In this document: positions 1 to 64,000 of the stretch, piece after piece
Layout: the number at the start of each line of letters is the position of its first letter
How positions within the stretch are numbered: the stretch's first letter is position 1
Virus record (IMG/VR): IMGVR_UViG_3300031851_000004
Coordinates: 1-64,000 of that record
Source of the DNA: a virus
Reading direction: 5' to 3' (one strand)
Length of the DNA: 64,000 nt
Program-made: the position numbers and the translations under genes
Notes under the pieces: model-generated
The model's input: only the letters and a program-made list of their open reading frames with translations
What the model was told of the DNA's origin: nothing
The model's database searches: none

Positions 1-1209
1 GAAAGCCTTTCTTTAGCTTTCCAGAGTGGTGTTTACATTACTGGTGGCGCAGACTTGCATGTAGAAGGTAGGATTTTCGCAGACGAAATCGAATCTCTAG
101 ATTCCATAGTTGGTGAGTCTGGAGCCATGGTTCTTACAGACGGTAGAGATTCTGCATTGTTTGAGGGCCCAGATGAAAGCCTTGCTTTGGCATTCAATAG
201 TGGGGTTTTCATTACGGGCGGAAGTGGGTTGTATATTGATGGCGAGTTATTTATAAGCGGGAAGTCGATAGAATCCTATTTCCCCGCTAACTCCAACAAT
301 AACAACAACAACAGTTCCTTAGTTACTGACCCTGATGTAGTTTACATAACAGGAGCGCAAACGATTCAAGGCGGTAAGAAATTTTTAGAGCCAATCACAG
401 GTAGTTTGTCTGGAGAGGCTCTTTATGTTAAAAGCGGTGTTTACACTAGTGGAGATCAAACAATCAGCGGAAGAAAAGACTTTGAAGGAGATCTTTTTGT
501 TAGCGGTGTGCCTTTTACCGATTATATAAGTCCTAAGTTTTATGAAACTATAAATTCTAATTTTTGGTGGAATTTTAGTACTACAGGCGTTTATTTGCCT
601 ATTGCATCAGCAGGTCACTTTCATTACAAATCACAGGGTAATGCCTCAAAAGATGCCATGGGAGCAACTGCGGTAGAGTCTGGAATGAGAATGGAAAATA
701 TAAAACTAATGAATACCGCTGGTAAAGTTAAAGGAATTACATTTTCAGTAACAAAAACAAATCCCCATGGAATACCTAATCCGCAATTTGATATAATAAG
801 CGGAAAGGCAATTGATTATAATTGTCAATCTATTTCGCCCGAAAGAGTTGATACATTTTATTTTCTTGATGAATTGGGACGAGAATCAATTGAAACTATT
901 GAATCTACGAATTTTTCTTATCCCCAATGGGAAGACACTTACAATATTTACAAAAGTAGAGTTGAAAATGCTCAAATAACATATCCGTGTTGCTACCCAT
1001 TAAACCCTGCTGGTGGAACGCCTGCAAACTATAATTCTCCTCAAAAATATATTTCTTATACTTATGATTTTGTAGAACCTAAACATTTCGAAAAGGGAAC
1101 TTATTTAGCGGTCTTAATGAATAAAGGAGGAGTTACGGGAGTTGAATGTAATCAAGGAGATATAGATCAAGCTATATTTGTATCAATGATTATAGAGAAC
1201 GAAATATAA
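1..1209 (+). CDS. virion/tail-fibre-like repeat protein, 5'-partial
   Basis: Frame is open from base 1. The unit ESLxLAFxSGVxITGG occurs at 1 and 175, and VYxxGxQTIxGxKxF occurs twice (about 337 and 436); such repeats are typical of phage fibre proteins. Confidence 0.6.
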   Translation, partial: ESLSLAFQSGVYITGGADLHVEGRIFADEIESLDSIVGESGAMVLTDGRDSALFEGPDESLALAFNSGVFITGGSGLYIDGELFISGKSIESYFPANSNNNNNNSSLVTDPDVVYITGAQTIQGGKKFLEPITGSLSGEALYVKSGVYTSGDQTISGRKDFEGDLFVSGVPFTDYISPKFYETINSNFWWNFSTTGVYLPIASAGHFHYKSQGNASKDAMGATAVESGMRMENIKLMNTAGKVKGITFSVTKTNPHGIPNPQFDIISGKAIDYNCQSISPERVDTFYFLDELGRESIETIESTNFSYPQWEDTYNIYKSRVENAQITYPCCYPLNPAGGTPANYNSPQKYISYTYDFVEPKHFEKGTYLAVLMNKGGVTGVECNQGDIDQAIFVSMIIENEI

Positions 1210-1219
1210 ACAAAAAAAT

Positions 1220-1573
1220 CTAAAATATTTTTTTAACTAATCCGTAAAAAATAAAAGATACTAAAGGCCAAGAAAACATTGCGCACGGAATTATAAGAGG
1301 TGAGCATGTTGTAGTTAGAAAAATAATTAAAGACACTATCCAAGATAAGTGTGTCGATAAACATAGAGGACAGGCTAAAAGTTCTCCAATATAACCGTAG
1401 TTTAAAAGTAAATGATCTTCGAGATCTTCTGTTGTGTAAATTTCAGGCTTATTTTTTTTAAAAAATATAAAAAACTTAAAGAAGTGAACTGATATGTTGG
1501 TAAACTTCCAGACGACTATTAAGTTAGAAACTATGACAGCTCCTAAAATATAATAAATAGCCTCCTCAATCAT
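1220..1573 (-). CDS. small membrane protein, DUF1360-like
   Basis: Hydrophobic helices plus the motif GELLACPLCLSTH. Confidence 0.55.
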   Translation of the reverse strand: MIEEAIYYILGAVIVSNLIVVWKFTNISVHFFKFFIFFKKNKPEIYTTEDLEDHLLLNYGYIGELLACPLCLSTHLSWIVSLIIFLTTTCSPLIIPCAMFSWPLVSFIFYGLVKKIF

Positions 1574-1781
1574 CCATTATGTTTCTCCAGACTATTGGTC
1601 TGTATTTTTGAAATACAGCTTTTTTCCTACAAGAAGAACATCCTCCTGGAACATTCATATCTTTATTGAAATTTTCCTTTATGGCTTCGCAGTCTTTTAT
1701 TTTTTTTCCTAATTTATCTTCGCATATATTTGGCCTCAACAAAAAGGCAGAAATTATTTCTTCTCTTTGGAAAGCTTCCAT
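1566..1781 (-). CDS. hypothetical protein with CxxC
   Basis: GGCSSC motif; closely packed between co-oriented neighbours. Confidence 0.6.
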   Translation of the reverse strand: MEAFQREEIISAFLLRPNICEDKLGKKIKDCEAIKENFNKDMNVPGGCSSCRKKAVFQKYRPIVWRNIMDD

Positions 1782-1782
1782 A

Positions 1783-2163
1783 TTACAATTCTATTTTCCA
1801 ATTCTTAGTTTCCACAGTTTTAGGCTTGTCTTTTGGGTGTTTAGCTCCCCCTCTTTTTTTAGAATATTCTTTAAAGTATTTTTGTTTTATGGGGTCAACT
1901 CCTCCATTTTGATCTGCTCTTTTTTCTGAAAGCTCAGCGCTTCTATCCATCCTATCCCCAACAGTATCCTTGTCAGATGACTTTGACACAAAATCATTAG
2001 AGCTCCAGGGGTCAAAAGAACCAACAGTATTTAACTGGGAAGTCGTGAATTCTCTTTGCCACTTCAAGCCATCTTCATCTATATAAATATGTTCATCATT
2101 CATCGACTGGAAAACCTCAATCAAGTCTTCTGTAACTGGATTTTTGTAAATGTATATTGGCAT
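1783..2163 (-). CDS. FmdB-like zinc-ribbon-family protein lacking the cysteines
   Basis: N-terminus MPIYIYKNPVTEDLIEVFQSMND follows the MPIYxYxCxxCGxxFE pattern with the Cys residues replaced. Confidence 0.55.
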   Translation of the reverse strand: MPIYIYKNPVTEDLIEVFQSMNDEHIYIDEDGLKWQREFTTSQLNTVGSFDPWSSNDFVSKSSDKDTVGDRMDRSAELSEKRADQNGGVDPIKQKYFKEYSKKRGGAKHPKDKPKTVETKNWKIEL

Positions 2164-2172
2164 CTGTACTAG

Positions 2173-2178
2173 TTACAC
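2173..2178 (-). promoter_or_regulatory. GTGTAA motif 9 nt upstream of ATG (putative phage promoter)
   Basis: Reverse complement reads GGTGTAActagtacagATG; the motif recurs before four other starts. Confidence 0.5.
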
Positions 2179-2183
2179 CTAAA

Positions 2184-3269
2184 CTACATAGAGATTATTT
2201 TCAAAATAGAATCTACAGTTTTGCTATAAGTAAATTCGTCTTTTAATTTAGCTCCTTCAATATTGTATTCTTTGCTAACTTCTTCTGCTTTTGTAAAAGA
2301 TTTTAAAATTTCTTCTTCTGTAATAGTGTTTATCTCTCCTTGATTTATTGGCGAGTTTTTATTAAAAAACACCCCGTCTTCGGCTGATTCTTTTCCAGAA
2401 GGTTCGACTAATATAGAATTGCTATTATTGGCCCAGTCTTTGTGCGAAGTACAATTCATGACTATGCTCCACTTACCTAAGCAAGTCGCATTGAATGCTG
2501 GAAGGTTCCATCCTTCTGCACCACTAAGTCCAGACAAGTCAATATCAATAGCATTTAGTACCTCATTAACTTCGGAGTTTGTCTTAAGCCTTGGAAGGAA
2601 ATTTATATTACCATAAACCTTGCCTTCTAAGGTTTGACCTATAATATTATTCATTTGATCTTGCTTAAAGAATGGGTTTAAAACACAGCATGTTAATTGA
2701 TAGTCAGGGTTATTTCCATATTTTTTAGCCCAAGCTTTTATAACTTTCCCAGTATGCTTTCTTTTTTCCCATTTACCTATAATCCCAAAATGGGTTTTAT
2801 TATTTAAATACTGTTTTTTTGTATCAAAAAAATCTTCATCAAACCCTAATGGCACAGAATGGACATTTTCGCAATTGACACTTTCAAAACATTTTCTAGC
2901 ATGAGAACTACTAAAAATTACTTTATCATGCATGTCGCATGTATTTTTTTCAGTAAAAGTTGGGTTGTCTAATTCATAAAAAGAATAAAGGAAACTTCTA
3001 GCAGAAGGGGTGGACTCGCTCCCACTTATATGCCATAAAGATAGACAAGGCGTATCTTTCTTCATAGAGGTAAGTCTATTATTAATAGAACTTTCAATCC
3101 AAGATTTAAAATCTTTATCTATTTTATCGAATGCAGACAGCTCAACCTGATCGCCTATCGGAAAAATTGATGTTTTTATTTCTTTTTTGTATAACTCTCT
3201 AGCTATATTATAGGAAACATTCCCGAAAGAGAGCGAATTAAAAGGTGCTTTTAGAATTATTTTATTCAT
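2184..3269 (-). CDS. glycosyltransferase, GT-B/GT4-like
   Basis: VPLGFD, GKWEKRK and SGAEGWNLP (ExF/WGLP-type) motifs. Confidence 0.8.
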   Translation of the reverse strand: MNKIILKAPFNSLSFGNVSYNIARELYKKEIKTSIFPIGDQVELSAFDKIDKDFKSWIESSINNRLTSMKKDTPCLSLWHISGSESTPSARSFLYSFYELDNPTFTEKNTCDMHDKVIFSSSHARKCFESVNCENVHSVPLGFDEDFFDTKKQYLNNKTHFGIIGKWEKRKHTGKVIKAWAKKYGNNPDYQLTCCVLNPFFKQDQMNNIIGQTLEGKVYGNINFLPRLKTNSEVNEVLNAIDIDLSGLSGAEGWNLPAFNATCLGKWSIVMNCTSHKDWANNSNSILVEPSGKESAEDGVFFNKNSPINQGEINTITEEEILKSFTKAEEVSKEYNIEGAKLKDEFTYSKTVDSILKIISM

Positions 3270-3283
3270 TTTATTATATTAAT

Positions 3284-3685
3284 TTACCAAGGTATATCTT
3301 CAAGTTCTTTTTGCAACTCAGCATCATCTTTCATTATTTCAGAAACATTATGCTGCTTGCTTGAAGATTGAACTCCTTCGTTTGGGTTTTTAGATTTAAT
3401 GCTTTTGAAAAAATCACAGACACAGATCAATTTACTCCTACTAAATCCGTTTTTATCTTTCCATGAAGATGTTTTCATTTTTCCTTCAATAAAAATTAAA
3501 GAACCTTTTTGTAGAAAATTGTTTGCATTATCTGCGACCTTATCCCAGCATTCTACCTCAACCCAAGTAGTATCCTTTCCGTAATTTATTCCTATTGAGA
3601 ATGTTGTTTTTGCTTTACCCGAATCAAACTTTTTGTATTCTGGGTTTGACGATAAGTAACCTAACGCAAGATATCTATTGACCAT
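3284..3685 (-). CDS. ssb: single-stranded DNA-binding protein
   Basis: OB-fold pattern LGYL..PE, WxEVECW, KGSLIFIEG..W.DKNG; acidic tail LEDIPW. Confidence 0.92.
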   Translation of the reverse strand: MVNRYLALGYLSSNPEYKKFDSGKAKTTFSIGINYGKDTTWVEVECWDKVADNANNFLQKGSLIFIEGKMKTSSWKDKNGFSRSKLICVCDFFKSIKSKNPNEGVQSSSKQHNVSEIMKDDAELQKELEDIPW

Positions 3686-3688
3686 GAT

Positions 3689-4261
3689 TTATATTATGTT
3701 TTTGTTTTTTATTTTTTTAATGAATCGATTATGTATATTTATGCATCCTTGAATGCTCATGTTTAATTCATTACTGATTTTTTTCCAAGAAGAAGTTTTG
3801 TCGTCATCAGCATCAAAGTATCTCATAGAGAATATTTTAGCAACCCTTAAATCTTCTTCCTGTCTAAGTTCGTCTCTGATTTGATTTAAAGTCTCTGATT
3901 TTATAATCCCTGGTATTAATGAATCAAGAGATTTTTGAGGGTTGAAGTCGTTTAAATTTAAATTACGCTCTATCATTTTCTCCCTATTGAAGAAATTCAA
4001 ACAAATCCATCTAGCTTTGCAACCCAAGTAAGATGAAAATTTTATGCTTTTATCAAATTTGAATTCGATTGCAGCAAAATACACGTGGTAAGAGCATTCG
4101 CTTATTAGTTCTTGCTTCTTCTCTTCGTGTCTCCCGTTTTGAAAATGGTTGTGAATTATTTTATAATAAACCCCAGAGTATAAATCGTAAAGGGTTCTTA
4201 GGCTTTGATCTACATTTACATTGTCTTTTATGTTTTGTATCAACTTTCTATCCCCATTCAT
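3689..4261 (-). CDS. compact RNA polymerase sigma factor (regions 2 and 4)
   Basis: Region 2-like FKFDKSIKFSSYL..KARW; region 4 HTH IFSMRYF...SWKKISNELNMSIQGCINIHNRFIKKIK. Confidence 0.75.
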   Translation of the reverse strand: MNGDRKLIQNIKDNVNVDQSLRTLYDLYSGVYYKIIHNHFQNGRHEEKKQELISECSYHVYFAAIEFKFDKSIKFSSYLGCKARWICLNFFNREKMIERNLNLNDFNPQKSLDSLIPGIIKSETLNQIRDELRQEEDLRVAKIFSMRYFDADDDKTSSWKKISNELNMSIQGCINIHNRFIKKIKNKNII

Positions 4262-4800
4262 TGTAAAATATTTTTCTCCCTCAAAAACTTTTCAACAATT
4301 AATGCTGGATCTTGATTTTGATCGAAATCACTCCATTTGAAATTGTAATCGCTCTCTTTTTTAATAATTGGGTCATTCTCTTTTTCTTCCAAATTCGGGG
4401 GTTCATTACCCTCTCTTTCTACATGAATACAAAACCCGCCCATTTCTTTTATTTTTAAAACTTCGTTGGGGAACCTTACATCAGTTATGAATAAATTATA
4501 ATCATGACTGTTTCTGTTTACTTCTTTTTCTATTTTATTTATCCAATACAAACCATTAGAAATTAATCTTTTTTGCATTCCATATGCTACAAGAATAGGT
4601 CTTATTATTTTCTTCTCCTCTACATCTTCAGTGAAAGACCCAATTCCAAAACTCGACCTCAAAAAGTTATCTAGTTCTTTTTTGAGTTCGTCAGCAAAAG
4701 CTACCCTAATGTTAGGTTTTTCATTTAATTTTAAATATTCAAGAAAATTAAAGAAAGAATCTTTCCCACTCCTAGCTAACCCTGCAATTCCTACTATCAT
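4258..4800 (-). CDS. deoxynucleoside monophosphate kinase (phage type)
   Basis: GIAGLARSGKDS P-loop, FADELK and ITDVRFPNE motifs. Confidence 0.85.
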   Translation of the reverse strand: MIVGIAGLARSGKDSFFNFLEYLKLNEKPNIRVAFADELKKELDNFLRSSFGIGSFTEDVEEKKIIRPILVAYGMQKRLISNGLYWINKIEKEVNRNSHDYNLFITDVRFPNEVLKIKEMGGFCIHVEREGNEPPNLEEKENDPIIKKESDYNFKWSDFDQNQDPALIVEKFLREKNILQ

Positions 4801-5336
4801 AGTCCTGTGCTTCCAAACCCTCCTTTATTTCTTTTAGATTTTTTCAAGTCTTTGTTTAAGAAAATTTTTGGATGCAAGTGGTTTGTGAAAATTAATTGAG
4901 CTATCTTGTCTCCTTTTTTGTATATCTTAGACTCATCTATTCCTATAAGTAAATTTTGCCCTTCCTTCATAATGTAATAATTTTCTGGTTGCGGAATATA
5001 TTTAAATCTTACTTTTATAGTGTCTCTATATCCAGAATCTATAACACCTACAGAATTGCATATTGAAAGATTGTAGTTGCTTATGCTTGATCTTGGAAAT
5101 AATAAAGAATAAAATTCATATTCTAGAAATTCATCTTGACTTGGTTCTATAGATAAATTAGTATCGTATTCTATGTAAGATATATTTTTGTATAAATTCT
5201 CAATATACATATCTCCGCACACTTTTGGAGCACTAGCAGCAATCAGATCATAACCAGCATCCCCAGGGTTTTGTGGTGTCTTTATTTCCCCTTTTCTCAT
5301 GTAGGAAACAGATGAATTATTTATATTAAGCCTCAT
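4797..5336 (-). CDS. dut: dUTPase (trimeric)
   Basis: GDAGYDL, PRSS, NSVGVIDSGYR, GDKIAQL and RxxGGFGSTG motifs. Confidence 0.95.
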   Translation of the reverse strand: MRLNINNSSVSYMRKGEIKTPQNPGDAGYDLIAASAPKVCGDMYIENLYKNISYIEYDTNLSIEPSQDEFLEYEFYSLLFPRSSISNYNLSICNSVGVIDSGYRDTIKVRFKYIPQPENYYIMKEGQNLLIGIDESKIYKKGDKIAQLIFTNHLHPKIFLNKDLKKSKRNKGGFGSTGL

Positions 5337-5639
5337 TTAATCCATCAAATCTATTATTTTCGAATACTTCTTCGAGAGATCATGCATTCCCGCATCAGCC
5401 AACACATCAGGTGTTAAAAAAGTATACGTATCATCCAAAAACTTTACTTCCTTGAAAGACTTACTTATATTCATAACACAAAGAGTAGGTGATAAATTTA
5501 AATCTTTCCCATATTCTAAACTAGCTTTTTCTATAGAAATAGCCGCTGCATCAGATTCATCTGATGCTGCGACAACGGATTCCCAGTTGGCACATGTTAC
5601 AAAAAAGATTTGTGTCTCCTTGTTTAGTTTCCTTAGCAT
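5337..5639 (-). CDS. hypothetical protein
   Basis: Abuts dut; first gene after a good promoter. Confidence 0.65.
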   Translation of the reverse strand: MLRKLNKETQIFFVTCANWESVVAASDESDAAAISIEKASLEYGKDLNLSPTLCVMNISKSFKEVKFLDDTYTFLTPDVLADAGMHDLSKKYSKIIDLMD

Positions 5640-5644
5640 GACCT

Positions 5645-5673
5645 ACATTAACCTTCAAAGTAGAAAAACTCAA
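5645..5673 (-). promoter_or_regulatory. sigma70-like promoter, probably leaderless
   Basis: TTGAGT-N17-TAATGT-N5-ATG on the minus strand. Confidence 0.55.
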
Positions 5674-5760
5674 GCATATTTATTATTTATATATTTTATG
5701 GATTATATTGATAATATAACATTTAAATTTAATTATAATATATAATATATATAATATATA

Positions 5761-6651
5761 ATGCAAAATGAAAAAAATATCTGTCTAATCGATGATTCTG
5801 TTTCGGGTGTTGGTGGAACCAGTTTGACCTTAGATGCAATCATAGAGCCTCAAAAACAAAGGGTTGATGTTCGATCAACATTGGATTTTTCGTTAAAAGA
5901 TGTTTTCGGCTATGATTTTTTTGTATTAGGAAACACTTTGAGTTTTAATCAAAACTCATTCGACGCCATCAAAATGATGATGGATGAAGATAAAAGTTTT
6001 GTTAAAATAGAGTTCGACTATGGTTACTGTCAATACAGGGGAATTATTCCTCATAAAATTTTAGGAGGGGCTGATTGCAATTGCCCTAGTTCTGGTTCGA
6101 GTAACCATTTAACTGAAATCTATAAAAAAATAAGAACTCAAGCTGAGCATATTTTTTATATGTCCCAAGGTCAAATGGATATACACGACAAGCATTTAAT
6201 CGATTTTCCAAAGATCAAAAAGAGTGTTTTATCTTCTTGCTTTACTTCAGATACTTTGTTAAAGTTCAAATCATTAAGAAAAAAAAATAAAAATAGTAAA
6301 TATGCAATAATAGATGGCAACGGAGGGTGGCATACAGAAGCAAAGGGAATATCTCAAAGCATCAAGCATGCAGAAAAAAATAATTTAGAATACGATTTAA
6401 TAAAAACAAAAACTCACGAAGAGATGCTTAATATTTTATCCAACTACAAAGGCTTAATAACTTTACCAATCATACACGACACATGCCCAAGGATAACATT
6501 AGAAGCCAGGTACATGGGGCTAGAAGTTATCACGAACGAGTTCTCTCAACACATAACTGAAGATTGGTGGAAAGGCAGCGATACCAAGGCTTTGGATTTT
6601 ACAAAATCTAGACCTAATTACTTCTGGAATAAATTGAAATGCTTAAAATAA
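5761..6651 (+). CDS. glycosyltransferase, GT-B-like, with a Cys/His-rich insert
   Basis: GGTS N-terminal loop; DTCPRITLEARYMGLEVI GT4-like motif; insert YCQYR..H...CNC. Confidence 0.65.
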   Translation: MQNEKNICLIDDSVSGVGGTSLTLDAIIEPQKQRVDVRSTLDFSLKDVFGYDFFVLGNTLSFNQNSFDAIKMMMDEDKSFVKIEFDYGYCQYRGIIPHKILGGADCNCPSSGSSNHLTEIYKKIRTQAEHIFYMSQGQMDIHDKHLIDFPKIKKSVLSSCFTSDTLLKFKSLRKKNKNSKYAIIDGNGGWHTEAKGISQSIKHAEKNNLEYDLIKTKTHEEMLNILSNYKGLITLPIIHDTCPRITLEARYMGLEVITNEFSQHITEDWWKGSDTKALDFTKSRPNYFWNKLKCLK

Positions 6652-7373
6652 TAATTCCTTGCTCTGGAGATAAGTCTAAAAATTTAAAAGACTTAGTGGC
6701 TAGTATAGATTCTCAAATATTTGCTCCTAATGTTGAATGTTTTTTTCTTGAAGATGAAATATCAAAAAATTTTAGATTAAAATTGGAAAAGTTGTGCGGA
6801 GATACGAATAATAAATTTTTAGTAGAAAACAATTATGGAAAAAGGCTTTATGGGTTGTTTAATATATGTAGATTTTTAGATACTTGCGATTTTTCTAAAG
6901 AAAAAAATGATACAATTATTGGAATAATAGATTGCGATGACCAACTATGGGGAAATGACTGTTTTAGTAATATTAAAAATCAATATGATTTGGGTTTTGA
7001 TTGTGTCTGGACGAACAACGAGTTAAAGGGAGTTGGTGTTAGTTTTTCTGCCCCTCTTGCGGATAATGCAGACGTATATACTCACCCTTGGGTTTCTAGT
7101 CATTTTAAAACATTTAAGCTTTCTGACTACAAAGACATACCAAAATCTAACTTTAAAGGAGAAGATGGAAATTACTTTAAAGCTTGCTATGATCAGGCAT
7201 TAATGCTGCCAATACTTCATAACATAATAAAAAGAAAGGGGAAAACTAAATTTATAGACAAAATACATTACATATACAATGGTGATCTAAATCCAGACGA
7301 ATCTTCTGAGTACAGGAAAAACCAGTTATACAATGAACATTATATTAGATCGAGGGGATATTTAAATGAGTGA
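6639..7373 (+). CDS. glycosyltransferase GT2-like
   Basis: IIIPC start, DCDD (DxD) motif, DQALMLP..YIYN. Confidence 0.75.
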   Translation: MLKIIIPCSGDKSKNLKDLVASIDSQIFAPNVECFFLEDEISKNFRLKLEKLCGDTNNKFLVENNYGKRLYGLFNICRFLDTCDFSKEKNDTIIGIIDCDDQLWGNDCFSNIKNQYDLGFDCVWTNNELKGVGVSFSAPLADNADVYTHPWVSSHFKTFKLSDYKDIPKSNFKGEDGNYFKACYDQALMLPILHNIIKRKGKTKFIDKIHYIYNGDLNPDESSEYRKNQLYNEHYIRSRGYLNE

Positions 7374-8277
7374 TTTTTTTATAAACAATTATTCTAACAC
7401 CGATGGTCCTTCTATCTTTTCAAATAGATTAAAAATTGAATTAGAAAAACAAAATTATATTTTTGATTTAAACTCAAAAAATAGATTATCGATAACTACA
7501 GGTGAGCATAAAGAAGGAGCTAATAACATTCTTAGGTTAGATGGTTTGTATTTAGATTCAGGTAATACTTTGGGAGATACAGATACTCTTAATCAACCTA
7601 TATTTGAATGTTACAATAAATTTGATCGTATAGTATTTCAATCAGAGTATGCTAAGAAAGTTTACGAAGCTTTTACCGATAAAGAAAAACCTAATAAGAT
7701 TATTTACAATGGGGTACAAGATTTATTTTTTGACAACGATGAGAGTATAGATAAACCAGAAGGCTTCGACAAAGTTATCATAGCATCTTCAAAATGGAGG
7801 AGACACAAAAGAATCGAAGAATGCATAGAAGCCTTCAAGGATAAAAGACTAAAAAATATCGCTCTTGTAATATTAGGTGGATACAGAAACGTTGATATGA
7901 AGAATGTGTTCACCTTGCCAATGATTCCCCCCTCAGACTTGCCTATGTATTACAAAATGGCTGATGCTATGATACATATATCATGGCTTGATTGTTGTCC
8001 AAACTCTGTAGTTGAGGCTTTAGCTTGTAAACTTCCTGTCATATGTAGTCATAATGGAGGAACTCCAGAGTTGGTGAAAGGTGATGGAATTGTCCTACAA
8101 CTTGAAGAAGACTACAAGTACGGAGAAAAAGTCGATTTATATAACCCACCTAAAGTTGATATTGAAACTATAATATCTGGGATTTTAAAATGCTTAGAGA
8201 TAGGACCAATAGAAACGAGAAATGATCTGAGAATATCTACAGCATCAAAGCAATATTCTGAGCTTTTTACATATTGA
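7366..8277 (+). CDS. glycosyltransferase GT4
   Basis: IIYNGV, RHKR and DCCPNSVVEALACKLPVI..GGTPE motifs. Confidence 0.88.
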   Translation: MSDFFINNYSNTDGPSIFSNRLKIELEKQNYIFDLNSKNRLSITTGEHKEGANNILRLDGLYLDSGNTLGDTDTLNQPIFECYNKFDRIVFQSEYAKKVYEAFTDKEKPNKIIYNGVQDLFFDNDESIDKPEGFDKVIIASSKWRRHKRIEECIEAFKDKRLKNIALVILGGYRNVDMKNVFTLPMIPPSDLPMYYKMADAMIHISWLDCCPNSVVEALACKLPVICSHNGGTPELVKGDGIVLQLEEDYKYGEKVDLYNPPKVDIETIISGILKCLEIGPIETRNDLRISTASKQYSELFTY

Positions 8278-9173
8278 TGAAGATTTTTATAAATAATCCT
8301 GGGGAAGATTGGATCTGCGACAGAATTAGGTCAGAGTTTATAGAAAACAATAAAGATATTTGTGTCTCTTTTATTGAAGAAGCTGATACTGTTTGGGTTA
8401 TATCTCCATGGATGTTTCAAGATTATGAAAAGCTAAAAGGAAAGAAATCTATTTTTTCTATTTATCATATAGTTCCTAGTAAATTTGATAAACAGAATTT
8501 TGAATTAATAAATTTTTTCGCAACATCTATTCATACAATATGCGATTCTACTAAAGAATTCTTAAAAGACCATACTGAAAAACCCATAAGCACGATTCCT
8601 TTTTGGGTTAATCAAGAAATATGGAAAAATTTGGATAAAAAAAAATGCAGAGAAGAGTTGAACCTTCCTGTTGATAAATACATTGTAGGTTCTTTCCAAA
8701 GAGATACTGAAGGTCACGATTTAATTTCGCCTAAATTAGAAAAAGGTCCAGATCAATTTTGTGATATTGTAGAGTCGATCTACAATAAAAACAAAAATAC
8801 TCATGTTTTACTTGGTGGATGGAGAAGGCAGTATATAATATCTAGGCTTGAGTCAAAGAACATACCTTTTACTTATTTCGAAAAACCTGATTTTGATTTT
8901 GTAAATAAAATGTATAACAGTTTGGATTTATATGTTGTTTCGTCTAGAAACGAAGGTGGTCCTCAATCTATACCAGAAAGTTGTATAACCAAAACGCCAA
9001 TTATATCAACAGATGTTGGGTGTGCTAAAATTTTTTTAAACAAAAGCTCAATTTATACTTTTCCAGACTTCGAGTCAGCTTCTCCAGATGTCGAGCATGG
9101 ATCCACAATAGTTCAAGATTATTTAATCCCCAAAGGGTTTGAATCTTTTCATAAAATGTTTAATGAAAGTTAG
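8277..9173 (+). CDS. glycosyltransferase GT4
   Basis: EKGPD and SSRNEGGPQSIPE...PIISTDVG motifs. Confidence 0.85.
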   Translation: MKIFINNPGEDWICDRIRSEFIENNKDICVSFIEEADTVWVISPWMFQDYEKLKGKKSIFSIYHIVPSKFDKQNFELINFFATSIHTICDSTKEFLKDHTEKPISTIPFWVNQEIWKNLDKKKCREELNLPVDKYIVGSFQRDTEGHDLISPKLEKGPDQFCDIVESIYNKNKNTHVLLGGWRRQYIISRLESKNIPFTYFEKPDFDFVNKMYNSLDLYVVSSRNEGGPQSIPESCITKTPIISTDVGCAKIFLNKSSIYTFPDFESASPDVEHGSTIVQDYLIPKGFESFHKMFNES

Positions 9174-10062
9174 TATCCTATATCCATTTGTTAATGCTGC
9201 TCATGGAGGAGGCAATCAATTTCTAAAAGCCTTACGAGATCAATTTGTTAATGCTAACATATATTCAGAAAACCCAGAAGATTCAAATGTTATTTTATTC
9301 AATGCTCACCAAGAAGCTGAAAAGGTAATAAAATTAAAACAGCTTTACCCAGACAAGTTGTTTGTACACAGGATGGATGGGCTGTACAAGCTATATAATC
9401 ATCCAGATGATTCGAGGCAAGATATAAGTTTGTACGTTAACGGGTTAGCTGACTGTACTATATTTCAAACAAAATGGGCTCTAGATGAGTACAAAAAAGT
9501 AGGATTTAATATTAAAAAACCTCATGAGGTAATAACAAATGCTCCAAATTGTAATATATTTAAACCTTCTAAAAACAAATCTTATTGCAGAAAAACTAGG
9601 CTCGTTTGCACTTCTTGGTCTATAAATAAAAACAAGGGTTTTGACTATTATGAATACTTGGATTACAATTTAAATTTCTCAAAATATAGTTTTACTTATA
9701 TTGGCAATGATCCAGGCATAAATTTTAAAAACATAAGAAAGCTTGATCCGCTTGATTCCAACGGGTTATCAAGAGAATTAGTCAATCATGATATTTTCAT
9801 TACAGCCAGCAAATATGAATGTTGCTCAAATTCCCTATTGGAAGCAATGTCATGCGGTCTTCCAGCAATTGGTTTAAACAGTGGGGGCACTCCAGAAATA
9901 ATAAATGATGGAGGGGAGTTATTCGATTCCAAACCAGATCTTTTAGAAAAAATAGAGAAGGTCTCTAAAAAACTTTTTTCTTACTCTGAGAAAGTTTCTG
10001 TAAAATCCATATCAGAAGTCTATAACGATTACTTGAATTTTATAAAATCTAATCTTGGTTGA
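9163..10062 (+). CDS. glycosyltransferase GT4
   Basis: GGGNQF, NKG and ECCSNSLLEAMSCGLP..SGGTPE; ATG 9163 preferred over TTG 9139. Confidence 0.88.
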   Translation: MKVSILYPFVNAAHGGGNQFLKALRDQFVNANIYSENPEDSNVILFNAHQEAEKVIKLKQLYPDKLFVHRMDGLYKLYNHPDDSRQDISLYVNGLADCTIFQTKWALDEYKKVGFNIKKPHEVITNAPNCNIFKPSKNKSYCRKTRLVCTSWSINKNKGFDYYEYLDYNLNFSKYSFTYIGNDPGINFKNIRKLDPLDSNGLSRELVNHDIFITASKYECCSNSLLEAMSCGLPAIGLNSGGTPEIINDGGELFDSKPDLLEKIEKVSKKLFSYSEKVSVKSISEVYNDYLNFIKSNLG

Positions 10063-10086
10063 TTTTAAACTTTATGTTTTTATAAT
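10059..10086 (+). promoter_or_regulatory. sigma70-like promoter, probably leaderless
   Basis: TTGATT-N16-TATAAT-N5-ATG. Confidence 0.55.
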
Positions 10087-10091
10087 ATATT

Positions 10092-10793
10092 ATGAGCAGT
10101 TTACCTGAAGAATTTTTTAGAAAAGGTTTTTGTCAGTTTGAATTGAAAGATTCTGATAATAAAAAAAGAATGCTTGACAAGGTTCAGCAGGCTAAAGATT
10201 CAAACTTTGAAGGGAGTGGTTTTGAATGGAAATCAAAATATCAAAACTCCGAAGATCTTAGACCAAGTGTCTTTGAATACGACAAATCTTTTGTCGATGT
10301 TCTTTTTGATAATGATATACCTCAAAAAGTTTACGAAGCATCGAACTACAAAAAAATGCACTTAAGTCATATTCAAATGAGAAGAGCATTCCCAGCAAGC
10401 TCATACATGGATTGGCATAGAGACAGTTACTATAGAAACGGTCAAAACATTGGTGCGATACCGCCTTCATTAAAATTAATTTATTATCCTTTATTTAAAG
10501 AGCCAGAGGCTTGCCTGCATGTTTTACCAGGGAGTCATATTCGTTTTTTTGAACACGAAGAAACAGACGCTAATATCAACCAGCAATTTGGTAAATTTAC
10601 AATTGATTCTTCTGATGATGTTATAACTCTTTTTGATGTCTCTATTTGGCATTCGGCTGTGAATGGAAACGATCCAGAGGGTAATGTGAGAATTATATAC
10701 GCATACTCTAACCCAGATCAGTATTCCGAAAACTGGAAAAAAAACCCAGTAAATAAATCTCTAAATGACTACTACGAAGAAAAGTTTAACTAG
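10092..10793 (+). CDS. 2OG-Fe(II) dioxygenase, PhyH-like
   Basis: WHRD...LHVLPGSH...WHS...R facial-triad pattern. Confidence 0.8.
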   Translation: MSSLPEEFFRKGFCQFELKDSDNKKRMLDKVQQAKDSNFEGSGFEWKSKYQNSEDLRPSVFEYDKSFVDVLFDNDIPQKVYEASNYKKMHLSHIQMRRAFPASSYMDWHRDSYYRNGQNIGAIPPSLKLIYYPLFKEPEACLHVLPGSHIRFFEHEETDANINQQFGKFTIDSSDDVITLFDVSIWHSAVNGNDPEGNVRIIYAYSNPDQYSENWKKNPVNKSLNDYYEEKFN

Positions 10794-11793
10794 AGTAGGT
10801 ATTATTGGTTTTGGTAAAAGAGTAAAAACTTTTTATTCAAACATATTAAAAAAACTTAATGATGAATTTTATTTAGCAGGGTTTACAAAAAAAACAGATA
10901 TTGATGCATCCTCTATTTCGGAAGAGCATGACTTACCTTACTACAACGATATAAAATCATTATTAAACCAAGAGCTTGACATAATAATAGTATCAGTTCC
11001 TGCTGAATCAATAAACCAAGTTTTAACTTCTATATCAAATTTTAAAGGAGTGGTATTAATTGATACCCCCATATCATTCAACACTGAAGAGTTTGGATTA
11101 AGATCCTTTGCTATAGAGCAATGGCCTTTTCTACCAATAGAACAATTTAAAAAACAATTAATCTCATCGAAAGTGTTTGGCGGTACTGTTTTTGCTGAGA
11201 ATGATACCAGAACCTTTGAGTATCATTCAATCTCTCAACTCAAAAGTTATTTCGATAAGTCTGAACAAATTTCTAACATCTCAAATTCTCCAAATATTAT
11301 AGGAGGAAAAGATTGTTGGTCAATAGGGACAGTGAATTTTGCTAGCGGAAAAGGTTTCCTCTATAAGTTTAGTTATTTTTCTAAAAAATCTAAATTCAGA
11401 CCACAGCAGATAAAAGTTTATTTAGAAAACGGAGGTATTATAACTGGGTGTTTTGAAGAGAAAGGCAACGACTACGAAATAATGAAAGCCTTTACTGAAT
11501 CTCAGAATTGTCCAATCTCAATAAAAAGATCAAGTCAAGAAATTTCAAATAAAGAAACTTCTTTTCATAGCGGTAATAATTTTTTTGAGCTGGATTACAT
11601 CTCTTGCGAAACTCCAGAAAAAACAATTAAGTGGGTAAATCGTTTCAAAGGTTTAGGTTTTAACGATCAAGAAATTTCTATAGCTAGTATTTTTACTGAA
11701 GCTCAAAGAGAACTTTCTAATAAAGATTCAAGTTTAATTTCAACAAAGTCTTCTTTTGAGGATTATTTTATTTCAAGGACTTTATCCCAATGA
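10765..11793 (+). CDS. Gfo/Idh/MocA-like NAD-binding oxidoreductase (divergent)
   Basis: RVGIIGFG, LDIIIVSVP and VLIDTP (a variant of the EKP motif). Confidence 0.65.
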   Translation: MTTTKKSLTRVGIIGFGKRVKTFYSNILKKLNDEFYLAGFTKKTDIDASSISEEHDLPYYNDIKSLLNQELDIIIVSVPAESINQVLTSISNFKGVVLIDTPISFNTEEFGLRSFAIEQWPFLPIEQFKKQLISSKVFGGTVFAENDTRTFEYHSISQLKSYFDKSEQISNISNSPNIIGGKDCWSIGTVNFASGKGFLYKFSYFSKKSKFRPQQIKVYLENGGIITGCFEEKGNDYEIMKAFTESQNCPISIKRSSQEISNKETSFHSGNNFFELDYISCETPEKTIKWVNRFKGLGFNDQEISIASIFTEAQRELSNKDSSLISTKSSFEDYFISRTLSQ

Positions 11794-12503
11794 ATTTAAA
11801 CATTAGCATAGATGATGTTTCGCCTCACCCGAAGTCATCAACTAAAGTGTTAGAGAGGTGTTTTTCTTTAATTCAAAAATTCGCAAATATAAAATTCACT
11901 CTTTTTGTACCTTTAGCTTATTGGAGGAGGAGGCCCTCCATAGCAACAGGCTCTCCTTTATATATTTCGGATTATCCTGAGTTTTGTAAAGAAATAAAAG
12001 ATCTACCTAAGAGTAATTTTGAAATAGGTTATCATTCCTATTATCATGGCGAATCAAAACAAAACGACAATGATGAATTTAAATCTTTATCATACGAAGA
12101 AGCTCTTGAAAGATTTAATTTAATGTTTAAGGAGGCTTCTAAAGCTGGGCTTAGAAAAGTTTTCTCCCCCCTGTTTCGTCCTCCCGCATGGAAAATAAGT
12201 GACGGCTCAGTAAAAGCAGCTCTAGATTCTGGAATAAAAACACTAGCTCTATTCTCGAAAGATCCATACTTACAAAAACAATTCTGCATACATTATCCCA
12301 ATATAGACAATGGTTTAAAAATTAATTACGCATCATCATTTCCTCCAATAAAAGAAATATTCCCTGAAGAGAATAATAATATAGTATATCATGCTTGTGA
12401 ATGGGATAAAAACTACTTTAGCGTTGAATTAGAAAATCAATTATCTACTTTTATAGAAACAAATATTTCTGATATAAAATTCAAATTCATTCATGAAAAG
12501 TAA
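11790..12503 (+). CDS. polysaccharide deacetylase (CE4/DUF2334-like)
   Basis: ISIDD, TLFV, EIGYHSYYH and FRPPAW motifs. Confidence 0.82.
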   Translation: MNLNISIDDVSPHPKSSTKVLERCFSLIQKFANIKFTLFVPLAYWRRRPSIATGSPLYISDYPEFCKEIKDLPKSNFEIGYHSYYHGESKQNDNDEFKSLSYEEALERFNLMFKEASKAGLRKVFSPLFRPPAWKISDGSVKAALDSGIKTLALFSKDPYLQKQFCIHYPNIDNGLKINYASSFPPIKEIFPEENNNIVYHACEWDKNYFSVELENQLSTFIETNISDIKFKFIHEK

Positions 12504-13530
12504 TAGGATATTAATTTTTGGGGGCAGCGGCTCTTTGGGGAGCTATTTAATCAATGACTATATTAAAGATAATGAGGTTTTTGTTTTTTCAAGAGATGAA
12601 GCCAAACACTGGGCTTTGAAAAATAAGTTCAAGTCAGGGTCTTTAAATTTTTTTATTGGAGACATCAGGGACTATACTAGGGTAAAAGAATCGATTGATA
12701 AACTCAAACCAGATATTGTAATAATAGCTTCTGCATTAAAGCATGTAGATGTTTGCGAAAACAGTCCAAGCGAAAGCATACAAACAAACATTATTGGCCC
12801 CAAAAATGTATCCGAAGCTTGCTTTGGTAATGATTTCATAAAGACAGTCCTAATGGTTTCCACCGATAAAGCTTGCTCTCCAATTAATACTTATGGCTTA
12901 TGCAAAGGTGTTGCAGAAAAATATGTTTTAGAAAAATCGAAATACAACACTTATACTAAATTTATAGCGGTTAGGTACGGAAATGTTCTAGAGTCTAGAG
13001 GTAGTATTATACCTTTGTTTCATTACCAAGGTATGTTTGGGGACGAAATAACAATAACTGATCCATCAATGACTAGATTCATAATGACTCTCCCTGACAG
13101 TGTTTCTTTGATTAATAGGGCTATAAAAGAAGCCTCTAGTGGAGAAATGTTTATACCTAAGATAAAGTCTATGCGAATAAAAGATATTGCATCAATTTTT
13201 TCTGACCTTTACAATAAACCAATAAAGGAGATAGGAATGCGTGTTGGGGAAAAAATACATGAAGCGTTAATTAATGAAACCGAATCTCTTAGATCAACAG
13301 AAACCGAAAAAGATTTTATAATTAAATCGATATTTGATAAAAAAATATATAATGAACAAGCTTTTGATTTTAATAGCGGAATAGAGAATTCAATTTTAGA
13401 TAAAGAAGAACTTCGATCTTACCTATCAAGATTAAATATGTTAGAAAAAAATATTGATAAATTTGAAGAGGCTGAAGGTGCAAAATATTCAGCAATTAGA
13501 AAAATAAATTTAAATAAGCATAATGATTAA
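12493..13530 (+). CDS. UDP-GlcNAc 4,6-dehydratase (CapD/PseB/CapE family)
   Basis: GGSGSLG, FSRDEAK, ALKHV, STDKA..PINTYG..K, RYGNV..SRGS, MTRF and GEKIHE motifs. Confidence 0.92.
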   Translation: MKSNRILIFGGSGSLGSYLINDYIKDNEVFVFSRDEAKHWALKNKFKSGSLNFFIGDIRDYTRVKESIDKLKPDIVIIASALKHVDVCENSPSESIQTNIIGPKNVSEACFGNDFIKTVLMVSTDKACSPINTYGLCKGVAEKYVLEKSKYNTYTKFIAVRYGNVLESRGSIIPLFHYQGMFGDEITITDPSMTRFIMTLPDSVSLINRAIKEASSGEMFIPKIKSMRIKDIASIFSDLYNKPIKEIGMRVGEKIHEALINETESLRSTETEKDFIIKSIFDKKIYNEQAFDFNSGIENSILDKEELRSYLSRLNMLEKNIDKFEEAEGAKYSAIRKINLNKHND

Positions 13531-14212
13531 CTGTGGTATACTTTGCGGAGGTCAATCATACTGGAATCCATACATAAATTGGATAAAGAAAGATTCCATT
13601 GACTCTAACTACACCCTGTGCGGTATATGGAATCCTCCTAGTGATGTTGGCTTGCTAGAAGAAAAACCCAGCAAACTTTTCGAAATTTCGGATGTGATTT
13701 TATCTTTTGGTTTTGACAAAATTATTTCCGAAAGCGATATATTAAAAGTCCCATTGGGAATAATAAATTTTCATAATTCTTATAGATTGAAACATAGAGG
13801 ATCCAACTGCTCTTCTTACCCTATATTAAATCAAGACGAAAAACATGGATCTTCAATGCATTTTATTAATAAAAAATTAGATGATGGAGCTATTATAGGT
13901 AGTGATTTTTTTGAAATAGAATGTAGTGATACAGCTGAAGATATTTTTTACAAAGCTCATGATCTAGGATTATCTCTACTTAAAAAAAATTTTAAAAAAA
14001 TAATAAACGGCTCTTACTTAAAACCAATACCCCCCTACAAAGAGAGCATCATGCATCGGAAAAAAGATTTAATTCACGAATTAAAATTTAAAGAATTAGA
14101 TGATGAAAAAAAATTCTTTAGAAAAGTTCGAGCTTTAACTTTCAAAGGAAAACCTTTGCCTTATATTAAAATGGGGAACCAAAAAATAGAATTTAAATTT
14201 TCTAAAATATGA
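13523..14212 (+). CDS. sugar-nucleotide N-formyltransferase
   Basis: INFH....HRG, GSSMH..KLDDG and VRALTF motifs (VioF/WlaRD-like fold). Confidence 0.85.
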   Translation: MINCGILCGGQSYWNPYINWIKKDSIDSNYTLCGIWNPPSDVGLLEEKPSKLFEISDVILSFGFDKIISESDILKVPLGIINFHNSYRLKHRGSNCSSYPILNQDEKHGSSMHFINKKLDDGAIIGSDFFEIECSDTAEDIFYKAHDLGLSLLKKNFKKIINGSYLKPIPPYKESIMHRKKDLIHELKFKELDDEKKFFRKVRALTFKGKPLPYIKMGNQKIEFKFSKI

Positions 14213-15375
14213 AATTTCCACTCTTTAAAGTCCATACCGATAAAACCTTAGCCCTAAAAAATCTAGAAGAAGTTCTAGATAGCGGATTTCTTAATGAAGG
14301 TGAATGGGTAATAGAGTTAGAAAATCAATTTAAAAAGTATTTTAATTTCAATAATCTACTTGCTGTTAATTCTTGCACATCAGCTCTAACGCTTGCTTTA
14401 AAAATTTCTGGAGTTCAAGAGGGTGACGATGTATTAACTACATCTATGACATGTGTTGCTACAAATATGCCCATATGCAACTTGGGGGCTAATCCTGTCT
14501 GGGTTGATATTGACAGAAATACAGGAAATATCGATTTTAAAAATTTAGAAAAATCAATAACAAAAAAAACAAAAGCTTTAGTTTGTGTTAATTGGGCTGG
14601 TTACCCATGTGATTTAATAGAGTTGGATAAATTTTGTAAAGATAATAATATAAAATTAATTCAGGATGCAGCTCATTCCTTTGGATCGACTTACAAAGAA
14701 AAACAATTATGCCATTACTCCGACTTTACATGCTATAGCTTACAAGCCATCAAACATATCACTAGTGGAGATGGTGGTTTATTAATGTGCAGAAATGATG
14801 AAGATTTCAAAAGAGCTAAGTCATTAAAGTGGTTTGGTATAGATAGAGAGTCATCTAAAGATGAAAAAGGTGAATGGAAAGGCCAGAGGTGGGAGACTGA
14901 CATCAAAGAACCTGGATATAAGTTTCACATGAATAATATTTCAGCAGCTATTGGTTTGTCTCAAATACCTCATTTAGAAATAATAATCAATTCTCATAGA
15001 AAAAATGCATTACTATATGAGAGATTTTTATCAGACAATGATCTCTTATCTTTTTTGTCTAAACCTGATGAATGTAACCCTAGCTATTGGGTCTTTACAA
15101 TATTATTAAATAATAAAATTAATAGAGACAATGTTCTTGAGTCTTTAAATGAAATTGGAATAGGGGCTGGTGTTGTACATATACCAAATCATAATTACAG
15201 TTGTTTTTCTGAAAACAGCAAGGATCTACCAGAAACAGATTATTTTAGTAGGCATCAAATTTCCCTTCCTTGTGGATGGTGGCTAACCACTGAAGATATA
15301 GACTTGATATCCAATCACCTTTTAGGTATATTGAAAAATGAATACAATAAATATTTTTTGGAAAAGATACTATGA
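14209..15375 (+). CDS. DegT/DnrJ/EryC1/StrS sugar aminotransferase
   Basis: NSCTSAL, QDAAH, SLQAIKHITSGDGG (PLP lysine) and ISLP motifs. Confidence 0.93.
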   Translation: MKFPLFKVHTDKTLALKNLEEVLDSGFLNEGEWVIELENQFKKYFNFNNLLAVNSCTSALTLALKISGVQEGDDVLTTSMTCVATNMPICNLGANPVWVDIDRNTGNIDFKNLEKSITKKTKALVCVNWAGYPCDLIELDKFCKDNNIKLIQDAAHSFGSTYKEKQLCHYSDFTCYSLQAIKHITSGDGGLLMCRNDEDFKRAKSLKWFGIDRESSKDEKGEWKGQRWETDIKEPGYKFHMNNISAAIGLSQIPHLEIIINSHRKNALLYERFLSDNDLLSFLSKPDECNPSYWVFTILLNNKINRDNVLESLNEIGIGAGVVHIPNHNYSCFSENSKDLPETDYFSRHQISLPCGWWLTTEDIDLISNHLLGILKNEYNKYFLEKIL

Positions 15376-16091
15376 TTAATTCTGAATATTTAATAAATCA
15401 TTATAGTAAACCGTACAATGTTTGGGTTATTGATGGTTTCTTAAAATCAGAAGTAAATGAATCAATTCTGAAAGATTGGCCTGATCCTAATTCAAGTGTT
15501 TGGCACGGAGGTCATAAGAATATAGGTGAAAAAGAAAATATTCTAGAAACAGGAATGATTGCGATTGATAAGAGAGAAGATATTCCTAACAGCTCTCTTC
15601 TTGTCTTGGATTATTTTCATTCAGAAAACTTTAAGAACATTATAGAGCAAATCACTAATATTCAAAACCTAATAATTGATGAAACGAGAAGGTGGGCAGG
15701 AGTGAGGTCTATGTTAAAAAACTCGAAACAAATGATACATAGCGACGCCGATATTCATCCAGAAAGCGGTCTTAAAAAGAAGTTGACTTTAATTTATTAT
15801 TTAAATAAAGATTATAACAGAGAAAGGGACGAAGGGTGTCTAGAAATATGGGACGATAATGTTTCGGAAAAAATTATAGAAATTGAACCTATAAATAACA
15901 GGTTATTAATCTTTGAGGATTCTTCGAAATCCTATCACGGAGTCCCTTTGGTCAAATCAGAAAGAAAATCTATTATATCAGCATTCCTCAAGAAAGAAGA
16001 AACTACAGATAGATCAAAAGCACTTTTTGTTTCTAGACCACAAGACTCAAAAAAGATTTCTGAATTAGGCTTAGCTAGAAGTAAAATATAA
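15372..16091 (+). CDS. 2OG-Fe(II) oxygenase
   Basis: HSD, LIYYLN, GCLEIW, NRLLIF and SYHG....RKS motifs. Confidence 0.85.
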   Translation: MINSEYLINHYSKPYNVWVIDGFLKSEVNESILKDWPDPNSSVWHGGHKNIGEKENILETGMIAIDKREDIPNSSLLVLDYFHSENFKNIIEQITNIQNLIIDETRRWAGVRSMLKNSKQMIHSDADIHPESGLKKKLTLIYYLNKDYNRERDEGCLEIWDDNVSEKIIEIEPINNRLLIFEDSSKSYHGVPLVKSERKSIISAFLKKEETTDRSKALFVSRPQDSKKISELGLARSKI

Positions 16092-16834
16092 TGATTGAGA
16101 ACGGAAGATATTACAATGATAGAGAAAAAATCTATCACGAAAAAAGAAAAGATTTTATATCTAAATATTCCCCTGAAGATATTGCTGAAAATCCAATGTT
16201 ATTTGCTTCGTATAATCAGATAACTGAGTTTTATACGACATTTAAAATATTCGAATTATGCAAGGATATTAGTGGAGATATAGTCGAATGTGGTGTTTTT
16301 TGCGGCAACAGCTTAATGCTGTACGCACATCTTTTAGAAAACTTACAACCTTATGTTTTAGATAAAAAAATTATAGGTTTTGATACTTTTGAAGGATTTG
16401 ATGATAGTTTTATAAACAAGGATAAAGATAAAGCTAGCCTTAACAAAATCACATCTTCTATGTTTAAAGACACTGATTACGAAAGGTTAAATCAATCTAT
16501 TAAAGTCCATGATTCCAGAAGAGCCTTGGGGCATATTGAAAAAATTAAATTGGTAAAAGGAGACGCATGTAAAACAATAAGAAAATATGTAGAAGAAAAT
16601 CAAGAATTAGTTATATCTCTTTTATATATAGATTTTGATTTGTATGAACCTACAAAAATTGCATTAGAATATTTATACCCTTGTGTCCCTAAAGGAGGTA
16701 TTGTAGTTTTTGATGAATTTAGTTATTCTAAATACCCAGGAGAGACAATAGCGGTTAAAGAAACCATAGGGTTAAACCATAGTTTTAAAAAAATACCAGG
16801 AGTTCCTTTTAAGTCTTATTTCATAAAAGAGTGA
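16091..16834 (+). CDS. TylF/MycF-family sugar O-methyltransferase
   Basis: GDIVECGV..G, GFDTFEGF, IDFDLYEPT and GGIVVFDE motifs. Confidence 0.9.
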   Translation: MIENGRYYNDREKIYHEKRKDFISKYSPEDIAENPMLFASYNQITEFYTTFKIFELCKDISGDIVECGVFCGNSLMLYAHLLENLQPYVLDKKIIGFDTFEGFDDSFINKDKDKASLNKITSSMFKDTDYERLNQSIKVHDSRRALGHIEKIKLVKGDACKTIRKYVEENQELVISLLYIDFDLYEPTKIALEYLYPCVPKGGIVVFDEFSYSKYPGETIAVKETIGLNHSFKKIPGVPFKSYFIKE

Positions 16835-16840
16835 TCGTTG

Positions 16841-17632
16841 ATGACTGACCTACAAATCGTAATTCCTTGTGGAGTAAACAGCTCTAAATATTTAGAGTTT
16901 TTAGTAGATAGCATCGTAAAAAACACACCGAAATTTAAACTTTTAATAGGTGTAAAAAACAAATGCCTTCCTAAGGCAACGATCAAATCGGTAGAAAGCA
17001 AGGTAAAAGATGTTGAGTTTATTGATGTCGATTGCAAGTTTGGAACTACGTCCGCTGGACATGGCTTTATGCTAGACACTTTATGCAAGAATCTCGAATG
17101 TGAATATACTTGTTTTTTTGATTGTGATACCGCTTTACTTCATCCCGACTGGTTTAATATTTTATCTAAAGAATTAAAAGGGGATAATATCTGTATAGGA
17201 TCAGAGTATGACGGTAAAAAATATTACAATTTTCCCAATGTTGTTTTTTGTTTACTTAAAACTAAAGAGTTTAAATCTTTAGGTATATCGTTTGCTCCAG
17301 GAGGGAATCATATTGTAACAGAAGAAGATTATAATATATTCGGAAGAAAAAAAGGTGACACAATTTTTTTAGATGTTGGATGGGAATTTCCATATAAAAC
17401 TTTAAAAGCTGGATACAACGGAATATCTCTCCCTTTAATTTCTCCACGGATTCCAGAAACCGTAAAAGATCTAAAATTCATGGAACCAGACATGAGGGGA
17501 GAAGAGCATCAATATAAATCAATACCCATAGTAACTCATGTTGGAAGGTCTTCATCGAGACAATTCGAAGATCCTATTGTTGCGAGATGGGTAAAAAGGG
17601 TAAATCAATGGGCAGATCAAATGAATACATAA
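16841..17632 (+). CDS. glycosyltransferase GT-A-like
   Basis: IVIPC, FFDCD and DVG..H motifs. Confidence 0.7.
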   Translation: MTDLQIVIPCGVNSSKYLEFLVDSIVKNTPKFKLLIGVKNKCLPKATIKSVESKVKDVEFIDVDCKFGTTSAGHGFMLDTLCKNLECEYTCFFDCDTALLHPDWFNILSKELKGDNICIGSEYDGKKYYNFPNVVFCLLKTKEFKSLGISFAPGGNHIVTEEDYNIFGRKKGDTIFLDVGWEFPYKTLKAGYNGISLPLISPRIPETVKDLKFMEPDMRGEEHQYKSIPIVTHVGRSSSRQFEDPIVARWVKRVNQWADQMNT

Positions 17633-18207
17633 TACCCTTCTATCATGAACACATAAAACCAGAAGGTAAAACTGCATTATTAGGTTTTTCTGAAAATTCT
17701 ATCTTCGAAGGGGATCTTTATGATTTATCTTTAGGTAACTGGAATATCAATGATGATTGGCATTTAAATAAAAAATACGATACCATTATATGTACAAGAT
17801 GTGCATATTTCGCAAAAGACCCGCAAGGTTTCATATTGAAATGCATGAATCATCTTGAAAAAAATGGAACACTTTATGTAGATTGGGGGTTAGGCGATCA
17901 TTGGAGATTTGAAAACTATAAGATAGGTTGGGTAAAAGATGGAGAGCACGAATATGCATATGCTAATGATAATTTTTTATGGTCTGCCGTGTGGAGCGAT
18001 AAATTTTTAAACGACGATCAATTTAAATTATTCGAAAAAAGGGTTCAAAAATTTGGATACAATAATGTAAAAGATGCAATCAAAAAAGAAGTTCCAAGTG
18101 TTTTAATGGTTAATTATATTGAAAAACAATATACTACGCGTTATTATAATATTTGTTTATGGGATGATCTTCCTCAATTGTATACATTACTGTCTTTAAC
18201 AAAATGA
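17608..18207 (+). CDS. divergent SAM-dependent methyltransferase-like protein
   Basis: KYDTIIC...YF..DP...LEKNGTLYV resembles methyltransferase motifs II-III; start uncertain (17587 or 17608). Confidence 0.5.
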   Translation: MGRSNEYIIPFYHEHIKPEGKTALLGFSENSIFEGDLYDLSLGNWNINDDWHLNKKYDTIICTRCAYFAKDPQGFILKCMNHLEKNGTLYVDWGLGDHWRFENYKIGWVKDGEHEYAYANDNFLWSAVWSDKFLNDDQFKLFEKRVQKFGYNNVKDAIKKEVPSVLMVNYIEKQYTTRYYNICLWDDLPQLYTLLSLTK

Positions 18208-19046
18208 AAATAACAACATATGTTACGGTAACCGATCCCATATCGATGGGGTTCCCTGTATTCGAAGCAGTTAAATCCTATTTAAGTTTTTCAGACGAAG
18301 TGTTACTTATCGTCGGGAGAGATACAGAAAATTTTTGCAAACAAGTAAGTGAAGTTTCCGATAAGGTTGTATGCCTTGAGACAAACCTTTGGCCCAAAGA
18401 CTGGAATTATAATCATATGACATATCATATGAATTTTGGTCTACAGAAAGCAGAAGGTGATATAATTGTCCACATGGGGGCGGATTGTATTTTTGCAGAT
18501 CAGCATGGTGGACAAATAAGGGATAAATTAATAGATATTTTGCATAACAAAAATTTTTGTCACTTTGATCGATTAAACTATTACCACGGATATGGCTATG
18601 GATTAAAATCTGGAATCACATTATTCGCTATAAACAAAAAAAGAATGCTAGACAATAGTACAAAGTTTGAAATAAGTGCTCCTAATGGCTCAAATGTTTT
18701 GCTTATTGATGGTGCAGAGCCAGCGCTAGAATCTGAAACTAGGATAAAGGAAGTCAATCTATTACCTAGAAATTTCGATGATACTTTTTGTAGCTTAGAT
18801 CAAGGTCTTAAAAAATGGTTTGCGTGGGGTGTGGCTCATGAAAAAACAAAAGGCATTCAAGTTGGGACTAAATCATGGTATTCAGATTTAGACATATCAG
18901 AAAGCAAATCTTATGAAGAGGTAAAAAATGATTGGTTATCCTATAAAGCCAGAAAAGCTTCTTCATGCACGAGTCAATACGAACACCCTGATATTGTTAA
19001 AGAAAAATTATTAATAGCTGATAAAAAATTTCATAATGGAATTTAA
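18204..19046 (+). CDS. glycosyltransferase GT2-like
   Basis: FPVFEAVKS..FSDEV and NFGLQKAEGD...GAD motifs. Confidence 0.65.
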   Translation: MKITTYVTVTDPISMGFPVFEAVKSYLSFSDEVLLIVGRDTENFCKQVSEVSDKVVCLETNLWPKDWNYNHMTYHMNFGLQKAEGDIIVHMGADCIFADQHGGQIRDKLIDILHNKNFCHFDRLNYYHGYGYGLKSGITLFAINKKRMLDNSTKFEISAPNGSNVLLIDGAEPALESETRIKEVNLLPRNFDDTFCSLDQGLKKWFAWGVAHEKTKGIQVGTKSWYSDLDISESKSYEEVKNDWLSYKARKASSCTSQYEHPDIVKEKLLIADKKFHNGI

Positions 19047-19848
19047 ACAGGATATTTTTCAATGCTATATATCCCCTACCTTGGGTTTTTTTAAAAATGA
19101 CTGGATGGCTAGATGGAACCTTTCTGATTATGTAGATCCTAATAAACCCTGTCTTTTCTTTGGTGTCTACAAACAATACGAGCTTGAATATTTATTAAAT
19201 CATAATTCTGAATCTGTAGTGGTTTGGGCTGGAGGTGATATTTGTGATGAGAATGAAGATGTTTATTTAGATAAAATAAAGAGGGCTTGCCTCAAGCCTA
19301 GTTGCTATCACTTTCCCCATTGGTTTTCTGAAATTTTTATTAACCTTGGGGCTAATGTAATTAAGCAGCCGATGGAAGCTAAAGATTATTCAATGTTCAA
19401 ATCGGTTCCTTTAGGTGATAAGATATATGTATACATGGGTTGTCAAGTTTACAGAAAAGAACAATTCAATTGGGAATCTGTAATAGTTCCAATTATTGAA
19501 CATTTTGGGAAAGACAAGGTTATTTTTACAAGAGAATCTTCTATAGAAGATCTCTACGAAAATTTTTATAAAAAAAGTTTTGTTTGCCTTAAACCTAACT
19601 GTGGTGGAGGTAATCAAAGCATGCTAGAATTAGCTCATATGGGGATAAAAACTATTACTCCAAAAAATCAGGGGCCAAGCTCTCTTGTATATAAAAACAT
19701 TGAGGACATTATATCTCTAATAAATCAAGAGTCGTCCAAAATAGGTTCTATTCAAAATAAATTAATCCAAGAAGTTAAAAAATATTGGATCAATGATTTT
19801 AGATGGTTAAACTTAGATTGGCTTAAATCAAACAAGATAAGTAAATGA
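19036..19848 (+). CDS. putative glycosyltransferase (GT-B-like)
   Basis: WAGGD and GGNQSMLELAHMGIKTI motifs; cluster context. Confidence 0.5.
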   Translation: MEFKQDIFQCYISPTLGFFKNDWMARWNLSDYVDPNKPCLFFGVYKQYELEYLLNHNSESVVVWAGGDICDENEDVYLDKIKRACLKPSCYHFPHWFSEIFINLGANVIKQPMEAKDYSMFKSVPLGDKIYVYMGCQVYRKEQFNWESVIVPIIEHFGKDKVIFTRESSIEDLYENFYKKSFVCLKPNCGGGNQSMLELAHMGIKTITPKNQGPSSLVYKNIEDIISLINQESSKIGSIQNKLIQEVKKYWINDFRWLNLDWLKSNKISK

Positions 19849-20549
19849 AAAGCATAATGATCAATCAATCTAACTATATTCCTTGGAAAGGATATATAGA
19901 TTCGATATCTTTAGTTGATGAATTTGTTGTTTATGATTGTGTCCAGTATACAAAAAATGATTGGCGAAATCGAAATAAAATAAAAACCCCCAAAGGTGTC
20001 GAATGGATTACAATTCCTGTTTCATCTAATTTTGGTCAGTCTATATCTGATGCTGTTGTCTCAACAAACAGGTGGAATATAAAGCATTTAAAAACTATTT
20101 CAGCTAATTATTCTAAAGCTGTTTTTTTTGACGAAGTTTATCCGATAGTTAAAAATTGGTATAATGAAATTGAAGGTGAAAATAATTTAAGCAAGATTAA
20201 TTTATTTTTTTTAAAAAAAATATTAGATTATTTGTTTATTAAAACTAGAATAATTCATCATGATGATATTATAATAGAAGGAGACAGGAACGAAAGGTTA
20301 TTGAATATATGCAAACAAAGAAATTGTACCGACTACTTTAGTGGCCCCGCTGCAAAATGCTATTTAGATGTAAAAAAATTAAATAATGAAAATATAAATG
20401 TTCATTGGTTTGATTTTTCTAATTATAAACAGTACAACCAATGCTGGGGAGGGTTTGATCATGCGGTATCTATTTTTGATATGTTTTTTAATTTAGGAAT
20501 TAAGGAAACAAAAAATTATTTAAAATATGGAAATCGAAAACAAAGTTAG
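19845..20549 (+). CDS. wbqC: WbqC family protein (proposed sugar glycyltransferase)
   Basis: QSNYIPWKGY, YDCVQYTKNDWRNRNKIKT, YFSGP and YNQ..GGF..SIFD motifs. Confidence 0.9.
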   Translation: MKSIMINQSNYIPWKGYIDSISLVDEFVVYDCVQYTKNDWRNRNKIKTPKGVEWITIPVSSNFGQSISDAVVSTNRWNIKHLKTISANYSKAVFFDEVYPIVKNWYNEIEGENNLSKINLFFLKKILDYLFIKTRIIHHDDIIIEGDRNERLLNICKQRNCTDYFSGPAAKCYLDVKKLNNENINVHWFDFSNYKQYNQCWGGFDHAVSIFDMFFNLGIKETKNYLKYGNRKQS

Positions 20550-21153
20550 AGATTTTTTTTCTCAAGCAATTAAAGAGCATGGAGCAACTCCAAAAGGGGT
20601 GGTATGGAATGATTTAGATAGAATTTATACTAGCTTTGATCAGTTAGTAAAAATAATCAATCCTTCCTTAAATAAATTCTCGATCAATGACTTGGGCTGC
20701 GGTTATGGAGAATTAGTAAAGTTCTTAAAAAACAAAACAGAAATTTTATCCTCATTTAAATATTACGGATCTGATATTTCTCCAGAAATGATCAGGCATG
20801 CCAAAATTTATTGTGAAGGTGAACCTAATTGTTCCTTTAAAGTTTCAAATACCTTAGAACATGTTTGTGATTATAGCGTGGCTAATGGTATTTTCAATAT
20901 GAAGCTTGATGCCAATGAAGAAGATTGGGTAGATTATGTAAAATCCTCATTGCATACATTAAATGATTACAGTAAATTAGGTTTTTCTTTTAATGCCTTA
21001 ACATCTTATTCAGATAAAGAAAAAATGAAAGATGAATTATTTTATGCTAACCCTTGTAATTTTTTTGATTTTTGCAAAAACAATTTTTCAAAAAATGTAT
21101 CATTAATACATGATTATGGTTGCTATGAATTCACCATAAGGGTAATCAAATGA
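20527..21153 (+). CDS. class I SAM-dependent methyltransferase
   Basis: DLGCGYG, GSDIS, DY.VANGIFN and HDY..YEF motifs. Confidence 0.88.
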   Translation: MEIENKVRDFFSQAIKEHGATPKGVVWNDLDRIYTSFDQLVKIINPSLNKFSINDLGCGYGELVKFLKNKTEILSSFKYYGSDISPEMIRHAKIYCEGEPNCSFKVSNTLEHVCDYSVANGIFNMKLDANEEDWVDYVKSSLHTLNDYSKLGFSFNALTSYSDKEKMKDELFYANPCNFFDFCKNNFSKNVSLIHDYGCYEFTIRVIK

Positions 21154-21638
21154 TTAATAAATATTATGTAGCATACTCCCCCTGTGCTGAAGATGTAAAA
21201 ACACACGACCCTGATACTTTATTTCGTATTGTTTGGGTTTCGCCTGAAAATTATGATGAATTAGGTAAAGAGTTAGGGGGAAAAGAGGTTGGTTTATGCG
21301 GATATTTACATATGACTAATGTTAGTTTTGAGTATATGCCAATGCCTTCTGTAGCAAGCAGAGGTAAGCAATGTAAAAACCAAAACAATAGAGGTTATGC
21401 GAAAGGTAACATTTCAGACATGGATGAAAAAGCCAAAAACAACTATCCTTCTATAACATTAACAAAAGAATCTTATGTGAAGAATGATTCTTTTCCATTA
21501 AGATGGATCTGGATTGAAAGTCAGAGTAAATTTATGTTTTGTTGTTTAAAAGATAAATTAATGCAACCCATTTCTAATGCGCAGCATTTGTTTACGGTAT
21601 CGGGCGAAGCTCATGTATGTGGAAAAATAAATCTTTAA
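21150..21638 (+). CDS. hypothetical protein
   Basis: ATGA-coupled ORF with no recognised motif. Confidence 0.6.
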   Translation: MINKYYVAYSPCAEDVKTHDPDTLFRIVWVSPENYDELGKELGGKEVGLCGYLHMTNVSFEYMPMPSVASRGKQCKNQNNRGYAKGNISDMDEKAKNNYPSITLTKESYVKNDSFPLRWIWIESQSKFMFCCLKDKLMQPISNAQHLFTVSGEAHVCGKINL

Positions 21639-21646
21639 CTTAAAAG

Positions 21647-22276
21647 ATGACGTACAACCCATATAAAATTGTTAAAGAATTTGAAGATGCAATTGCTTCT
21701 TACACAAAATCGCCTTTTGCTGTTGCGGTTGATAGTTGTACAAATGCATTGTTTCTATGTTGTAAATATTTAAATGCTAAGGATGTAACAATACCTTCAA
21801 AGACATACCTTTCAGTACCCATGAGTATAATTCATTCTGGAGGAAATGTTATATTCGACAAGACTGTGGAAACTAATGACTGGGATGGTATTTATCAATT
21901 AAAACCTTATCCGATTTATGATGCTGCAAAAAGATTAACATCAAACATGTATATCCCTAAATCTTATATGTGCTTGTCTTTTCATATAAAAAAACAATTA
22001 CCCATAGGTAAAGGTGGAATGATTCTAACTGACAATAAGGATGCGGTAGAATGGTTTAAAAAAGCTAGATACGAAGGTCGTAGTGAAAAGTTTTATAAAG
22101 ATGATAACATAGATATGCTTGGTTGGAATATGTACATGACACCACAACAAGCATCTGTTGGTCTAGCTTTAATGCAAAATTACCCTGAACATAATACTGA
22201 CCAAGAAGAGAGGAATGGTTATCGAAATTTAACTGAATTTGAAATTTTTAAAAACAACACTATTATAGGCAATTAA
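21647..22276 (+). CDS. short DegT-family aminotransferase (209 aa)
   Basis: VDSCTNAL, DAA and SFHIKKQLPIGKGG motifs; lacks the usual C-terminal domain. Confidence 0.82.
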   Translation: MTYNPYKIVKEFEDAIASYTKSPFAVAVDSCTNALFLCCKYLNAKDVTIPSKTYLSVPMSIIHSGGNVIFDKTVETNDWDGIYQLKPYPIYDAAKRLTSNMYIPKSYMCLSFHIKKQLPIGKGGMILTDNKDAVEWFKKARYEGRSEKFYKDDNIDMLGWNMYMTPQQASVGLALMQNYPEHNTDQEERNGYRNLTEFEIFKNNTIIGN

Positions 22277-22279
22277 GTT

Positions 22280-22405
22280 ATGAAAGATTACATCAGTCCT
22301 AACTATCAAGATACTGTCATGAGGGCGGTTGACGAATTCGTAGGAGGCACTTCTTTTAAAAAAATAGGTCTAGAAAGAAGTTTAATTGCATTTAGGAATG
22401 AATAA
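22280..22405 (+). pseudogene. 41-aa ORF resembling a methyltransferase C-terminal remnant (absent from ORF track)
   Basis: MKDYISPNYQDTVMRAVDEFVGG...; DY..V..AVDEF is the usual end of Methyltransf_24/TylF-like enzymes. Confidence 0.45.
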
Positions 22406-23252
22406 AATTGGAATAATAGGAAATGGATTTGTTGGGTCAGCAATTTCTGCGGGTTTTATTCACCATGTAGATGACTTAAAGGTTTTCGACAAGGATCCCA
22501 AGCGATCCGCAAATACCCTCAAGGAATGTGTAGGGCAAGATATTGTTTTTGTTTGCTTGCCCACTCCCATGTCACTTTCTGAAAATGGAAAGTGCGACCT
22601 TTCGATTATAAAATCTTGTTTCAATGAGGTTAATAATCTTGGATCTTCTTCAATTTTTGTGATTAAATCAACAGTTCCAATTGGGACTACGTTGTCCTTG
22701 CAAGAGGAGTTTCCTAAGCTAAAAATATTTCACTCTCCAGAATTCCTAACCGCCAGAACGGCTCGTTTGGATTTTATCACGCCCTCCAGGAATATTGTTG
22801 GGTTCCCCAAAGGTTTTTACTCTAACATACATGGAGTTCCTGCGCAAATCGTGTCTTTATATGAAAGTCGTTTCCCTGGAGTTAAGACGTTCTTAATGGA
22901 TAGCAACTCTACGGAAATGATAAAATATATTGCTAATTGTTTTTTTGCGACAAAAATTAGTTACTTCAATGAAGTAAAGCTTTTGTGTGATAAGATGGAT
23001 ATTGATTATGATCAAGTGATGGAGGGAGTGCTTTCAGACGGAAGGATAGGTATAAGCCACTTTCAAGTTCCTGGGCATGATGGGAAGTCTGGATTCGGTG
23101 GTACATGCTTCCCCAAAGACATTAATTCTTTTATCAACTTAATGATTGACAACGAAATTGATCCAAATGTATTAAAAGGGGCATGGGAAACAAACTTAAA
23201 TGTTAGACCAGAAAAAGATTGGGAGAATTTTTCATCAGCAGTAACGCAATAA
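22398..23252 (+). CDS. UDP-glucose/GDP-mannose dehydrogenase family, short form
   Basis: [25 protein letters not shown] and [10 protein letters not shown] motifs; ATG 22398 preferred. Confidence 0.9.
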
Positions 23253-23256
23253 ACAT

Positions 23257-24165
23257 ATGAAATATATAGTAACAGGAGGAGCAGGTTTTATAGGTAGTAA
23301 TTTGATTGATTTATTAATAGATGAAGGGCATGAAGTTTCAGTAATTGATAATTTATCAACAGGAAAAAAAGAAAACATCAATCCTAAAGCGGATTTATAT
23401 GTGTTAGACATATCTGATCCAATTAATTTTAATGCCATGATTCATATAATGAGGGGCTCAAATGGAATCTTTCATTTAGCTGCATTAGCTAGAGTTCAAC
23501 CTTCAATAGAAGACCCTCACGAGTTTAATAAAATAAATGTAACAGGAACATTAAATGTTTTGCATTGTGCTAAAGAGGCTGGGACAAAAAGAGTTGTTTA
23601 TAGCGCCAGTTCTTCTGCATATGGAAATGCTTCAATTTTCCCCACTCCAGAAGATCATCCAACAGATCCCCTAAGTCCATATGGTTTACAAAAACTAATA
23701 GGCGAGCAGTACTGTACAGTTTTTAATCATTGTTACGATTTAGAAACGGTTAGCCTTAGGTACTTTAATGTTTTTGGAGAGCGTCAAGCTTTAACTGGTG
23801 CTTATTGTTTGGTTATGGGTATTTTTGCAAAGCAAAAGCTAGAAGGAAAGCCAATGACTATATATGGAGATGGAGAGCAAAAAAGAGACTTTACATATGT
23901 TAAAGATGTAGCCAGAGCTAACCTATTAGCTATGGAGTCTCCCAATGTTGGATCTGGAGAAGTCATAAATGTCGGTAATGGAGACAATAGGTCTGTCAAT
24001 CAAATAGCTGATCTAATCGGTGGAGAAAGAGAGTACTTGCCTGAAAGGCTTGAACCGAAGCAAACATTGGCAGATAATTCGAAAGCAAAAAAACTTTTAG
24101 GCTGGAAACCTACGGTTCTAGTCGAAGACTGGATACCTAATTGGATTAAAAACATAAACATATAA
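23257..24165 (+). CDS. NAD-dependent nucleotide-sugar epimerase (WbpP/GalE-like)
   Basis: [27 protein letters not shown] and GDGEQKRDF motifs. Confidence 0.92.
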
Positions 24166-24166
24166 C

Positions 24167-25240
24167 ATGAAAAAAATATTAGTAACTGGAATAACAGGTC
24201 AAGACGGAAGTCTTATGTGTGATTATTTGATAAATTTATTCACTAAAGAATTTGGAAAAACTGATTTTAAAATTTACGGATCAGTTAGAAGGTTGAGCGT
24301 AAAAAATCATGAAAATATAGCTCATCTTGAGGGTAATCCTTATTTTGAGATTATTGATCTTGACTTGAATGATGCGCATAGTATTAGAGATTGCATAATA
24401 GATATAGATCCTGATTATTTTATTAATTTTGCCGCTCAGTCTTTTGTTGCTGGAAGCTGGAAGTACCCCATTCAAACATGGGGTACGGACGCAGATGCAG
24501 TTTTACATATACTAGAATCAATAAGAAGGTTTGCCCCTAAATGCAGATTCTATAATGCTGGTTCTTCTGAGGAGTTTGGGGATGTAGTTTATAGCCCTCA
24601 AAATGATGAGCACCCTCTTCGGCCCCAATCCCCCTACGGAGCAGCCAAGTGTGCTGCTAGGCATATAGTTAGAGTCTACAAAGAGTCCTACAATTTATAC
24701 GCGGTTCAGGGGTGGTTATTCAACCATGAAGGAATTAGGCGAGGCATTGATTTTGTTACTAGAAAAATTACTTATAATATTGCTAAATTTAAAATAGCTT
24801 TAGAAAAATCGAACTTACATTCTGTAGAGATCCCATATTTTTCTCTAGGAAACTTAGACGCTCAAAGAGATTGGAGTGATGCAGAAGATTTCATGGAGGG
24901 TGTTTGGTTAATGTTGAATCAAACTGGTGACCCTCGCAATTATGTTTTAGCTAGCGGAGAAATGCACACTATAAGAGAATTTTTAGAAGAATCATTAAAA
25001 TGCGCAAACATAGATTTTTACAAAACAGGCGAAAGCGATTCTGAAAAATATTATAGTAAGAAAGGGGGACACTTAATCATGTCGGTTGATCCTAAATTTT
25101 ACAGACCAGCGGAGGTTTATGAGCTCTGTGGCGACCCTACTAAAGCGGAAGAAGAATTGAACTGGAAAAGAAAAACAGATTTTAAAGGTTTAGTAAACAA
25201 AATGTATCAAAGCGATTATACAAAATTATCTAGTGAGTAA
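24167..25240 (+). CDS. gmd: GDP-mannose 4,6-dehydratase
   Basis: TGITGQDG, AAQS, SPYGAAK, FNHE, FVTRKI, LGNLDA.RDW and YRPAEV motifs. Confidence 0.95.
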   Translation: MKKILVTGITGQDGSLMCDYLINLFTKEFGKTDFKIYGSVRRLSVKNHENIAHLEGNPYFEIIDLDLNDAHSIRDCIIDIDPDYFINFAAQSFVAGSWKYPIQTWGTDADAVLHILESIRRFAPKCRFYNAGSSEEFGDVVYSPQNDEHPLRPQSPYGAAKCAARHIVRVYKESYNLYAVQGWLFNHEGIRRGIDFVTRKITYNIAKFKIALEKSNLHSVEIPYFSLGNLDAQRDWSDAEDFMEGVWLMLNQTGDPRNYVLASGEMHTIREFLEESLKCANIDFYKTGESDSEKYYSKKGGHLIMSVDPKFYRPAEVYELCGDPTKAEEELNWKRKTDFKGLVNKMYQSDYTKLSSE

Positions 25241-26174
25241 AACTATATTTCTTGCAGGCCATGGAGGTATGGTGGGATCTGCCGTACACAAAAAACTTAC
25301 CGAATCTGGCTACTCAAATATAATAACAAGGTCTAGATGCGAGCTAGATTTGAGAAAACAATCTGATGTTCTAAATTTCTTTAAGAATATTAATTTTGAT
25401 ACAGTGATACTCTGCGCTGCTAAAGTTGGTGGGATACTTGCTAATAACAATTACAAAGCAGATTTCATCTCAGATAATATATCAATAGGAGCAAACATAG
25501 TTAATGCTTGTCATGCTTATGGAATAAAAAAACTTATCAACTTAGGGTCGTCTTGTATATATCCAAACACATTTAAGGAACCCATAAAAGAGGAAGACTT
25601 ACTCTCTGGATATTTGGAGCCTACAAATGAAGCTTATGCTATAGCTAAAATTGCAACTTTAAAAATGTGTGAAAGTTTTTATAATCAACATGGGTCTAAT
25701 TTTTATTCAATAATGCCCTGTAATCTATATGGACCAAATGACAATTTTGATTTAAAATCTTCACATGTTCTCCCTGCGTTAATTAATAAAGTTCATTCAG
25801 CTAAGGTCGAAAACAAAAAATCAATAGAACTTTGGGGGAGCGGAAAACCTTTAAGAGAGTTTTTGTTTTGCGAAGATTTGGCTGATGCTATATTATATTG
25901 CATAGAGAATGTAGATGCAGAACAGATTTATTCTCAAAAAATTTCTCATATAAACTGTGGATCAGATGAAGAACTTTCCATCCTAGATCTTTTATTAAAA
26001 ATTAAAAAAATTTTAAAATATAAAGGGGATATTATTTTTGATAAAAATAAACCTGACGGAACTTTTAGAAAAAAAATGGACAACTCAAGAATTAACGGTT
26101 TAGGTTTTTATCCGCAAACCTCTCTTGAAGAAGGAATTACTAAAACATATTCATGGTTTCTGAATAATTTGTAA
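25233..26174 (+). CDS. fcl: GDP-L-fucose synthase
   Basis: GHGGMVGSA, AAKVGGI, LGSSCIYP, YAIAK, NLYGPNDNF and WGSG.PLREF motifs. Confidence 0.95.
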   Translation: MSKTIFLAGHGGMVGSAVHKKLTESGYSNIITRSRCELDLRKQSDVLNFFKNINFDTVILCAAKVGGILANNNYKADFISDNISIGANIVNACHAYGIKKLINLGSSCIYPNTFKEPIKEEDLLSGYLEPTNEAYAIAKIATLKMCESFYNQHGSNFYSIMPCNLYGPNDNFDLKSSHVLPALINKVHSAKVENKKSIELWGSGKPLREFLFCEDLADAILYCIENVDAEQIYSQKISHINCGSDEELSILDLLLKIKKILKYKGDIIFDKNKPDGTFRKKMDNSRINGLGFYPQTSLEEGITKTYSWFLNNL

Positions 26175-26183
26175 TTTATTTTC

Positions 26184-26266
26184 TTGACTTTGTTGGGTCT
26201 TTTGTATAAGATTCAAACATGTCAGTTTTAAATTCGTCAACAAAATAACCCCGCCTATTGGTGTAA
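26184..26266 (+). promoter_or_regulatory. tandem promoters for nrdA (sigma70-like plus GTGTAA)
   Basis: TTGACT-N17-TAAGAT at 26184-26212; GTGTAA at 26261, 8 nt before the ATG. Confidence 0.6.
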
Positions 26267-26274
26267 ACAATTTT

Positions 26275-28743
26275 ATGGAAATAAATGTAAAAAAAAGAAA
26301 CGGAAGGTTGGAAAAATTTCAAGTAGAAAAAATAAATTTAAGCACTCAGAGAGCGTGTCAAGACATAGAGGATGTTTCAGCTAGCGAAATAGTGTTAGAT
26401 GCTCAACTTCAATTGTTCGATAAGATCACTACTAAAGAAATCGACCAAGCTTTAATATTATCAGCAAGAGAAAAGATAGAAAAGGAGCCTAACTATTCCA
26501 AAGCAACAGCTCAGTTACTTCTCAATACTTTATATAAAGAAGTATTTAAGGAAGGGGTTGATTCCGACACATTCAAGCTACAATATAGAAAAAGTTTTAT
26601 TCAAGGAATTAAAAAGTTAGTAAAAGAAGACAGGTTAAACGAAAAGCTTTTAGATTTTGATCTTGTAAAATTATCAGAAGCTCTAAAAATCAGAAGAGAT
26701 TATAATTTTAAATATCTAGGAATACAAATTCTATCAGATCGATACTTTATCAGATCTGATAACAAGATAATGGAGGCTCCTCAATCTTTTTGGATGAGGG
26801 TTGCTATGGGTTTATCTTTAAACGAAATTAATAAAGAAGAAAAAGCTATAGAGTTTTATGATTTGTTTAGTAAAATGCTATATACCCCATCAACACCGAC
26901 TCTTTTTAATAGTGGAACAAAACATTCTCAATTAAGCTCTTGTTATCTTAATACTTTTGACGATAGCATAGATGGCATTTTTGATGGAGCTTGGCAAGAG
27001 GCTCGTAAATCAAAATTTGCTGGAGGACTTGGTCTCGATGTTACCCCCTTTCGTTCAACAGGCTCTCATATTCAAGGGACTAATGGTATATCTAGCGGAC
27101 TTGTTCCTTGGCTTAAAATATATAATGATTTACTAGTTGCGGTAAATCAAGGGGGCAAGCGTCCAGGTGCTGGCTGTGCATATTTAGAGCCTTGGCATCT
27201 AGATTTTGAAGATTTCTTAAACCTAAGAAGGAATACTGGCGATGAGAGACTTAGGTGTCATGATATGAACACTGCTTCTTGGGTTCCCGATGAATTCATG
27301 CGTAGGGTAGAGGAAGAAGATGTTTGGTATTTTTTCGACCCAAGAGATACTGCAGGTGAAGATGGAAAAACTTTACACGATTGTTTTGGGAAAGATTTCG
27401 ATGATCGCTATAATAAGCTATGTGATGATGCGAAAAAAGGTTTGATAAAAAACTATCGAATAATTCCTGCAAAAGAATTGTGGAAAAAAATGTTAAAAGT
27501 TCTTTTTGAAACATCTCACCCTTGGAACACTTTTAAAGACCCATGCAACATCCGTTACACAAATCAGCACGAAGGAGTGGTTCACAGTTCAAACCTATGC
27601 ACGGAAATCACTTTGCACACAAAAGCTTCTGAATACAAAAGCGGGGAAAAAACAAAAATAGGAGAAACTGCTGTTTGTAATCTTGGTTCTATTAATCTAT
27701 TAAATCACTTAATAGAGAAAGAAATTCACGGACAACCTAAGTGGGTTATTGATTATGAAAAATTAGAATCTACCATTCATACGGCTATTAGAATATTAGA
27801 TAACGTTATTGATCTTAACTTTTACCCAACTAAAGAGGCGTCTAGTTCAAATTTAAAACATCGCCCGATTGGATTGGGAATGATGGCTGTTCACGACGTT
27901 CTCCATAAATTAAATATAAAAATAGACAGCGATGAGTCTGTAAAATTTAATGATAATCTTTTTGAGTTTTATTCAATGAATGCAATTTATGCGAGTTCTT
28001 TGTTGGCAAAAGAAAGGGGTTTTTACAAAACTTACGAAGGTTCTTTGTGGAGCTCGAATATATTACCTATTGATTCTTATAATAACTTAATGAGCTACAG
28101 AGGTAAAAAAGAAAAAGGCTCTGAAACATTTAAAAAATGGGAAGAAGTTAGGAAACACATTAGTCAATACGGAATGAGGAATTCCAATGTAATGGCGATA
28201 GCTCCAACAGCAACTATCGGTTATATTAACGGAGTTGAACAGAGTATAGAGCCCAACTTTTCGGTATTATTTGTTTATGAAAACAAAAGTGGTAATTTCT
28301 ATATAACAAATGAACATTTCATAAAAGACATGAAAGAAAAAGGTATTTGGAATGCGGAGATGTCTTCTTTTATAAAAAGCATAGACGGAGACTTGTCTTT
28401 AGCAAGCGAAAATATCCCAGAAGATCTTAAGGAAAAATATAAAACTGCATTCGATAGAGATATGTTTAAACTTATAGAATGTAATTCTTCTCGCCAAAAA
28501 TGGATAGATCAAGCTGTCAGTTTTAATCTTTATAATAAAACTACATCTTTAAAATACTTAAATGATATTTACTTTGCTAGCTGGAAAGCTGGATTAAAAA
28601 CTACATATTATTTGAGAAATAGAGCGGCAAGTAAAGTGGAGAAGTCTAATAAAGAAAATTCTAAAGAAGTAGAGAATGATGAACCTTCTGCATGTAGTAT
28701 AAATGCTATGCAATCTGGCGAGAGCTGCGAATCATGTCAGTAA
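26275..28743 (+). CDS. nrdA: ribonucleotide reductase class I alpha subunit with ATP cone
   Basis: VKKRNG cone, TPTLFN..SSC, SNLCTEI, VCNLGS, APTAT, KTTYY and C-terminal CESC motifs. Confidence 0.97.
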   Translation: MEINVKKRNGRLEKFQVEKINLSTQRACQDIEDVSASEIVLDAQLQLFDKITTKEIDQALILSAREKIEKEPNYSKATAQLLLNTLYKEVFKEGVDSDTFKLQYRKSFIQGIKKLVKEDRLNEKLLDFDLVKLSEALKIRRDYNFKYLGIQILSDRYFIRSDNKIMEAPQSFWMRVAMGLSLNEINKEEKAIEFYDLFSKMLYTPSTPTLFNSGTKHSQLSSCYLNTFDDSIDGIFDGAWQEARKSKFAGGLGLDVTPFRSTGSHIQGTNGISSGLVPWLKIYNDLLVAVNQGGKRPGAGCAYLEPWHLDFEDFLNLRRNTGDERLRCHDMNTASWVPDEFMRRVEEEDVWYFFDPRDTAGEDGKTLHDCFGKDFDDRYNKLCDDAKKGLIKNYRIIPAKELWKKMLKVLFETSHPWNTFKDPCNIRYTNQHEGVVHSSNLCTEITLHTKASEYKSGEKTKIGETAVCNLGSINLLNHLIEKEIHGQPKWVIDYEKLESTIHTAIRILDNVIDLNFYPTKEASSSNLKHRPIGLGMMAVHDVLHKLNIKIDSDESVKFNDNLFEFYSMNAIYASSLLAKERGFYKTYEGSLWSSNILPIDSYNNLMSYRGKKEKGSETFKKWEEVRKHISQYGMRNSNVMAIAPTATIGYINGVEQSIEPNFSVLFVYENKSGNFYITNEHFIKDMKEKGIWNAEMSSFIKSIDGDLSLASENIPEDLKEKYKTAFDRDMFKLIECNSSRQKWIDQAVSFNLYNKTTSLKYLNDIYFASWKAGLKTTYYLRNRAASKVEKSNKENSKEVENDEPSACSINAMQSGESCESCQ

Positions 28744-29162
28744 AAAACGATGCTGCAGGTGTTTTTGTTGTAAGTGAAAACAAAATTTTATTAGTAAAAA
28801 GGTCTGAAATTTGCCCTATTTCAAAAAATAAAATTTCATACGGCGGGTATTGGTCTTTTTTGTGCGGTTCTCAAGAAGATGGGGAGGCTAGCATTGATTG
28901 CGCAATAAGAGAATCTTACGAAGAGGCTCGTATAAAAATAAAACCAAGTTCTATTGAATATTTTTCTAGCATTTGCAACTCTTCTGGGTGGAATCTTCAT
29001 ATTCATTTTGCGGAGCTAAGAAAAACCCCAAAGGTTAAATTAAACTTTGAGCATGTTGCTTATTTATGGTGGGACATTGGCTCTCTTGATTCCTTTCCTT
29101 ACAAAAAAGAAGAAAAACTTTGGGGGGAATTAAAAAAATATGTTGAAAAAAATAACAACTAG
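28734..29162 (+). CDS. NUDIX hydrolase
   Basis: Nudix box GSQEDGE....AIRESYEEA and LNFEH. Confidence 0.85.
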   Translation: MSVKNDAAGVFVVSENKILLVKRSEICPISKNKISYGGYWSFLCGSQEDGEASIDCAIRESYEEARIKIKPSSIEYFSSICNSSGWNLHIHFAELRKTPKVKLNFEHVAYLWWDIGSLDSFPYKKEEKLWGELKKYVEKNNN

Positions 29163-29198
29163 TATACTATACACAAGAAGGACAACCCAAAAAATAAT

Positions 29199-29387
29199 AT
29201 GATTGAATTTTATAATGTAAGAAAAAAAGCTAAAGTAAGTGTTGACGAATCTAAAGTGGAAAAGAAAACTTATGAAAGAACTTCGAAAGCTGGAAAAAAG
29301 ACCACTAGATATGCTTTTGCTGCTGTTGATGAAGATGGAACAAAATTGACTAAGTTTTGCAGTAAAGAAGCTTTCGACAGCATTTAA
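29199..29387 (+). CDS. small basic beta-rich protein, possibly DNA-binding
   Basis: 62 aa, Lys-rich; FYNVRKK...RYA...DGTKLTKF. Confidence 0.65.
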   Translation: MIEFYNVRKKAKVSVDESKVEKKTYERTSKAGKKTTRYAFAAVDEDGTKLTKFCSKEAFDSI

Positions 29388-29393
29388 ACTGTA

Positions 29394-29828
29394 ATGGGTC
29401 CTATCCTAAATACTGTTTTAGGTGCGGGGATAAAACTCGCTTGCAACCTCGTAAATGCGTGGTTGGAGCAAAAAAGGCAAGATCAAATGATGCTTGCCTT
29501 AAGAGACGAAAAGATGTTTGAAGCTATGGCTAAGAATCAAGCCTCGCAAGCTTCAGATCCTTTTGTAAAAGTAACTCGTAGAATTTTATTTATGAGTATT
29601 ACTTTTACATTATGCTATCTCATGATTTACTATGCTCATAATCCATATATAACTTATGATATCATAGTGCCAAGAGGTGAAAATTCCAAGTGGGGGTTTT
29701 TTAGTTGGATTGTTGGTGGAAAAGATTGGGAGGTTGTCACCCTGACAGGCGGGTTAATGCTTAGCTCTTTTATAGATTTATGCTTCATGGTTGTTGGATT
29801 TTACGCTATTCCTAGCAAGAGGCGCTGA
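29394..29828 (+). CDS. membrane protein, holin-like topology
   Basis: Amphipathic N-terminus, two hydrophobic segments and a basic C-terminus (GFY..SKRR). Confidence 0.5.
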   Translation: MGPILNTVLGAGIKLACNLVNAWLEQKRQDQMMLALRDEKMFEAMAKNQASQASDPFVKVTRRILFMSITFTLCYLMIYYAHNPYITYDIIVPRGENSKWGFFSWIVGGKDWEVVTLTGGLMLSSFIDLCFMVVGFYAIPSKRR

Positions 29829-29832
29829 TTTC

Positions 29833-29838
29833 GTGTAA
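29833..29838 (+). promoter_or_regulatory. GTGTAA motif 8 nt upstream of ATG
   Basis: GTGTAAtatctcacATG. Confidence 0.5.
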
Positions 29839-29846
29839 TATCTCAC

Positions 29847-30890
29847 ATGAACCTTCAGGAATTAAATAACACAATACACCAAGCTTCTAAATCTGAATTT
29901 ATCTCCAAGAGAGCTACTTGGGTCACTACTGCAAAAAACTTACTGAACGGAGCTTCTGAAGGGGATATAGAATATTTCGAGAACCATACAGGTAGAGAGC
30001 TTTTTAGAAAAGCTAATCTTTTTGGTGATAATGGTTTTATACAAGACAGTTTTGATGAAGGTTTTAGACCATCAAGATTCAACCCTAAGTCAAATTCATT
30101 AAGCGGAAATATTATTTCGTGGTATGATGCGGCAGACCCTCGATCTTATGAATTAAATTCAGATGGAAGAATTTTGAGTGCTAATGATAAATCTGGCTCT
30201 TATGATCTTGCCCCTAGCAAGGGGATAGATAGATCACCAACAATTGATAAAATAAAATTTGATGATGGTGGGTTTAGAAATGTTTTCTTTTATGACAGAG
30301 GAGTCAGCCATGATAATTGTACATTTAGAAGTTATGGTTTTTCTCACGATTTCACTTCTGGTGAATTAAATATACTGATGGTTTTACATCATATGAAATC
30401 TAATCTAGGAGATATTGATTCTCAAGATTTTATTTTTGAAGCGGCTCAAAATGGAGTTCATAATTCTGGAACTCCTAGATTCTTTTTGAGAAAAGGCGGC
30501 GAAAGCGGAGCAAATCCTGCTTACTCTAATGCGGGATTAGGCAACGCATTTAATTTCACTGAGACTGAGGCTGGAAAACAATTTGATAACCCAGTAAATT
30601 TATTGTTAAATTTTCACATTAAAAATGGTAAACAAATCTCTCGATTAAATGGTGCAGAAATTAAGACAACCACTAGAGCTTCTGTTCAAAATGTAACCAA
30701 TGAAGAAACAGGTAATGGAGGGATTTTTTGGGGAAGTAATATCCATGGGGGACAAACTTTAGAAGGAGGATTCGGAGAAATTATATTGTATGATGATTTT
30801 GCACAAGATGGAGAGTTTTTAGAATCTTATCTTGCGAAAAAGTGGGGTTTCGATATTCCCACCATAAAACATTTTAAAACTTTTGTATAG
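29847..30890 (+). CDS. LamG/concanavalin-like domain protein, probably virion-associated
   Basis: WYDAAD...DKSG at the start of the domain and GEIILY...ESYLAKKWG at its end. Confidence 0.65.
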   Translation: MNLQELNNTIHQASKSEFISKRATWVTTAKNLLNGASEGDIEYFENHTGRELFRKANLFGDNGFIQDSFDEGFRPSRFNPKSNSLSGNIISWYDAADPRSYELNSDGRILSANDKSGSYDLAPSKGIDRSPTIDKIKFDDGGFRNVFFYDRGVSHDNCTFRSYGFSHDFTSGELNILMVLHHMKSNLGDIDSQDFIFEAAQNGVHNSGTPRFFLRKGGESGANPAYSNAGLGNAFNFTETEAGKQFDNPVNLLLNFHIKNGKQISRLNGAEIKTTTRASVQNVTNEETGNGGIFWGSNIHGGQTLEGGFGEIILYDDFAQDGEFLESYLAKKWGFDIPTIKHFKTFV

Positions 30891-30893
30891 CTT

Positions 30894-31484
30894 GTGGACT
30901 TGATACTTTGTTTCTTAACAATATTCTCTTCTATTTTTGCTATTTCATTCTATTTAAAATTTAAAAAAACTTTTAAATATTTAAAAGGTATAGAAAATGA
31001 TAATTTTTTAATCGAAGCTAGATTTAAAGATTTAGAAAAAAATTTAGAGCTAAAAGAAAGTCAGCATAGAATTAGTATGGAATCATTAAAAGAATCTTTT
31101 AATCATGAAAGAAATTCTATGGAGGAAAAGAAGAGAGAAATACAAACTAAAGAAAAATATTTTGAGGTTTCTATAGCAAAGATTACAGAAGATTTGGAAG
31201 AACAAAGAGGTTTAAAAACTAAAGTCACCTCTCAGAAAAAAAGTAGTGAAGTCAGGCTTGGTCATATTGCAGAAACACTAGCCCCTTTCTTAGATCAATT
31301 TGAATTCGAGCCAGAAGAATGTAGCTTTCTAGGTCAGCCGATTGATTATATTTCTTTTGGTCAAGATGAAGTTACATTCATAGAAGTCAAAAGCGGCAAA
31401 AGTCAGTTAAGCACTAAGCAAAGAAAAATTAGAGATCAAATTTTAGATGGAAAAGTTGCTTGGAAAGAAGTTCGTATAAAATAA
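30894..31484 (+). CDS. membrane-anchored endonuclease related to archaeal Holliday-junction resolvase
   Basis: N-terminal TM and coiled coil, then GHIAETLAPF, FLGQPIDYISF, FIEVKSG..LS..QR.IRD. Confidence 0.85.
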   Translation: MDLILCFLTIFSSIFAISFYLKFKKTFKYLKGIENDNFLIEARFKDLEKNLELKESQHRISMESLKESFNHERNSMEEKKREIQTKEKYFEVSIAKITEDLEEQRGLKTKVTSQKKSSEVRLGHIAETLAPFLDQFEFEPEECSFLGQPIDYISFGQDEVTFIEVKSGKSQLSTKQRKIRDQILDGKVAWKEVRIK

Positions 31485-31491
31485 ATACAGC

Positions 31492-31520
31492 TTGACTTGA
31501 ACCTTAATATGCGTTATAGT
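31492..31520 (+). promoter_or_regulatory. sigma70-like promoter of nrdB
   Basis: TTGACT-N17-TATAGT. Confidence 0.65.
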
Positions 31521-31536
31521 CGTTATATTAATAATT

Positions 31537-32550
31537 ATGAATGATAAATCAACAAACCTTTTAGGTAAAGATGTAGCTGGAGTCAACCGAATCTTACCTC
31601 ACAAACATAAATTTGCATGGGATTTATTCCTAAAAAGTTGCGCAAATAATTGGATGCCTACGGAAATATCTATGCAAAATGATATAGCTCAATGGAAAAA
31701 TAATGAAATTACTGAAGATGAAAAATTACTTGTCAAACGTTGTCTTGGATTTTTTGCTGGAAGCGAGTCTTTGGTTGGTAACAATTTGCTTCTTTCTGCC
31801 TTTCGATATATTACGGATGCTGAGTGTCGCCAGTACATCCTTCGTCAAGCTTTTGAAGAAAGCCTTCACAACCTTACGATAGTTTATATATGTGATAGTC
31901 TAGACTTAGACATAGATGAAGTGTTTGCTGCTTATGAGACGATACCAAGTATAAAAGCTAAAGATGATTTCTTAATGGAAATCACTAATGATATTACTAG
32001 TGTAGACTTTCAACCTCACACAAAAGAGGGTAAACAAGACATACTTAGAAACTTTTTAACATATTGGGTCGTCTGCGAAGGCACTTTCTTTTTTAGTGGT
32101 TTTGCTATGTTACTAGCTCTCGGCAGGCAAAATAAACTTCAAGGAATTTCTGACCAAATAAAATATACTCTACGAGACGAAAGTTCCCATATATCATTTG
32201 GGATATATTTAATTAATACATTAATAGAGCAAAACCCATCGATATGGACTAAAAAAATTCAAGACGAATTTGTGGATCATATTAAAAAAGCGGTTGATCT
32301 TGAAATTGCGTATGCTCATGACGTTCTTCCAACAGGAATATTAGGTTTAAACGCGGAGATGTTCATAGATTACATGCATTATATAGGCAATAGAAGGTTG
32401 GAGGCTATAGGTTTAGAATATAGATTTCCTAGCGATAAGAACCCATTCCCTTGGTTGGGTGAGGCTGTAGATGTTCAAGCGATGGGTAACTTTTTCGAAC
32501 GCAGGGTTAGGGAATATCAACAAAGCGGTTCTTTGGAAGATGATTTTTAA
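31537..32550 (+). CDS. nrdB: ribonucleotide reductase beta subunit
   Basis: NNWMPTEI, EESLH, EG.FFFSGF, RDESSH and NFFERRV.EY motifs. Confidence 0.97.
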   Translation: MNDKSTNLLGKDVAGVNRILPHKHKFAWDLFLKSCANNWMPTEISMQNDIAQWKNNEITEDEKLLVKRCLGFFAGSESLVGNNLLLSAFRYITDAECRQYILRQAFEESLHNLTIVYICDSLDLDIDEVFAAYETIPSIKAKDDFLMEITNDITSVDFQPHTKEGKQDILRNFLTYWVVCEGTFFFSGFAMLLALGRQNKLQGISDQIKYTLRDESSHISFGIYLINTLIEQNPSIWTKKIQDEFVDHIKKAVDLEIAYAHDVLPTGILGLNAEMFIDYMHYIGNRRLEAIGLEYRFPSDKNPFPWLGEAVDVQAMGNFFERRVREYQQSGSLEDDF

Positions 32551-32559
32551 AAAATCATA

Positions 32560-33798
32560 ATGTTGAGAACAAAAGACAAGGCGACTGTTGTAATATCTTA
32601 TTTAAGGTCTTGTTCATTCAGAGAAAAAAATTTAAGATTAGTCCTTTCTTTACTTAATCAAACAAATATACCAGTTGTCGTCGTTGAGCAAATAAACGAA
32701 AATAATTCTAAAAAAATAAAAGTAATAAGTGGTGAAAAATTAACACATATTTCTTACTTTTGCAAATCAGTTTTTCATAAATCTAAATTGTATAACATTT
32801 CAGTTGATTATGTTAAAACAGAATATGTTTGGTTCTTAGATGCCGATGTTATCTTACCTTTCGAAGATATAATATCTAGAATATCTTCTCAAGAATTAAT
32901 AAGACCTGTTGGTGGTGTATATCTCTTAAACAAAGAAGACAGTTTAAAAGTTATAAGTAATAAAAGCATAGATATATCAGAAAAACAAGCATGTAAATAT
33001 TTTGGAAAACATTCTTTTATAATAAAAAAATCAAGCTTGATTAGTTGTGGGATGTTTGATGATAAATTTCTTGGATGGGGATGGGAAGACTTAGATTTTG
33101 TTCAAACAAAAGCTTCCCACATAGACCCTTTTGTCTTTGAAGACTTAAAAGGTTTTCATCTCTTTCACCCTCCTGCTGGACGAGAAAACGAAAGAGCTAA
33201 TTATAATGTTTATATAGAAAACAAAAAATCAAGAAAACAGCTCAGCTATTGCTTTGTCATAAATAGTTGCTATTCGATAAATAGTAACGATTTAAAATCC
33301 ATATTAGATACAAATAGAATAAACGAACGGGCCATAAATTTTAATTTTGTTTTTTTTGGAGACGATATTGATATTAGTTGGATTGATTTTTCATTAAGTG
33401 AGGATATTAGATCAAGTTATGTATCTATATTTAGGTATAAAAATGTTAAAGATAAAATTCGCATGATTAATAGTTGTATTTACTCAAGCCAAGGAAAAAT
33501 ATTTTCATATTTTGATGATTTTAATAAAGTCTCTAGTTCTAATATCATTCGCCCTAAAATAACAAACGAAATAATCTTAACAATGCAGGGTGGTTCTGTA
33601 GATTTTTATTCAAATAAAAATAATACATTATTTGCTTACAACAGGTCCGACTTTAATTCCTTTGGAGGTTTTAGTGAAAATATAAAAATCAATGACTCTT
33701 CTTTTAGCGGATCATACTCTAAGGTTAAAGGGAGATACAATAACAAAGAGGATTTAATGTATTTCGATGTGGAAAAGAATTGCTTTCTCAGCGTTTGA
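32560..33798 (+). CDS. glycosyltransferase (GT2/GT7-like) with an extra C-terminal domain
   Basis: FLDAD, FDDKFLGWGWEDLDF and HLFH motifs. Confidence 0.8.
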   Translation: MLRTKDKATVVISYLRSCSFREKNLRLVLSLLNQTNIPVVVVEQINENNSKKIKVISGEKLTHISYFCKSVFHKSKLYNISVDYVKTEYVWFLDADVILPFEDIISRISSQELIRPVGGVYLLNKEDSLKVISNKSIDISEKQACKYFGKHSFIIKKSSLISCGMFDDKFLGWGWEDLDFVQTKASHIDPFVFEDLKGFHLFHPPAGRENERANYNVYIENKKSRKQLSYCFVINSCYSINSNDLKSILDTNRINERAINFNFVFFGDDIDISWIDFSLSEDIRSSYVSIFRYKNVKDKIRMINSCIYSSQGKIFSYFDDFNKVSSSNIIRPKITNEIILTMQGGSVDFYSNKNNTLFAYNRSDFNSFGGFSENIKINDSSFSGSYSKVKGRYNNKEDLMYFDVEKNCFLSV

Positions 33799-33800
33799 GC

Positions 33801-33829
33801 TTGACTATTAATCGATATCTAGTTATAGT
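33801..33829 (+). promoter_or_regulatory. sigma70-like promoter of the recA operon
   Basis: TTGACT-N17-TATAGT. Confidence 0.65.
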
Positions 33830-33839
33830 ATTTTATAAA

Positions 33840-34184
33840 ATGAAACTTAAGCAAGGAGAAAAAAAGTCCATAATATTAAAACTACTCTATGAGCCTAAAA
33901 ATAATAAAAGAAATTTCTGGGCAAGGGAAATTAAATTCTTAAACGAACTTTACGAGCTTTTCCCCGACATGGACTTCTGGAAACTTTTAAATTTTAAAAA
34001 AAAATACGATTCACTTCTTTTTTTGAAAGGCGATTATGGGTTGAGGACTTTAAAGCGTAAATTTCTAGAATTTTCATACGTTATACCAGAAAACAAAGAA
34101 GTCATTATTGGAGATAAGTCAGGAAAAGATTACGGAAAAATAATAAAACCAAAAACAATCAAACAATTTTTAACAAATGAGTGA
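33840..34184 (+). CDS. hypothetical protein
   Basis: ATG 33840 follows the promoter; overlaps the recA start. Confidence 0.65.
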   Translation: MKLKQGEKKSIILKLLYEPKNNKRNFWAREIKFLNELYELFPDMDFWKLLNFKKKYDSLLFLKGDYGLRTLKRKFLEFSYVIPENKEVIIGDKSGKDYGKIIKPKTIKQFLTNE

Positions 34185-35259
34185 AACATTAAAAAAAATA
34201 GAATCATTTCTGGAAGCTAAAGAAAACAAAGGTTTTCATTATAATAATTACGAAGAAGAGCATTATAAAATTTCATCAGGTAGCATTAATCTTGATTTAG
34301 CTTTAGGAGGAGGTCTGCCTTCTGGAGCACATCGCTTTACAGGAGTAAATGAGGGTGGCAAAACTAGCTGTGCCTTGACGGTAGCAAAGAACTTTCAAGA
34401 ACATTTCGGCAAGAAAGGTATGGTAATTTATGTCAGAAGCGAGGGTCGTCTTTCTCCAGAAATATTAGAAAGAAGTGGTATCAATACAGATAAGGAAAGT
34501 TTTTTTAGATTTGATTGTAATGTTTTTGAAAAAGTTTTCCAATTAATAAGGATGCTGGTTGAGGAAAATGATGATAATAAAAAATATTTATTTGTTATAG
34601 ATAGTGTCGATGCTTTATGTAGAATTGGCGACATCGATAAACCTTTTGATGAAAGCGAACAGGTTGCTGGAGGAGCTTTAGTCACTTCTGTTTTCTTGAA
34701 AAAAATGGTTTTACCTATAACTAAAATGGGTCACATGATGATATTAACATCTCAAGTTAGAGTAGAAGTTGCAACTAATCCTTATGCTAGCAGGGGCGGT
34801 CCGAAGGTAAAACAAGCAGGGGGTAATGCAGTGAAACACTATTCAAATTTTATCCTAGAATTTCAAGAAAGATATAGCTCTGATATTATTTTCCCAAACC
34901 CAAGTGCATCAAAGCTTGAAGACAAAGGTCAACCTATAGGCCATTTTTGTAAAATAATTTTCAGGAAAAGTATTAATGAAAAAACGGGTGCAGTAGTTAG
35001 GTATCCTATAAGATATGGCAAGACCAAAGGAAATAGCATTTGGATAGAAAGAGAAATTATAGACATGATGAAACTGTGGGGCTTCATAGAGCAGAAAGGG
35101 TCTTGGATATCTTTTGATCAAGAAATAATCGATCTGGCAAAATCTAAAAAAATAGATTGTCTAGAAAAAATACAAGGGGAGGCTAAATTAGTACAATTCA
35201 TAGAGGATAATAAAGAATTTGCTGACTTTATATTAGAACATATCACCTCTAACTTTTAA
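34177..35259 (+). CDS. recA: RecA/UvsX-like recombinase
   Basis: ISSGSINLDLALGGGLP, GxxxGGKT, VIDSV, SQVR, GGNAVKHY and QKGSW motifs. Confidence 0.92.
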   Translation: MSETLKKIESFLEAKENKGFHYNNYEEEHYKISSGSINLDLALGGGLPSGAHRFTGVNEGGKTSCALTVAKNFQEHFGKKGMVIYVRSEGRLSPEILERSGINTDKESFFRFDCNVFEKVFQLIRMLVEENDDNKKYLFVIDSVDALCRIGDIDKPFDESEQVAGGALVTSVFLKKMVLPITKMGHMMILTSQVRVEVATNPYASRGGPKVKQAGGNAVKHYSNFILEFQERYSSDIIFPNPSASKLEDKGQPIGHFCKIIFRKSINEKTGAVVRYPIRYGKTKGNSIWIEREIIDMMKLWGFIEQKGSWISFDQEIIDLAKSKKIDCLEKIQGEAKLVQFIEDNKEFADFILEHITSNF

Positions 35260-35670
35260 ATGAAATTTAAAACGCTTCACGGAAATTTAAAAAGAGTCGC
35301 AAAGATAAGAAAATATATAATTGACTGGGAGGCTAAAAGCAAAAGTAAAATACAATTCAGCACAAAGCAATTTCTTAAAAAATATTGGGAAAACCATGTG
35401 GTATTTGAAGAGTTTCCTGTCGCAGGAACTAGACTTAGCTTAGATTTTTATAATGCGACAAAGAAAATATCTATAGAAGTTCAGGGAGCTCAACACAGGA
35501 GATATGTTAAATTTTTTCACGGAGGTCATAAAATGAATTATATGGATCAGCTAAGAAGGGATCAGCAGAAACGAGAGTTTTGTGAATTAAATGATATTAA
35601 GTTGGTCGAAGTTTATGACAACGACACTCTAAGCGAATCTCTTTTTGAAAAGTTTGGAATTAATTTATAG
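35260..35670 (+). CDS. Vsr/DUF559-like endonuclease
   Basis: LDFY.....IEVQGAQH...D..K...C..N.I.LVEV pattern. Confidence 0.8.
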   Translation: MKFKTLHGNLKRVAKIRKYIIDWEAKSKSKIQFSTKQFLKKYWENHVVFEEFPVAGTRLSLDFYNATKKISIEVQGAQHRRYVKFFHGGHKMNYMDQLRRDQQKREFCELNDIKLVEVYDNDTLSESLFEKFGINL

Positions 35671-35695
35671 TGTATATATTATATAACACTATACA

Positions 35696-35959
35696 ATGAA
35701 AGATTCATTCAATCCAGAAAGCGAGTTTAAATTCCAAATCCCTAAAGAATTTCTTGATAAATTATATGAATTTACAGGAGGTGCGGAAGGAAACTCTGGT
35801 TTTGTTTTAAGTTATGTAGACGATCAAGGTAAGGCTATGGTATATTGCAGGGCTAGTTCTCAAATAATAGAAATGGGATTAAGAAAAAGTCTTGAAAAGT
35901 ATTTAATACAGATGGAAGAAGGTGAAACTTCTTTAGACATCTCAGAAAACCAAGATTGA
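35696..35959 (+). CDS. hypothetical protein
   Basis: Clean ORF between the nuclease and dnaB. Confidence 0.7.
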   Translation: MKDSFNPESEFKFQIPKEFLDKLYEFTGGAEGNSGFVLSYVDDQGKAMVYCRASSQIIEMGLRKSLEKYLIQMEEGETSLDISENQD

Positions 35960-35961
35960 AC

Positions 35962-35990
35962 TTGACTTTTAAGTTCTTATATGTTAGCAT
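35962..35990 (+). promoter_or_regulatory. sigma70-like promoter of dnaB, probably leaderless
   Basis: TTGACT-N17-TAGCAT with extended TG, then 6 nt to ATG. Confidence 0.6.
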
Positions 35991-35996
35991 TAATGA

Positions 35997-37517
35997 ATGC
36001 GATTATATAATTACGACTTAGAAGCACACTTGCTCAGTGGATTAATACAATTTCCAGATATTTTTTTTGAAATATCTGCATTTGTCTCTGAAAAAGATTT
36101 TTACTCAGAATATAGTAGTGTTAATAAATCTATATTTTTAATAACAAAGTCTTTCATAGAGGAAGGTAAACCTTTGGACGAGGTCTTGATAGCGGAAAAA
36201 ATAAAACTATTGGGAATTAAATTCGAAGAGGGTCTTGACTGCCTTGAATATATACAAGGTCTCGTTATGAGAAAGATCGGTCAAAAATCAATAATACAAA
36301 CGGCAAAAGAGCTAAAACTCCTTACTGTTAGAAGAGGCATTTGTGATGTTGGCAAGGATTTAAATAAATCCATGCAGTCAAGTAATGCCGATTCATATCA
36401 AGAGATAGTAGAAATTGCAGACAAAATTTACCACGACAATATTAATGTTTATGAATCAGGAGAAGGTGCTCCTCAAAACATTTACGAAACAATGGAGGAG
36501 ATAATTGAAGAAAGGGGAGATAACCCAATTGATGACTTTGGTCTTGAAGGGCCTCACCAAAGACTTCATGAGATTTATGGATCCTTACTTAGGCCAGGAA
36601 ATATAACTGTGATTGTCGCTAGATCTGGTATAGGCAAAACTCAATTTTGCATGGATTTCTGCACTAAAGTCTCAGCTATGAATGATCATGTTCCTGTGCT
36701 CCATTTTGATAATGGAGAAATGAGCCTTGAGGAATTAACCATGAGGCAGTGTGCAGCTTTATCTGGAGTTCAATTAAGCTTGCTTGAAACTGGAAGGTGG
36801 AGGCAGGCTGGAGATGAGGTTGTTAATAAAATAAGAAAAGTCTGGAAAACAATAAAATCTATGCAATTTTATTATTATAATTGCGGTGGTTTATCAACAG
36901 AAGAAATGGTGAATGTAATAAAAAGGTTTTACTATTCAAAAGTCGGAAGAGGAAATCAGATGGTTTTTAGTTTTGATTACATAAAAACAACTTTCGAAAA
37001 ACAGTCTAATAAAAACGAATGGCAAATCGTTGGCGAAATGGTAGATAGGTTTAAAAAACTTATATCAAAAGAGATACTGCAAGACAGCAAGCCTTTAATA
37101 TCAATGATAACAAGTGTTCAGATGAATAGGACAGGAACAAGTAGAAATAGAAGCTCAGATAACATAGTAGAGGATGAGACGGTAGTTTCCTTGTCAGATA
37201 GAATAACTCAATTCTGTTCTCACATGTTCTTGTTAAGAGGCAAAGAGCCAGCAGAAATAGCTGAACATAGTAATTTCGGAACACACAAATTGACGAATAT
37301 AAAATCTAGGCATTTAGGGCAAGACCCAATGGGAGAGATTCAACCAGTTCGAATGGCTGATGGTGGCTTAAGAAGGAATTATGTAAATTTTGATTTTAAT
37401 AACTTCAACATAACGGAAAGAGGGGATTTGAGAGATTTGGTTGAGCATTTAAGAGTTGAAGGAATCAGCCCAGAAGAAGATGGAGAAGATTCCTTACCTT
37501 CTTTATTTAACGACTAG
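35997..37517 (+). CDS. dnaB: replicative helicase
   Basis: DnaB N-domain, ARSGIGKT, EMS, FDYIK, QMNR and KSRH motifs. Confidence 0.92.
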   Translation: MRLYNYDLEAHLLSGLIQFPDIFFEISAFVSEKDFYSEYSSVNKSIFLITKSFIEEGKPLDEVLIAEKIKLLGIKFEEGLDCLEYIQGLVMRKIGQKSIIQTAKELKLLTVRRGICDVGKDLNKSMQSSNADSYQEIVEIADKIYHDNINVYESGEGAPQNIYETMEEIIEERGDNPIDDFGLEGPHQRLHEIYGSLLRPGNITVIVARSGIGKTQFCMDFCTKVSAMNDHVPVLHFDNGEMSLEELTMRQCAALSGVQLSLLETGRWRQAGDEVVNKIRKVWKTIKSMQFYYYNCGGLSTEEMVNVIKRFYYSKVGRGNQMVFSFDYIKTTFEKQSNKNEWQIVGEMVDRFKKLISKEILQDSKPLISMITSVQMNRTGTSRNRSSDNIVEDETVVSLSDRITQFCSHMFLLRGKEPAEIAEHSNFGTHKLTNIKSRHLGQDPMGEIQPVRMADGGLRRNYVNFDFNNFNITERGDLRDLVEHLRVEGISPEEDGEDSLPSLFND

Positions 37518-37525
37518 GAATACTC

Positions 37526-38563
37526 ATGCTTGATATTGAAAACACCCTCTTATCTTTGGGGTATAAACTTAACGATAGAGGTCCATACTGGCAGACTAAT
37601 GCGGTATTCAGGCAAGGGGACAATCAAACAGCAATACAAATTTATAAAAATAGCGGGGTTTGGAAAGATTATGTAAATCAAACACCATATATGCCTTTTA
37701 AGAAGCTTATTCAATTAACAGTGGGCACAAATGATGATGATATAGCGTCTGGATATATAAAAGAAATTAATCAATTGGATTTTTCCTCCTACAATCCCCT
37801 AAAAGAAAGAGTTACAATGGAAAAAACATATAATAAAGATTGCTTAAATAGGCTTTTACCCCATTATGATTTTTATGAGAAGCGCGGCATCTCTAGTAAA
37901 ACTTTATCTACCTTTCAAGCAGGGTTATGTACTGAGGGGAAAATGTACCAGAGGTTTGTTTTTCCAATATACAACAAGCAGAATAAAATACATGGTTTTT
38001 CTGGTAGATACATGGGCGTTAGTGAAAACTCGCCTAAATGGAAACACATGGGAATAAAGAGTAAATGGTTATACCCTCATCATATTAGTCAAAAATTCAT
38101 AACAGACTCGAAAGAAGTTATTCTTGTTGAGAGTATAGGGGATGTTTTATCTTTATATGAGAACGATTACAAGAATACGTTATGCTGTTTTGGTGCAGAT
38201 ATATCTCCATCCCTCTGCTCGTACCTTGTTCAATGTAATCCTTCTAAAATTTTCATAAGCTTAAACAATGACAATTCTAAAGATTTCAATGTGGGTCTTT
38301 TTGGTGCTGTAAAAATATTCTTCAAACTCTTTACTATGTTTGATTATGATAAAATTTTTATATGCTTGCCAGACAAAAATGATTTTGGAGATATGTCTAT
38401 GTCCGACTTTGCTTCTTGGGATAAGAAAAGATATAGTATTAAAGGAAGTTCGCATTATAATAACATAGTAAGGCAAGCGGAAAAATTCTGCGAATCTAGA
38501 GATCAACCAGAAAGTTTTATTAAAAAAATTAAAAAATTTAAAAAGGAAATTAATAATGAGTGA
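37526..38563 (+). CDS. dnaG: DNA primase (TOPRIM)
   Basis: RGI, RFVFPI...GFSGR, PKW, LVESIGD and KNDFGD motifs; no CHC2 cysteines. Confidence 0.88.
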   Translation: MLDIENTLLSLGYKLNDRGPYWQTNAVFRQGDNQTAIQIYKNSGVWKDYVNQTPYMPFKKLIQLTVGTNDDDIASGYIKEINQLDFSSYNPLKERVTMEKTYNKDCLNRLLPHYDFYEKRGISSKTLSTFQAGLCTEGKMYQRFVFPIYNKQNKIHGFSGRYMGVSENSPKWKHMGIKSKWLYPHHISQKFITDSKEVILVESIGDVLSLYENDYKNTLCCFGADISPSLCSYLVQCNPSKIFISLNNDNSKDFNVGLFGAVKIFFKLFTMFDYDKIFICLPDKNDFGDMSMSDFASWDKKRYSIKGSSHYNNIVRQAEKFCESRDQPESFIKKIKKFKKEINNE

Positions 38564-39620
38564 TTTATTCTTATCAGCTAGTAAAATAAAAACAGCACAG
38601 GGCTGCTCTTGGAAGTATTGGGCCAATTATGTATTAAAGTTGCCTCAAACTGGGAACGAAGGATCAAGCAGGGGGTGGATTTGCCATTTGATTTTTGAGC
38701 TATTAGGAGAGAAGAAGCACAAAAAACATTATAATGCAATAATAAAATCTGGAAGCATTAATTCGTCTAAAGCTGTTTATAGATTAATCAAGTACCATGC
38801 TAAAAAATTATTGGTTGCTGATGATGAAAACATGGAGTTGATGGATATGATGATACTGAAAGGTCTTTTGTATGATTTTTTTGGTGCAAAGAATAAAAAA
38901 CCGACAAAAGGAATTTCAGAAGAATCTTTTGAGCTTAAAATATCGGAAGGGGGAAAGTCTTATAAGACTAGGGGTTTCATAGATAAGCTTTTTCTTTATG
39001 ATAGAGGCAAGAAGGCTGTAATTAGGGATTTTAAAACCAGTAAGCAATTATTTAAAGGAAAAGAAATAACTGATAACTTGCAAAACTTAATGTATTGCTT
39101 GGCGGTAAGAAAACTTTATCCAAAAGTAAAAGAAATAGAGGTGGAGTTTTTATTTTTAAAATTCAATTTAGAGGAAGACTTGCTAGGAGTCCCAGGTCCT
39201 GGGGTTGTAAAAATGGAAAGAATTTCTGAGCAAGAATTAGAGGGTTTTGAATATCAACTTTCAACAATACAAAATTACTTAGAAAATTTTGACGAAAATG
39301 ATGCAATGGGAGATTATGCAGCTAACCAAGAATACCCTTCCGATAAAACATTCGGAGGGCCTTTGATGTGCGGCAGAGAGGGGTTCAAGAAATCAAAAGG
39401 AGAATATGTGCTTACTGCAGATGGAAGCAAGATTCCTAGTTATATATGCGAACACAGGTTGCCTTTTAAATATTATGCAGTTTTGGACTCGGAAAACGAA
39501 ATATTAAAAACATACAAAACCAAAAGCGATATAAAACTTAAAGAAGGTCAATCTATTGAAGAGAGGGATTACGAAGGCTGCCCCCATTTTAACAAAAGCA
39601 AACAAAGTTTTTTGGTGTAA
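38556..39620 (+). CDS. PD-(D/E)XK exonuclease (RecB/AddB/Cas4-like)
   Basis: LSASKI..C, G.ICH, RGFIDKL, IRDFKTS, Q..MY and C-terminal cysteines. Confidence 0.85.
   Translation: MSDLFLSASKIKTAQGCSWKYWANYVLKLPQTGNEGSSRGWICHLIFELLGEKKHKKHYNAIIKSGSINSSKAVYRLIKYHAKKLLVADDENMELMDMMILKGLLYDFFGAKNKKPTKGISEESFELKISEGGKSYKTRGFIDKLFLYDRGKKAVIRDFKTSKQLFKGKEITDNLQNLMYCLAVRKLYPKVKEIEVEFLFLKFNLEEDLLGVPGPGVVKMERISEQELEGFEYQLSTIQNYLENFDENDAMGDYAANQEYPSDKTFGGPLMCGREGFKKSKGEYVLTADGSKIPSYICEHRLPFKYYAVLDSENEILKTYKTKSDIKLKEGQSIEERDYEGCPHFNKSKQSFLV
39615..39620 (+). promoter_or_regulatory. GTGTAA motif 8 nt upstream of ATG
   Basis: GGTGTAAtttaattcATG. Confidence 0.5.
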
Positions 39621-39628
39621 TTTAATTC

Positions 39629-39736
39629 ATGGCGACTTTAAAAGATAAGGATAGCAATAATTTAATTTTTGTAAAAGGACATTTGCTTTTAAAAAAGAAA
39701 AGTAATAAAATAAAATTTAAAACAGTAAAGGTTTAA
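39629..39736 (+). CDS. 35-aa basic ORF (absent from ORF track)
   Basis: MATLKDKDSNNLIFVKGHLLLKKKSNKIKFKTVKV; follows GTGTAA and ends 1 nt before the next ATG. Confidence 0.5.
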   Translation: MATLKDKDSNNLIFVKGHLLLKKKSNKIKFKTVKV

Positions 39737-39737
39737 T

Positions 39738-41600
39738 ATGGGAGCTGGAATTAGACGGAATTTTGGAAGCAGGCAAGTTGGCAAAATAGGAAATACTACA
39801 CCTAAAGTATTTTTCTCCAATCCTGCGGGTGAAAATTCGTTTGCTTCAGAGACTTACACAAATAAGTATGGTCAAAATACATTGCCCGAAAGTTTAAGAA
39901 GGCACGGGTATCCTGTTATAAAGAACGAATTAGCTCCCAAGCCTTTTTATGAAAAACAGGAAGTTAGATATCCAGCTAAAGACTTCCATGATCTGGGGTT
40001 TTTTAACGGATTTCCGTTTTTATTATCTAAAGAAATGGATCATTTGCATTGCCCCATGGATGAAGTTCAAATTGGTAGCGATTTTTCCTTTCTCCCAAGC
40101 GGTATTTCACAAAGAAACGCAACAAATGTTGTTGTTGATGTGTCTGACAATAATTCAAAGGTCTTGGGTGGTGGGTTTGACCTAGCTCCAGCAATTAATA
40201 CTTTCACCCCAGAAACACACCCTAGGGTTGTTGCTAGTAATCATTATTGGAATCTTGCTTGTATAGAAACTGATTGGGCTATACATACAACAAATGCTCC
40301 AGCGACCTATGAGACAGGTTATTGTTATAATCCAGATGGCACATCAAGTAGCGGCATTCAGCTAGTGACCCAAGATTTTGAAGTTGTTGAGAGCTACAAC
40401 GAAGAGAGTTTCCCCCCTCATATGAGGCAATATCTTGACCCAACTGGATCACGTCAAACTCAAAGCATTGATGAAGACGGTTTAATAGTTGGTTCTGGCC
40501 AGTCTTTTTCTTCTTGTTTTTTTCTTGGAGATAACACGGGTAATTATGCTAATGTTTTCTTCCCGTTAACAATACAGCCAGAAAACACAGGAGCTTTTGT
40601 TATTACTTTAGACGAGGGTGTGGCTGAGTATTTTGACGGTCACTCAGATTATTCATCAAAAAAAGCTTTTAATTGTAACATGATGTTTGATTTCAACATT
40701 CAAAGTAGAGACGAAGAAGGTTTTGAAAGAAACGCTATTGAATATCACTCATTCCCTACAAAAGCCTATATAATACCAGCAGCAGGATGGGACTTTGAAG
40801 TTATTTGTTCGAAAGTAAAAGGGATTTATTATCAATATGATTTTAATCCAGCAAAAAGATATGTTGGTGACCAAGCTAGTTATCGTAATTATAGACCAAA
40901 ATCAGATGGGGATTTAAAATTAATACACCCAAGAACTACGACTAGAGATCGTGGGCACAATGACATCATTTATAATGGAACAAGTTACACACACATGCCT
41001 TTTGAGCCTGCTCCTTCTTGGGCTTCAAATGCATCTGATTTTATTTATGGAAATTATTTTAAATTAGAAAAAGATAAAACTTATTTAGATCCCAAGCAGG
41101 GTGAAGATGGAGATGATTCTATATATAGACAATCATTTACAGTATCAGGCTCTTACTCTACAGAAGGTAGTTACAATCAAACAAAACCTTTTGATGTTGT
41201 AACGGCAGAAGGAGCTACTAGAGAAAGGGATACTATTGTTATAGACGATAATGTAATAGTATCTCATTACGATAAAGAAAAAGAAATTCCAGTGATGCCT
41301 ACTGTCTTTAAAATTGTTCCAGCGACTCATTTTACTAATACTCCCTATAAAGGCACTACTCCAAATTCTTATCCCAAAGGAGTTAATCCAAGGAAGTTAA
41401 AAGATAAGATGGGTAGACTGATAGAGGAGGAGGGGATAACATCGAGCAGAACTCTTAATGTTAAAATAGGAGATTTGGTAGTTCAAAAAGTTAGTAAAAA
41501 CCCACAAGTAGGATGTGGTATAAGGAAGGCGGTTCCAGTGTCTGATAGTTTTCCAGGTTTCCAATCGACATCGCTTCCTTTTAAACGTCTAATCCGTTAA
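39738..41600 (+). CDS. large hypothetical protein, probably virion-associated
   Basis: 620 aa, rich in T/S/G/Y; lies downstream of a GTGTAA motif. Confidence 0.55.
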   Translation: MGAGIRRNFGSRQVGKIGNTTPKVFFSNPAGENSFASETYTNKYGQNTLPESLRRHGYPVIKNELAPKPFYEKQEVRYPAKDFHDLGFFNGFPFLLSKEMDHLHCPMDEVQIGSDFSFLPSGISQRNATNVVVDVSDNNSKVLGGGFDLAPAINTFTPETHPRVVASNHYWNLACIETDWAIHTTNAPATYETGYCYNPDGTSSSGIQLVTQDFEVVESYNEESFPPHMRQYLDPTGSRQTQSIDEDGLIVGSGQSFSSCFFLGDNTGNYANVFFPLTIQPENTGAFVITLDEGVAEYFDGHSDYSSKKAFNCNMMFDFNIQSRDEEGFERNAIEYHSFPTKAYIIPAAGWDFEVICSKVKGIYYQYDFNPAKRYVGDQASYRNYRPKSDGDLKLIHPRTTTRDRGHNDIIYNGTSYTHMPFEPAPSWASNASDFIYGNYFKLEKDKTYLDPKQGEDGDDSIYRQSFTVSGSYSTEGSYNQTKPFDVVTAEGATRERDTIVIDDNVIVSHYDKEKEIPVMPTVFKIVPATHFTNTPYKGTTPNSYPKGVNPRKLKDKMGRLIEEEGITSSRTLNVKIGDLVVQKVSKNPQVGCGIRKAVPVSDSFPGFQSTSLPFKRLIR

Positions 41601-41648
41601 TCAGATGAAAATAATAAATCAAATTTTAATCAATAGGAGGGGTAAATA

Positions 41649-42197
41649 ATGCCCCCACCACCAGGAGGACCAGGAACAGGAGGAGGAGGAGCGGACGCCG
41701 CTCCAGAGGACGACGGCAAGGCGCCGTACTACGTGCCATTGCTCATACCCCCAGCCCCCACAACAGCGTCAGGCGGAGCGGTTCCCGCTTCTTCTGACCA
41801 AGACGATGCTACTGGAGATCAATCTGGAAGCTCTACCACCAGCAGTCCAATCTACCAGATTACCCCAACGCTTAAATTCGGCTCGATGAATCCGAATAAC
41901 AGTAGAGGTTTTGGAATGAGTCTCGCGTTAATGAAACAAAAACAAATGACCTATAATTGGCAATCATGTAGTGCTAATAATGCTGGAAACAGAGGTGGCT
42001 CTAGCTATACTTACAATAGTCAGACCAGCAGAAAAAGCAACTATGGTATCTGTATTGGTGTTCAATATAGTTGGGACGATGCAGCTAGGGATATTGACGT
42101 AACTCTTTACGGAGAGGTTACCTTAATGCAAGATGAATTCGCGGACCTTGGCTTTGATGTTCCTGCTTTTGAGGTAGGCGTTGCCATCGGTTTTTAA
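41649..42197 (+). CDS. hypothetical protein with a P/G/A/S/T-rich N-terminus
   Basis: Preceded by AGGAGG (41635-41640); GC-rich 5' half. Confidence 0.6.
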   Translation: MPPPPGGPGTGGGGADAAPEDDGKAPYYVPLLIPPAPTTASGGAVPASSDQDDATGDQSGSSTTSSPIYQITPTLKFGSMNPNNSRGFGMSLALMKQKQMTYNWQSCSANNAGNRGGSSYTYNSQTSRKSNYGICIGVQYSWDDAARDIDVTLYGEVTLMQDEFADLGFDVPAFEVGVAIGF

Positions 42198-42246
42198 TTC
42201 TTAGCCATTACTTTAAAATCTAAAGCTCCGATATATTATATAATAT

Positions 42247-42504
42247 ATGCCAGCACCTATAATTAGTGAAGATGGAACATTTGAAAAAAGCAGCTCTTCT
42301 GCAACTCGCGCCAAATCCGTAGAAGATCCGATTGAACCTCCGCCAGTTATCTTTTTTCCAGACAGGGCTATAGAAAAATTAAAACAAACTTCTGATCATA
42401 GCGAAGGTTTAACCAACCCAACCTTTCATCAAACAGTAATGAGAAGTAAGTATCATAAAGAAACATATGGGCCTGATACATCACTTATAGTTCCAGAAGA
42501 ATGA
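42247..42504 (+). CDS. hypothetical protein
   Basis: ATGA-coupled to the next gene. Confidence 0.6.
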
Positions 42505-44039
42505 CATACGCCTTACTACTCTCAGCTCTTTCCTTGTCAGCAATAGCTGCCTATTTTAGTATAATAGGTCTTTCTAATATATTTCCAGGGTCTATATATT
42601 CGATAATTACAATGGCTGTCGCTCTTGAGGTAGCAAAAATAATAGTTGCAGTCTGGGCTCATAGAAACTGGAAATCTATATCTATATTAACTAAATTTTA
42701 TTTATGTTTCTCTGTTGTAACTCTAATGGGGATAACTAGTACTGGAATCTTCGGTTTCTTAAGTAAGTCTCATGTAGAGCATGGTGCTAGTTCTAAATTC
42801 ATAAAACAAGAAATTTCAGAAATAGAAAGAAAGACTGCTCTCGAAGAAGAAAAGATAACGCGAGAAAGAGAATCTATTATCAAAAAAAATTCCTCTAAAG
42901 AAGAGGATTCAGAAACAAGATTAGAAATTAAAAAAACCTTAACTTCTGATATATCTTTAATATACTCAAGGTTAGATTTAGAGATAAATAATAACGCACT
43001 TGAATTAGAAAAACTAAGAGAAAGATTAAAAGGGTTAGACGGTTCTATGGATGACTTAAGAAATCAAAAACAAGGTTTCTTTTCTAGTAGTTCAAAAAAA
43101 ATACAAGCACTTGAGCTTTCTCAAAAAGAGGAGAGAGATTTTATCTCTAGTGAAATTAAAAAAATAAGTGAAAGAAATTCTAAATCTAAAGAATCTGCCA
43201 ATGCTAAAGTGGATTCTTTAAGGTTAAAAATTTCTGAGGCTCAAAACTCAAGACCCGAAACAAGCACTTCGGATTTAAACTTAATAGCAATTCATGAGAA
43301 AAATATAAAAGATGCTCTTTCGGCTATAGAATCCTTAAGTGTCCTTAAGTTTGATTTAGAATCAAAAAACATGGCAATAGAGAATGAGCTTGGCCCAATA
43401 AAATATATAGCGGAATTGATAGTTGAATTTGGAGGTCCAGAAGTAGGAACAGATAGGTCGATAAGAATTGTAATACTTTTAATAGTTCTAGTATTTGATC
43501 CTTTAGCTATTGTTATGATTATCTGTGCGTCTTCGGGTTTTATTACAAAGACTCCTAATCCCAAACCTAAACCAGAGCCTAAACCAGAGCCTAAGCCTAA
43601 ACCAGAGCCTAAACCAGAGCCTAAACCAGAGCCTAAACCAGAGCCTAAACCAGAGCCTAAGCCTAAACCTAAGCCTAAACCAGAGCCTAAGCCTAAACCA
43701 AAGCCTAGGCCAGAGCCTAAACCAGAGCCAAAGCCTAAGCCCAAACCAGAGCCTGATCTAGTTTGGATTTCAAACAGGGATCTTATCATAAAAGCTATCA
43801 AGGACAATAGCTACTCAAACGAACAGCTTCAATGGTTCTACAGGTGGGTTTATTCAGGCAAACCAGACACTCATAAAAACATGATAAGTGTTAAAAAGTT
43901 TAACTCTTTCACGGAAGAAGAAAAGCGAAAAATAATACTTGAATGCAAAGCTGCTATTCTAAAAAATGTTTATAGGCATAAAGATGGATATCAATATTTG
44001 GAAAAAATAATCGTCCCAAATATTGATTTTGACAAATAG
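42501..44039 (+). CDS. 4-TM coiled-coil membrane protein with a PEPK linker
   Basis: Three N-terminal TMs ([17 protein letters not shown]), long coiled coil, [17 protein letters not shown]; pattern recalled from large-phage membrane proteins. Confidence 0.75.
43554..43754 (+). repeat. coding tandem repeat, 12-bp unit CCTAAACCAGAG with 6-bp variants (PK/PE)n
   Basis: Directly visible; about 67 codons of alternating Pro. Confidence 0.95.
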
Positions 44040-44041
44040 GC

Positions 44042-44071
44042 TTGACTTTTATATAGGTTCCATGCTATGAT
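44042..44071 (+). promoter_or_regulatory. sigma70-like promoter, probably leaderless
   Basis: TTGACT-N18-TATGAT with extended TG, then 6 nt to ATG. Confidence 0.6.
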
Positions 44072-44077
44072 ATATAC

Positions 44078-44821
44078 ATGTTACCTTTATTTAAATCTGA
44101 TTTTTCTATAGGGAAAAGTATACTTCGCTTGGATTTAAAATCAATTTCCGAAAAACCAGATTCCAGCATTTTCAATATTTTATCCGAAAACAGTTTATCA
44201 AAACTAGTATTGGTTGAAGACTCCATGATCGGATTTATGGAAGCTTTTAGTAACTGCAAAGAGTTAGGTATTGATTTAATATATGGCATCAAAATAACCG
44301 TGGCAGAAAATTTAGATCCTAAAACATCTCATAAAATTATAATTTTTGCTAAAAACGAATTCGGATGTAAGTCTTTAAGTAAAATTTATACTTATTCTCA
44401 GGTTGATGGTGGAGGTTTTATAGATTATAAAAATTTAAAAAAACTTTGGAGTGATAACCTTTTTTTAGCTATACCGTTTTATGATTCTTTTATATTTAAT
44501 AACATTATGTATTTCAATGAATGTATTCCTGAGTTTTCTTTTGTTGAGCCAACCTTCTTTATAGAGTCGAACAATCTTCCTTTTGATGATTTAATAAAGA
44601 CTCATGTTCTCAATTATTGTGAAGTTAATAAATTTAAAACAAACGATGTTAAAAGTATTTATTATAATAAAAGATCAGATTTTTCCGCCTATCAGACTTA
44701 TAAATGTTTGTGCAACAGAGGTCCATCCACAAGATCGCTTAGCTTGGAAACCCCTAATTTGAACCACTGCTCTAGTGATGAGTTTTGCTTTGAAAGTTAT
44801 TTAGATCATGAAAGCTCTTAA
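44078..44821 (+). CDS. stand-alone PHP domain of DNA polymerase III alpha
   Basis: LPLFKSDFS, GIDLIYG, IIIFAKNEFG...L..I and GFIDY align with the DnaE N-terminus; the metal-binding HxH is lost. Confidence 0.8.
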   Translation: MLPLFKSDFSIGKSILRLDLKSISEKPDSSIFNILSENSLSKLVLVEDSMIGFMEAFSNCKELGIDLIYGIKITVAENLDPKTSHKIIIFAKNEFGCKSLSKIYTYSQVDGGGFIDYKNLKKLWSDNLFLAIPFYDSFIFNNIMYFNECIPEFSFVEPTFFIESNNLPFDDLIKTHVLNYCEVNKFKTNDVKSIYYNKRSDFSAYQTYKCLCNRGPSTRSLSLETPNLNHCSSDEFCFESYLDHESS

Positions 44822-45776
44822 ATACTCAGATATATGCTTAATACCTAATTACAGTGAGGTTCATAGTAGAGCTGACTGCGATACTTCCATAGATTTATTT
44901 GGTAAAAAATATTTACTACCAATTATCCCTGCAAATATGAAATCGGTAATAGATATGAACATTTCTAAGTGGATGAGTTCTCATGGTTATTTTTATATTA
45001 TGCATAGATTTGATAGCAACTTGTCGGACGATGTAGCCTTAGCAAATTCTGAAGGCTGGGATACAATATCTTTTAGTGTTGGTGTAAAACTCAAAGATAA
45101 GCTTGAAATAACCAAAATCTCAAAGTGTTCTAATTTAAGAGTTGACTTTATCACTATAGATATAGCTCATGGTTATTGTCAAAGAATGAAAGGGATGATT
45201 AATCACATAAAAAAACATTTACCTAAGACAAGAATTATTGCTGGTAATGTGGCTAGCTCATGTGCGGTTAAAGAGTTGGCTAATTGGGGGGCAGACATAG
45301 TTAAAGTCGGAATAGGTCAGGGCTCTCCATGTACTACTAAAGATAAAACTGGATTTACTATGCCTATGTTTACATGCGTTCAAGAATGCTCTAATGTTAT
45401 ATCAGATAATAGAACATTTGTTCCAATAATTGCTGATGGAGGAATAAAATGCAACGGAGATATAGCAAAGTCTCTAGTTGCTGGAGCTAGGATGGCTATG
45501 GCTGGAGGTTTATTTGCCGCTTGTACAGATAGCCCAGCAGTTACAAGTACTATTAATGATGTCCCTCACAAAGCATACTTTGGTTCTGCGAGTGCAGAAA
45601 ACAAAGGTCACAGTAATAATATAGAAGGAAGATTAACAAACATTACTTGCAATAGCATGACTATAGGCGAAAAGTTTGGCGAAATAACTCAAGACTTACA
45701 AAGTTCCATAAGTTATGCTGGTGGAAGCTCTTTGAAATCATTAAAAGAAGGGGTTAAATACAGAGAAATATTATGA
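44808..45776 (+). CDS. guaC: GMP reductase
   Basis: Y.DI.LIP, PIIPANM, HRF, IDIAHG, AGNV, KVGIG.GSPCTTK.KTGF, IIADGGI and LQSSISYAGG motifs. Confidence 0.93.
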   Translation: MKALKYSDICLIPNYSEVHSRADCDTSIDLFGKKYLLPIIPANMKSVIDMNISKWMSSHGYFYIMHRFDSNLSDDVALANSEGWDTISFSVGVKLKDKLEITKISKCSNLRVDFITIDIAHGYCQRMKGMINHIKKHLPKTRIIAGNVASSCAVKELANWGADIVKVGIGQGSPCTTKDKTGFTMPMFTCVQECSNVISDNRTFVPIIADGGIKCNGDIAKSLVAGARMAMAGGLFAACTDSPAVTSTINDVPHKAYFGSASAENKGHSNNIEGRLTNITCNSMTIGEKFGEITQDLQSSISYAGGSSLKSLKEGVKYREIL

Positions 45777-45946
45777 ATAAGCAAAAAGTATCACAAATAA
45801 AAAAGATAATTAACTACGACCCTTCTATAAAAGAACATAAAAGGATGCTAAGAAGACTTAAAAAAGAATATCAAAAACTTCCTAAAGGAAGCAAGGTTAA
45901 TTTAATAGAAGACTTAAAGAAAACTTTTAAAACAGAAGATGAATGA
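45773..45946 (+). CDS. 57-aa basic ORF (absent from ORF track)
   Basis: MNKQKVSQIKKIINYDPSIKEHKRMLRRLKKEYQK...; ATGA overlap with guaC and overlap with the next start. Confidence 0.65.
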   Translation: MNKQKVSQIKKIINYDPSIKEHKRMLRRLKKEYQKLPKGSKVNLIEDLKKTFKTEDE

Positions 45947-46580
45947 AGAATTATTAAGATTTAAAAAGAATCAAAAGTATTTAATATTTGATTATGAAAC
46001 ATGTAATTTGAACCTTAATCATTACAGTAATAAGCCTTGGCAGTTAGGGTTCATTATTGCAAAGGGCAGTAAGGTAATAAACAAGTATGATTTCTACTTA
46101 AGTTGGGATGATTTAAAAATGTCTAAAGAAGCAGAAAGAATAACTCAATTTTCTAAATCCAAATACGACAAACTAAAGCAAGACTCAAAAAAATGTTTAA
46201 ATGAATTTGAAAAATATTTATATGATGAAGAGTATTTAATTGTAGGCCACAATATTCTTGGGTTTGATGTTTATATGCATAACATACATAGAGCGTTGCT
46301 TGGGTTAAAATCAGACTACTCTTATATAAATAGAATTTTAGATACTAATTGTTTGGCTAGAGGCATAAAAAATGATATTGCTTTCTCTAAAAACGACAGT
46401 ATAATAAGCTATCAATACAAACTTCATCACTTGAGAACTAGAGGTATAAAAACTAATTTAAAACAACTTTGCAAAGATTACTCGTTAGAGTTTGATGATA
46501 AAAAACTTCACGAAGCTCTTTATGATGTTGAAAAAACTTTTGAAGTATTGAATAAGATATTATGGCAGCTAGAGATTTAA
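45939..46580 (+). CDS. DEDDh 3'-5' exonuclease (DnaQ/epsilon-like)
   Basis: FDYET, GHN..GFD, LDT and HEALYD motifs. Confidence 0.9.
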   Translation: MNEELLRFKKNQKYLIFDYETCNLNLNHYSNKPWQLGFIIAKGSKVINKYDFYLSWDDLKMSKEAERITQFSKSKYDKLKQDSKKCLNEFEKYLYDEEYLIVGHNILGFDVYMHNIHRALLGLKSDYSYINRILDTNCLARGIKNDIAFSKNDSIISYQYKLHHLRTRGIKTNLKQLCKDYSLEFDDKKLHEALYDVEKTFEVLNKILWQLEI

Positions 46581-49129
46581 ACAATAAATTTTACGAAAAC
46601 TTCTCTTCGTATGAAGGTTGTATTCCTCCAGGAGTTAGATTGCCAGAAATCATAATAGATGATAAGTACTATAATGATTTAAAAATAAAACCTAAATCAA
46701 TATCCAACTTCAATTTTTTAAAAAAAATATGTACAGAAGGTTTTAAGTTAAAAAATATAGATGAAAATAATAATATTTATTTAAATAGGCTAAACTCAGA
46801 GCTTAATACGTTAAAATCTCTTGGTTTTATAGATTACATCTTACTCAACTGGGATATAATAAATTATTGTCATATTGAGGGTATTCCAACAGGCCCTGGA
46901 AGGGGCTCCGCAGCAGGCTCTCTAGTTTTATTCTTAATAGGTGTAACAAAAGTAGACCCAATTAAGTATGAACTTTTCTTTGAAAGGTTTGTCTCAAAAA
47001 GCAGGGCAAAAAAGACAGAAAAAGATGGAATTGTTTATTTGGATGGAAGCTTGCTGGCTGATATAGATAATGACATTGCTTATGAGCATAGGCAAAAAGT
47101 TATTGAATATATAGAAAAAAAATACCCATCAAGAACTGCTAAAATTTTAACACTTAATACTCTTAGCGGAAAGCTTTGCGTTAAAGAATGCGGGAAAATT
47201 GCTGGGCAAATGTCTGAACAAGAGGTTAATGTAATTAGCGACATGATCCCTAAAGAGTATGGAGTAGTAATGAAGCTAGGTAAAGCGATTAACGAAAGTG
47301 AAAAATTTAAAGAATTCTCTCAGAAAAATGAAGCAATATACGATATTTGTTTAAAGATAGAAGGTTTAAAGAAAAACGTGGGAGTGCATCCTTCTGGAAT
47401 AGCTATATCCTATGATAAGATTTCGGAAATATGTCCGTTACAAAAAACGAATGATGGCTCCCTCGTTAGCGGTTATGACATGAATTGGGTCTCTGAGTTA
47501 ATGGTGAAGTTTGATATATTAGGCTTACGTACTTTATCCGCAATTCATCACACTTGCCGATCTATAAACATAGAACCTGGCGATATAGACTTATCTTCCG
47601 ATAAAATATTTGCTCACTTATCTAAGTTAGAAAATCCTCATGGATTGTTTCAGATAGAAGCTAGTGCAAACTATATGGTTTGTAAAAAAATAAAACCAAG
47701 GAGCTTGGAAGAGCTTAGCGCTGTAATTGCTATAGCGAGACCAGGAGCTATGGATTTTGTTGACCATTACCAGAGATATGTAGAGACTGGTAACTCACAA
47801 AGTATTCATCCCTTCTTTGATGATGTTCTGGGCTATACAGGAGGAATACCTCTATACCAAGAGCAGTTGATGAAAATGGCTGTAAAAGTCGGCTTCAGTC
47901 TGGAAGAGTCAGAAGAATTGAGGCGTATAGTTGGAAAGAAAAAGGTAGATCAAATGCCTAAATGGAAGAAAAAGATAGATAAAAAAGTAAAAGAAAAAAA
48001 TCTTGATCAATCTGTGTCTGATATTTTATGGAAGGTAGCTGAAGATAGTGCTAACTATTCATTTAATAAAAGCCACTCAATATCTTATTCTTTTTTGGCG
48101 GCTTGGACTTGTTATTTAAAATTTAATTTCCCACAAGAGTTCTTTTTAAGCTTACTTAGGATGACTAAATACGAACCCAGTCCTCAAGAAGAGATAAGTA
48201 AAATAAGCCAAGAGTTATCCTTCTTTGGGATAGAGTTGCTTCCTCCAGATCTAGCTTTATCGGACATGGACTTCTCTAAAGAGGGAAAAAACATTAGGTT
48301 TGGGCTGAATAGTATAAAAGGCATAAGTGAGAAATCTTTATCTTATTTGAAAGACTTTAGATCATCAAATCAACCTAATAAATATGAAACTTTTATGTCG
48401 GCAAAAGATTCTGGTTTAAATATAGGAGTTCTTTCTGCGTTGATACAAGCAGGAGCTTTGTCTTCTTTTAAAACCAATAGACCTAGGTTAGTTCTTGAAG
48501 CACAGGTTTTTAACCTTTTAACCGACAGAGAAAAAAGAAATTTCACTTCGATTGGCGATGAGTATAGTTTTGATATATTAAGCTCTATTGATGTTGCCGT
48601 AAAAAATCAAAAGGTAGGTGATGACGGCAAACCTATAATTAAACCTTCAAGATTTGAGACTTTGAAGAAAAAATACCAGTCTTACAAAAAAATATATGAG
48701 CAAAATAAAAAATATGAAGACTTTGCTAATTGGTATTTTGAAAAATCTTTACTTGGATTTAGTTATAGTAATGAGTTAAGAAACTGTTTTGGTAATAATA
48801 AAAATTTAAAAAATTCGCTAGATGTTTACTCGGCAAGCAAGGGTGATAAGATAAAATGTATAGCTGTTGTTGAAGATTCCTTTTCTAGAAAAAGTAAAAA
48901 TGGAAATGATTACTTAAAACTAACATTAAGTGATGAATTCGGGAGGTATGATGCTATATTGGTTGACGGTAGGTTTAAAAATTTTACTAAATTTAAAAAT
49001 AAATCTAAGATGCCAGAAAAAACAAGTATAGTTATATTTTTAGGCTCAAAAGGAGAAGATATTATCTTCTTAGAAGAACTTTCTATTGTCGATGAAAAAA
49101 TTTATATGAAACTGTCCGATTTAAGATAA
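46562..49129 (+). CDS. dnaE: DNA polymerase III alpha, catalytic part without PHP
   Basis: GPGRGSAAGS, FERF, DIDND, HPSG, KFDILGL, YQEQ, YSFNKSH, IRFGL.SIKG motifs and a C-terminal OB fold. Confidence 0.95.
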   Translation: MAARDLNNKFYENFSSYEGCIPPGVRLPEIIIDDKYYNDLKIKPKSISNFNFLKKICTEGFKLKNIDENNNIYLNRLNSELNTLKSLGFIDYILLNWDIINYCHIEGIPTGPGRGSAAGSLVLFLIGVTKVDPIKYELFFERFVSKSRAKKTEKDGIVYLDGSLLADIDNDIAYEHRQKVIEYIEKKYPSRTAKILTLNTLSGKLCVKECGKIAGQMSEQEVNVISDMIPKEYGVVMKLGKAINESEKFKEFSQKNEAIYDICLKIEGLKKNVGVHPSGIAISYDKISEICPLQKTNDGSLVSGYDMNWVSELMVKFDILGLRTLSAIHHTCRSINIEPGDIDLSSDKIFAHLSKLENPHGLFQIEASANYMVCKKIKPRSLEELSAVIAIARPGAMDFVDHYQRYVETGNSQSIHPFFDDVLGYTGGIPLYQEQLMKMAVKVGFSLEESEELRRIVGKKKVDQMPKWKKKIDKKVKEKNLDQSVSDILWKVAEDSANYSFNKSHSISYSFLAAWTCYLKFNFPQEFFLSLLRMTKYEPSPQEEISKISQELSFFGIELLPPDLALSDMDFSKEGKNIRFGLNSIKGISEKSLSYLKDFRSSNQPNKYETFMSAKDSGLNIGVLSALIQAGALSSFKTNRPRLVLEAQVFNLLTDREKRNFTSIGDEYSFDILSSIDVAVKNQKVGDDGKPIIKPSRFETLKKKYQSYKKIYEQNKKYEDFANWYFEKSLLGFSYSNELRNCFGNNKNLKNSLDVYSASKGDKIKCIAVVEDSFSRKSKNGNDYLKLTLSDEFGRYDAILVDGRFKNFTKFKNKSKMPEKTSIVIFLGSKGEDIIFLEELSIVDEKIYMKLSDLR

Positions 49130-51541
49130 ATGAATAAATTCAACTTAACCCCTAGGGTTCAAAAAATAATCAACCTGTCCAGAGAAACTTCTCTGAATTT
49201 AAACTCAACAAATATTTGTTTAAACCATCTCCTTCATTCTATTTTGGATACGGATCAATCAACTATACTTAACTTTTTTCAAGATTTAAATATACCACTA
49301 GAAGATTTTAAAATTTTTGTATACAACGAAATTGATAATGATTTCGAAGACACCGCTGCTGCAGATAAAAAACCTTCTGTTTTTTGTTCTGACTTTAAGG
49401 AGGTTTTTACTTCAGCTAAGGATTTCTCTGAAGAGTTAGATCACAACTATATAGGGGTTGAACATTTATTTTATGTCCTACTTACCTTTGATGCTTCTCC
49501 TCTACCTGGCTTCTTAAAAACTTTTGATGTTGACCTAAAGAAAGCGATTAAAAAGTTGAGGAATTTTTTCTCCACTGGGGAGTGGAAACAGAACAGGATT
49601 CCTAAAAACTTCGAATCCACCCCTCAAACAAAAGACCCATCCAGTTCAACAAATTTAGAACTTTATGCTAAAAATTATAATATATTAGCACAACAAGGTG
49701 CTTTTGATAAAGTAATAAGTAAGGAACAAGAGATAGAAAAAATATCTGAAATATTATGCAGAAGAAATAAAAATAATCCCATATTAGTAGGACCTCCAGG
49801 TACTGGAAAAACTTCTCTTGTAGAGGGGCTTGCTCAATCAATAGTAAATGGAAGTTGTACTAATTTTTTGGGAAATAAAACCATTTACGAAATTGATCTT
49901 GCTGGAATAATAGCTGGGACAAAATATCGTGGTCAATTTGAAGAAAGAATAAAAGGTATTATCCAAGAGGTCGAATCAAACCAGAATATTATTTTATTTA
50001 TAGATGAAATACATACAATAATAGGTGCTGGTGCTGCTGAAGGAAGTATGGATGCTGCAAATATACTTAAACCAGCTTTAGCTAGAAGCAGAATAAAGTG
50101 CATTGGAGCTACCACCCCTAAAGAATACAAAAAATTTACTACAAAAGACTCTGCCTTAGAAAGAAGGTTTGAAAGAATAGAGATAAACCAGCCATCACAG
50201 ACTCAAACATACAAAATTATTAATGGAATCATCGAGCAATATGAAAAATTCCATCATGTTTCTTATAGAAAAAATTCTATAAAATTAGCTGTTGATATGT
50301 CGGTCAGATATATACCAGATAGACAGCTCCCAGATAAAGCTATAGATATAATAGATCAAGCGGGAGCAAAAGTTAAAATGAAAAACTTCACAAAACCTCA
50401 GTCGGCAAAAGATCTAGAGGAACAAATAGAGTTGTTGATGCTGGAGGAGGATAATGCAGAAAGTACTGATAATAAATTTGCAATGAAGCAGGATAAGTTG
50501 ATAGAGAAATATAAATCTGTTTTAGATAAATGGGCTAGTAAATACGAAAAAACAAGATTCTTTGTTACTAAAGAGGATATCTTTGATGTGATCTCTTCTA
50601 GAACTGGAATCCCCGTAGGAAACTTAACCCAAAAAGACTCTGAAAAACTCATAAATTTAAGCAAATCTTTAAACAAAACAGTCTTCTCTCAGGAAGAAGC
50701 TGTGCTAACAATTTCAGATTGCTTAATTAGATCAAAAAGTGGTCTTTCTGATGAGAATAAACCAATGGGTTCCTTTTTGTTTTTGGGTCGAACAGGTGTA
50801 GGTAAAACATATTTAGCAAAAACAATCGCTAAAGAATATTTTGGGAGCGAAGATAATTTAATACATATAGATATGTCAGAATACTCTGAAAAGATAAACA
50901 TATCAAGGCTCATAGGGTCAGCTCCTGGATACGTTGGTTACGATGATGGAGGGCAACTTACAGACAAGATAAAATTAAAACCTTACTCAGTTTTATTATT
51001 TGATGAGGTTGAAAAAGCTCACCCTGAAGTTTTAAATATATTGCTTCAGTTGCTTGAAGAAGGTAGGTTGACTGACAACTTCGGAAGGCTATCTGATTTT
51101 AGTAATTGTATAGTTATAATGACTGGAAATATTGGAGCCCTCAACTTATCAAAAGGGGGGTCCTTCGGCTTCAACCAGACCTCAAGCTCAGATGGAATAA
51201 GGTTAAAAATTAGAGAAGAGGCTGAAAAAACATTAACACCAGAGCTTATAAACCGACTAGATGAAATTGTAGTTTTTAATGATTTCGACAAAGATCAATT
51301 AAAGAATGTTTTAAAATTAAAAGTAAAAGCCTTGCAATTAAAACTAAAACAGAGTAAGATAGAATTGATTGTATCGGAAGAGGCTATGGATTACATGACA
51401 GACCTTGCTCTTAAAGAAGAATTAGGAGCCAGACCAGTAAAAAGAATATTGCAAAAAAAAGTTGAAAACATAGCATCTAGATGGATTATAATCAATAAAA
51501 CTGGCACATTAAAAATAAACAAAGAAGATATAAATGACTGA
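49130..51541 (+). CDS. clpC: ClpC/ClpA-type AAA+ unfoldase
   Basis: Clp_N repeats, GPPGTGKT, FIDEIH, LPDKAID, short M-domain, GRTGVGKT, APGYVGY, LFDEVEKAH and a ClpP-docking-like SFGF loop. Confidence 0.88.
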   Translation: MNKFNLTPRVQKIINLSRETSLNLNSTNICLNHLLHSILDTDQSTILNFFQDLNIPLEDFKIFVYNEIDNDFEDTAAADKKPSVFCSDFKEVFTSAKDFSEELDHNYIGVEHLFYVLLTFDASPLPGFLKTFDVDLKKAIKKLRNFFSTGEWKQNRIPKNFESTPQTKDPSSSTNLELYAKNYNILAQQGAFDKVISKEQEIEKISEILCRRNKNNPILVGPPGTGKTSLVEGLAQSIVNGSCTNFLGNKTIYEIDLAGIIAGTKYRGQFEERIKGIIQEVESNQNIILFIDEIHTIIGAGAAEGSMDAANILKPALARSRIKCIGATTPKEYKKFTTKDSALERRFERIEINQPSQTQTYKIINGIIEQYEKFHHVSYRKNSIKLAVDMSVRYIPDRQLPDKAIDIIDQAGAKVKMKNFTKPQSAKDLEEQIELLMLEEDNAESTDNKFAMKQDKLIEKYKSVLDKWASKYEKTRFFVTKEDIFDVISSRTGIPVGNLTQKDSEKLINLSKSLNKTVFSQEEAVLTISDCLIRSKSGLSDENKPMGSFLFLGRTGVGKTYLAKTIAKEYFGSEDNLIHIDMSEYSEKINISRLIGSAPGYVGYDDGGQLTDKIKLKPYSVLLFDEVEKAHPEVLNILLQLLEEGRLTDNFGRLSDFSNCIVIMTGNIGALNLSKGGSFGFNQTSSSDGIRLKIREEAEKTLTPELINRLDEIVVFNDFDKDQLKNVLKLKVKALQLKLKQSKIELIVSEEAMDYMTDLALKEELGARPVKRILQKKVENIASRWIIINKTGTLKINKEDIND

Positions 51542-52061
51542 AGAAATCAAACAAAATGTAACTGAAAAGTATCAACTATCAATTCTTAAAGACCGAATTG
51601 TTGAGTATAATAAAATTGACGATTCCTATGTAGCTAGAGAATGGGACATTCATTCAGATGTTGAGAGTCTTTGTAAATTCCTTAAAAAAAATAAGGTAAC
51701 TGGCTTTTCGGAATCGAAAATAAGCACTGTAATTCAAAAAGGTAGTAATAAACTGGTTCAACTTGTGTTGGTTCCAAATTATGCGGATCCTCTGGAGGAG
51801 CTTCTTTTTAATTCTCGTAAAGAGGTAGAGGATTACATTAAATCTAAGGGCTTAAAGCCTAGCTCTAGCATTGCTCCAGACGAATACAAAGAGCAGTTAA
51901 GTAATTTCTTCGAAGGCAAAGAGTGCTTTTTTTCTGGAGCAAAAGATTTGCGTCTTAAGTTTGAGGAGGAAGCTTCTGAAATAGAACCAGCAGAAGAAGC
52001 TCAATTTAACTTGCAAAAAAAGTACGAACATATTATACTAGATATACTTTATAACCTATAA
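51534..52061 (+). CDS. hypothetical protein
   Basis: Overlaps the clpC stop. Confidence 0.65.
   Translation: MTEEIKQNVTEKYQLSILKDRIVEYNKIDDSYVAREWDIHSDVESLCKFLKKNKVTGFSESKISTVIQKGSNKLVQLVLVPNYADPLEELLFNSRKEVEDYIKSKGLKPSSSIAPDEYKEQLSNFFEGKECFFSGAKDLRLKFEEEASEIEPAEEAQFNLQKKYEHIILDILYNL
52011..52039 (+). promoter_or_regulatory. sigma70-like promoter
   Basis: TTGCAA-N17-TATACT upstream of 52067. Confidence 0.55.
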
Positions 52062-52066
52062 TTAAA

Positions 52067-52690
52067 ATGTCACTACAAATATATAAACCTAATAGTAAAA
52101 ATACTGGATCAGCTTTCACTTTCCAAAAATCAACAGACAAAAAAAGCGGTGCTCCTGTTTTTTACATCAGCGCAATATCTCAATTTTCATGGGATGATTC
52201 AAAAAAGACAGGGTCTTTTTCGGGAAATGCAAAAAACCCGCAAAAAACTATTAATGTAAAAATTAGTGAAACTGAAGCTGGCTCTTTTGTTAGTGCCTTC
52301 AATTCTAGATATGAGTATACTGCTTTTCATTCCTTTGATGGCAACAGTACGACAATAAAATTTACTCCATGGGATAAATCTACAAAAGTTTCTAAATACA
52401 ACCCTTCCTCAAAGACGTATGAAGAGGATTTTATTAATGTTCCAGCTTTTGGAATTACCCTCTCAAAAGGAAAAGGCAACTCTATTAAAATTGCTCTGGA
52501 TCCTGGAGAAGTGGAGGTCGTAAAAAACCTTTTTGAAATTTTCATAAAGAGTTCTTTGGAGAATAAAATACAGGAAGCCGCTAATAGTTATGCGGCCTCT
52601 AGGCTCAACCCGCCAGAAGCTAAAAGCAAAAAGGAAAAAACTCCCGAAGCTTCCGAAGCTTCCGAAGAATTTGAAGATGTACCGTTCTAA
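52067..52690 (+). CDS. Whirly/PC4-fold ssDNA-binding protein with an SSB-type acidic tail
   Basis: IYK, KISETEAG, AFH, IKFTP and IALDPGEV match the recalled Whirly pattern; ends EEFEDVPF. Confidence 0.65.
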   Translation: MSLQIYKPNSKNTGSAFTFQKSTDKKSGAPVFYISAISQFSWDDSKKTGSFSGNAKNPQKTINVKISETEAGSFVSAFNSRYEYTAFHSFDGNSTTIKFTPWDKSTKVSKYNPSSKTYEEDFINVPAFGITLSKGKGNSIKIALDPGEVEVVKNLFEIFIKSSLENKIQEAANSYAASRLNPPEAKSKKEKTPEASEASEEFEDVPF

Positions 52691-54600
52691 TGGGAAAAAA
52701 GAAAGTTTTATACCATAGTAATTTTTCTAAAATTTTAAGCGGTTTTGGGAAAAATGCAAAAAATATATTAAAATATCTTCAGTCAACTGGTAAGTATGAT
52801 TTAATTGAAGTTAGTAATGGTGTGTCTGAAAACCATAAAGACTTAAAAAAATTACCATGGAAAGCTATAGGTGGAGTCCCTGAAGATCAAAGTCTTGTAG
52901 ACAAAATAAATAAAGATCCTAATTTAGCTCGTAGTGCCCAGTATGGTTTTCTTAATATTGATAAAATAGTAAAAGAAGAAAAGCCAGATGTTTATTTGGG
53001 TGTTGAAGATATATGGGGCATATCTCCTTTGACTAAAAAACCTTGGTGGAATAAGATAAACTGTATGGCTTGGACTACTTTAGATAGTTTGCCGATACTT
53101 GCTGACGCAGTAAAATCCGCTCCTAAAATAAAAAATTATTACGTCTGGGCTAGTTTTGCGGAAAAATCTATGAAAAAAGATCATGGACTCGATCACATAA
53201 AAACTCTGCATGGAGCTGTCGATACTAAAAACTTTTCCAACCTAGGCGATGAAGCAAAAAGCTCGTTAAGATCAAAGTTTAATATTGACCCTGAATCATT
53301 CATTATAGGTTTTGTTTTTAGAAATCAACTAAGAAAAAGTGTTCCAAATTTAATTGAAGGTTTTAAGCTTTTTAAAAAAGAGTTTCCTCAAAGCAAAGCC
53401 AAACTACTTCTTCATACTAATTTTTCAGAAGGTTGGAGTATACCGTCGTTAGTAGAAGAGAAGGGTATTGACCCGTCAGACATTCTTTGTACGTACTATT
53501 GCCCTAAGTGCAAGAATTATGAAGTTAAACCCTTTTCTGGTCAAAATCTTACATGCCCATTCTGTAAATCTGAAAAATCTCAAAACACAGTTTCTATAAC
53601 TGCAGGAGTAAATGAGACTCAGTTAAATGAAGTGTATAATTTAATGGATGTTTATTGTCATCCGTTTACATCTGGAGGTCAAGAGATTCCAATTCAAGAA
53701 GCAAAACTTTGCGAGCTTATAACTTTAGTTACAAATTACTCTTGTGGCGAAGATTGTTCTACTTCTGAAAGCGGCGGGATGCCCTTAGATTGGTCTGAGT
53801 ATAGAGAGCCAGGAACCCAATTCATAAAGGCTAGCACATATGCTTCTAGCATTTCCAAAAACCTTAAAAAAGTTTTTAAAATGGATTTGCTTAAAAGAAG
53901 CTCTATAGGTAAAAAAGCTAGAGATTTCGTAATAAATAATTATTCAATCGAAGTTATTGGTAAGAAGCTAGAAGACATAATAGATGCCTTCCCACAAGTT
54001 GATTATGATTTCAAATTTGAGCAAGAAAAAAGGAATGAAAATTACAATCCGCCAGAGATAAAAGATGACTCTTCATGGCTTATTGATATATATAAAGGTG
54101 TCCTTAAGGTGGATCTGGACCACAACGATGAAGGGCATAAACATTGGATGTCTTCAATTAAGAATGGTGCAAAAAGATTGGATATTTTAAATCATTTTAA
54201 ATCGGTAGCTGTTGGTGAAAATTCTAAAATTGATTCTAGCAAATCTTCTGCTCCAGTTGATTTTAGTGCGATCCTAAAAACTTCAAACAAGAAAAAAGCT
54301 TTGTTTTGCATAAACTCTGACCCAGAAGACGTCCTACTAGTGACTTCTTTGCTGGGTGATTTTAATAAAAAAAACCCAGACTTTGATATCTTTTTCGCAA
54401 CAGATCCTAAGTTCTTTCAAATGGTCTCAACAAATCCTAATATATTTAAGGTAATCCCTTTTCAACCAGAGATGAACGATGAAAAAATTATGCTTGGTGC
54501 GGGGTTAGAAGATAATTACTTTGATGCTTGTTACAACTTCAACAATGTATTATCTAACTATTTAGCTATAGAAAATAAATCTTTTACTACCTATGAATAA
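52690..54600 (+). CDS. multidomain GT4 glycosyltransferase (Zn ribbon, DUF4214-like segment, GT9 N-half)
   Basis: SGFG, HGAVD, RNQLRK and GGQEIPIQEA motifs; CPKC..CPFC; C-terminal EDVLLVTSLL...NPNIFKVI. Confidence 0.8.
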   Translation: MGKKKVLYHSNFSKILSGFGKNAKNILKYLQSTGKYDLIEVSNGVSENHKDLKKLPWKAIGGVPEDQSLVDKINKDPNLARSAQYGFLNIDKIVKEEKPDVYLGVEDIWGISPLTKKPWWNKINCMAWTTLDSLPILADAVKSAPKIKNYYVWASFAEKSMKKDHGLDHIKTLHGAVDTKNFSNLGDEAKSSLRSKFNIDPESFIIGFVFRNQLRKSVPNLIEGFKLFKKEFPQSKAKLLLHTNFSEGWSIPSLVEEKGIDPSDILCTYYCPKCKNYEVKPFSGQNLTCPFCKSEKSQNTVSITAGVNETQLNEVYNLMDVYCHPFTSGGQEIPIQEAKLCELITLVTNYSCGEDCSTSESGGMPLDWSEYREPGTQFIKASTYASSISKNLKKVFKMDLLKRSSIGKKARDFVINNYSIEVIGKKLEDIIDAFPQVDYDFKFEQEKRNENYNPPEIKDDSSWLIDIYKGVLKVDLDHNDEGHKHWMSSIKNGAKRLDILNHFKSVAVGENSKIDSSKSSAPVDFSAILKTSNKKKALFCINSDPEDVLLVTSLLGDFNKKNPDFDIFFATDPKFFQMVSTNPNIFKVIPFQPEMNDEKIMLGAGLEDNYFDACYNFNNVLSNYLAIENKSFTTYE

Positions 54601-55771
54601 ACTTGAAAGGTTTAGTTTGCACTCAGCTCTTAAAGCTGGAAAACCATTTTTTAATGAGTGTTTTTTTCCCATCACTTATGATAAATATATAACCTTTGAG
54701 GCTTCAGCTTTAACCCCAGCATTAGATTATAAAAATTGGCAGGAAGTTATTGATTTCATGAAGCCTTTCCTAGATAGAGCTGGCATAAAAATTATAAGAT
54801 TAGGTCACGCCAAAAGCCCAGAAATAACTGGAGTCATTGATCATAGAGGAAAAGGGTTCAATCAAGACGCTTATATTATTAGCAAATCTTCGTTGCACTT
54901 AGGTTCAGAAAGGACTCTCTCTCTAACCGCTTATCATTTCAACGTGAAACAAGTCTGCCTTTTTTCCTCTTTTGAATCTAAACTTTATCCATTTAAGAAA
55001 AATAAATCTGATAAATTTATAGACTCAGATAAGAAGGGTAGGTTGCCTAGTTATTCTGAAATGGACACAGGGGAAACTGTAAACAACATATCGCCTTGTG
55101 TAATAGCCGAAAGAACTCTAAGTTCTCTTAAAATAAAAAATGACTTAGGAGAATTAAACCATATTTTCGCAGGAAAACTTTGTAATACAAAAACCATAGA
55201 GTTGGTTCCTGATTTCTCTCCAGATCCTAATTTTCTAAAAGGATCTTTGGTTAATTTGCGAGCTGATTTAGCCTTTGATGAGCAAAACATTTTTCAGTTT
55301 TCGCAGGGCAGGAGGCTGGGAATAATAACAGACAAAACCCTTTCAGTAGAACTTCTTAATGCCATAAAAGGCTCCGTTTCTAGAGTGTCGATAAATGCAG
55401 ATGCTGGAATAGAAGAAAGTTTTATAAAAAATCTTAATGATTTGAATATAGCTTACGAAATTTTTGTAAGTAAAAAGGATATACTCTCTGAAATTAGGCT
55501 AAAATTTATAGATGAGATTATCGAGTACTATCCTAAGACAACTAAAAAAGACGTTGATTTTTCTATTGATTCGAGTTACTCTAATTTAATCAATTCATCC
55601 AAAATATTAATATCTAAGGGAAAAAACTATGCAAGTAAAGCTCACTGGATTACAGGTAAAGAAATTAAACCTGGCTTGCAAGAGTTTATAGATACTTCTG
55701 ATTTTTGGGAAGACATTGATTTTATGAATATATACTCAATAAAACAAAATAATGGAAGTAAAAATAAGTAA
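54593..55771 (+). CDS. GT9 (heptosyltransferase-like) C-half fused to an unknown domain
   Basis: DYKNWQEVI...IIRLG...DHRG...AYIISKSSLHLG...VCLFS. Confidence 0.6.
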   Translation: MNKLERFSLHSALKAGKPFFNECFFPITYDKYITFEASALTPALDYKNWQEVIDFMKPFLDRAGIKIIRLGHAKSPEITGVIDHRGKGFNQDAYIISKSSLHLGSERTLSLTAYHFNVKQVCLFSSFESKLYPFKKNKSDKFIDSDKKGRLPSYSEMDTGETVNNISPCVIAERTLSSLKIKNDLGELNHIFAGKLCNTKTIELVPDFSPDPNFLKGSLVNLRADLAFDEQNIFQFSQGRRLGIITDKTLSVELLNAIKGSVSRVSINADAGIEESFIKNLNDLNIAYEIFVSKKDILSEIRLKFIDEIIEYYPKTTKKDVDFSIDSSYSNLINSSKILISKGKNYASKAHWITGKEIKPGLQEFIDTSDFWEDIDFMNIYSIKQNNGSKNK

Positions 55772-56570
55772 AGATATTGAAGCTTCAATGAAAGAAGCTG
55801 TCGTAAAAATAAAAAGAAAAGTTAAGGGTTCTGGAGTTGGTCCAGATTTATACAAAAGAGACGAAAACGGCTTATTAGAAAATGTAGATTACATTTTTAA
55901 TGATGACGGATCTGTTGATTGGAGGTCAATGATAAAAGATGAACACCTTTTCCCTAACAAAGGTTGGTTTGAGTCTAGAAAAAAATCAGTACCAAGATCG
56001 GTTGAGGGTTTAAAAGATTATCAATTGTTGATAAAATTAAGTGGAATAAAAGAGTTGGCTAGGTTAAGGGGTTTTGAAAGCGTTAGTTATTATTCTGACA
56101 AATGTGAACTCAATCATGTCGCTGTTTGTTGTACCATGACCTTTATAGGTAATTACGAAACAGGTGGCGGATCTATTGTTTTTCAAGACATGGCTAATGC
56201 AACTCTAGAAAACACAAGCAGTTTTGCTACAAAATTCCTAGAGACAATCGCTTGCAATAGAGCATTCGTTAGATGCGTTAGAAATTTTCTTAATATACAT
56301 ATTGTTGGAGATGACGAGATAGATAAATCAGATTCGCTTCAGCCTGTGAAATTTGGATCAGAGTCTTTGTCGCCGCAGGGCATACTCAAAAACGAAGCCG
56401 CTTTGTCTGGTATTTCTAATTTTGAATCTTTCATAAATACATTAAGAGGTTGGCATCGTGATGAGGTTTTTAAGGTTCCTTCTTCGATTGATCCTTCGTC
56501 TTGGTCTGGTTATACCGACATACCGCCAAAGTATGCTAGAGAATTTTTAAAAATTTTAAAAAATAATTAA
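55752..56570 (+). CDS. probable single-strand annealing protein (Rad52/Sak/RecT-like)
   Basis: GIKELA..G...ANA....LETIACNRAFVRCVRNFLNI..VGDDEI resembles the MAxxRAxxRAL..EE SSAP core. Confidence 0.55.
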   Translation: MEVKISKDIEASMKEAVVKIKRKVKGSGVGPDLYKRDENGLLENVDYIFNDDGSVDWRSMIKDEHLFPNKGWFESRKKSVPRSVEGLKDYQLLIKLSGIKELARLRGFESVSYYSDKCELNHVAVCCTMTFIGNYETGGGSIVFQDMANATLENTSSFATKFLETIACNRAFVRCVRNFLNIHIVGDDEIDKSDSLQPVKFGSESLSPQGILKNEAALSGISNFESFINTLRGWHRDEVFKVPSSIDPSSWSGYTDIPPKYAREFLKILKNN

Positions 56571-56573
56571 TAC

Positions 56574-57137
56574 ATGTCTAATAATAAGTGTGGAAAAGGT
56601 TTTAATTTGTTAAAAAAAACCAAGACCTACTTAGTAGGTCACATGCAATACAAAAGCGGTAGGGATTGGAGGTCTGAAGTAACTAAAAGCCTTAACCCTA
56701 TAGGAGTTACTTGCTTTGATCCGTATAAAAAACCATTTGTAAAAGACGTTGAAGAAGATGAAGATTCGAGGCGAGAGATGGAAATATGGATGGATACAAA
56801 ACAATACGACAGGGTTTCTGATAAAATGAAAACCGTGAGATCTTATGATCTTAACTTAGTTGACAGATCTGATTTTATAATAGCTCATTTGGTTCCAGAA
56901 GTGGCTTCGTGGGGTTCCGCAGAAGAAATAGTGACTGCGGTTAAGATGAAAAAACCTATTTTCATAAGCATGGAGGGTGGAAAATCAAAAACACCTCTTT
57001 GGATGCTTGGAATGCTACCGCATAAGTATATCTATAACAGCATAGATGAAATTGTAAAAATGCTTTTCGCTATAAATGAAGGTAGTAAGCCTATTGATTC
57101 TGACCGTTGGAGGTTATTGAGGGCAGAGTATAGATAG
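56574..57137 (+). CDS. nucleoside 2-deoxyribosyltransferase / dNMP N-glycosidase-like protein
   Basis: YLVGHM, WR, FDP, D..VDRSD and SWGSAEE..KP motifs. Confidence 0.75.
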   Translation: MSNNKCGKGFNLLKKTKTYLVGHMQYKSGRDWRSEVTKSLNPIGVTCFDPYKKPFVKDVEEDEDSRREMEIWMDTKQYDRVSDKMKTVRSYDLNLVDRSDFIIAHLVPEVASWGSAEEIVTAVKMKKPIFISMEGGKSKTPLWMLGMLPHKYIYNSIDEIVKMLFAINEGSKPIDSDRWRLLRAEYR

Positions 57138-57428
57138 CCTACTGATTATATCATTTAAATTATTATAATTTATAGATTCTATTCGTATGTTTGCTATTTC
57201 TTTTTTGGTTCTTATAGATATTCCGTATTCTGATTTGGGTTTTATGAAATCATATACAAAATCATAAGCTCCTGTATTTTTCAACCACTTATAATAGAAG
57301 TCTCTATATTCTTTTTTGCATTCCAAGAGCACTTGGCGACCCAATAAACAATTTGAATATAGAGTAATGTCTCTAAACAAGACCACCTCGCTAGGCGGTT
57401 CGCAAAGCTCTGCTTCTATTATTAACAA
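57114..57428 (-). CDS. hypothetical protein
   Basis: Follows 57432-57629 on the minus strand; TTG start. Confidence 0.55.
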   Translation of the reverse strand: MLIIEAELCEPPSEVVLFRDITLYSNCLLGRQVLLECKKEYRDFYYKWLKNTGAYDFVYDFIKPKSEYGISIRTKKEIANIRIESINYNNLNDIISRLSILCPQ

Positions 57429-57431
57429 AAT

Positions 57432-57629
57432 TTAAACTTTTTGCCAGGTATTGTTTTCTTTCTTGAAATATACAGCTTTTAATTCTGCATTTTCGCCTGT
57501 TAACGACCCCGAATCACATGTTGCTTTGAACATTTCTATCGCAGTCTCAGGGTTTAAGGCTTTATAATATCTGGAGCTATGGGTTATTGATTTTTTGTTT
57601 TCTAATAGATAATCTACTTTATACGTCAT
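57432..57629 (-). CDS. hypothetical protein
   Basis: ATG start preceded by GTGTAA. Confidence 0.65.
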   Translation of the reverse strand: MTYKVDYLLENKKSITHSSRYYKALNPETAIEMFKATCDSGSLTGENAELKAVYFKKENNTWQKV

Positions 57630-57640
57630 TATTAATTATA

Positions 57641-57646
57641 TTACAC
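57641..57646 (-). promoter_or_regulatory. GTGTAA motif 11 nt upstream of ATG
   Basis: Reverse complement reads GTGTAAtataattaataATG. Confidence 0.5.
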
Positions 57647-57671
57647 TTCTTATCGTCTTTTAAAAAACTTA

Positions 57672-57699
57672 TTGCTTTTTTTTAAAACTACTGTAATCT
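57672..57699 (+). promoter_or_regulatory. sigma70-like promoter of the tmRNA
   Basis: TTGCTT-N16-TAATCT. Confidence 0.45.
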
Positions 57700-57722
57700 A
57701 TATTAGATCTTTGAAAATTTAT

Positions 57723-58143
57723 GGGGGTGTTCTGGATTCGACTAAAGTTAGATTCTTGCACCGCAAGTCGGAGACGCACTTGGCTCCGCAAAAAAGTGCA
57801 ACTTGTACATGGCAAGACTAAAAATCGTGTTAGAGCTTTAAGTTTCAAGAGCCGCATCGCTTCCAAGCGTGTTGGTTTTAGAAGCCGCAAGCTCGCCTTA
57901 GCAGCTTAATCTGCTAACCTCTTACCTTTTGACGCAGATATTAAGGATAAGGGGTCATCAATCTGCAAAAACAGAAAAAGTTTACCTGTTAATAAACTGT
58001 AGTCCGCTGAGTATTCGGAGGCAAATAATTGTAATAGGAAGTTGGATGTTAATATCACAACTTTAAAAAAAATTAACTAAACTTGTAGACGTGTCTGATT
58101 GAAGGCTATTAGGACGCGGGTTCAAATCCCGCCACCTCCACCA
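57723..58143 (+). ncRNA. ssrA: tmRNA (421 nt); tag frame 57811-57909
   Basis: 5' GGGGGTGTTCTGGATTCGAC; T arm GCGGG-TTCAAAT-CCCGC; acceptor CACCTCC-ACCA with a G3.U alanyl determinant; pk1 CGGAG/CTCCG plus GCACTT/AAGTGC; tag ends LALAA with its stop in the loop of TAGCAG/CTGCTA. Confidence 0.97.
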
Positions 58144-58146
58144 TTT

Positions 58147-58215
58147 AAAGCAACCAAAAAACAAAACTGATAAAAAATTCGGGATTTCTCGTTGAAGTTT
58201 CTTGGTTGCTTTTTT
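58147..58215 (+). terminator. long-loop inverted repeat plus T-run after the tmRNA
   Basis: AAAGCAACCAA (58147) pairs with TTGGTTGCTTT (58202), followed by Ts. Confidence 0.5.
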
Positions 58216-58239
58216 GTTGCATAATACATATATATAATA

Positions 58240-58419
58240 GTGAAAAATTTTGACAAAAAGTATTTGCTAAAGATGGCTGAAGAGCTTATAGAACTTGCTT
58301 GTAGAATACTACAGCATGTAAATAAAACAAAAGACTATTCTGAAAAAATTTTGGAAGAGGTTGATGATGTCAAGTTCAGAATTTCCGAATTTGAAAAAAA
58401 AATTTCCGAATCAAAGTAA
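58240..58419 (+). CDS. 59-aa helical ORF (absent from ORF track)
   Basis: GTG start, KNFDKKYLLKMAEELIELAC...KISESK; fills the gap on the coding strand. Confidence 0.55.
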   Translation: MKNFDKKYLLKMAEELIELACRILQHVNKTKDYSEKILEEVDDVKFRISEFEKKISESK

Positions 58420-58437
58420 ACATAAGTTCGAATCTTC

Positions 58438-59310
58438 ATGACGCACCATAACAGTTCTATAACTATAGCTATATGTACGCGCGATAACCCAGAGTACATA
58501 AAACATTTGGTTGAAGATTTAAAAAACCAATCAGATAAAGATTTCGAACTAATCATTCAAAATAATGGCTTAAAGATAGATGTGGATTTGTCTGGATTCA
58601 ATAATGCAATTTTTTTAAATAAAAAGTGTTTTGGTCTTTCTGAATCAAGGAATTTATGTGTTAATTCGTGCAAGACAGAATATATTCATTTTCTTGACGA
58701 TGATTTAACGATTAAAAAAGATTTCACAAGCTCATTAAAAGGCTTTGTGGCGAAAAATCCCAATGTTTCTGCTGCGGGGGGAAAGGTTCTACCAGATTGG
58801 ACTTATGTTGATCGACCAAGTTGGGTAACTAATAATTGTTTGGTTTTGCTTTCTATGCTTGATTTTGGTCCTGAAAAAAAACGCTTAGGAAGCGAGGTGT
58901 CTTGGCTTGTTGGAGCTAATCTATTAATAAAAACAAAAAAAATAATAGATTATGGTTTTTTTAAGCCTTACTTGGGTAGAATAGGAGGCAACGAATCTCT
59001 TCTCGGCTCAGAAGAGAACGAGCTTCTTCATAGAATAGCTAAGGATGAAGACGTGTTTTACTGCCCAGACTTCACGGTGCATCATTATGTCTCGCCTAAT
59101 CAATTAAACAGAAAATGGTTTGTGAAAAGGGTTGCTTGGCAAGCTGTTTCAGACATGTTATCAAATCAAAATTGGCTGTCATCTCTTCCAGATCAAGAAG
59201 AAAGGTTTTTAAGATCTATAAATTGTATAAAAAATGATAACTCTAATATAGATGAACTTCTACACTCTGTACATTTCTTAACTCATAATCTTTTAAAAGG
59301 CGATGGTTAA
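58438..59310 (+). CDS. glycosyltransferase GT2
   Basis: IAICTR, GLSESRN, FLDDD, GGKVLP, GAN, LGR..LLGSEE and VHH motifs. Confidence 0.9.
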   Translation: MTHHNSSITIAICTRDNPEYIKHLVEDLKNQSDKDFELIIQNNGLKIDVDLSGFNNAIFLNKKCFGLSESRNLCVNSCKTEYIHFLDDDLTIKKDFTSSLKGFVAKNPNVSAAGGKVLPDWTYVDRPSWVTNNCLVLLSMLDFGPEKKRLGSEVSWLVGANLLIKTKKIIDYGFFKPYLGRIGGNESLLGSEENELLHRIAKDEDVFYCPDFTVHHYVSPNQLNRKWFVKRVAWQAVSDMLSNQNWLSSLPDQEERFLRSINCIKNDNSNIDELLHSVHFLTHNLLKGDG

Positions 59311-60199
59311 AAATTTAATTTTATGTTTTAGGCATGAGGCTTTAGTTAATGGAAGCTTACAGCCCACTTTTTGTGGCATGGGGGATATTATAAGAGGGTT
59401 CGTGCATTGCTTTCTCTTATGCGAGAGTTTGGGGATAAAATTTCATATAAATTTTGACGATCACTCGTTAAGCAAATTCATGAATCCATCTTGTTTTTCT
59501 TTTGAGGGTATTGTCCCTGATGAAATTCTTTTTGTGGAGGGGTCTGAATTAAACACTTTAGTACATAATTCAACCGAAAAAAACTTATATTTAATGACTA
59601 ATGGGGATTTTTCATTAAAATTTATAGCAAAAGATAGCCTCTCCTCTGCATTTGAATATATATTTCTTTCAGACTGTAATGTTTTAAATTTTGTAAAATC
59701 TAATTTCAATTTCTCTGGAAAAACCCTTCATGCTAGGTTCGGAGACGGAATGATGGTCGATAGTAAATTTATTGACGACTTTTATTTGAAATACTCCACC
59801 CACCCTTTTTCGCCTTCTTCTTGGTTTAAAATATTGCCAGATTCAAGCAAATATAAAATAGTTTACAAAGGTTTTGAGGGTTCAATTTCTAGTTTCGACT
59901 TTGTTTCTTCGGATCATTTGAGTTTTAAATATTTTTTAAAAAATAAAATCGATATAGACTTTATAGATTCACCGCCTTGTCACTTGGGCATGCAGAACTT
60001 AGATCAAGCTGATATTTTTTACACATTATGTGATTTTTATTTAATTTACTATTCTAAAATAGTTGTTAGTGTCGGGTCATATCCATTTGGAAATAGACCA
60101 TCTGGCTTCGCTTTTTGGTGCCACTTTTTTAATAAAAACGACTGTTCTTTTTACTCTTTTGACTCCTTCAGGTCTGAAATAAAGCTTTTAGAACTTTAA
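59303..60199 (+). CDS. fucosyltransferase-like protein (NodZ/GT11/GT23 fold)
   Basis: GMGD..RG, LHARFGD (HxRxGD), SSD and DFYLI..S..SGF motifs. Confidence 0.6.
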   Translation: MVKNLILCFRHEALVNGSLQPTFCGMGDIIRGFVHCFLLCESLGIKFHINFDDHSLSKFMNPSCFSFEGIVPDEILFVEGSELNTLVHNSTEKNLYLMTNGDFSLKFIAKDSLSSAFEYIFLSDCNVLNFVKSNFNFSGKTLHARFGDGMMVDSKFIDDFYLKYSTHPFSPSSWFKILPDSSKYKIVYKGFEGSISSFDFVSSDHLSFKYFLKNKIDIDFIDSPPCHLGMQNLDQADIFYTLCDFYLIYYSKIVVSVGSYPFGNRPSGFAFWCHFFNKNDCSFYSFDSFRSEIKLLEL

Positions 60200-60221
60200 T
60201 GGTTATGTCTTATTATATATA

Positions 60222-60830
60222 ATGTTTGACGAAGGGAAGAAATATATATTTACGCACCCCCCGAAGTGCGCTGGAGCTAGCATTGCAATAGGGATAGGTT
60301 TATGGAAGCATCAGGGTGGTGAAATGTTTAAAAGATATAAAAACTTATTACATAGATCTTTGACTGAAAATATAATTGAAATAGAAAAGTTAAACCTAAA
60401 TTATGAAGATTTTTTTAAGTTTAGTTTGGTTAGAAATCCGTGGGATCGATTCGTTTCTCGATATTTCTTTGAATTAACTCATAATTTAGATTTTTATAAA
60501 AAAAATAATTTAGATACTTTTGATGAATTTGTTAAATCACAGTATGATAAGTTTAAATCTAAAGGCGACAGGGGTTTTCTAAAAATAGAACCATTCTATT
60601 ATCATAATGGTAAATATTGCATGGATTTCATAGTGAAACAAGAAAATTTTGAGAATGATTTCCTTCATGTTTGCGGCAAAATAGATATTAAAGACCCAGA
60701 AATAACTCGTTATGATCAGGGAACGAAACGAATTAGCCGTGATTACAAAAACATGTATAATCTGGAAACAAAAAAAATGATTGAAGACATGGGTTCAGAT
60801 TCAATAGAGATGTTTGAGTACTCTTTTTAA
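60222..60830 (+). CDS. sulfotransferase family 2
   Basis: HPPKCAGASI (5'-PSB), VRNPWDRFVS (3'-PB) and D..F.YSF motifs. Confidence 0.88.
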   Translation: MFDEGKKYIFTHPPKCAGASIAIGIGLWKHQGGEMFKRYKNLLHRSLTENIIEIEKLNLNYEDFFKFSLVRNPWDRFVSRYFFELTHNLDFYKKNNLDTFDEFVKSQYDKFKSKGDRGFLKIEPFYYHNGKYCMDFIVKQENFENDFLHVCGKIDIKDPEITRYDQGTKRISRDYKNMYNLETKKMIEDMGSDSIEMFEYSF

Positions 60831-61684
60831 TGAAAAATATACTTTTTTACGGGAATTGTCAATTAGGAATATTGTGCGAAAGATATTTACTCAAAAACGA
60901 AGAGTTTAAATCTAAATATAATGTATTAAAGCCTGAAAGTTTCGGGATTAATCTTGATTATGACTGGGAGAGATTTCAATTCTTTCCAGAAACAGTATTT
61001 AAAAGTAATTTAGTTAATTTTAAGAAGGCTTTAGACTCTTCTGATATTATTATATTTCATGAAATTAAATCAGATAATTTTCCAAGAGAGTTGTGTACGG
61101 AAAATATTGTTAATGAACATAATAAGAAAAGCTTATGTCTTACTAACTTTTGGTTTGATCCGTACAATCAAGCCAACGAAATCATAGAACATCTATACGA
61201 TAATAAAATAGCCGAAACCCCAAGCTCTATATTAGATTTCCTATATAATGGTTTTGATCTTTTTGTTGAAGACCTCGTGAAAGAAGAGTATAAAAAATCA
61301 ATAGAAGAGTTAAAAAATAGAGAATCTCGCCAAAACTTTGTATATTCAAAAATTTTAAGTTCTGTAAAATTTATTGAGAACAACTGGAAAAAACTTTTAT
61401 TAACCGAAAATAATTTCCCGCATCCCTCTTTCGAGTATTTTAACAATTTATCTTTATTGGTGTTAAATGAGTTGGGGATAAACTCTTTTAAACAGCTTCA
61501 AGACCCCAGACCTCTTGGTCACAAAAGATGGAATCCATTTAATCTTTATGATTTAAATTATTTCAAAAAACTCTTTCCTGATATAAAAAAACATAATAGA
61601 ATAGATGCCTATAAAGAAGATGTTATCCTTGATTATATATCAAAACAGATTAAAAAAGAGTGGAAACCAAAAGCTTTTAATTAA
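60830..61684 (+). CDS. WcbI-family polysaccharide biosynthesis protein
   Basis: FYGNCQ, EL..RE, FI..NW and HPS motifs. Confidence 0.75.
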   Translation: MKNILFYGNCQLGILCERYLLKNEEFKSKYNVLKPESFGINLDYDWERFQFFPETVFKSNLVNFKKALDSSDIIIFHEIKSDNFPRELCTENIVNEHNKKSLCLTNFWFDPYNQANEIIEHLYDNKIAETPSSILDFLYNGFDLFVEDLVKEEYKKSIEELKNRESRQNFVYSKILSSVKFIENNWKKLLLTENNFPHPSFEYFNNLSLLVLNELGINSFKQLQDPRPLGHKRWNPFNLYDLNYFKKLFPDIKKHNRIDAYKEDVILDYISKQIKKEWKPKAFN

Positions 61685-61689
61685 AAACG

Positions 61690-61717
61690 TTGCTTTATTT
61701 AATATTTTTTTTATACT
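61690..61717 (+). promoter_or_regulatory. sigma70-like promoter, probably leaderless
   Basis: TTGCTT-N16-TATACT-N7-ATG. Confidence 0.5.
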
Positions 61718-61724
61718 GAAATAA

Positions 61725-62234
61725 ATGTTTACCCATAAATACGACAAAAGGAATGCAGCTTCGATTGGGAACAAGGCTGAGAGGATATTTATATGCCTAG
61801 CGGGCAACAGGGGATATAGGGTAAAACCATCCACAATACATGAAAATAAAATAAAAAGAGTAGATTATTATTTAGAAAAAGATTCTCAAACAAAAGGTTT
61901 TGATGTAAAGTCCAGAAAGAAAGTATGCGCATATGATAAAGATTATAACGACGAATGGACTTGGGTTGAATTTAAAACTGCTGATGGGTTTCATGGGTGG
62001 ATGTACGGAGAGTCAGACTACATTGCATTTGAGAAAAAAGATTACTTCCTTGTTGTCAACACAATCTCCTTGCGTAATTTAGCCGAACACCTTATAGATA
62101 GAAATAAAGAATATGTCGGATCTTGCAAATATGCTAAATATAGAATATACCAGCGAAGAGATAATGAAGAAATATCTTTGATAAAAACTTCCGATATTAA
62201 AAAATTAAAAAGAACAGCTATTTGGAAAAAGTAA
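61725..62234 (+). CDS. PD-(D/E)XK-like phage nuclease
   Basis: G..AE..F, VDY, FDVKSRK, WVEF..GW.YG.SDYIAFE. Confidence 0.65.
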   Translation: MFTHKYDKRNAASIGNKAERIFICLAGNRGYRVKPSTIHENKIKRVDYYLEKDSQTKGFDVKSRKKVCAYDKDYNDEWTWVEFKTADGFHGWMYGESDYIAFEKKDYFLVVNTISLRNLAEHLIDRNKEYVGSCKYAKYRIYQRRDNEEISLIKTSDIKKLKRTAIWKK

Positions 62235-62458
62235 TGGATTTTAACGAACAAACAGATGCATTTAGGTTTGATTTAGACGATCTTACCAGAAGATATTTAG
62301 AAGAGTTTGATATTAACACTTTTACTTTGGTTGGAGCTTTGGAAGAAAAAAAACTAGAAATTCTTAATATAATAAACATTATAGAGGACAAAAAGTCAGA
62401 ATTATTAGGAGAAGACTGCGATTTTGAAGTAGATGACAATTTTTTTGACGAAGAATAA
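62234..62458 (+). CDS. small acidic protein
   Basis: TAATG overlap places the ATG at 62234. Confidence 0.65.
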   Translation: MDFNEQTDAFRFDLDDLTRRYLEEFDINTFTLVGALEEKKLEILNIINIIEDKKSELLGEDCDFEVDDNFFDEE

Positions 62459-62480
62459 TTTTTAATTACATAATTAAATC

Positions 62481-63128
62481 ATGAAAACAAAAACATACAT
62501 TACGGCACTTTTGTGTCTAATTTCTAACGTCGCAATAGCAGGTTCTACCTCTATTGGCTATACATCTGATTTTTTCAGAAGAGGGGCAATCCTTTCGGGT
62601 GAAGCTGTTCAAGCGTCAGCATCAGTCGGAGCAGATGTCGCTGGTTTTGATGCCTCCGTTGGAGCATCAACAAACCAATCAGTCTCAGGAGGTTCTGATG
62701 CATATACCATTGAATTTGGTGCTTCTAAGCAATTAGGAGAGCTATTAAATGTTTATGTAGGTCTAGAGCATTTTGAAGAACCAGCAGGGAATTCAGTTCT
62801 TGATGCAAGAGTTTCTCTTGGACTCGATACTGTTTTGTCTCCATCCGCAACTGTTTATAGGAATACTAGCGATGACCTATATACTTTTGAGTTGTCTGTA
62901 AAACACGGTTTAGATCTTGAGATTGCTGACATTTGTGTCCATGGTTTGTATGGCAACACAGATTCAAGTACTTCTGTTAATGAAGATTATTACGGAATTG
63001 GGGCGATTGCCTCAAGATCTGTTTCTGAAAATGCAGAACTTTCCTTGTCTTACGATTATTATGATTCTGATTTGATTGCCGATGGCGATGAATCTGTTGT
63101 GGGAATTTCTTTATCGGTTTCTTTCTAA
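62481..63128 (+). CDS. outer-membrane beta-barrel, TorF/Gcw_chp-like putative porin
   Basis: Signal peptide (AIA/G), YTSDFFRRG..AVQ, alternating beta pattern, terminal VVGISLSVSF. Confidence 0.75.
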   Translation: MKTKTYITALLCLISNVAIAGSTSIGYTSDFFRRGAILSGEAVQASASVGADVAGFDASVGASTNQSVSGGSDAYTIEFGASKQLGELLNVYVGLEHFEEPAGNSVLDARVSLGLDTVLSPSATVYRNTSDDLYTFELSVKHGLDLEIADICVHGLYGNTDSSTSVNEDYYGIGAIASRSVSENAELSLSYDYYDSDLIADGDESVVGISLSVSF

Positions 63129-63161
63129 TTGATAGAAACTTTAACATAAAAATAAAACAAA

Positions 63162-63413
63162 ATGAACGAAGTAGTAAATAAAATTAAGTGTGCCGTTTGT
63201 GGCATTAGCGCCGTACTGGTTTCCGTAATTGGACTCCTGGTACTATCCCAAGTTGTCTTTGGAGCAGGTTCAGGTATCGATATAATCGGCAATCTCCAGG
63301 CGATTGTTGCTGGATTCGTAGGTCCAGGAGCGAGCCTCGCAGGTATCGTTACCCTTGTCTTGCTTGTTTCCGTTTTAGGAAAACAGGTTGATGGAAACTG
63401 CTCCAAGAAGTAG
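63162..63413 (+). CDS. small two-TM membrane protein
   Basis: Two hydrophobic helices joined by DIIGNL. Confidence 0.75.
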   Translation: MNEVVNKIKCAVCGISAVLVSVIGLLVLSQVVFGAGSGIDIIGNLQAIVAGFVGPGASLAGIVTLVLLVSVLGKQVDGNCSKK

Positions 63414-63470
63414 AATTTCCTGTCGCAAGGTTGAAGGTTAATAGACTTTCTTATGTTCTATTAGCCATCT

Positions 63471-63501
63471 AACCCCCCTCGAAAGAGGGGGGTTTTTGTT
63501 T
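63471..63501 (+). terminator. intrinsic terminator
   Basis: AACCCCCCTC-GAAA-GAGGGGGGTT followed by TTTGTTT. Confidence 0.9.
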
Positions 63502-63504
63502 GGG

Positions 63505-63533
63505 TTGATTTTTGGCTGTTTTATTGTCATAAT
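63505..63533 (+). promoter_or_regulatory. sigma70-like promoter, probably leaderless
   Basis: TTGATT-N17-CATAAT with extended TG, then 7 nt to ATG. Confidence 0.55.
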
Positions 63534-63540
63534 ATAGTAT

Positions 63541-64000
63541 ATGAAAAAAGACAAAGATTATTTGTTCATAATCTATTTTAGTGTAACTATAGACAAGAAA
63601 CGCTTTTATAAATCATTAATAAATACAGATTCAAAATCAAAGTCTAAAGAAATTTTTTTAAAAAAAATAAAAAAAGACCTAAAAGGGTTTTTGATAAAAA
63701 ACATAAGAATTGAAACAATAAAAAAGTCAAAATATAGAGGGAGAAAAATCACAGACAAACAATGGGAAAGGCTTTTGGGTCTATCCTACCCCAACACCAG
63801 ACACAAACTTAGTAAAATCCCCAAAAACCAGTGGTTTAAACCGAAAAAACACAAAAGAAGAAATTTCAATGGAACCTTCAAAAAAGGTTTCGTTCCTTGG
63901 AATAAAGGTTTAAAGCTAAAAGTTTTCAAGAAAGATGAAAACGGGAGATTCATTAGCAGCAGAGATACACTTGGAAGGTTCACCAAAGGTATTCAAGTAG
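63541..64000 (+). CDS. basic protein with NUMOD3-like motifs, 3'-partial (absent from ORF track)
   Basis: Open to the window end; GTFKKGFVPWNKG, KDENGRF and RDTLGRF. Confidence 0.7.
   Translation, partial: MKKDKDYLFIIYFSVTIDKKRFYKSLINTDSKSKSKEIFLKKIKKDLKGFLIKNIRIETIKKSKYRGRKITDKQWERLLGLSYPNTRHKLSKIPKNQWFKPKKHKRRNFNGTFKKGFVPWNKGLKLKVFKKDENGRFISSRDTLGRFTKGIQV

Follow-up and report, generated by a model that had tools for sequence, protein, structure and literature searches.

A Whirly-like protein with an SSB-type C-terminal tail encoded in the replication module of an uncultured marine phage

A gene of an uncultured marine phage encodes a small protein, P0001, in which a predicted Whirly domain is followed by a disordered linker and by an acidic C-terminal tip of the kind that ends bacterial single-stranded DNA-binding proteins (SSBs). 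P0001 is probably a second ssDNA-binding hub that stands beside the ordinary SSB of the phage; its ssDNA binding, its oligomeric state and its exact role we infer. We read the family to which it belongs as a phage-borne, divergent branch of Whirly. Taken as a whole, the best explanation, namely a basic Whirly domain (residues 1-180) joined through a disordered linker of about 20 residues to the SSB-type acidic tip EEFEDVPF, has in our estimate a probability of roughly 0.6.

The gene and the predicted fold of its product

The window, that is the whole stretch of 64,000 nucleotides that was analysed, belongs to a 99-kb IMG/VR virus record with a completeness estimate of 73%. Its G+C content is 33%, and many separate studies of marine and seawater samples have yielded metagenomes with near-identical DNA. 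The gene and the parts of its product are located as follows:

52067-52690, + strand: gene of the Whirly-family protein P0001, 207 aa, stop codon included; conserved in 80 + 14 IMG/VR loci
52067-52306, + strand: Whirly repeat 1, residues 1-80, beta-sheet plus helix 68-80 (AlphaFold2 model, structure alignment, conservation)
52316-52606, + strand: Whirly repeat 2, residues 84-180, beta-sheet plus long helix 146-180 (model, profile alignment)
52607-52663, + strand: low-complexity linker, residues 181-199, predicted to be disordered (pLDDT 68 falling to 47)
52664-52687, + strand: acidic C-terminal tip EEFEDVPF, residues 200-207, of SSB-Ct type (sequence, family alignment)

The earlier note, which had been made from the DNA letters, took this open frame for a real gene, and this is confirmed: the frame of 207 codons is conserved, and its product ends in SEASEEFEDVPF, with EEFEDVPF as the last residues. 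The gene starts 5 nt past the stop codon of the upstream gene, and the final A of its TAA stop also begins the ATG of the downstream gene; P0001 therefore lies within a tightly packed, co-oriented operon. The choice of the start codon is supported by the N-terminus, MS[IL]x[IL]YKPN, which is nearly invariant among the relatives. In one metatranscriptome run (X19), a 226-nt contig identical to positions 52166-52391 was found. We rejected it as proof that the gene is transcribed, since such libraries can contain DNA.

An AlphaFold2 model of P0001 built from 49 relatives reached a pLDDT of 89 and a pTM of 0.77. It consists of strands (residues 2-66), a helix (68-80), a second set of strands (84-144), a long helix (146-180) and then a disordered tail, in which residues 192-200 have a pLDDT below 50. 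This layout agrees with the two beta4-alpha repeats and the linker that had been deduced beforehand, and the two repeats stand in tandem, as in the Whirly or type I PC4-like fold. Conserved positions are found in both of them: Y6, K7, G14, W42, F51, K60, K65 and E70 in repeat 1, and F87, H88, F128 and G147-E148 in repeat 2. The domain carries a net charge of +6, and its conserved aromatic and basic residues sit on the strands, features that lend indirect support to a putative binding of ssDNA.

The structural neighbours of the model were determined in two independent ways. When Foldseek was run against the PDB, the 14 best matches were all plant Whirly chains (E about 1e-4, in each case 0.001 or better, probability 1.0), followed by MRP1/2 and then by Pur-alpha. 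VIA-align, a method independent of Foldseek with which the model was compared to 48,161 chains, gave a Z score of 15.5 for StWhy2 (rmsd 3.1 over 135 residues), 15.2 for PBF-2 and 14.5 over 131 residues for MRP1/2; the next fold after Whirly and MRP1/2 was Pur-alpha, with a Z of only 7.6. The earlier note had made its interpretation hang on a fold of Whirly or PC4 type, a test that it withstood, since Whirly headed the structural matches with a clear lead.

Relationship to Whirly in sequence and extent of the family

Searched on its own, P0001 had no match in Pfam or PHROGs. Against the Pfam Whirly family PF08536 in particular, it gave no match at E values up to 10, and the gathering score (23 bits) was not reached. 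PHROGs searched with 84 relatives yielded nothing consistent, and a profile made from the close relatives only (A1) gave no Whirly match among PDB sequences. A broader profile, made from 84 diverse relatives (A2), was needed to detect Whirly. Against PDB sequences, this profile matched WHY2 (E 8.2e-5), PBF-2 p24 (E 4.8e-4), StWhy2 (E 7e-4), WHY1 (E 0.045) and WHY3 (E 0.11); its six best matches were all Whirly, the next one stood at E 1.8, and no other match fell below 1. Moreover, 10 of the 84 relatives matched PF08536 singly, the best of them with an E of 6.7e-6, and the relative P0243 scored 20.7 bits against this family (cut-off 23). Homology to Whirly is thus supported at the profile level, though P0001 alone fails to reveal it, and the remote relationship that had been claimed from P0001 becomes detectable through the A2 profile and through these ten relatives. 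The neighbour clusters of P0001 in the ESM Atlas are viral, and PF08536 is assigned to 13-17% of the members in two of them. In BFVD, at least one protein of an uncultured phage already bears the name 'Whirly transcription factor', which is a UniProt label.

The earlier note had rested its comparison with plant Whirly on six collinear motif pairs, four of which are reproduced in the HMMER alignment to PBF-2 p24, WHY2 and StWhy2: ETEAG/TEIG, FH/FFH, GF.LS/FFNLSV and GE.E.V/AEFAV. The A2 alignment to Whirly is indeed collinear and spans the end of repeat 1 together with repeat 2. The pair TIKFTP/VLKVEP falls within the aligned stretch, where its conservation is weak. The N-terminal pair that begins with IYK lies outside the HMM alignment, and only the structural superposition, which extends from model residue 1, reaches it. 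The KGKAAL motif, which in StWhy2 is needed for higher-order assembly, is absent from the first strand of P0001, where IYKPNSKNTGSAF (YKPNSKNTG.A) is found instead. Only Y6, K7, G14 and A16 of this region are conserved in the family.

A word-indexed search with P0001 retrieved 198 relatives of similar length, and an exhaustive HMMER search raised the family to 396 clusters at 50% identity, none of them with a Pfam domain on record. When P0001, P0139, P0218 and P0243 were compared by tblastn to 50,697 GenBank phage records, no match was obtained. A scan of one genome per prokaryote species gave only seven matches, all of them on MAG contigs and scattered over seven unrelated phyla; we read them as mis-binned phage DNA and rejected them as a clue to the host. 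In 401 genomes sampled from the phylum of a Cellvibrionales MAG (G005), the search for Pfam Whirly returned one marginal match of half length (23.8 bits). Within the collections searched, the P0001 family is found only in uncultured viruses. The gene is single-copy in each of the four genomes examined, and a search for longer, fused forms of the family found none, which is weak evidence. Towards the edges of the family, a scan of viral contigs for its most distant members (P0273 and P0145) gave no match, and a search that started from P0243 in the direction of canonical Whirly brought only three relatives and no plant sequence.

The acidic tail and the gene neighbourhood

The tail of P0001 combines the parts of an SSB-Ct: a disordered linker, an acidic tip and a final proline followed by an aromatic residue. 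Its last 12 residues carry a net charge of -5. Among the 70 ORFs of at least 100 aa in the window, an acidic stretch that ends with proline and an aromatic residue occurs in two, P0001 and the OB-fold SSB. The linker varies in length and in sequence among the relatives. The claim of a tail like that of bacterial SSBs holds across the family: 104 of 207 full-length relatives end in [DE]xP[FWY], another 21 end in proline plus a hydrophobic residue (125 of 207 in total), and most of the others have an acidic tail with a terminal W or F. The endings are nevertheless diverse in the Whirly family, with D[AV]PF, DPPF, AEELVF, EDCPI, EPFDx (in which PF is not terminal) and EYDF, and one monophyletic clade has no tail at all, its gene being still at the same place. 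The OB-fold SSBs of the relatives end uniformly in E[ED][MIV]PF. According to these varied endings and to the tail-less clade, the tail is conserved, less strictly than the tip of a true SSB. It may dock on partner proteins.

The canonical SSB that had been pointed out at 3284 is real, and the window contains one OB-fold SSB:

3284-3685, - strand: OB-fold SSB, ending in ELEDIPW (PF00436, E 1.4e-17)

PF00436 had no match in P0001, whose fold is that of Whirly and not an OB fold. One OB-fold SSB is present likewise in each of the three complete relatives (163-194 kb), in agreement with the proposal that P0001 is a second protein beside the canonical SSB. This co-occurrence, together with a full set of replication and recombination genes, indicates that the Whirly protein is an addition to the OB-fold SSB and not its replacement. 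The genes concerned, with those that follow the Whirly gene, are:

34177-39620, + strand: upstream part of the module; in two related loci (L099 and L100) the same order runs on without a break into DnaE and the Whirly gene
34177-35259, + strand: RecA-like protein
35997-37517, + strand: DnaB helicase
37526-38563, + strand: DnaG-like primase
38556-39620, + strand: PD-(D/E)XK nuclease
45939-46580, + strand: RNase_T/DnaQ-type 3'-5' exonuclease of the same module
46562-49129, + strand: DnaE-type DNA polymerase III alpha, which adjoins the Whirly gene on its upstream side in deep-branching relatives
52690-55771, + strand: two glycosyltransferase-like genes directly after the Whirly gene (73 and 72 of 80 related loci)
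55752-56570, + strand: 272-aa protein, the most constant neighbour of the Whirly gene (79 of 80 loci)

Two arrangements are found upstream of the Whirly gene. In the clade of the window and in the deep branches, the order is DnaB, primase, PD-(D/E)XK nuclease, PHP, DnaQ-like exonuclease, DnaE and Whirly, and from DnaB to Whirly it is kept even in a branch that is only 31% identical; in the window itself, a ClpC-like gene and orf175 lie between DnaE and the Whirly gene. In the derived clade, a sigma-like gene, the OB-fold SSB, a glycosyltransferase-like gene and a gene for a 126-aa protein precede Whirly, all of them on the same strand. About half of the related phages have the OB-fold SSB block 2.4 kb upstream of the Whirly gene and on the same strand, and in the window the sigma-like/OB-fold SSB block is 48 kb away and on the opposite strand. 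A RecA-like gene was found in four out of four genomes examined. The earlier note had assigned P0001 to the phage replisome, and its gene does belong to the replication module, where it follows either DnaE or the block of the OB-fold SSB.

On the downstream side, a glycosyltransferase-like gene of 636 aa (phrog_2170) follows in 73 of 80 IMG/VR loci and a GT9-like gene of 392 aa (1psw, E 2.9e-5) in 72 of 80. That the immediate downstream genes are glycosyltransferase-like and not classical replisome parts is an observation that we count against the best explanation. The sole tail-less clade is also devoid of these two genes, a coincidence that counts as a single evolutionary event; two loci (L025 and L084) encode no tail, yet both genes are kept. 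We therefore rejected this pattern as evidence that the 636-aa and 392-aa proteins are partners of the tail.

Where the glycosyltransferase-like genes are missing, the gene of the 272-aa protein directly adjoins the Whirly gene. This protein is highly conserved, with a mean column identity of 59%, and its model (pLDDT 75) shows a helix-beta-beta-beta-helix core. Its best Foldseek match was RAD52 (E 0.022); by VIA, RAD52 gave the longest alignment, with a Z of 6.5 over 120 residues that is within the background, and the ESM Atlas contained a weak pointer to Sak/Rad52 clusters (similarity 0.89). The 272-aa protein had no match to the Pfam Rad52 family, and its C-terminal domain showed no covariation with the Whirly tail. 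As a lead only, one could imagine that this protein may be a Rad52/Sak annealase that pairs with the SSB-like P0001.

Proposed role, origin and comparison with known systems

In the scenario that we favour, P0001 would be expressed together with the RecA-like protein, DnaB, the primase, the PD-(D/E)XK nuclease, the DnaQ-like exonuclease and DnaE, and it would act alongside the OB-fold SSB without taking its place. The Whirly domain, probably a tetramer like other Whirly and MRP proteins, would bind the ssDNA that is exposed during replication or recombination on the face of its beta-sheet, through the conserved aromatic and basic residues Y6, K7, W42, F51, K60, K65, H88 and F128. In Whirly proteins, the C-terminal helices hold the homotetramer ('whirligig') together, and the model of P0001 has a long C-terminal helix at 146-180. 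The acidic tip would fold back onto this basic face and compete with DNA; once DNA is bound, the tip would be freed and could dock into the SSB-tail pockets of partner enzymes, of the phage or of the host. The likely role would be that of a specialised ssDNA hub or of a recombination accessory, as plant Whirlies are for the organellar RecA, whose strand exchange they stimulate (bioRxiv 10.64898/2026.10.24.761589).

Both Whirly and PC4 entered the literature as transcription factors (PMC7549692), and P0001 might likewise be an ssDNA-binding transcription factor or co-activator, comparable to PBF-2/Whirly1, PC4, the N4 SSB or Drc of N4-like phages. In this case, it would attach to melted promoter DNA and help a phage sigma factor or RNA polymerase to activate middle or late genes, the tail contacting the polymerase. 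The co-oriented block seen in about half of the related phages, with its sigma-like regulator (homologue of 3689-4261, phrog_36) and its OB-fold SSB, would fit such a function. Against it stands the deep-branching order, in which the gene comes straight after DnaE and no sigma gene is close by. The tip has the form of an SSB-Ct, whose known function is to recruit enzymes of replication and repair, and no sequence-specific DNA-binding element was identified in P0001. A function in transcription thus appears unlikely to us.

We consider it improbable that P0001 binds RNA in the manner of ChmC, MRP1/2 or maize Whirly1, acting on phage mRNAs or in RNA-RNA annealing while its disordered acidic tail drives condensates or partner binding. 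The matches at the sequence level lead only to the plant ssDNA-binding Whirlies and none of them to MRP, the genes around it belong to DNA replication and recombination, and the tip copies an SSB motif without a known RNA role. The case for RNA is a structural one: MRP1/2 score almost as high as plant Whirly, the Whirly-fold tetramer ChmC, which has a disordered C-terminal region, prefers RNA (10.1101/2023.09.22.559000), and the BFVD neighbours of P0001 include proteins of jumbo phages such as phage EL. Finally, the chief function of P0001 could be to imitate the SSB tail of the host, as a mimic or decoy, with nucleic-acid binding as a secondary property. Its tip would soak up or redirect the SSB-interacting enzymes of the host, or a second SSB-like protein would escape a defence that senses OB-fold SSBs. 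The tip does closely resemble the end of bacterial SSBs; with an OB-fold SSB already at its disposal, the phage does not need the Whirly protein to be its sole SSB, and several defence systems are reported to be triggered by phage SSB. Nevertheless, the strongly conserved part is the Whirly domain and not the tail, and a whole clade has lost the tail and kept the domain, so that a decoy function seems very improbable. We thus retain the ssDNA hub as the preferred role. The preference for RNA that a Whirly fold can have, seen in ChmC and MRP1/2, is likewise counted against it, as are the missing match of P0001 to Pfam Whirly, the absence of KGKAAL as such and the looser constraint on the tail.

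In the plant literature, Whirlies are ssDNA binders specific to plants, with an origin in the ancestor of Chloroplastida (PMC11135702; bioRxiv 10.64898/2026.10.24.761589). One could imagine that plant Whirlies descend from the P0001 family or from a phage ancestor common to both, the phage protein being a non-OB SSB that enters the SSB interactome through a tip of convergent or ancestral origin; we offer this proposal tentatively and regard it as doubtful. The P0001 family is a plausible source of Whirly because other parts of plant organelle replication are of phage type. For the phage link that the earlier note had suggested, the similarity is too remote to give the direction of a transfer between phages and plants. 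If the phage origin were true, Whirly would join Twinkle and the phage-type RNA polymerase among the components for organelle DNA maintenance that came from phages. In any case, the question of the origin of Whirly gains a concrete outgroup in this phage family, which is large, old and diverse and whose sequence homology is detectable. The proposed role of P0001 would, if true, have two further consequences: the SSB module of linker and acidic tip would have been joined to a non-OB DNA-binding domain, making the tail a portable docking device, and some large marine phages would run two ssDNA hubs side by side. P0001 lends itself to experiments, as it is a small protein with a confident model and natural tail-less variants that serve as built-in controls.

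The view of Whirlies as plant organellar ssDNA binders, adopted in the earlier note, is incomplete, since a Whirly fold occurs in ChmC of Chimalliviridae phages (bioRxiv 10.1101/2023.09.22.559000) and the name already appears as a UniProt label on a phage protein. ChmC (PhiPA3 gp61, phiKZ gp67) resembles P0001 in that it is encoded by phages, has a Whirly fold and carries a disordered C-terminal region; ChmC is a homotetramer and binds single-stranded nucleic acid (10.1101/2023.09.22.559000). It differs in that its repeats are beta3-alpha, that RNA is its preferred ligand, that it forms condensates and that its action is on mRNA, at the phage nucleus. The gene of P0001 belongs to a replication module, and its phage is not known to form a nucleus. 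When BFVD was searched with P0001, proteins of jumbo phages were retrieved, such as Q2Z149 of phage EL with an E of 1.4e-3 and TM scores of only 0.26-0.29. MRP1/MRP2 of Trypanosoma (PDB 2gia and 2gje), whose structural match to P0001 is almost as good as that of Whirly (Z 14.5 over 131 residues), form tetramers and anneal strands of nucleic acid. Unlike P0001, they are RNA matchmakers of mitochondrial RNA editing, have no match to the A2 profile and do not carry an SSB-type tip.

Acidic C-termini are also present in phage SSBs such as T7 gp2.5 and T4 gp32, but these proteins have OB folds. The acidic tail of T7 gp2.5 contacts the polymerase and the helicase through an essential terminal Phe. 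The PC4-like protein of phage T5 (PDB 4bg7) is a single-repeat dimer (type II) and not a two-repeat Whirly chain; it indicates that ssDNA binders of the PC4/Whirly superfamily already serve recombination-dependent replication in phages (PMC7549692). None of these three proteins joins a Whirly domain to an SSB-Ct tip, and in the literature searched we found no description of a phage Whirly-family protein with an SSB-type tip.

For the comparison with plants, we used StWhy1 (that is, PBF-2 p24), StWhy2 and AtWHY1/2/3, with PF08536 and the PDB entries 1l3a, 3n1h, 4koo, 4kop and 4koq. P0001 and the plant proteins have the two-repeat beta4-alpha fold in common (Z 15.2-15.5), and in both cases the protein co-exists with RecA-type recombinases and OB-fold SSBs in a replication system that is phage-like. 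P0001 differs in that it lies below the Pfam threshold, has neither KGKAAL as such nor a transit peptide, is encoded by an uncultured marine phage and carries a disordered linker with an acidic tip of the bacterial SSB type. Plant Whirlies are not known to carry such a linker and tip. With respect to OB-fold SSBs (PF00436), the differences are that the domain of P0001 is a Whirly domain, unrelated to the OB fold, and that the tip is more variable in the Whirly family than in the OB-fold SSBs. The overall design is nonetheless the same, a basic DNA-binding domain followed by a disordered linker and an acidic tip that ends in proline and an aromatic residue. The tips themselves are alike, EEFEDVPF in P0001, ELEDIPW in the SSB of the phage and E[ED][MIV]PF in the SSBs of its relatives, as compared to DDDIPF in the SSB of E. 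coli.

Genes upstream of the Whirly gene

The DnaE polymerase (window 46562-49129, +) encoded upstream of the Whirly gene is devoid of a PHP domain, its gene beginning at the polymerase core. A PHP domain is encoded separately by a 247-aa gene (window 44078-44821) located 1.7 kb upstream of DnaE, and the interval holds a GMP-reductase/IMPDH-family gene (44808-45776) together with a DnaQ-like exonuclease gene. In the related phage locus L102 (L102:4143-7948), the DnaE match falls into two pieces with about 1.26 kb between them, which suggests an intein, intron or homing-endonuclease insertion. A ClpC/ClpB-like two-ring AAA+ ATPase gene (window 49130-51541) lies between DnaE and the Whirly gene only in the clade of the window; in deeper branches the Whirly gene is directly downstream of DnaE.

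Neighbours of the OB-fold SSB and Whirly genes

The ordinary OB-fold SSB of the phage belongs to a block (window 1783-5336, -) that also encodes a dNMP kinase, a sigma-like protein, a glycosyltransferase-like protein and a 126-aa protein. In many relatives this block immediately precedes the Whirly gene, both being on one strand. In the window phage it is inverted and lies 48 kb from the Whirly gene (52067), the two being separated by a glycan cluster and virion-like genes. Three glycosyltransferase-like genes (window 52690-55771; 2184-3269, -) stand apart from the big glycan cluster and belong to the conserved core surroundings of the OB-fold SSB gene and the putatively ssDNA-binding Whirly gene. 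DNA or nucleotides might be the substrates of their products and of the NDT-like and dNMP kinase gene products listed with them:

Within 52690-55771: glycosyltransferase-like 636-aa protein, carrying a CxxC...CxxC insert
Within 52690-55771: GT9-like 392-aa protein
2184-3269 (-): glycosyltransferase-like 361-aa protein, adjoining the OB-fold SSB
56574-57137: NDT-like gene
4258-4800: dNMP kinase

RNA-level observations

Part of the Whirly gene (window 52166-52391) is identical to a 226-nt contig in the metatranscriptomic RNA-Seq run X19, which hints at expression of the gene, DNA carry-over being a possible alternative. The phage-encoded tmRNA at window 57723-58143 was confirmed at full length (Rfam RF00023, 133 bits).

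The tail-less clade and the 272-aa neighbour

A Whirly protein of 177-180 aa, ending with the last helix and without a tail, is encoded in L016, L029-L031, L033, L055, L056 and L083. These loci of related phages form a monophyletic clade. The clade also lacks both glycosyltransferase-like genes, so that the gene for a 272-aa protein directly follows the Whirly gene. The change is one evolutionary event and provides a natural control for tail function. This very conserved protein (window 55752-56570) is encoded near the Whirly gene in 79 of the 80 loci compared and contains invariant Cys and His residues. Its helical C-terminal domain (approximately residues 205-272) is confidently modelled, and its core has a helix-beta-beta-beta-helix arrangement that weakly resembles RAD52/Mgm101.
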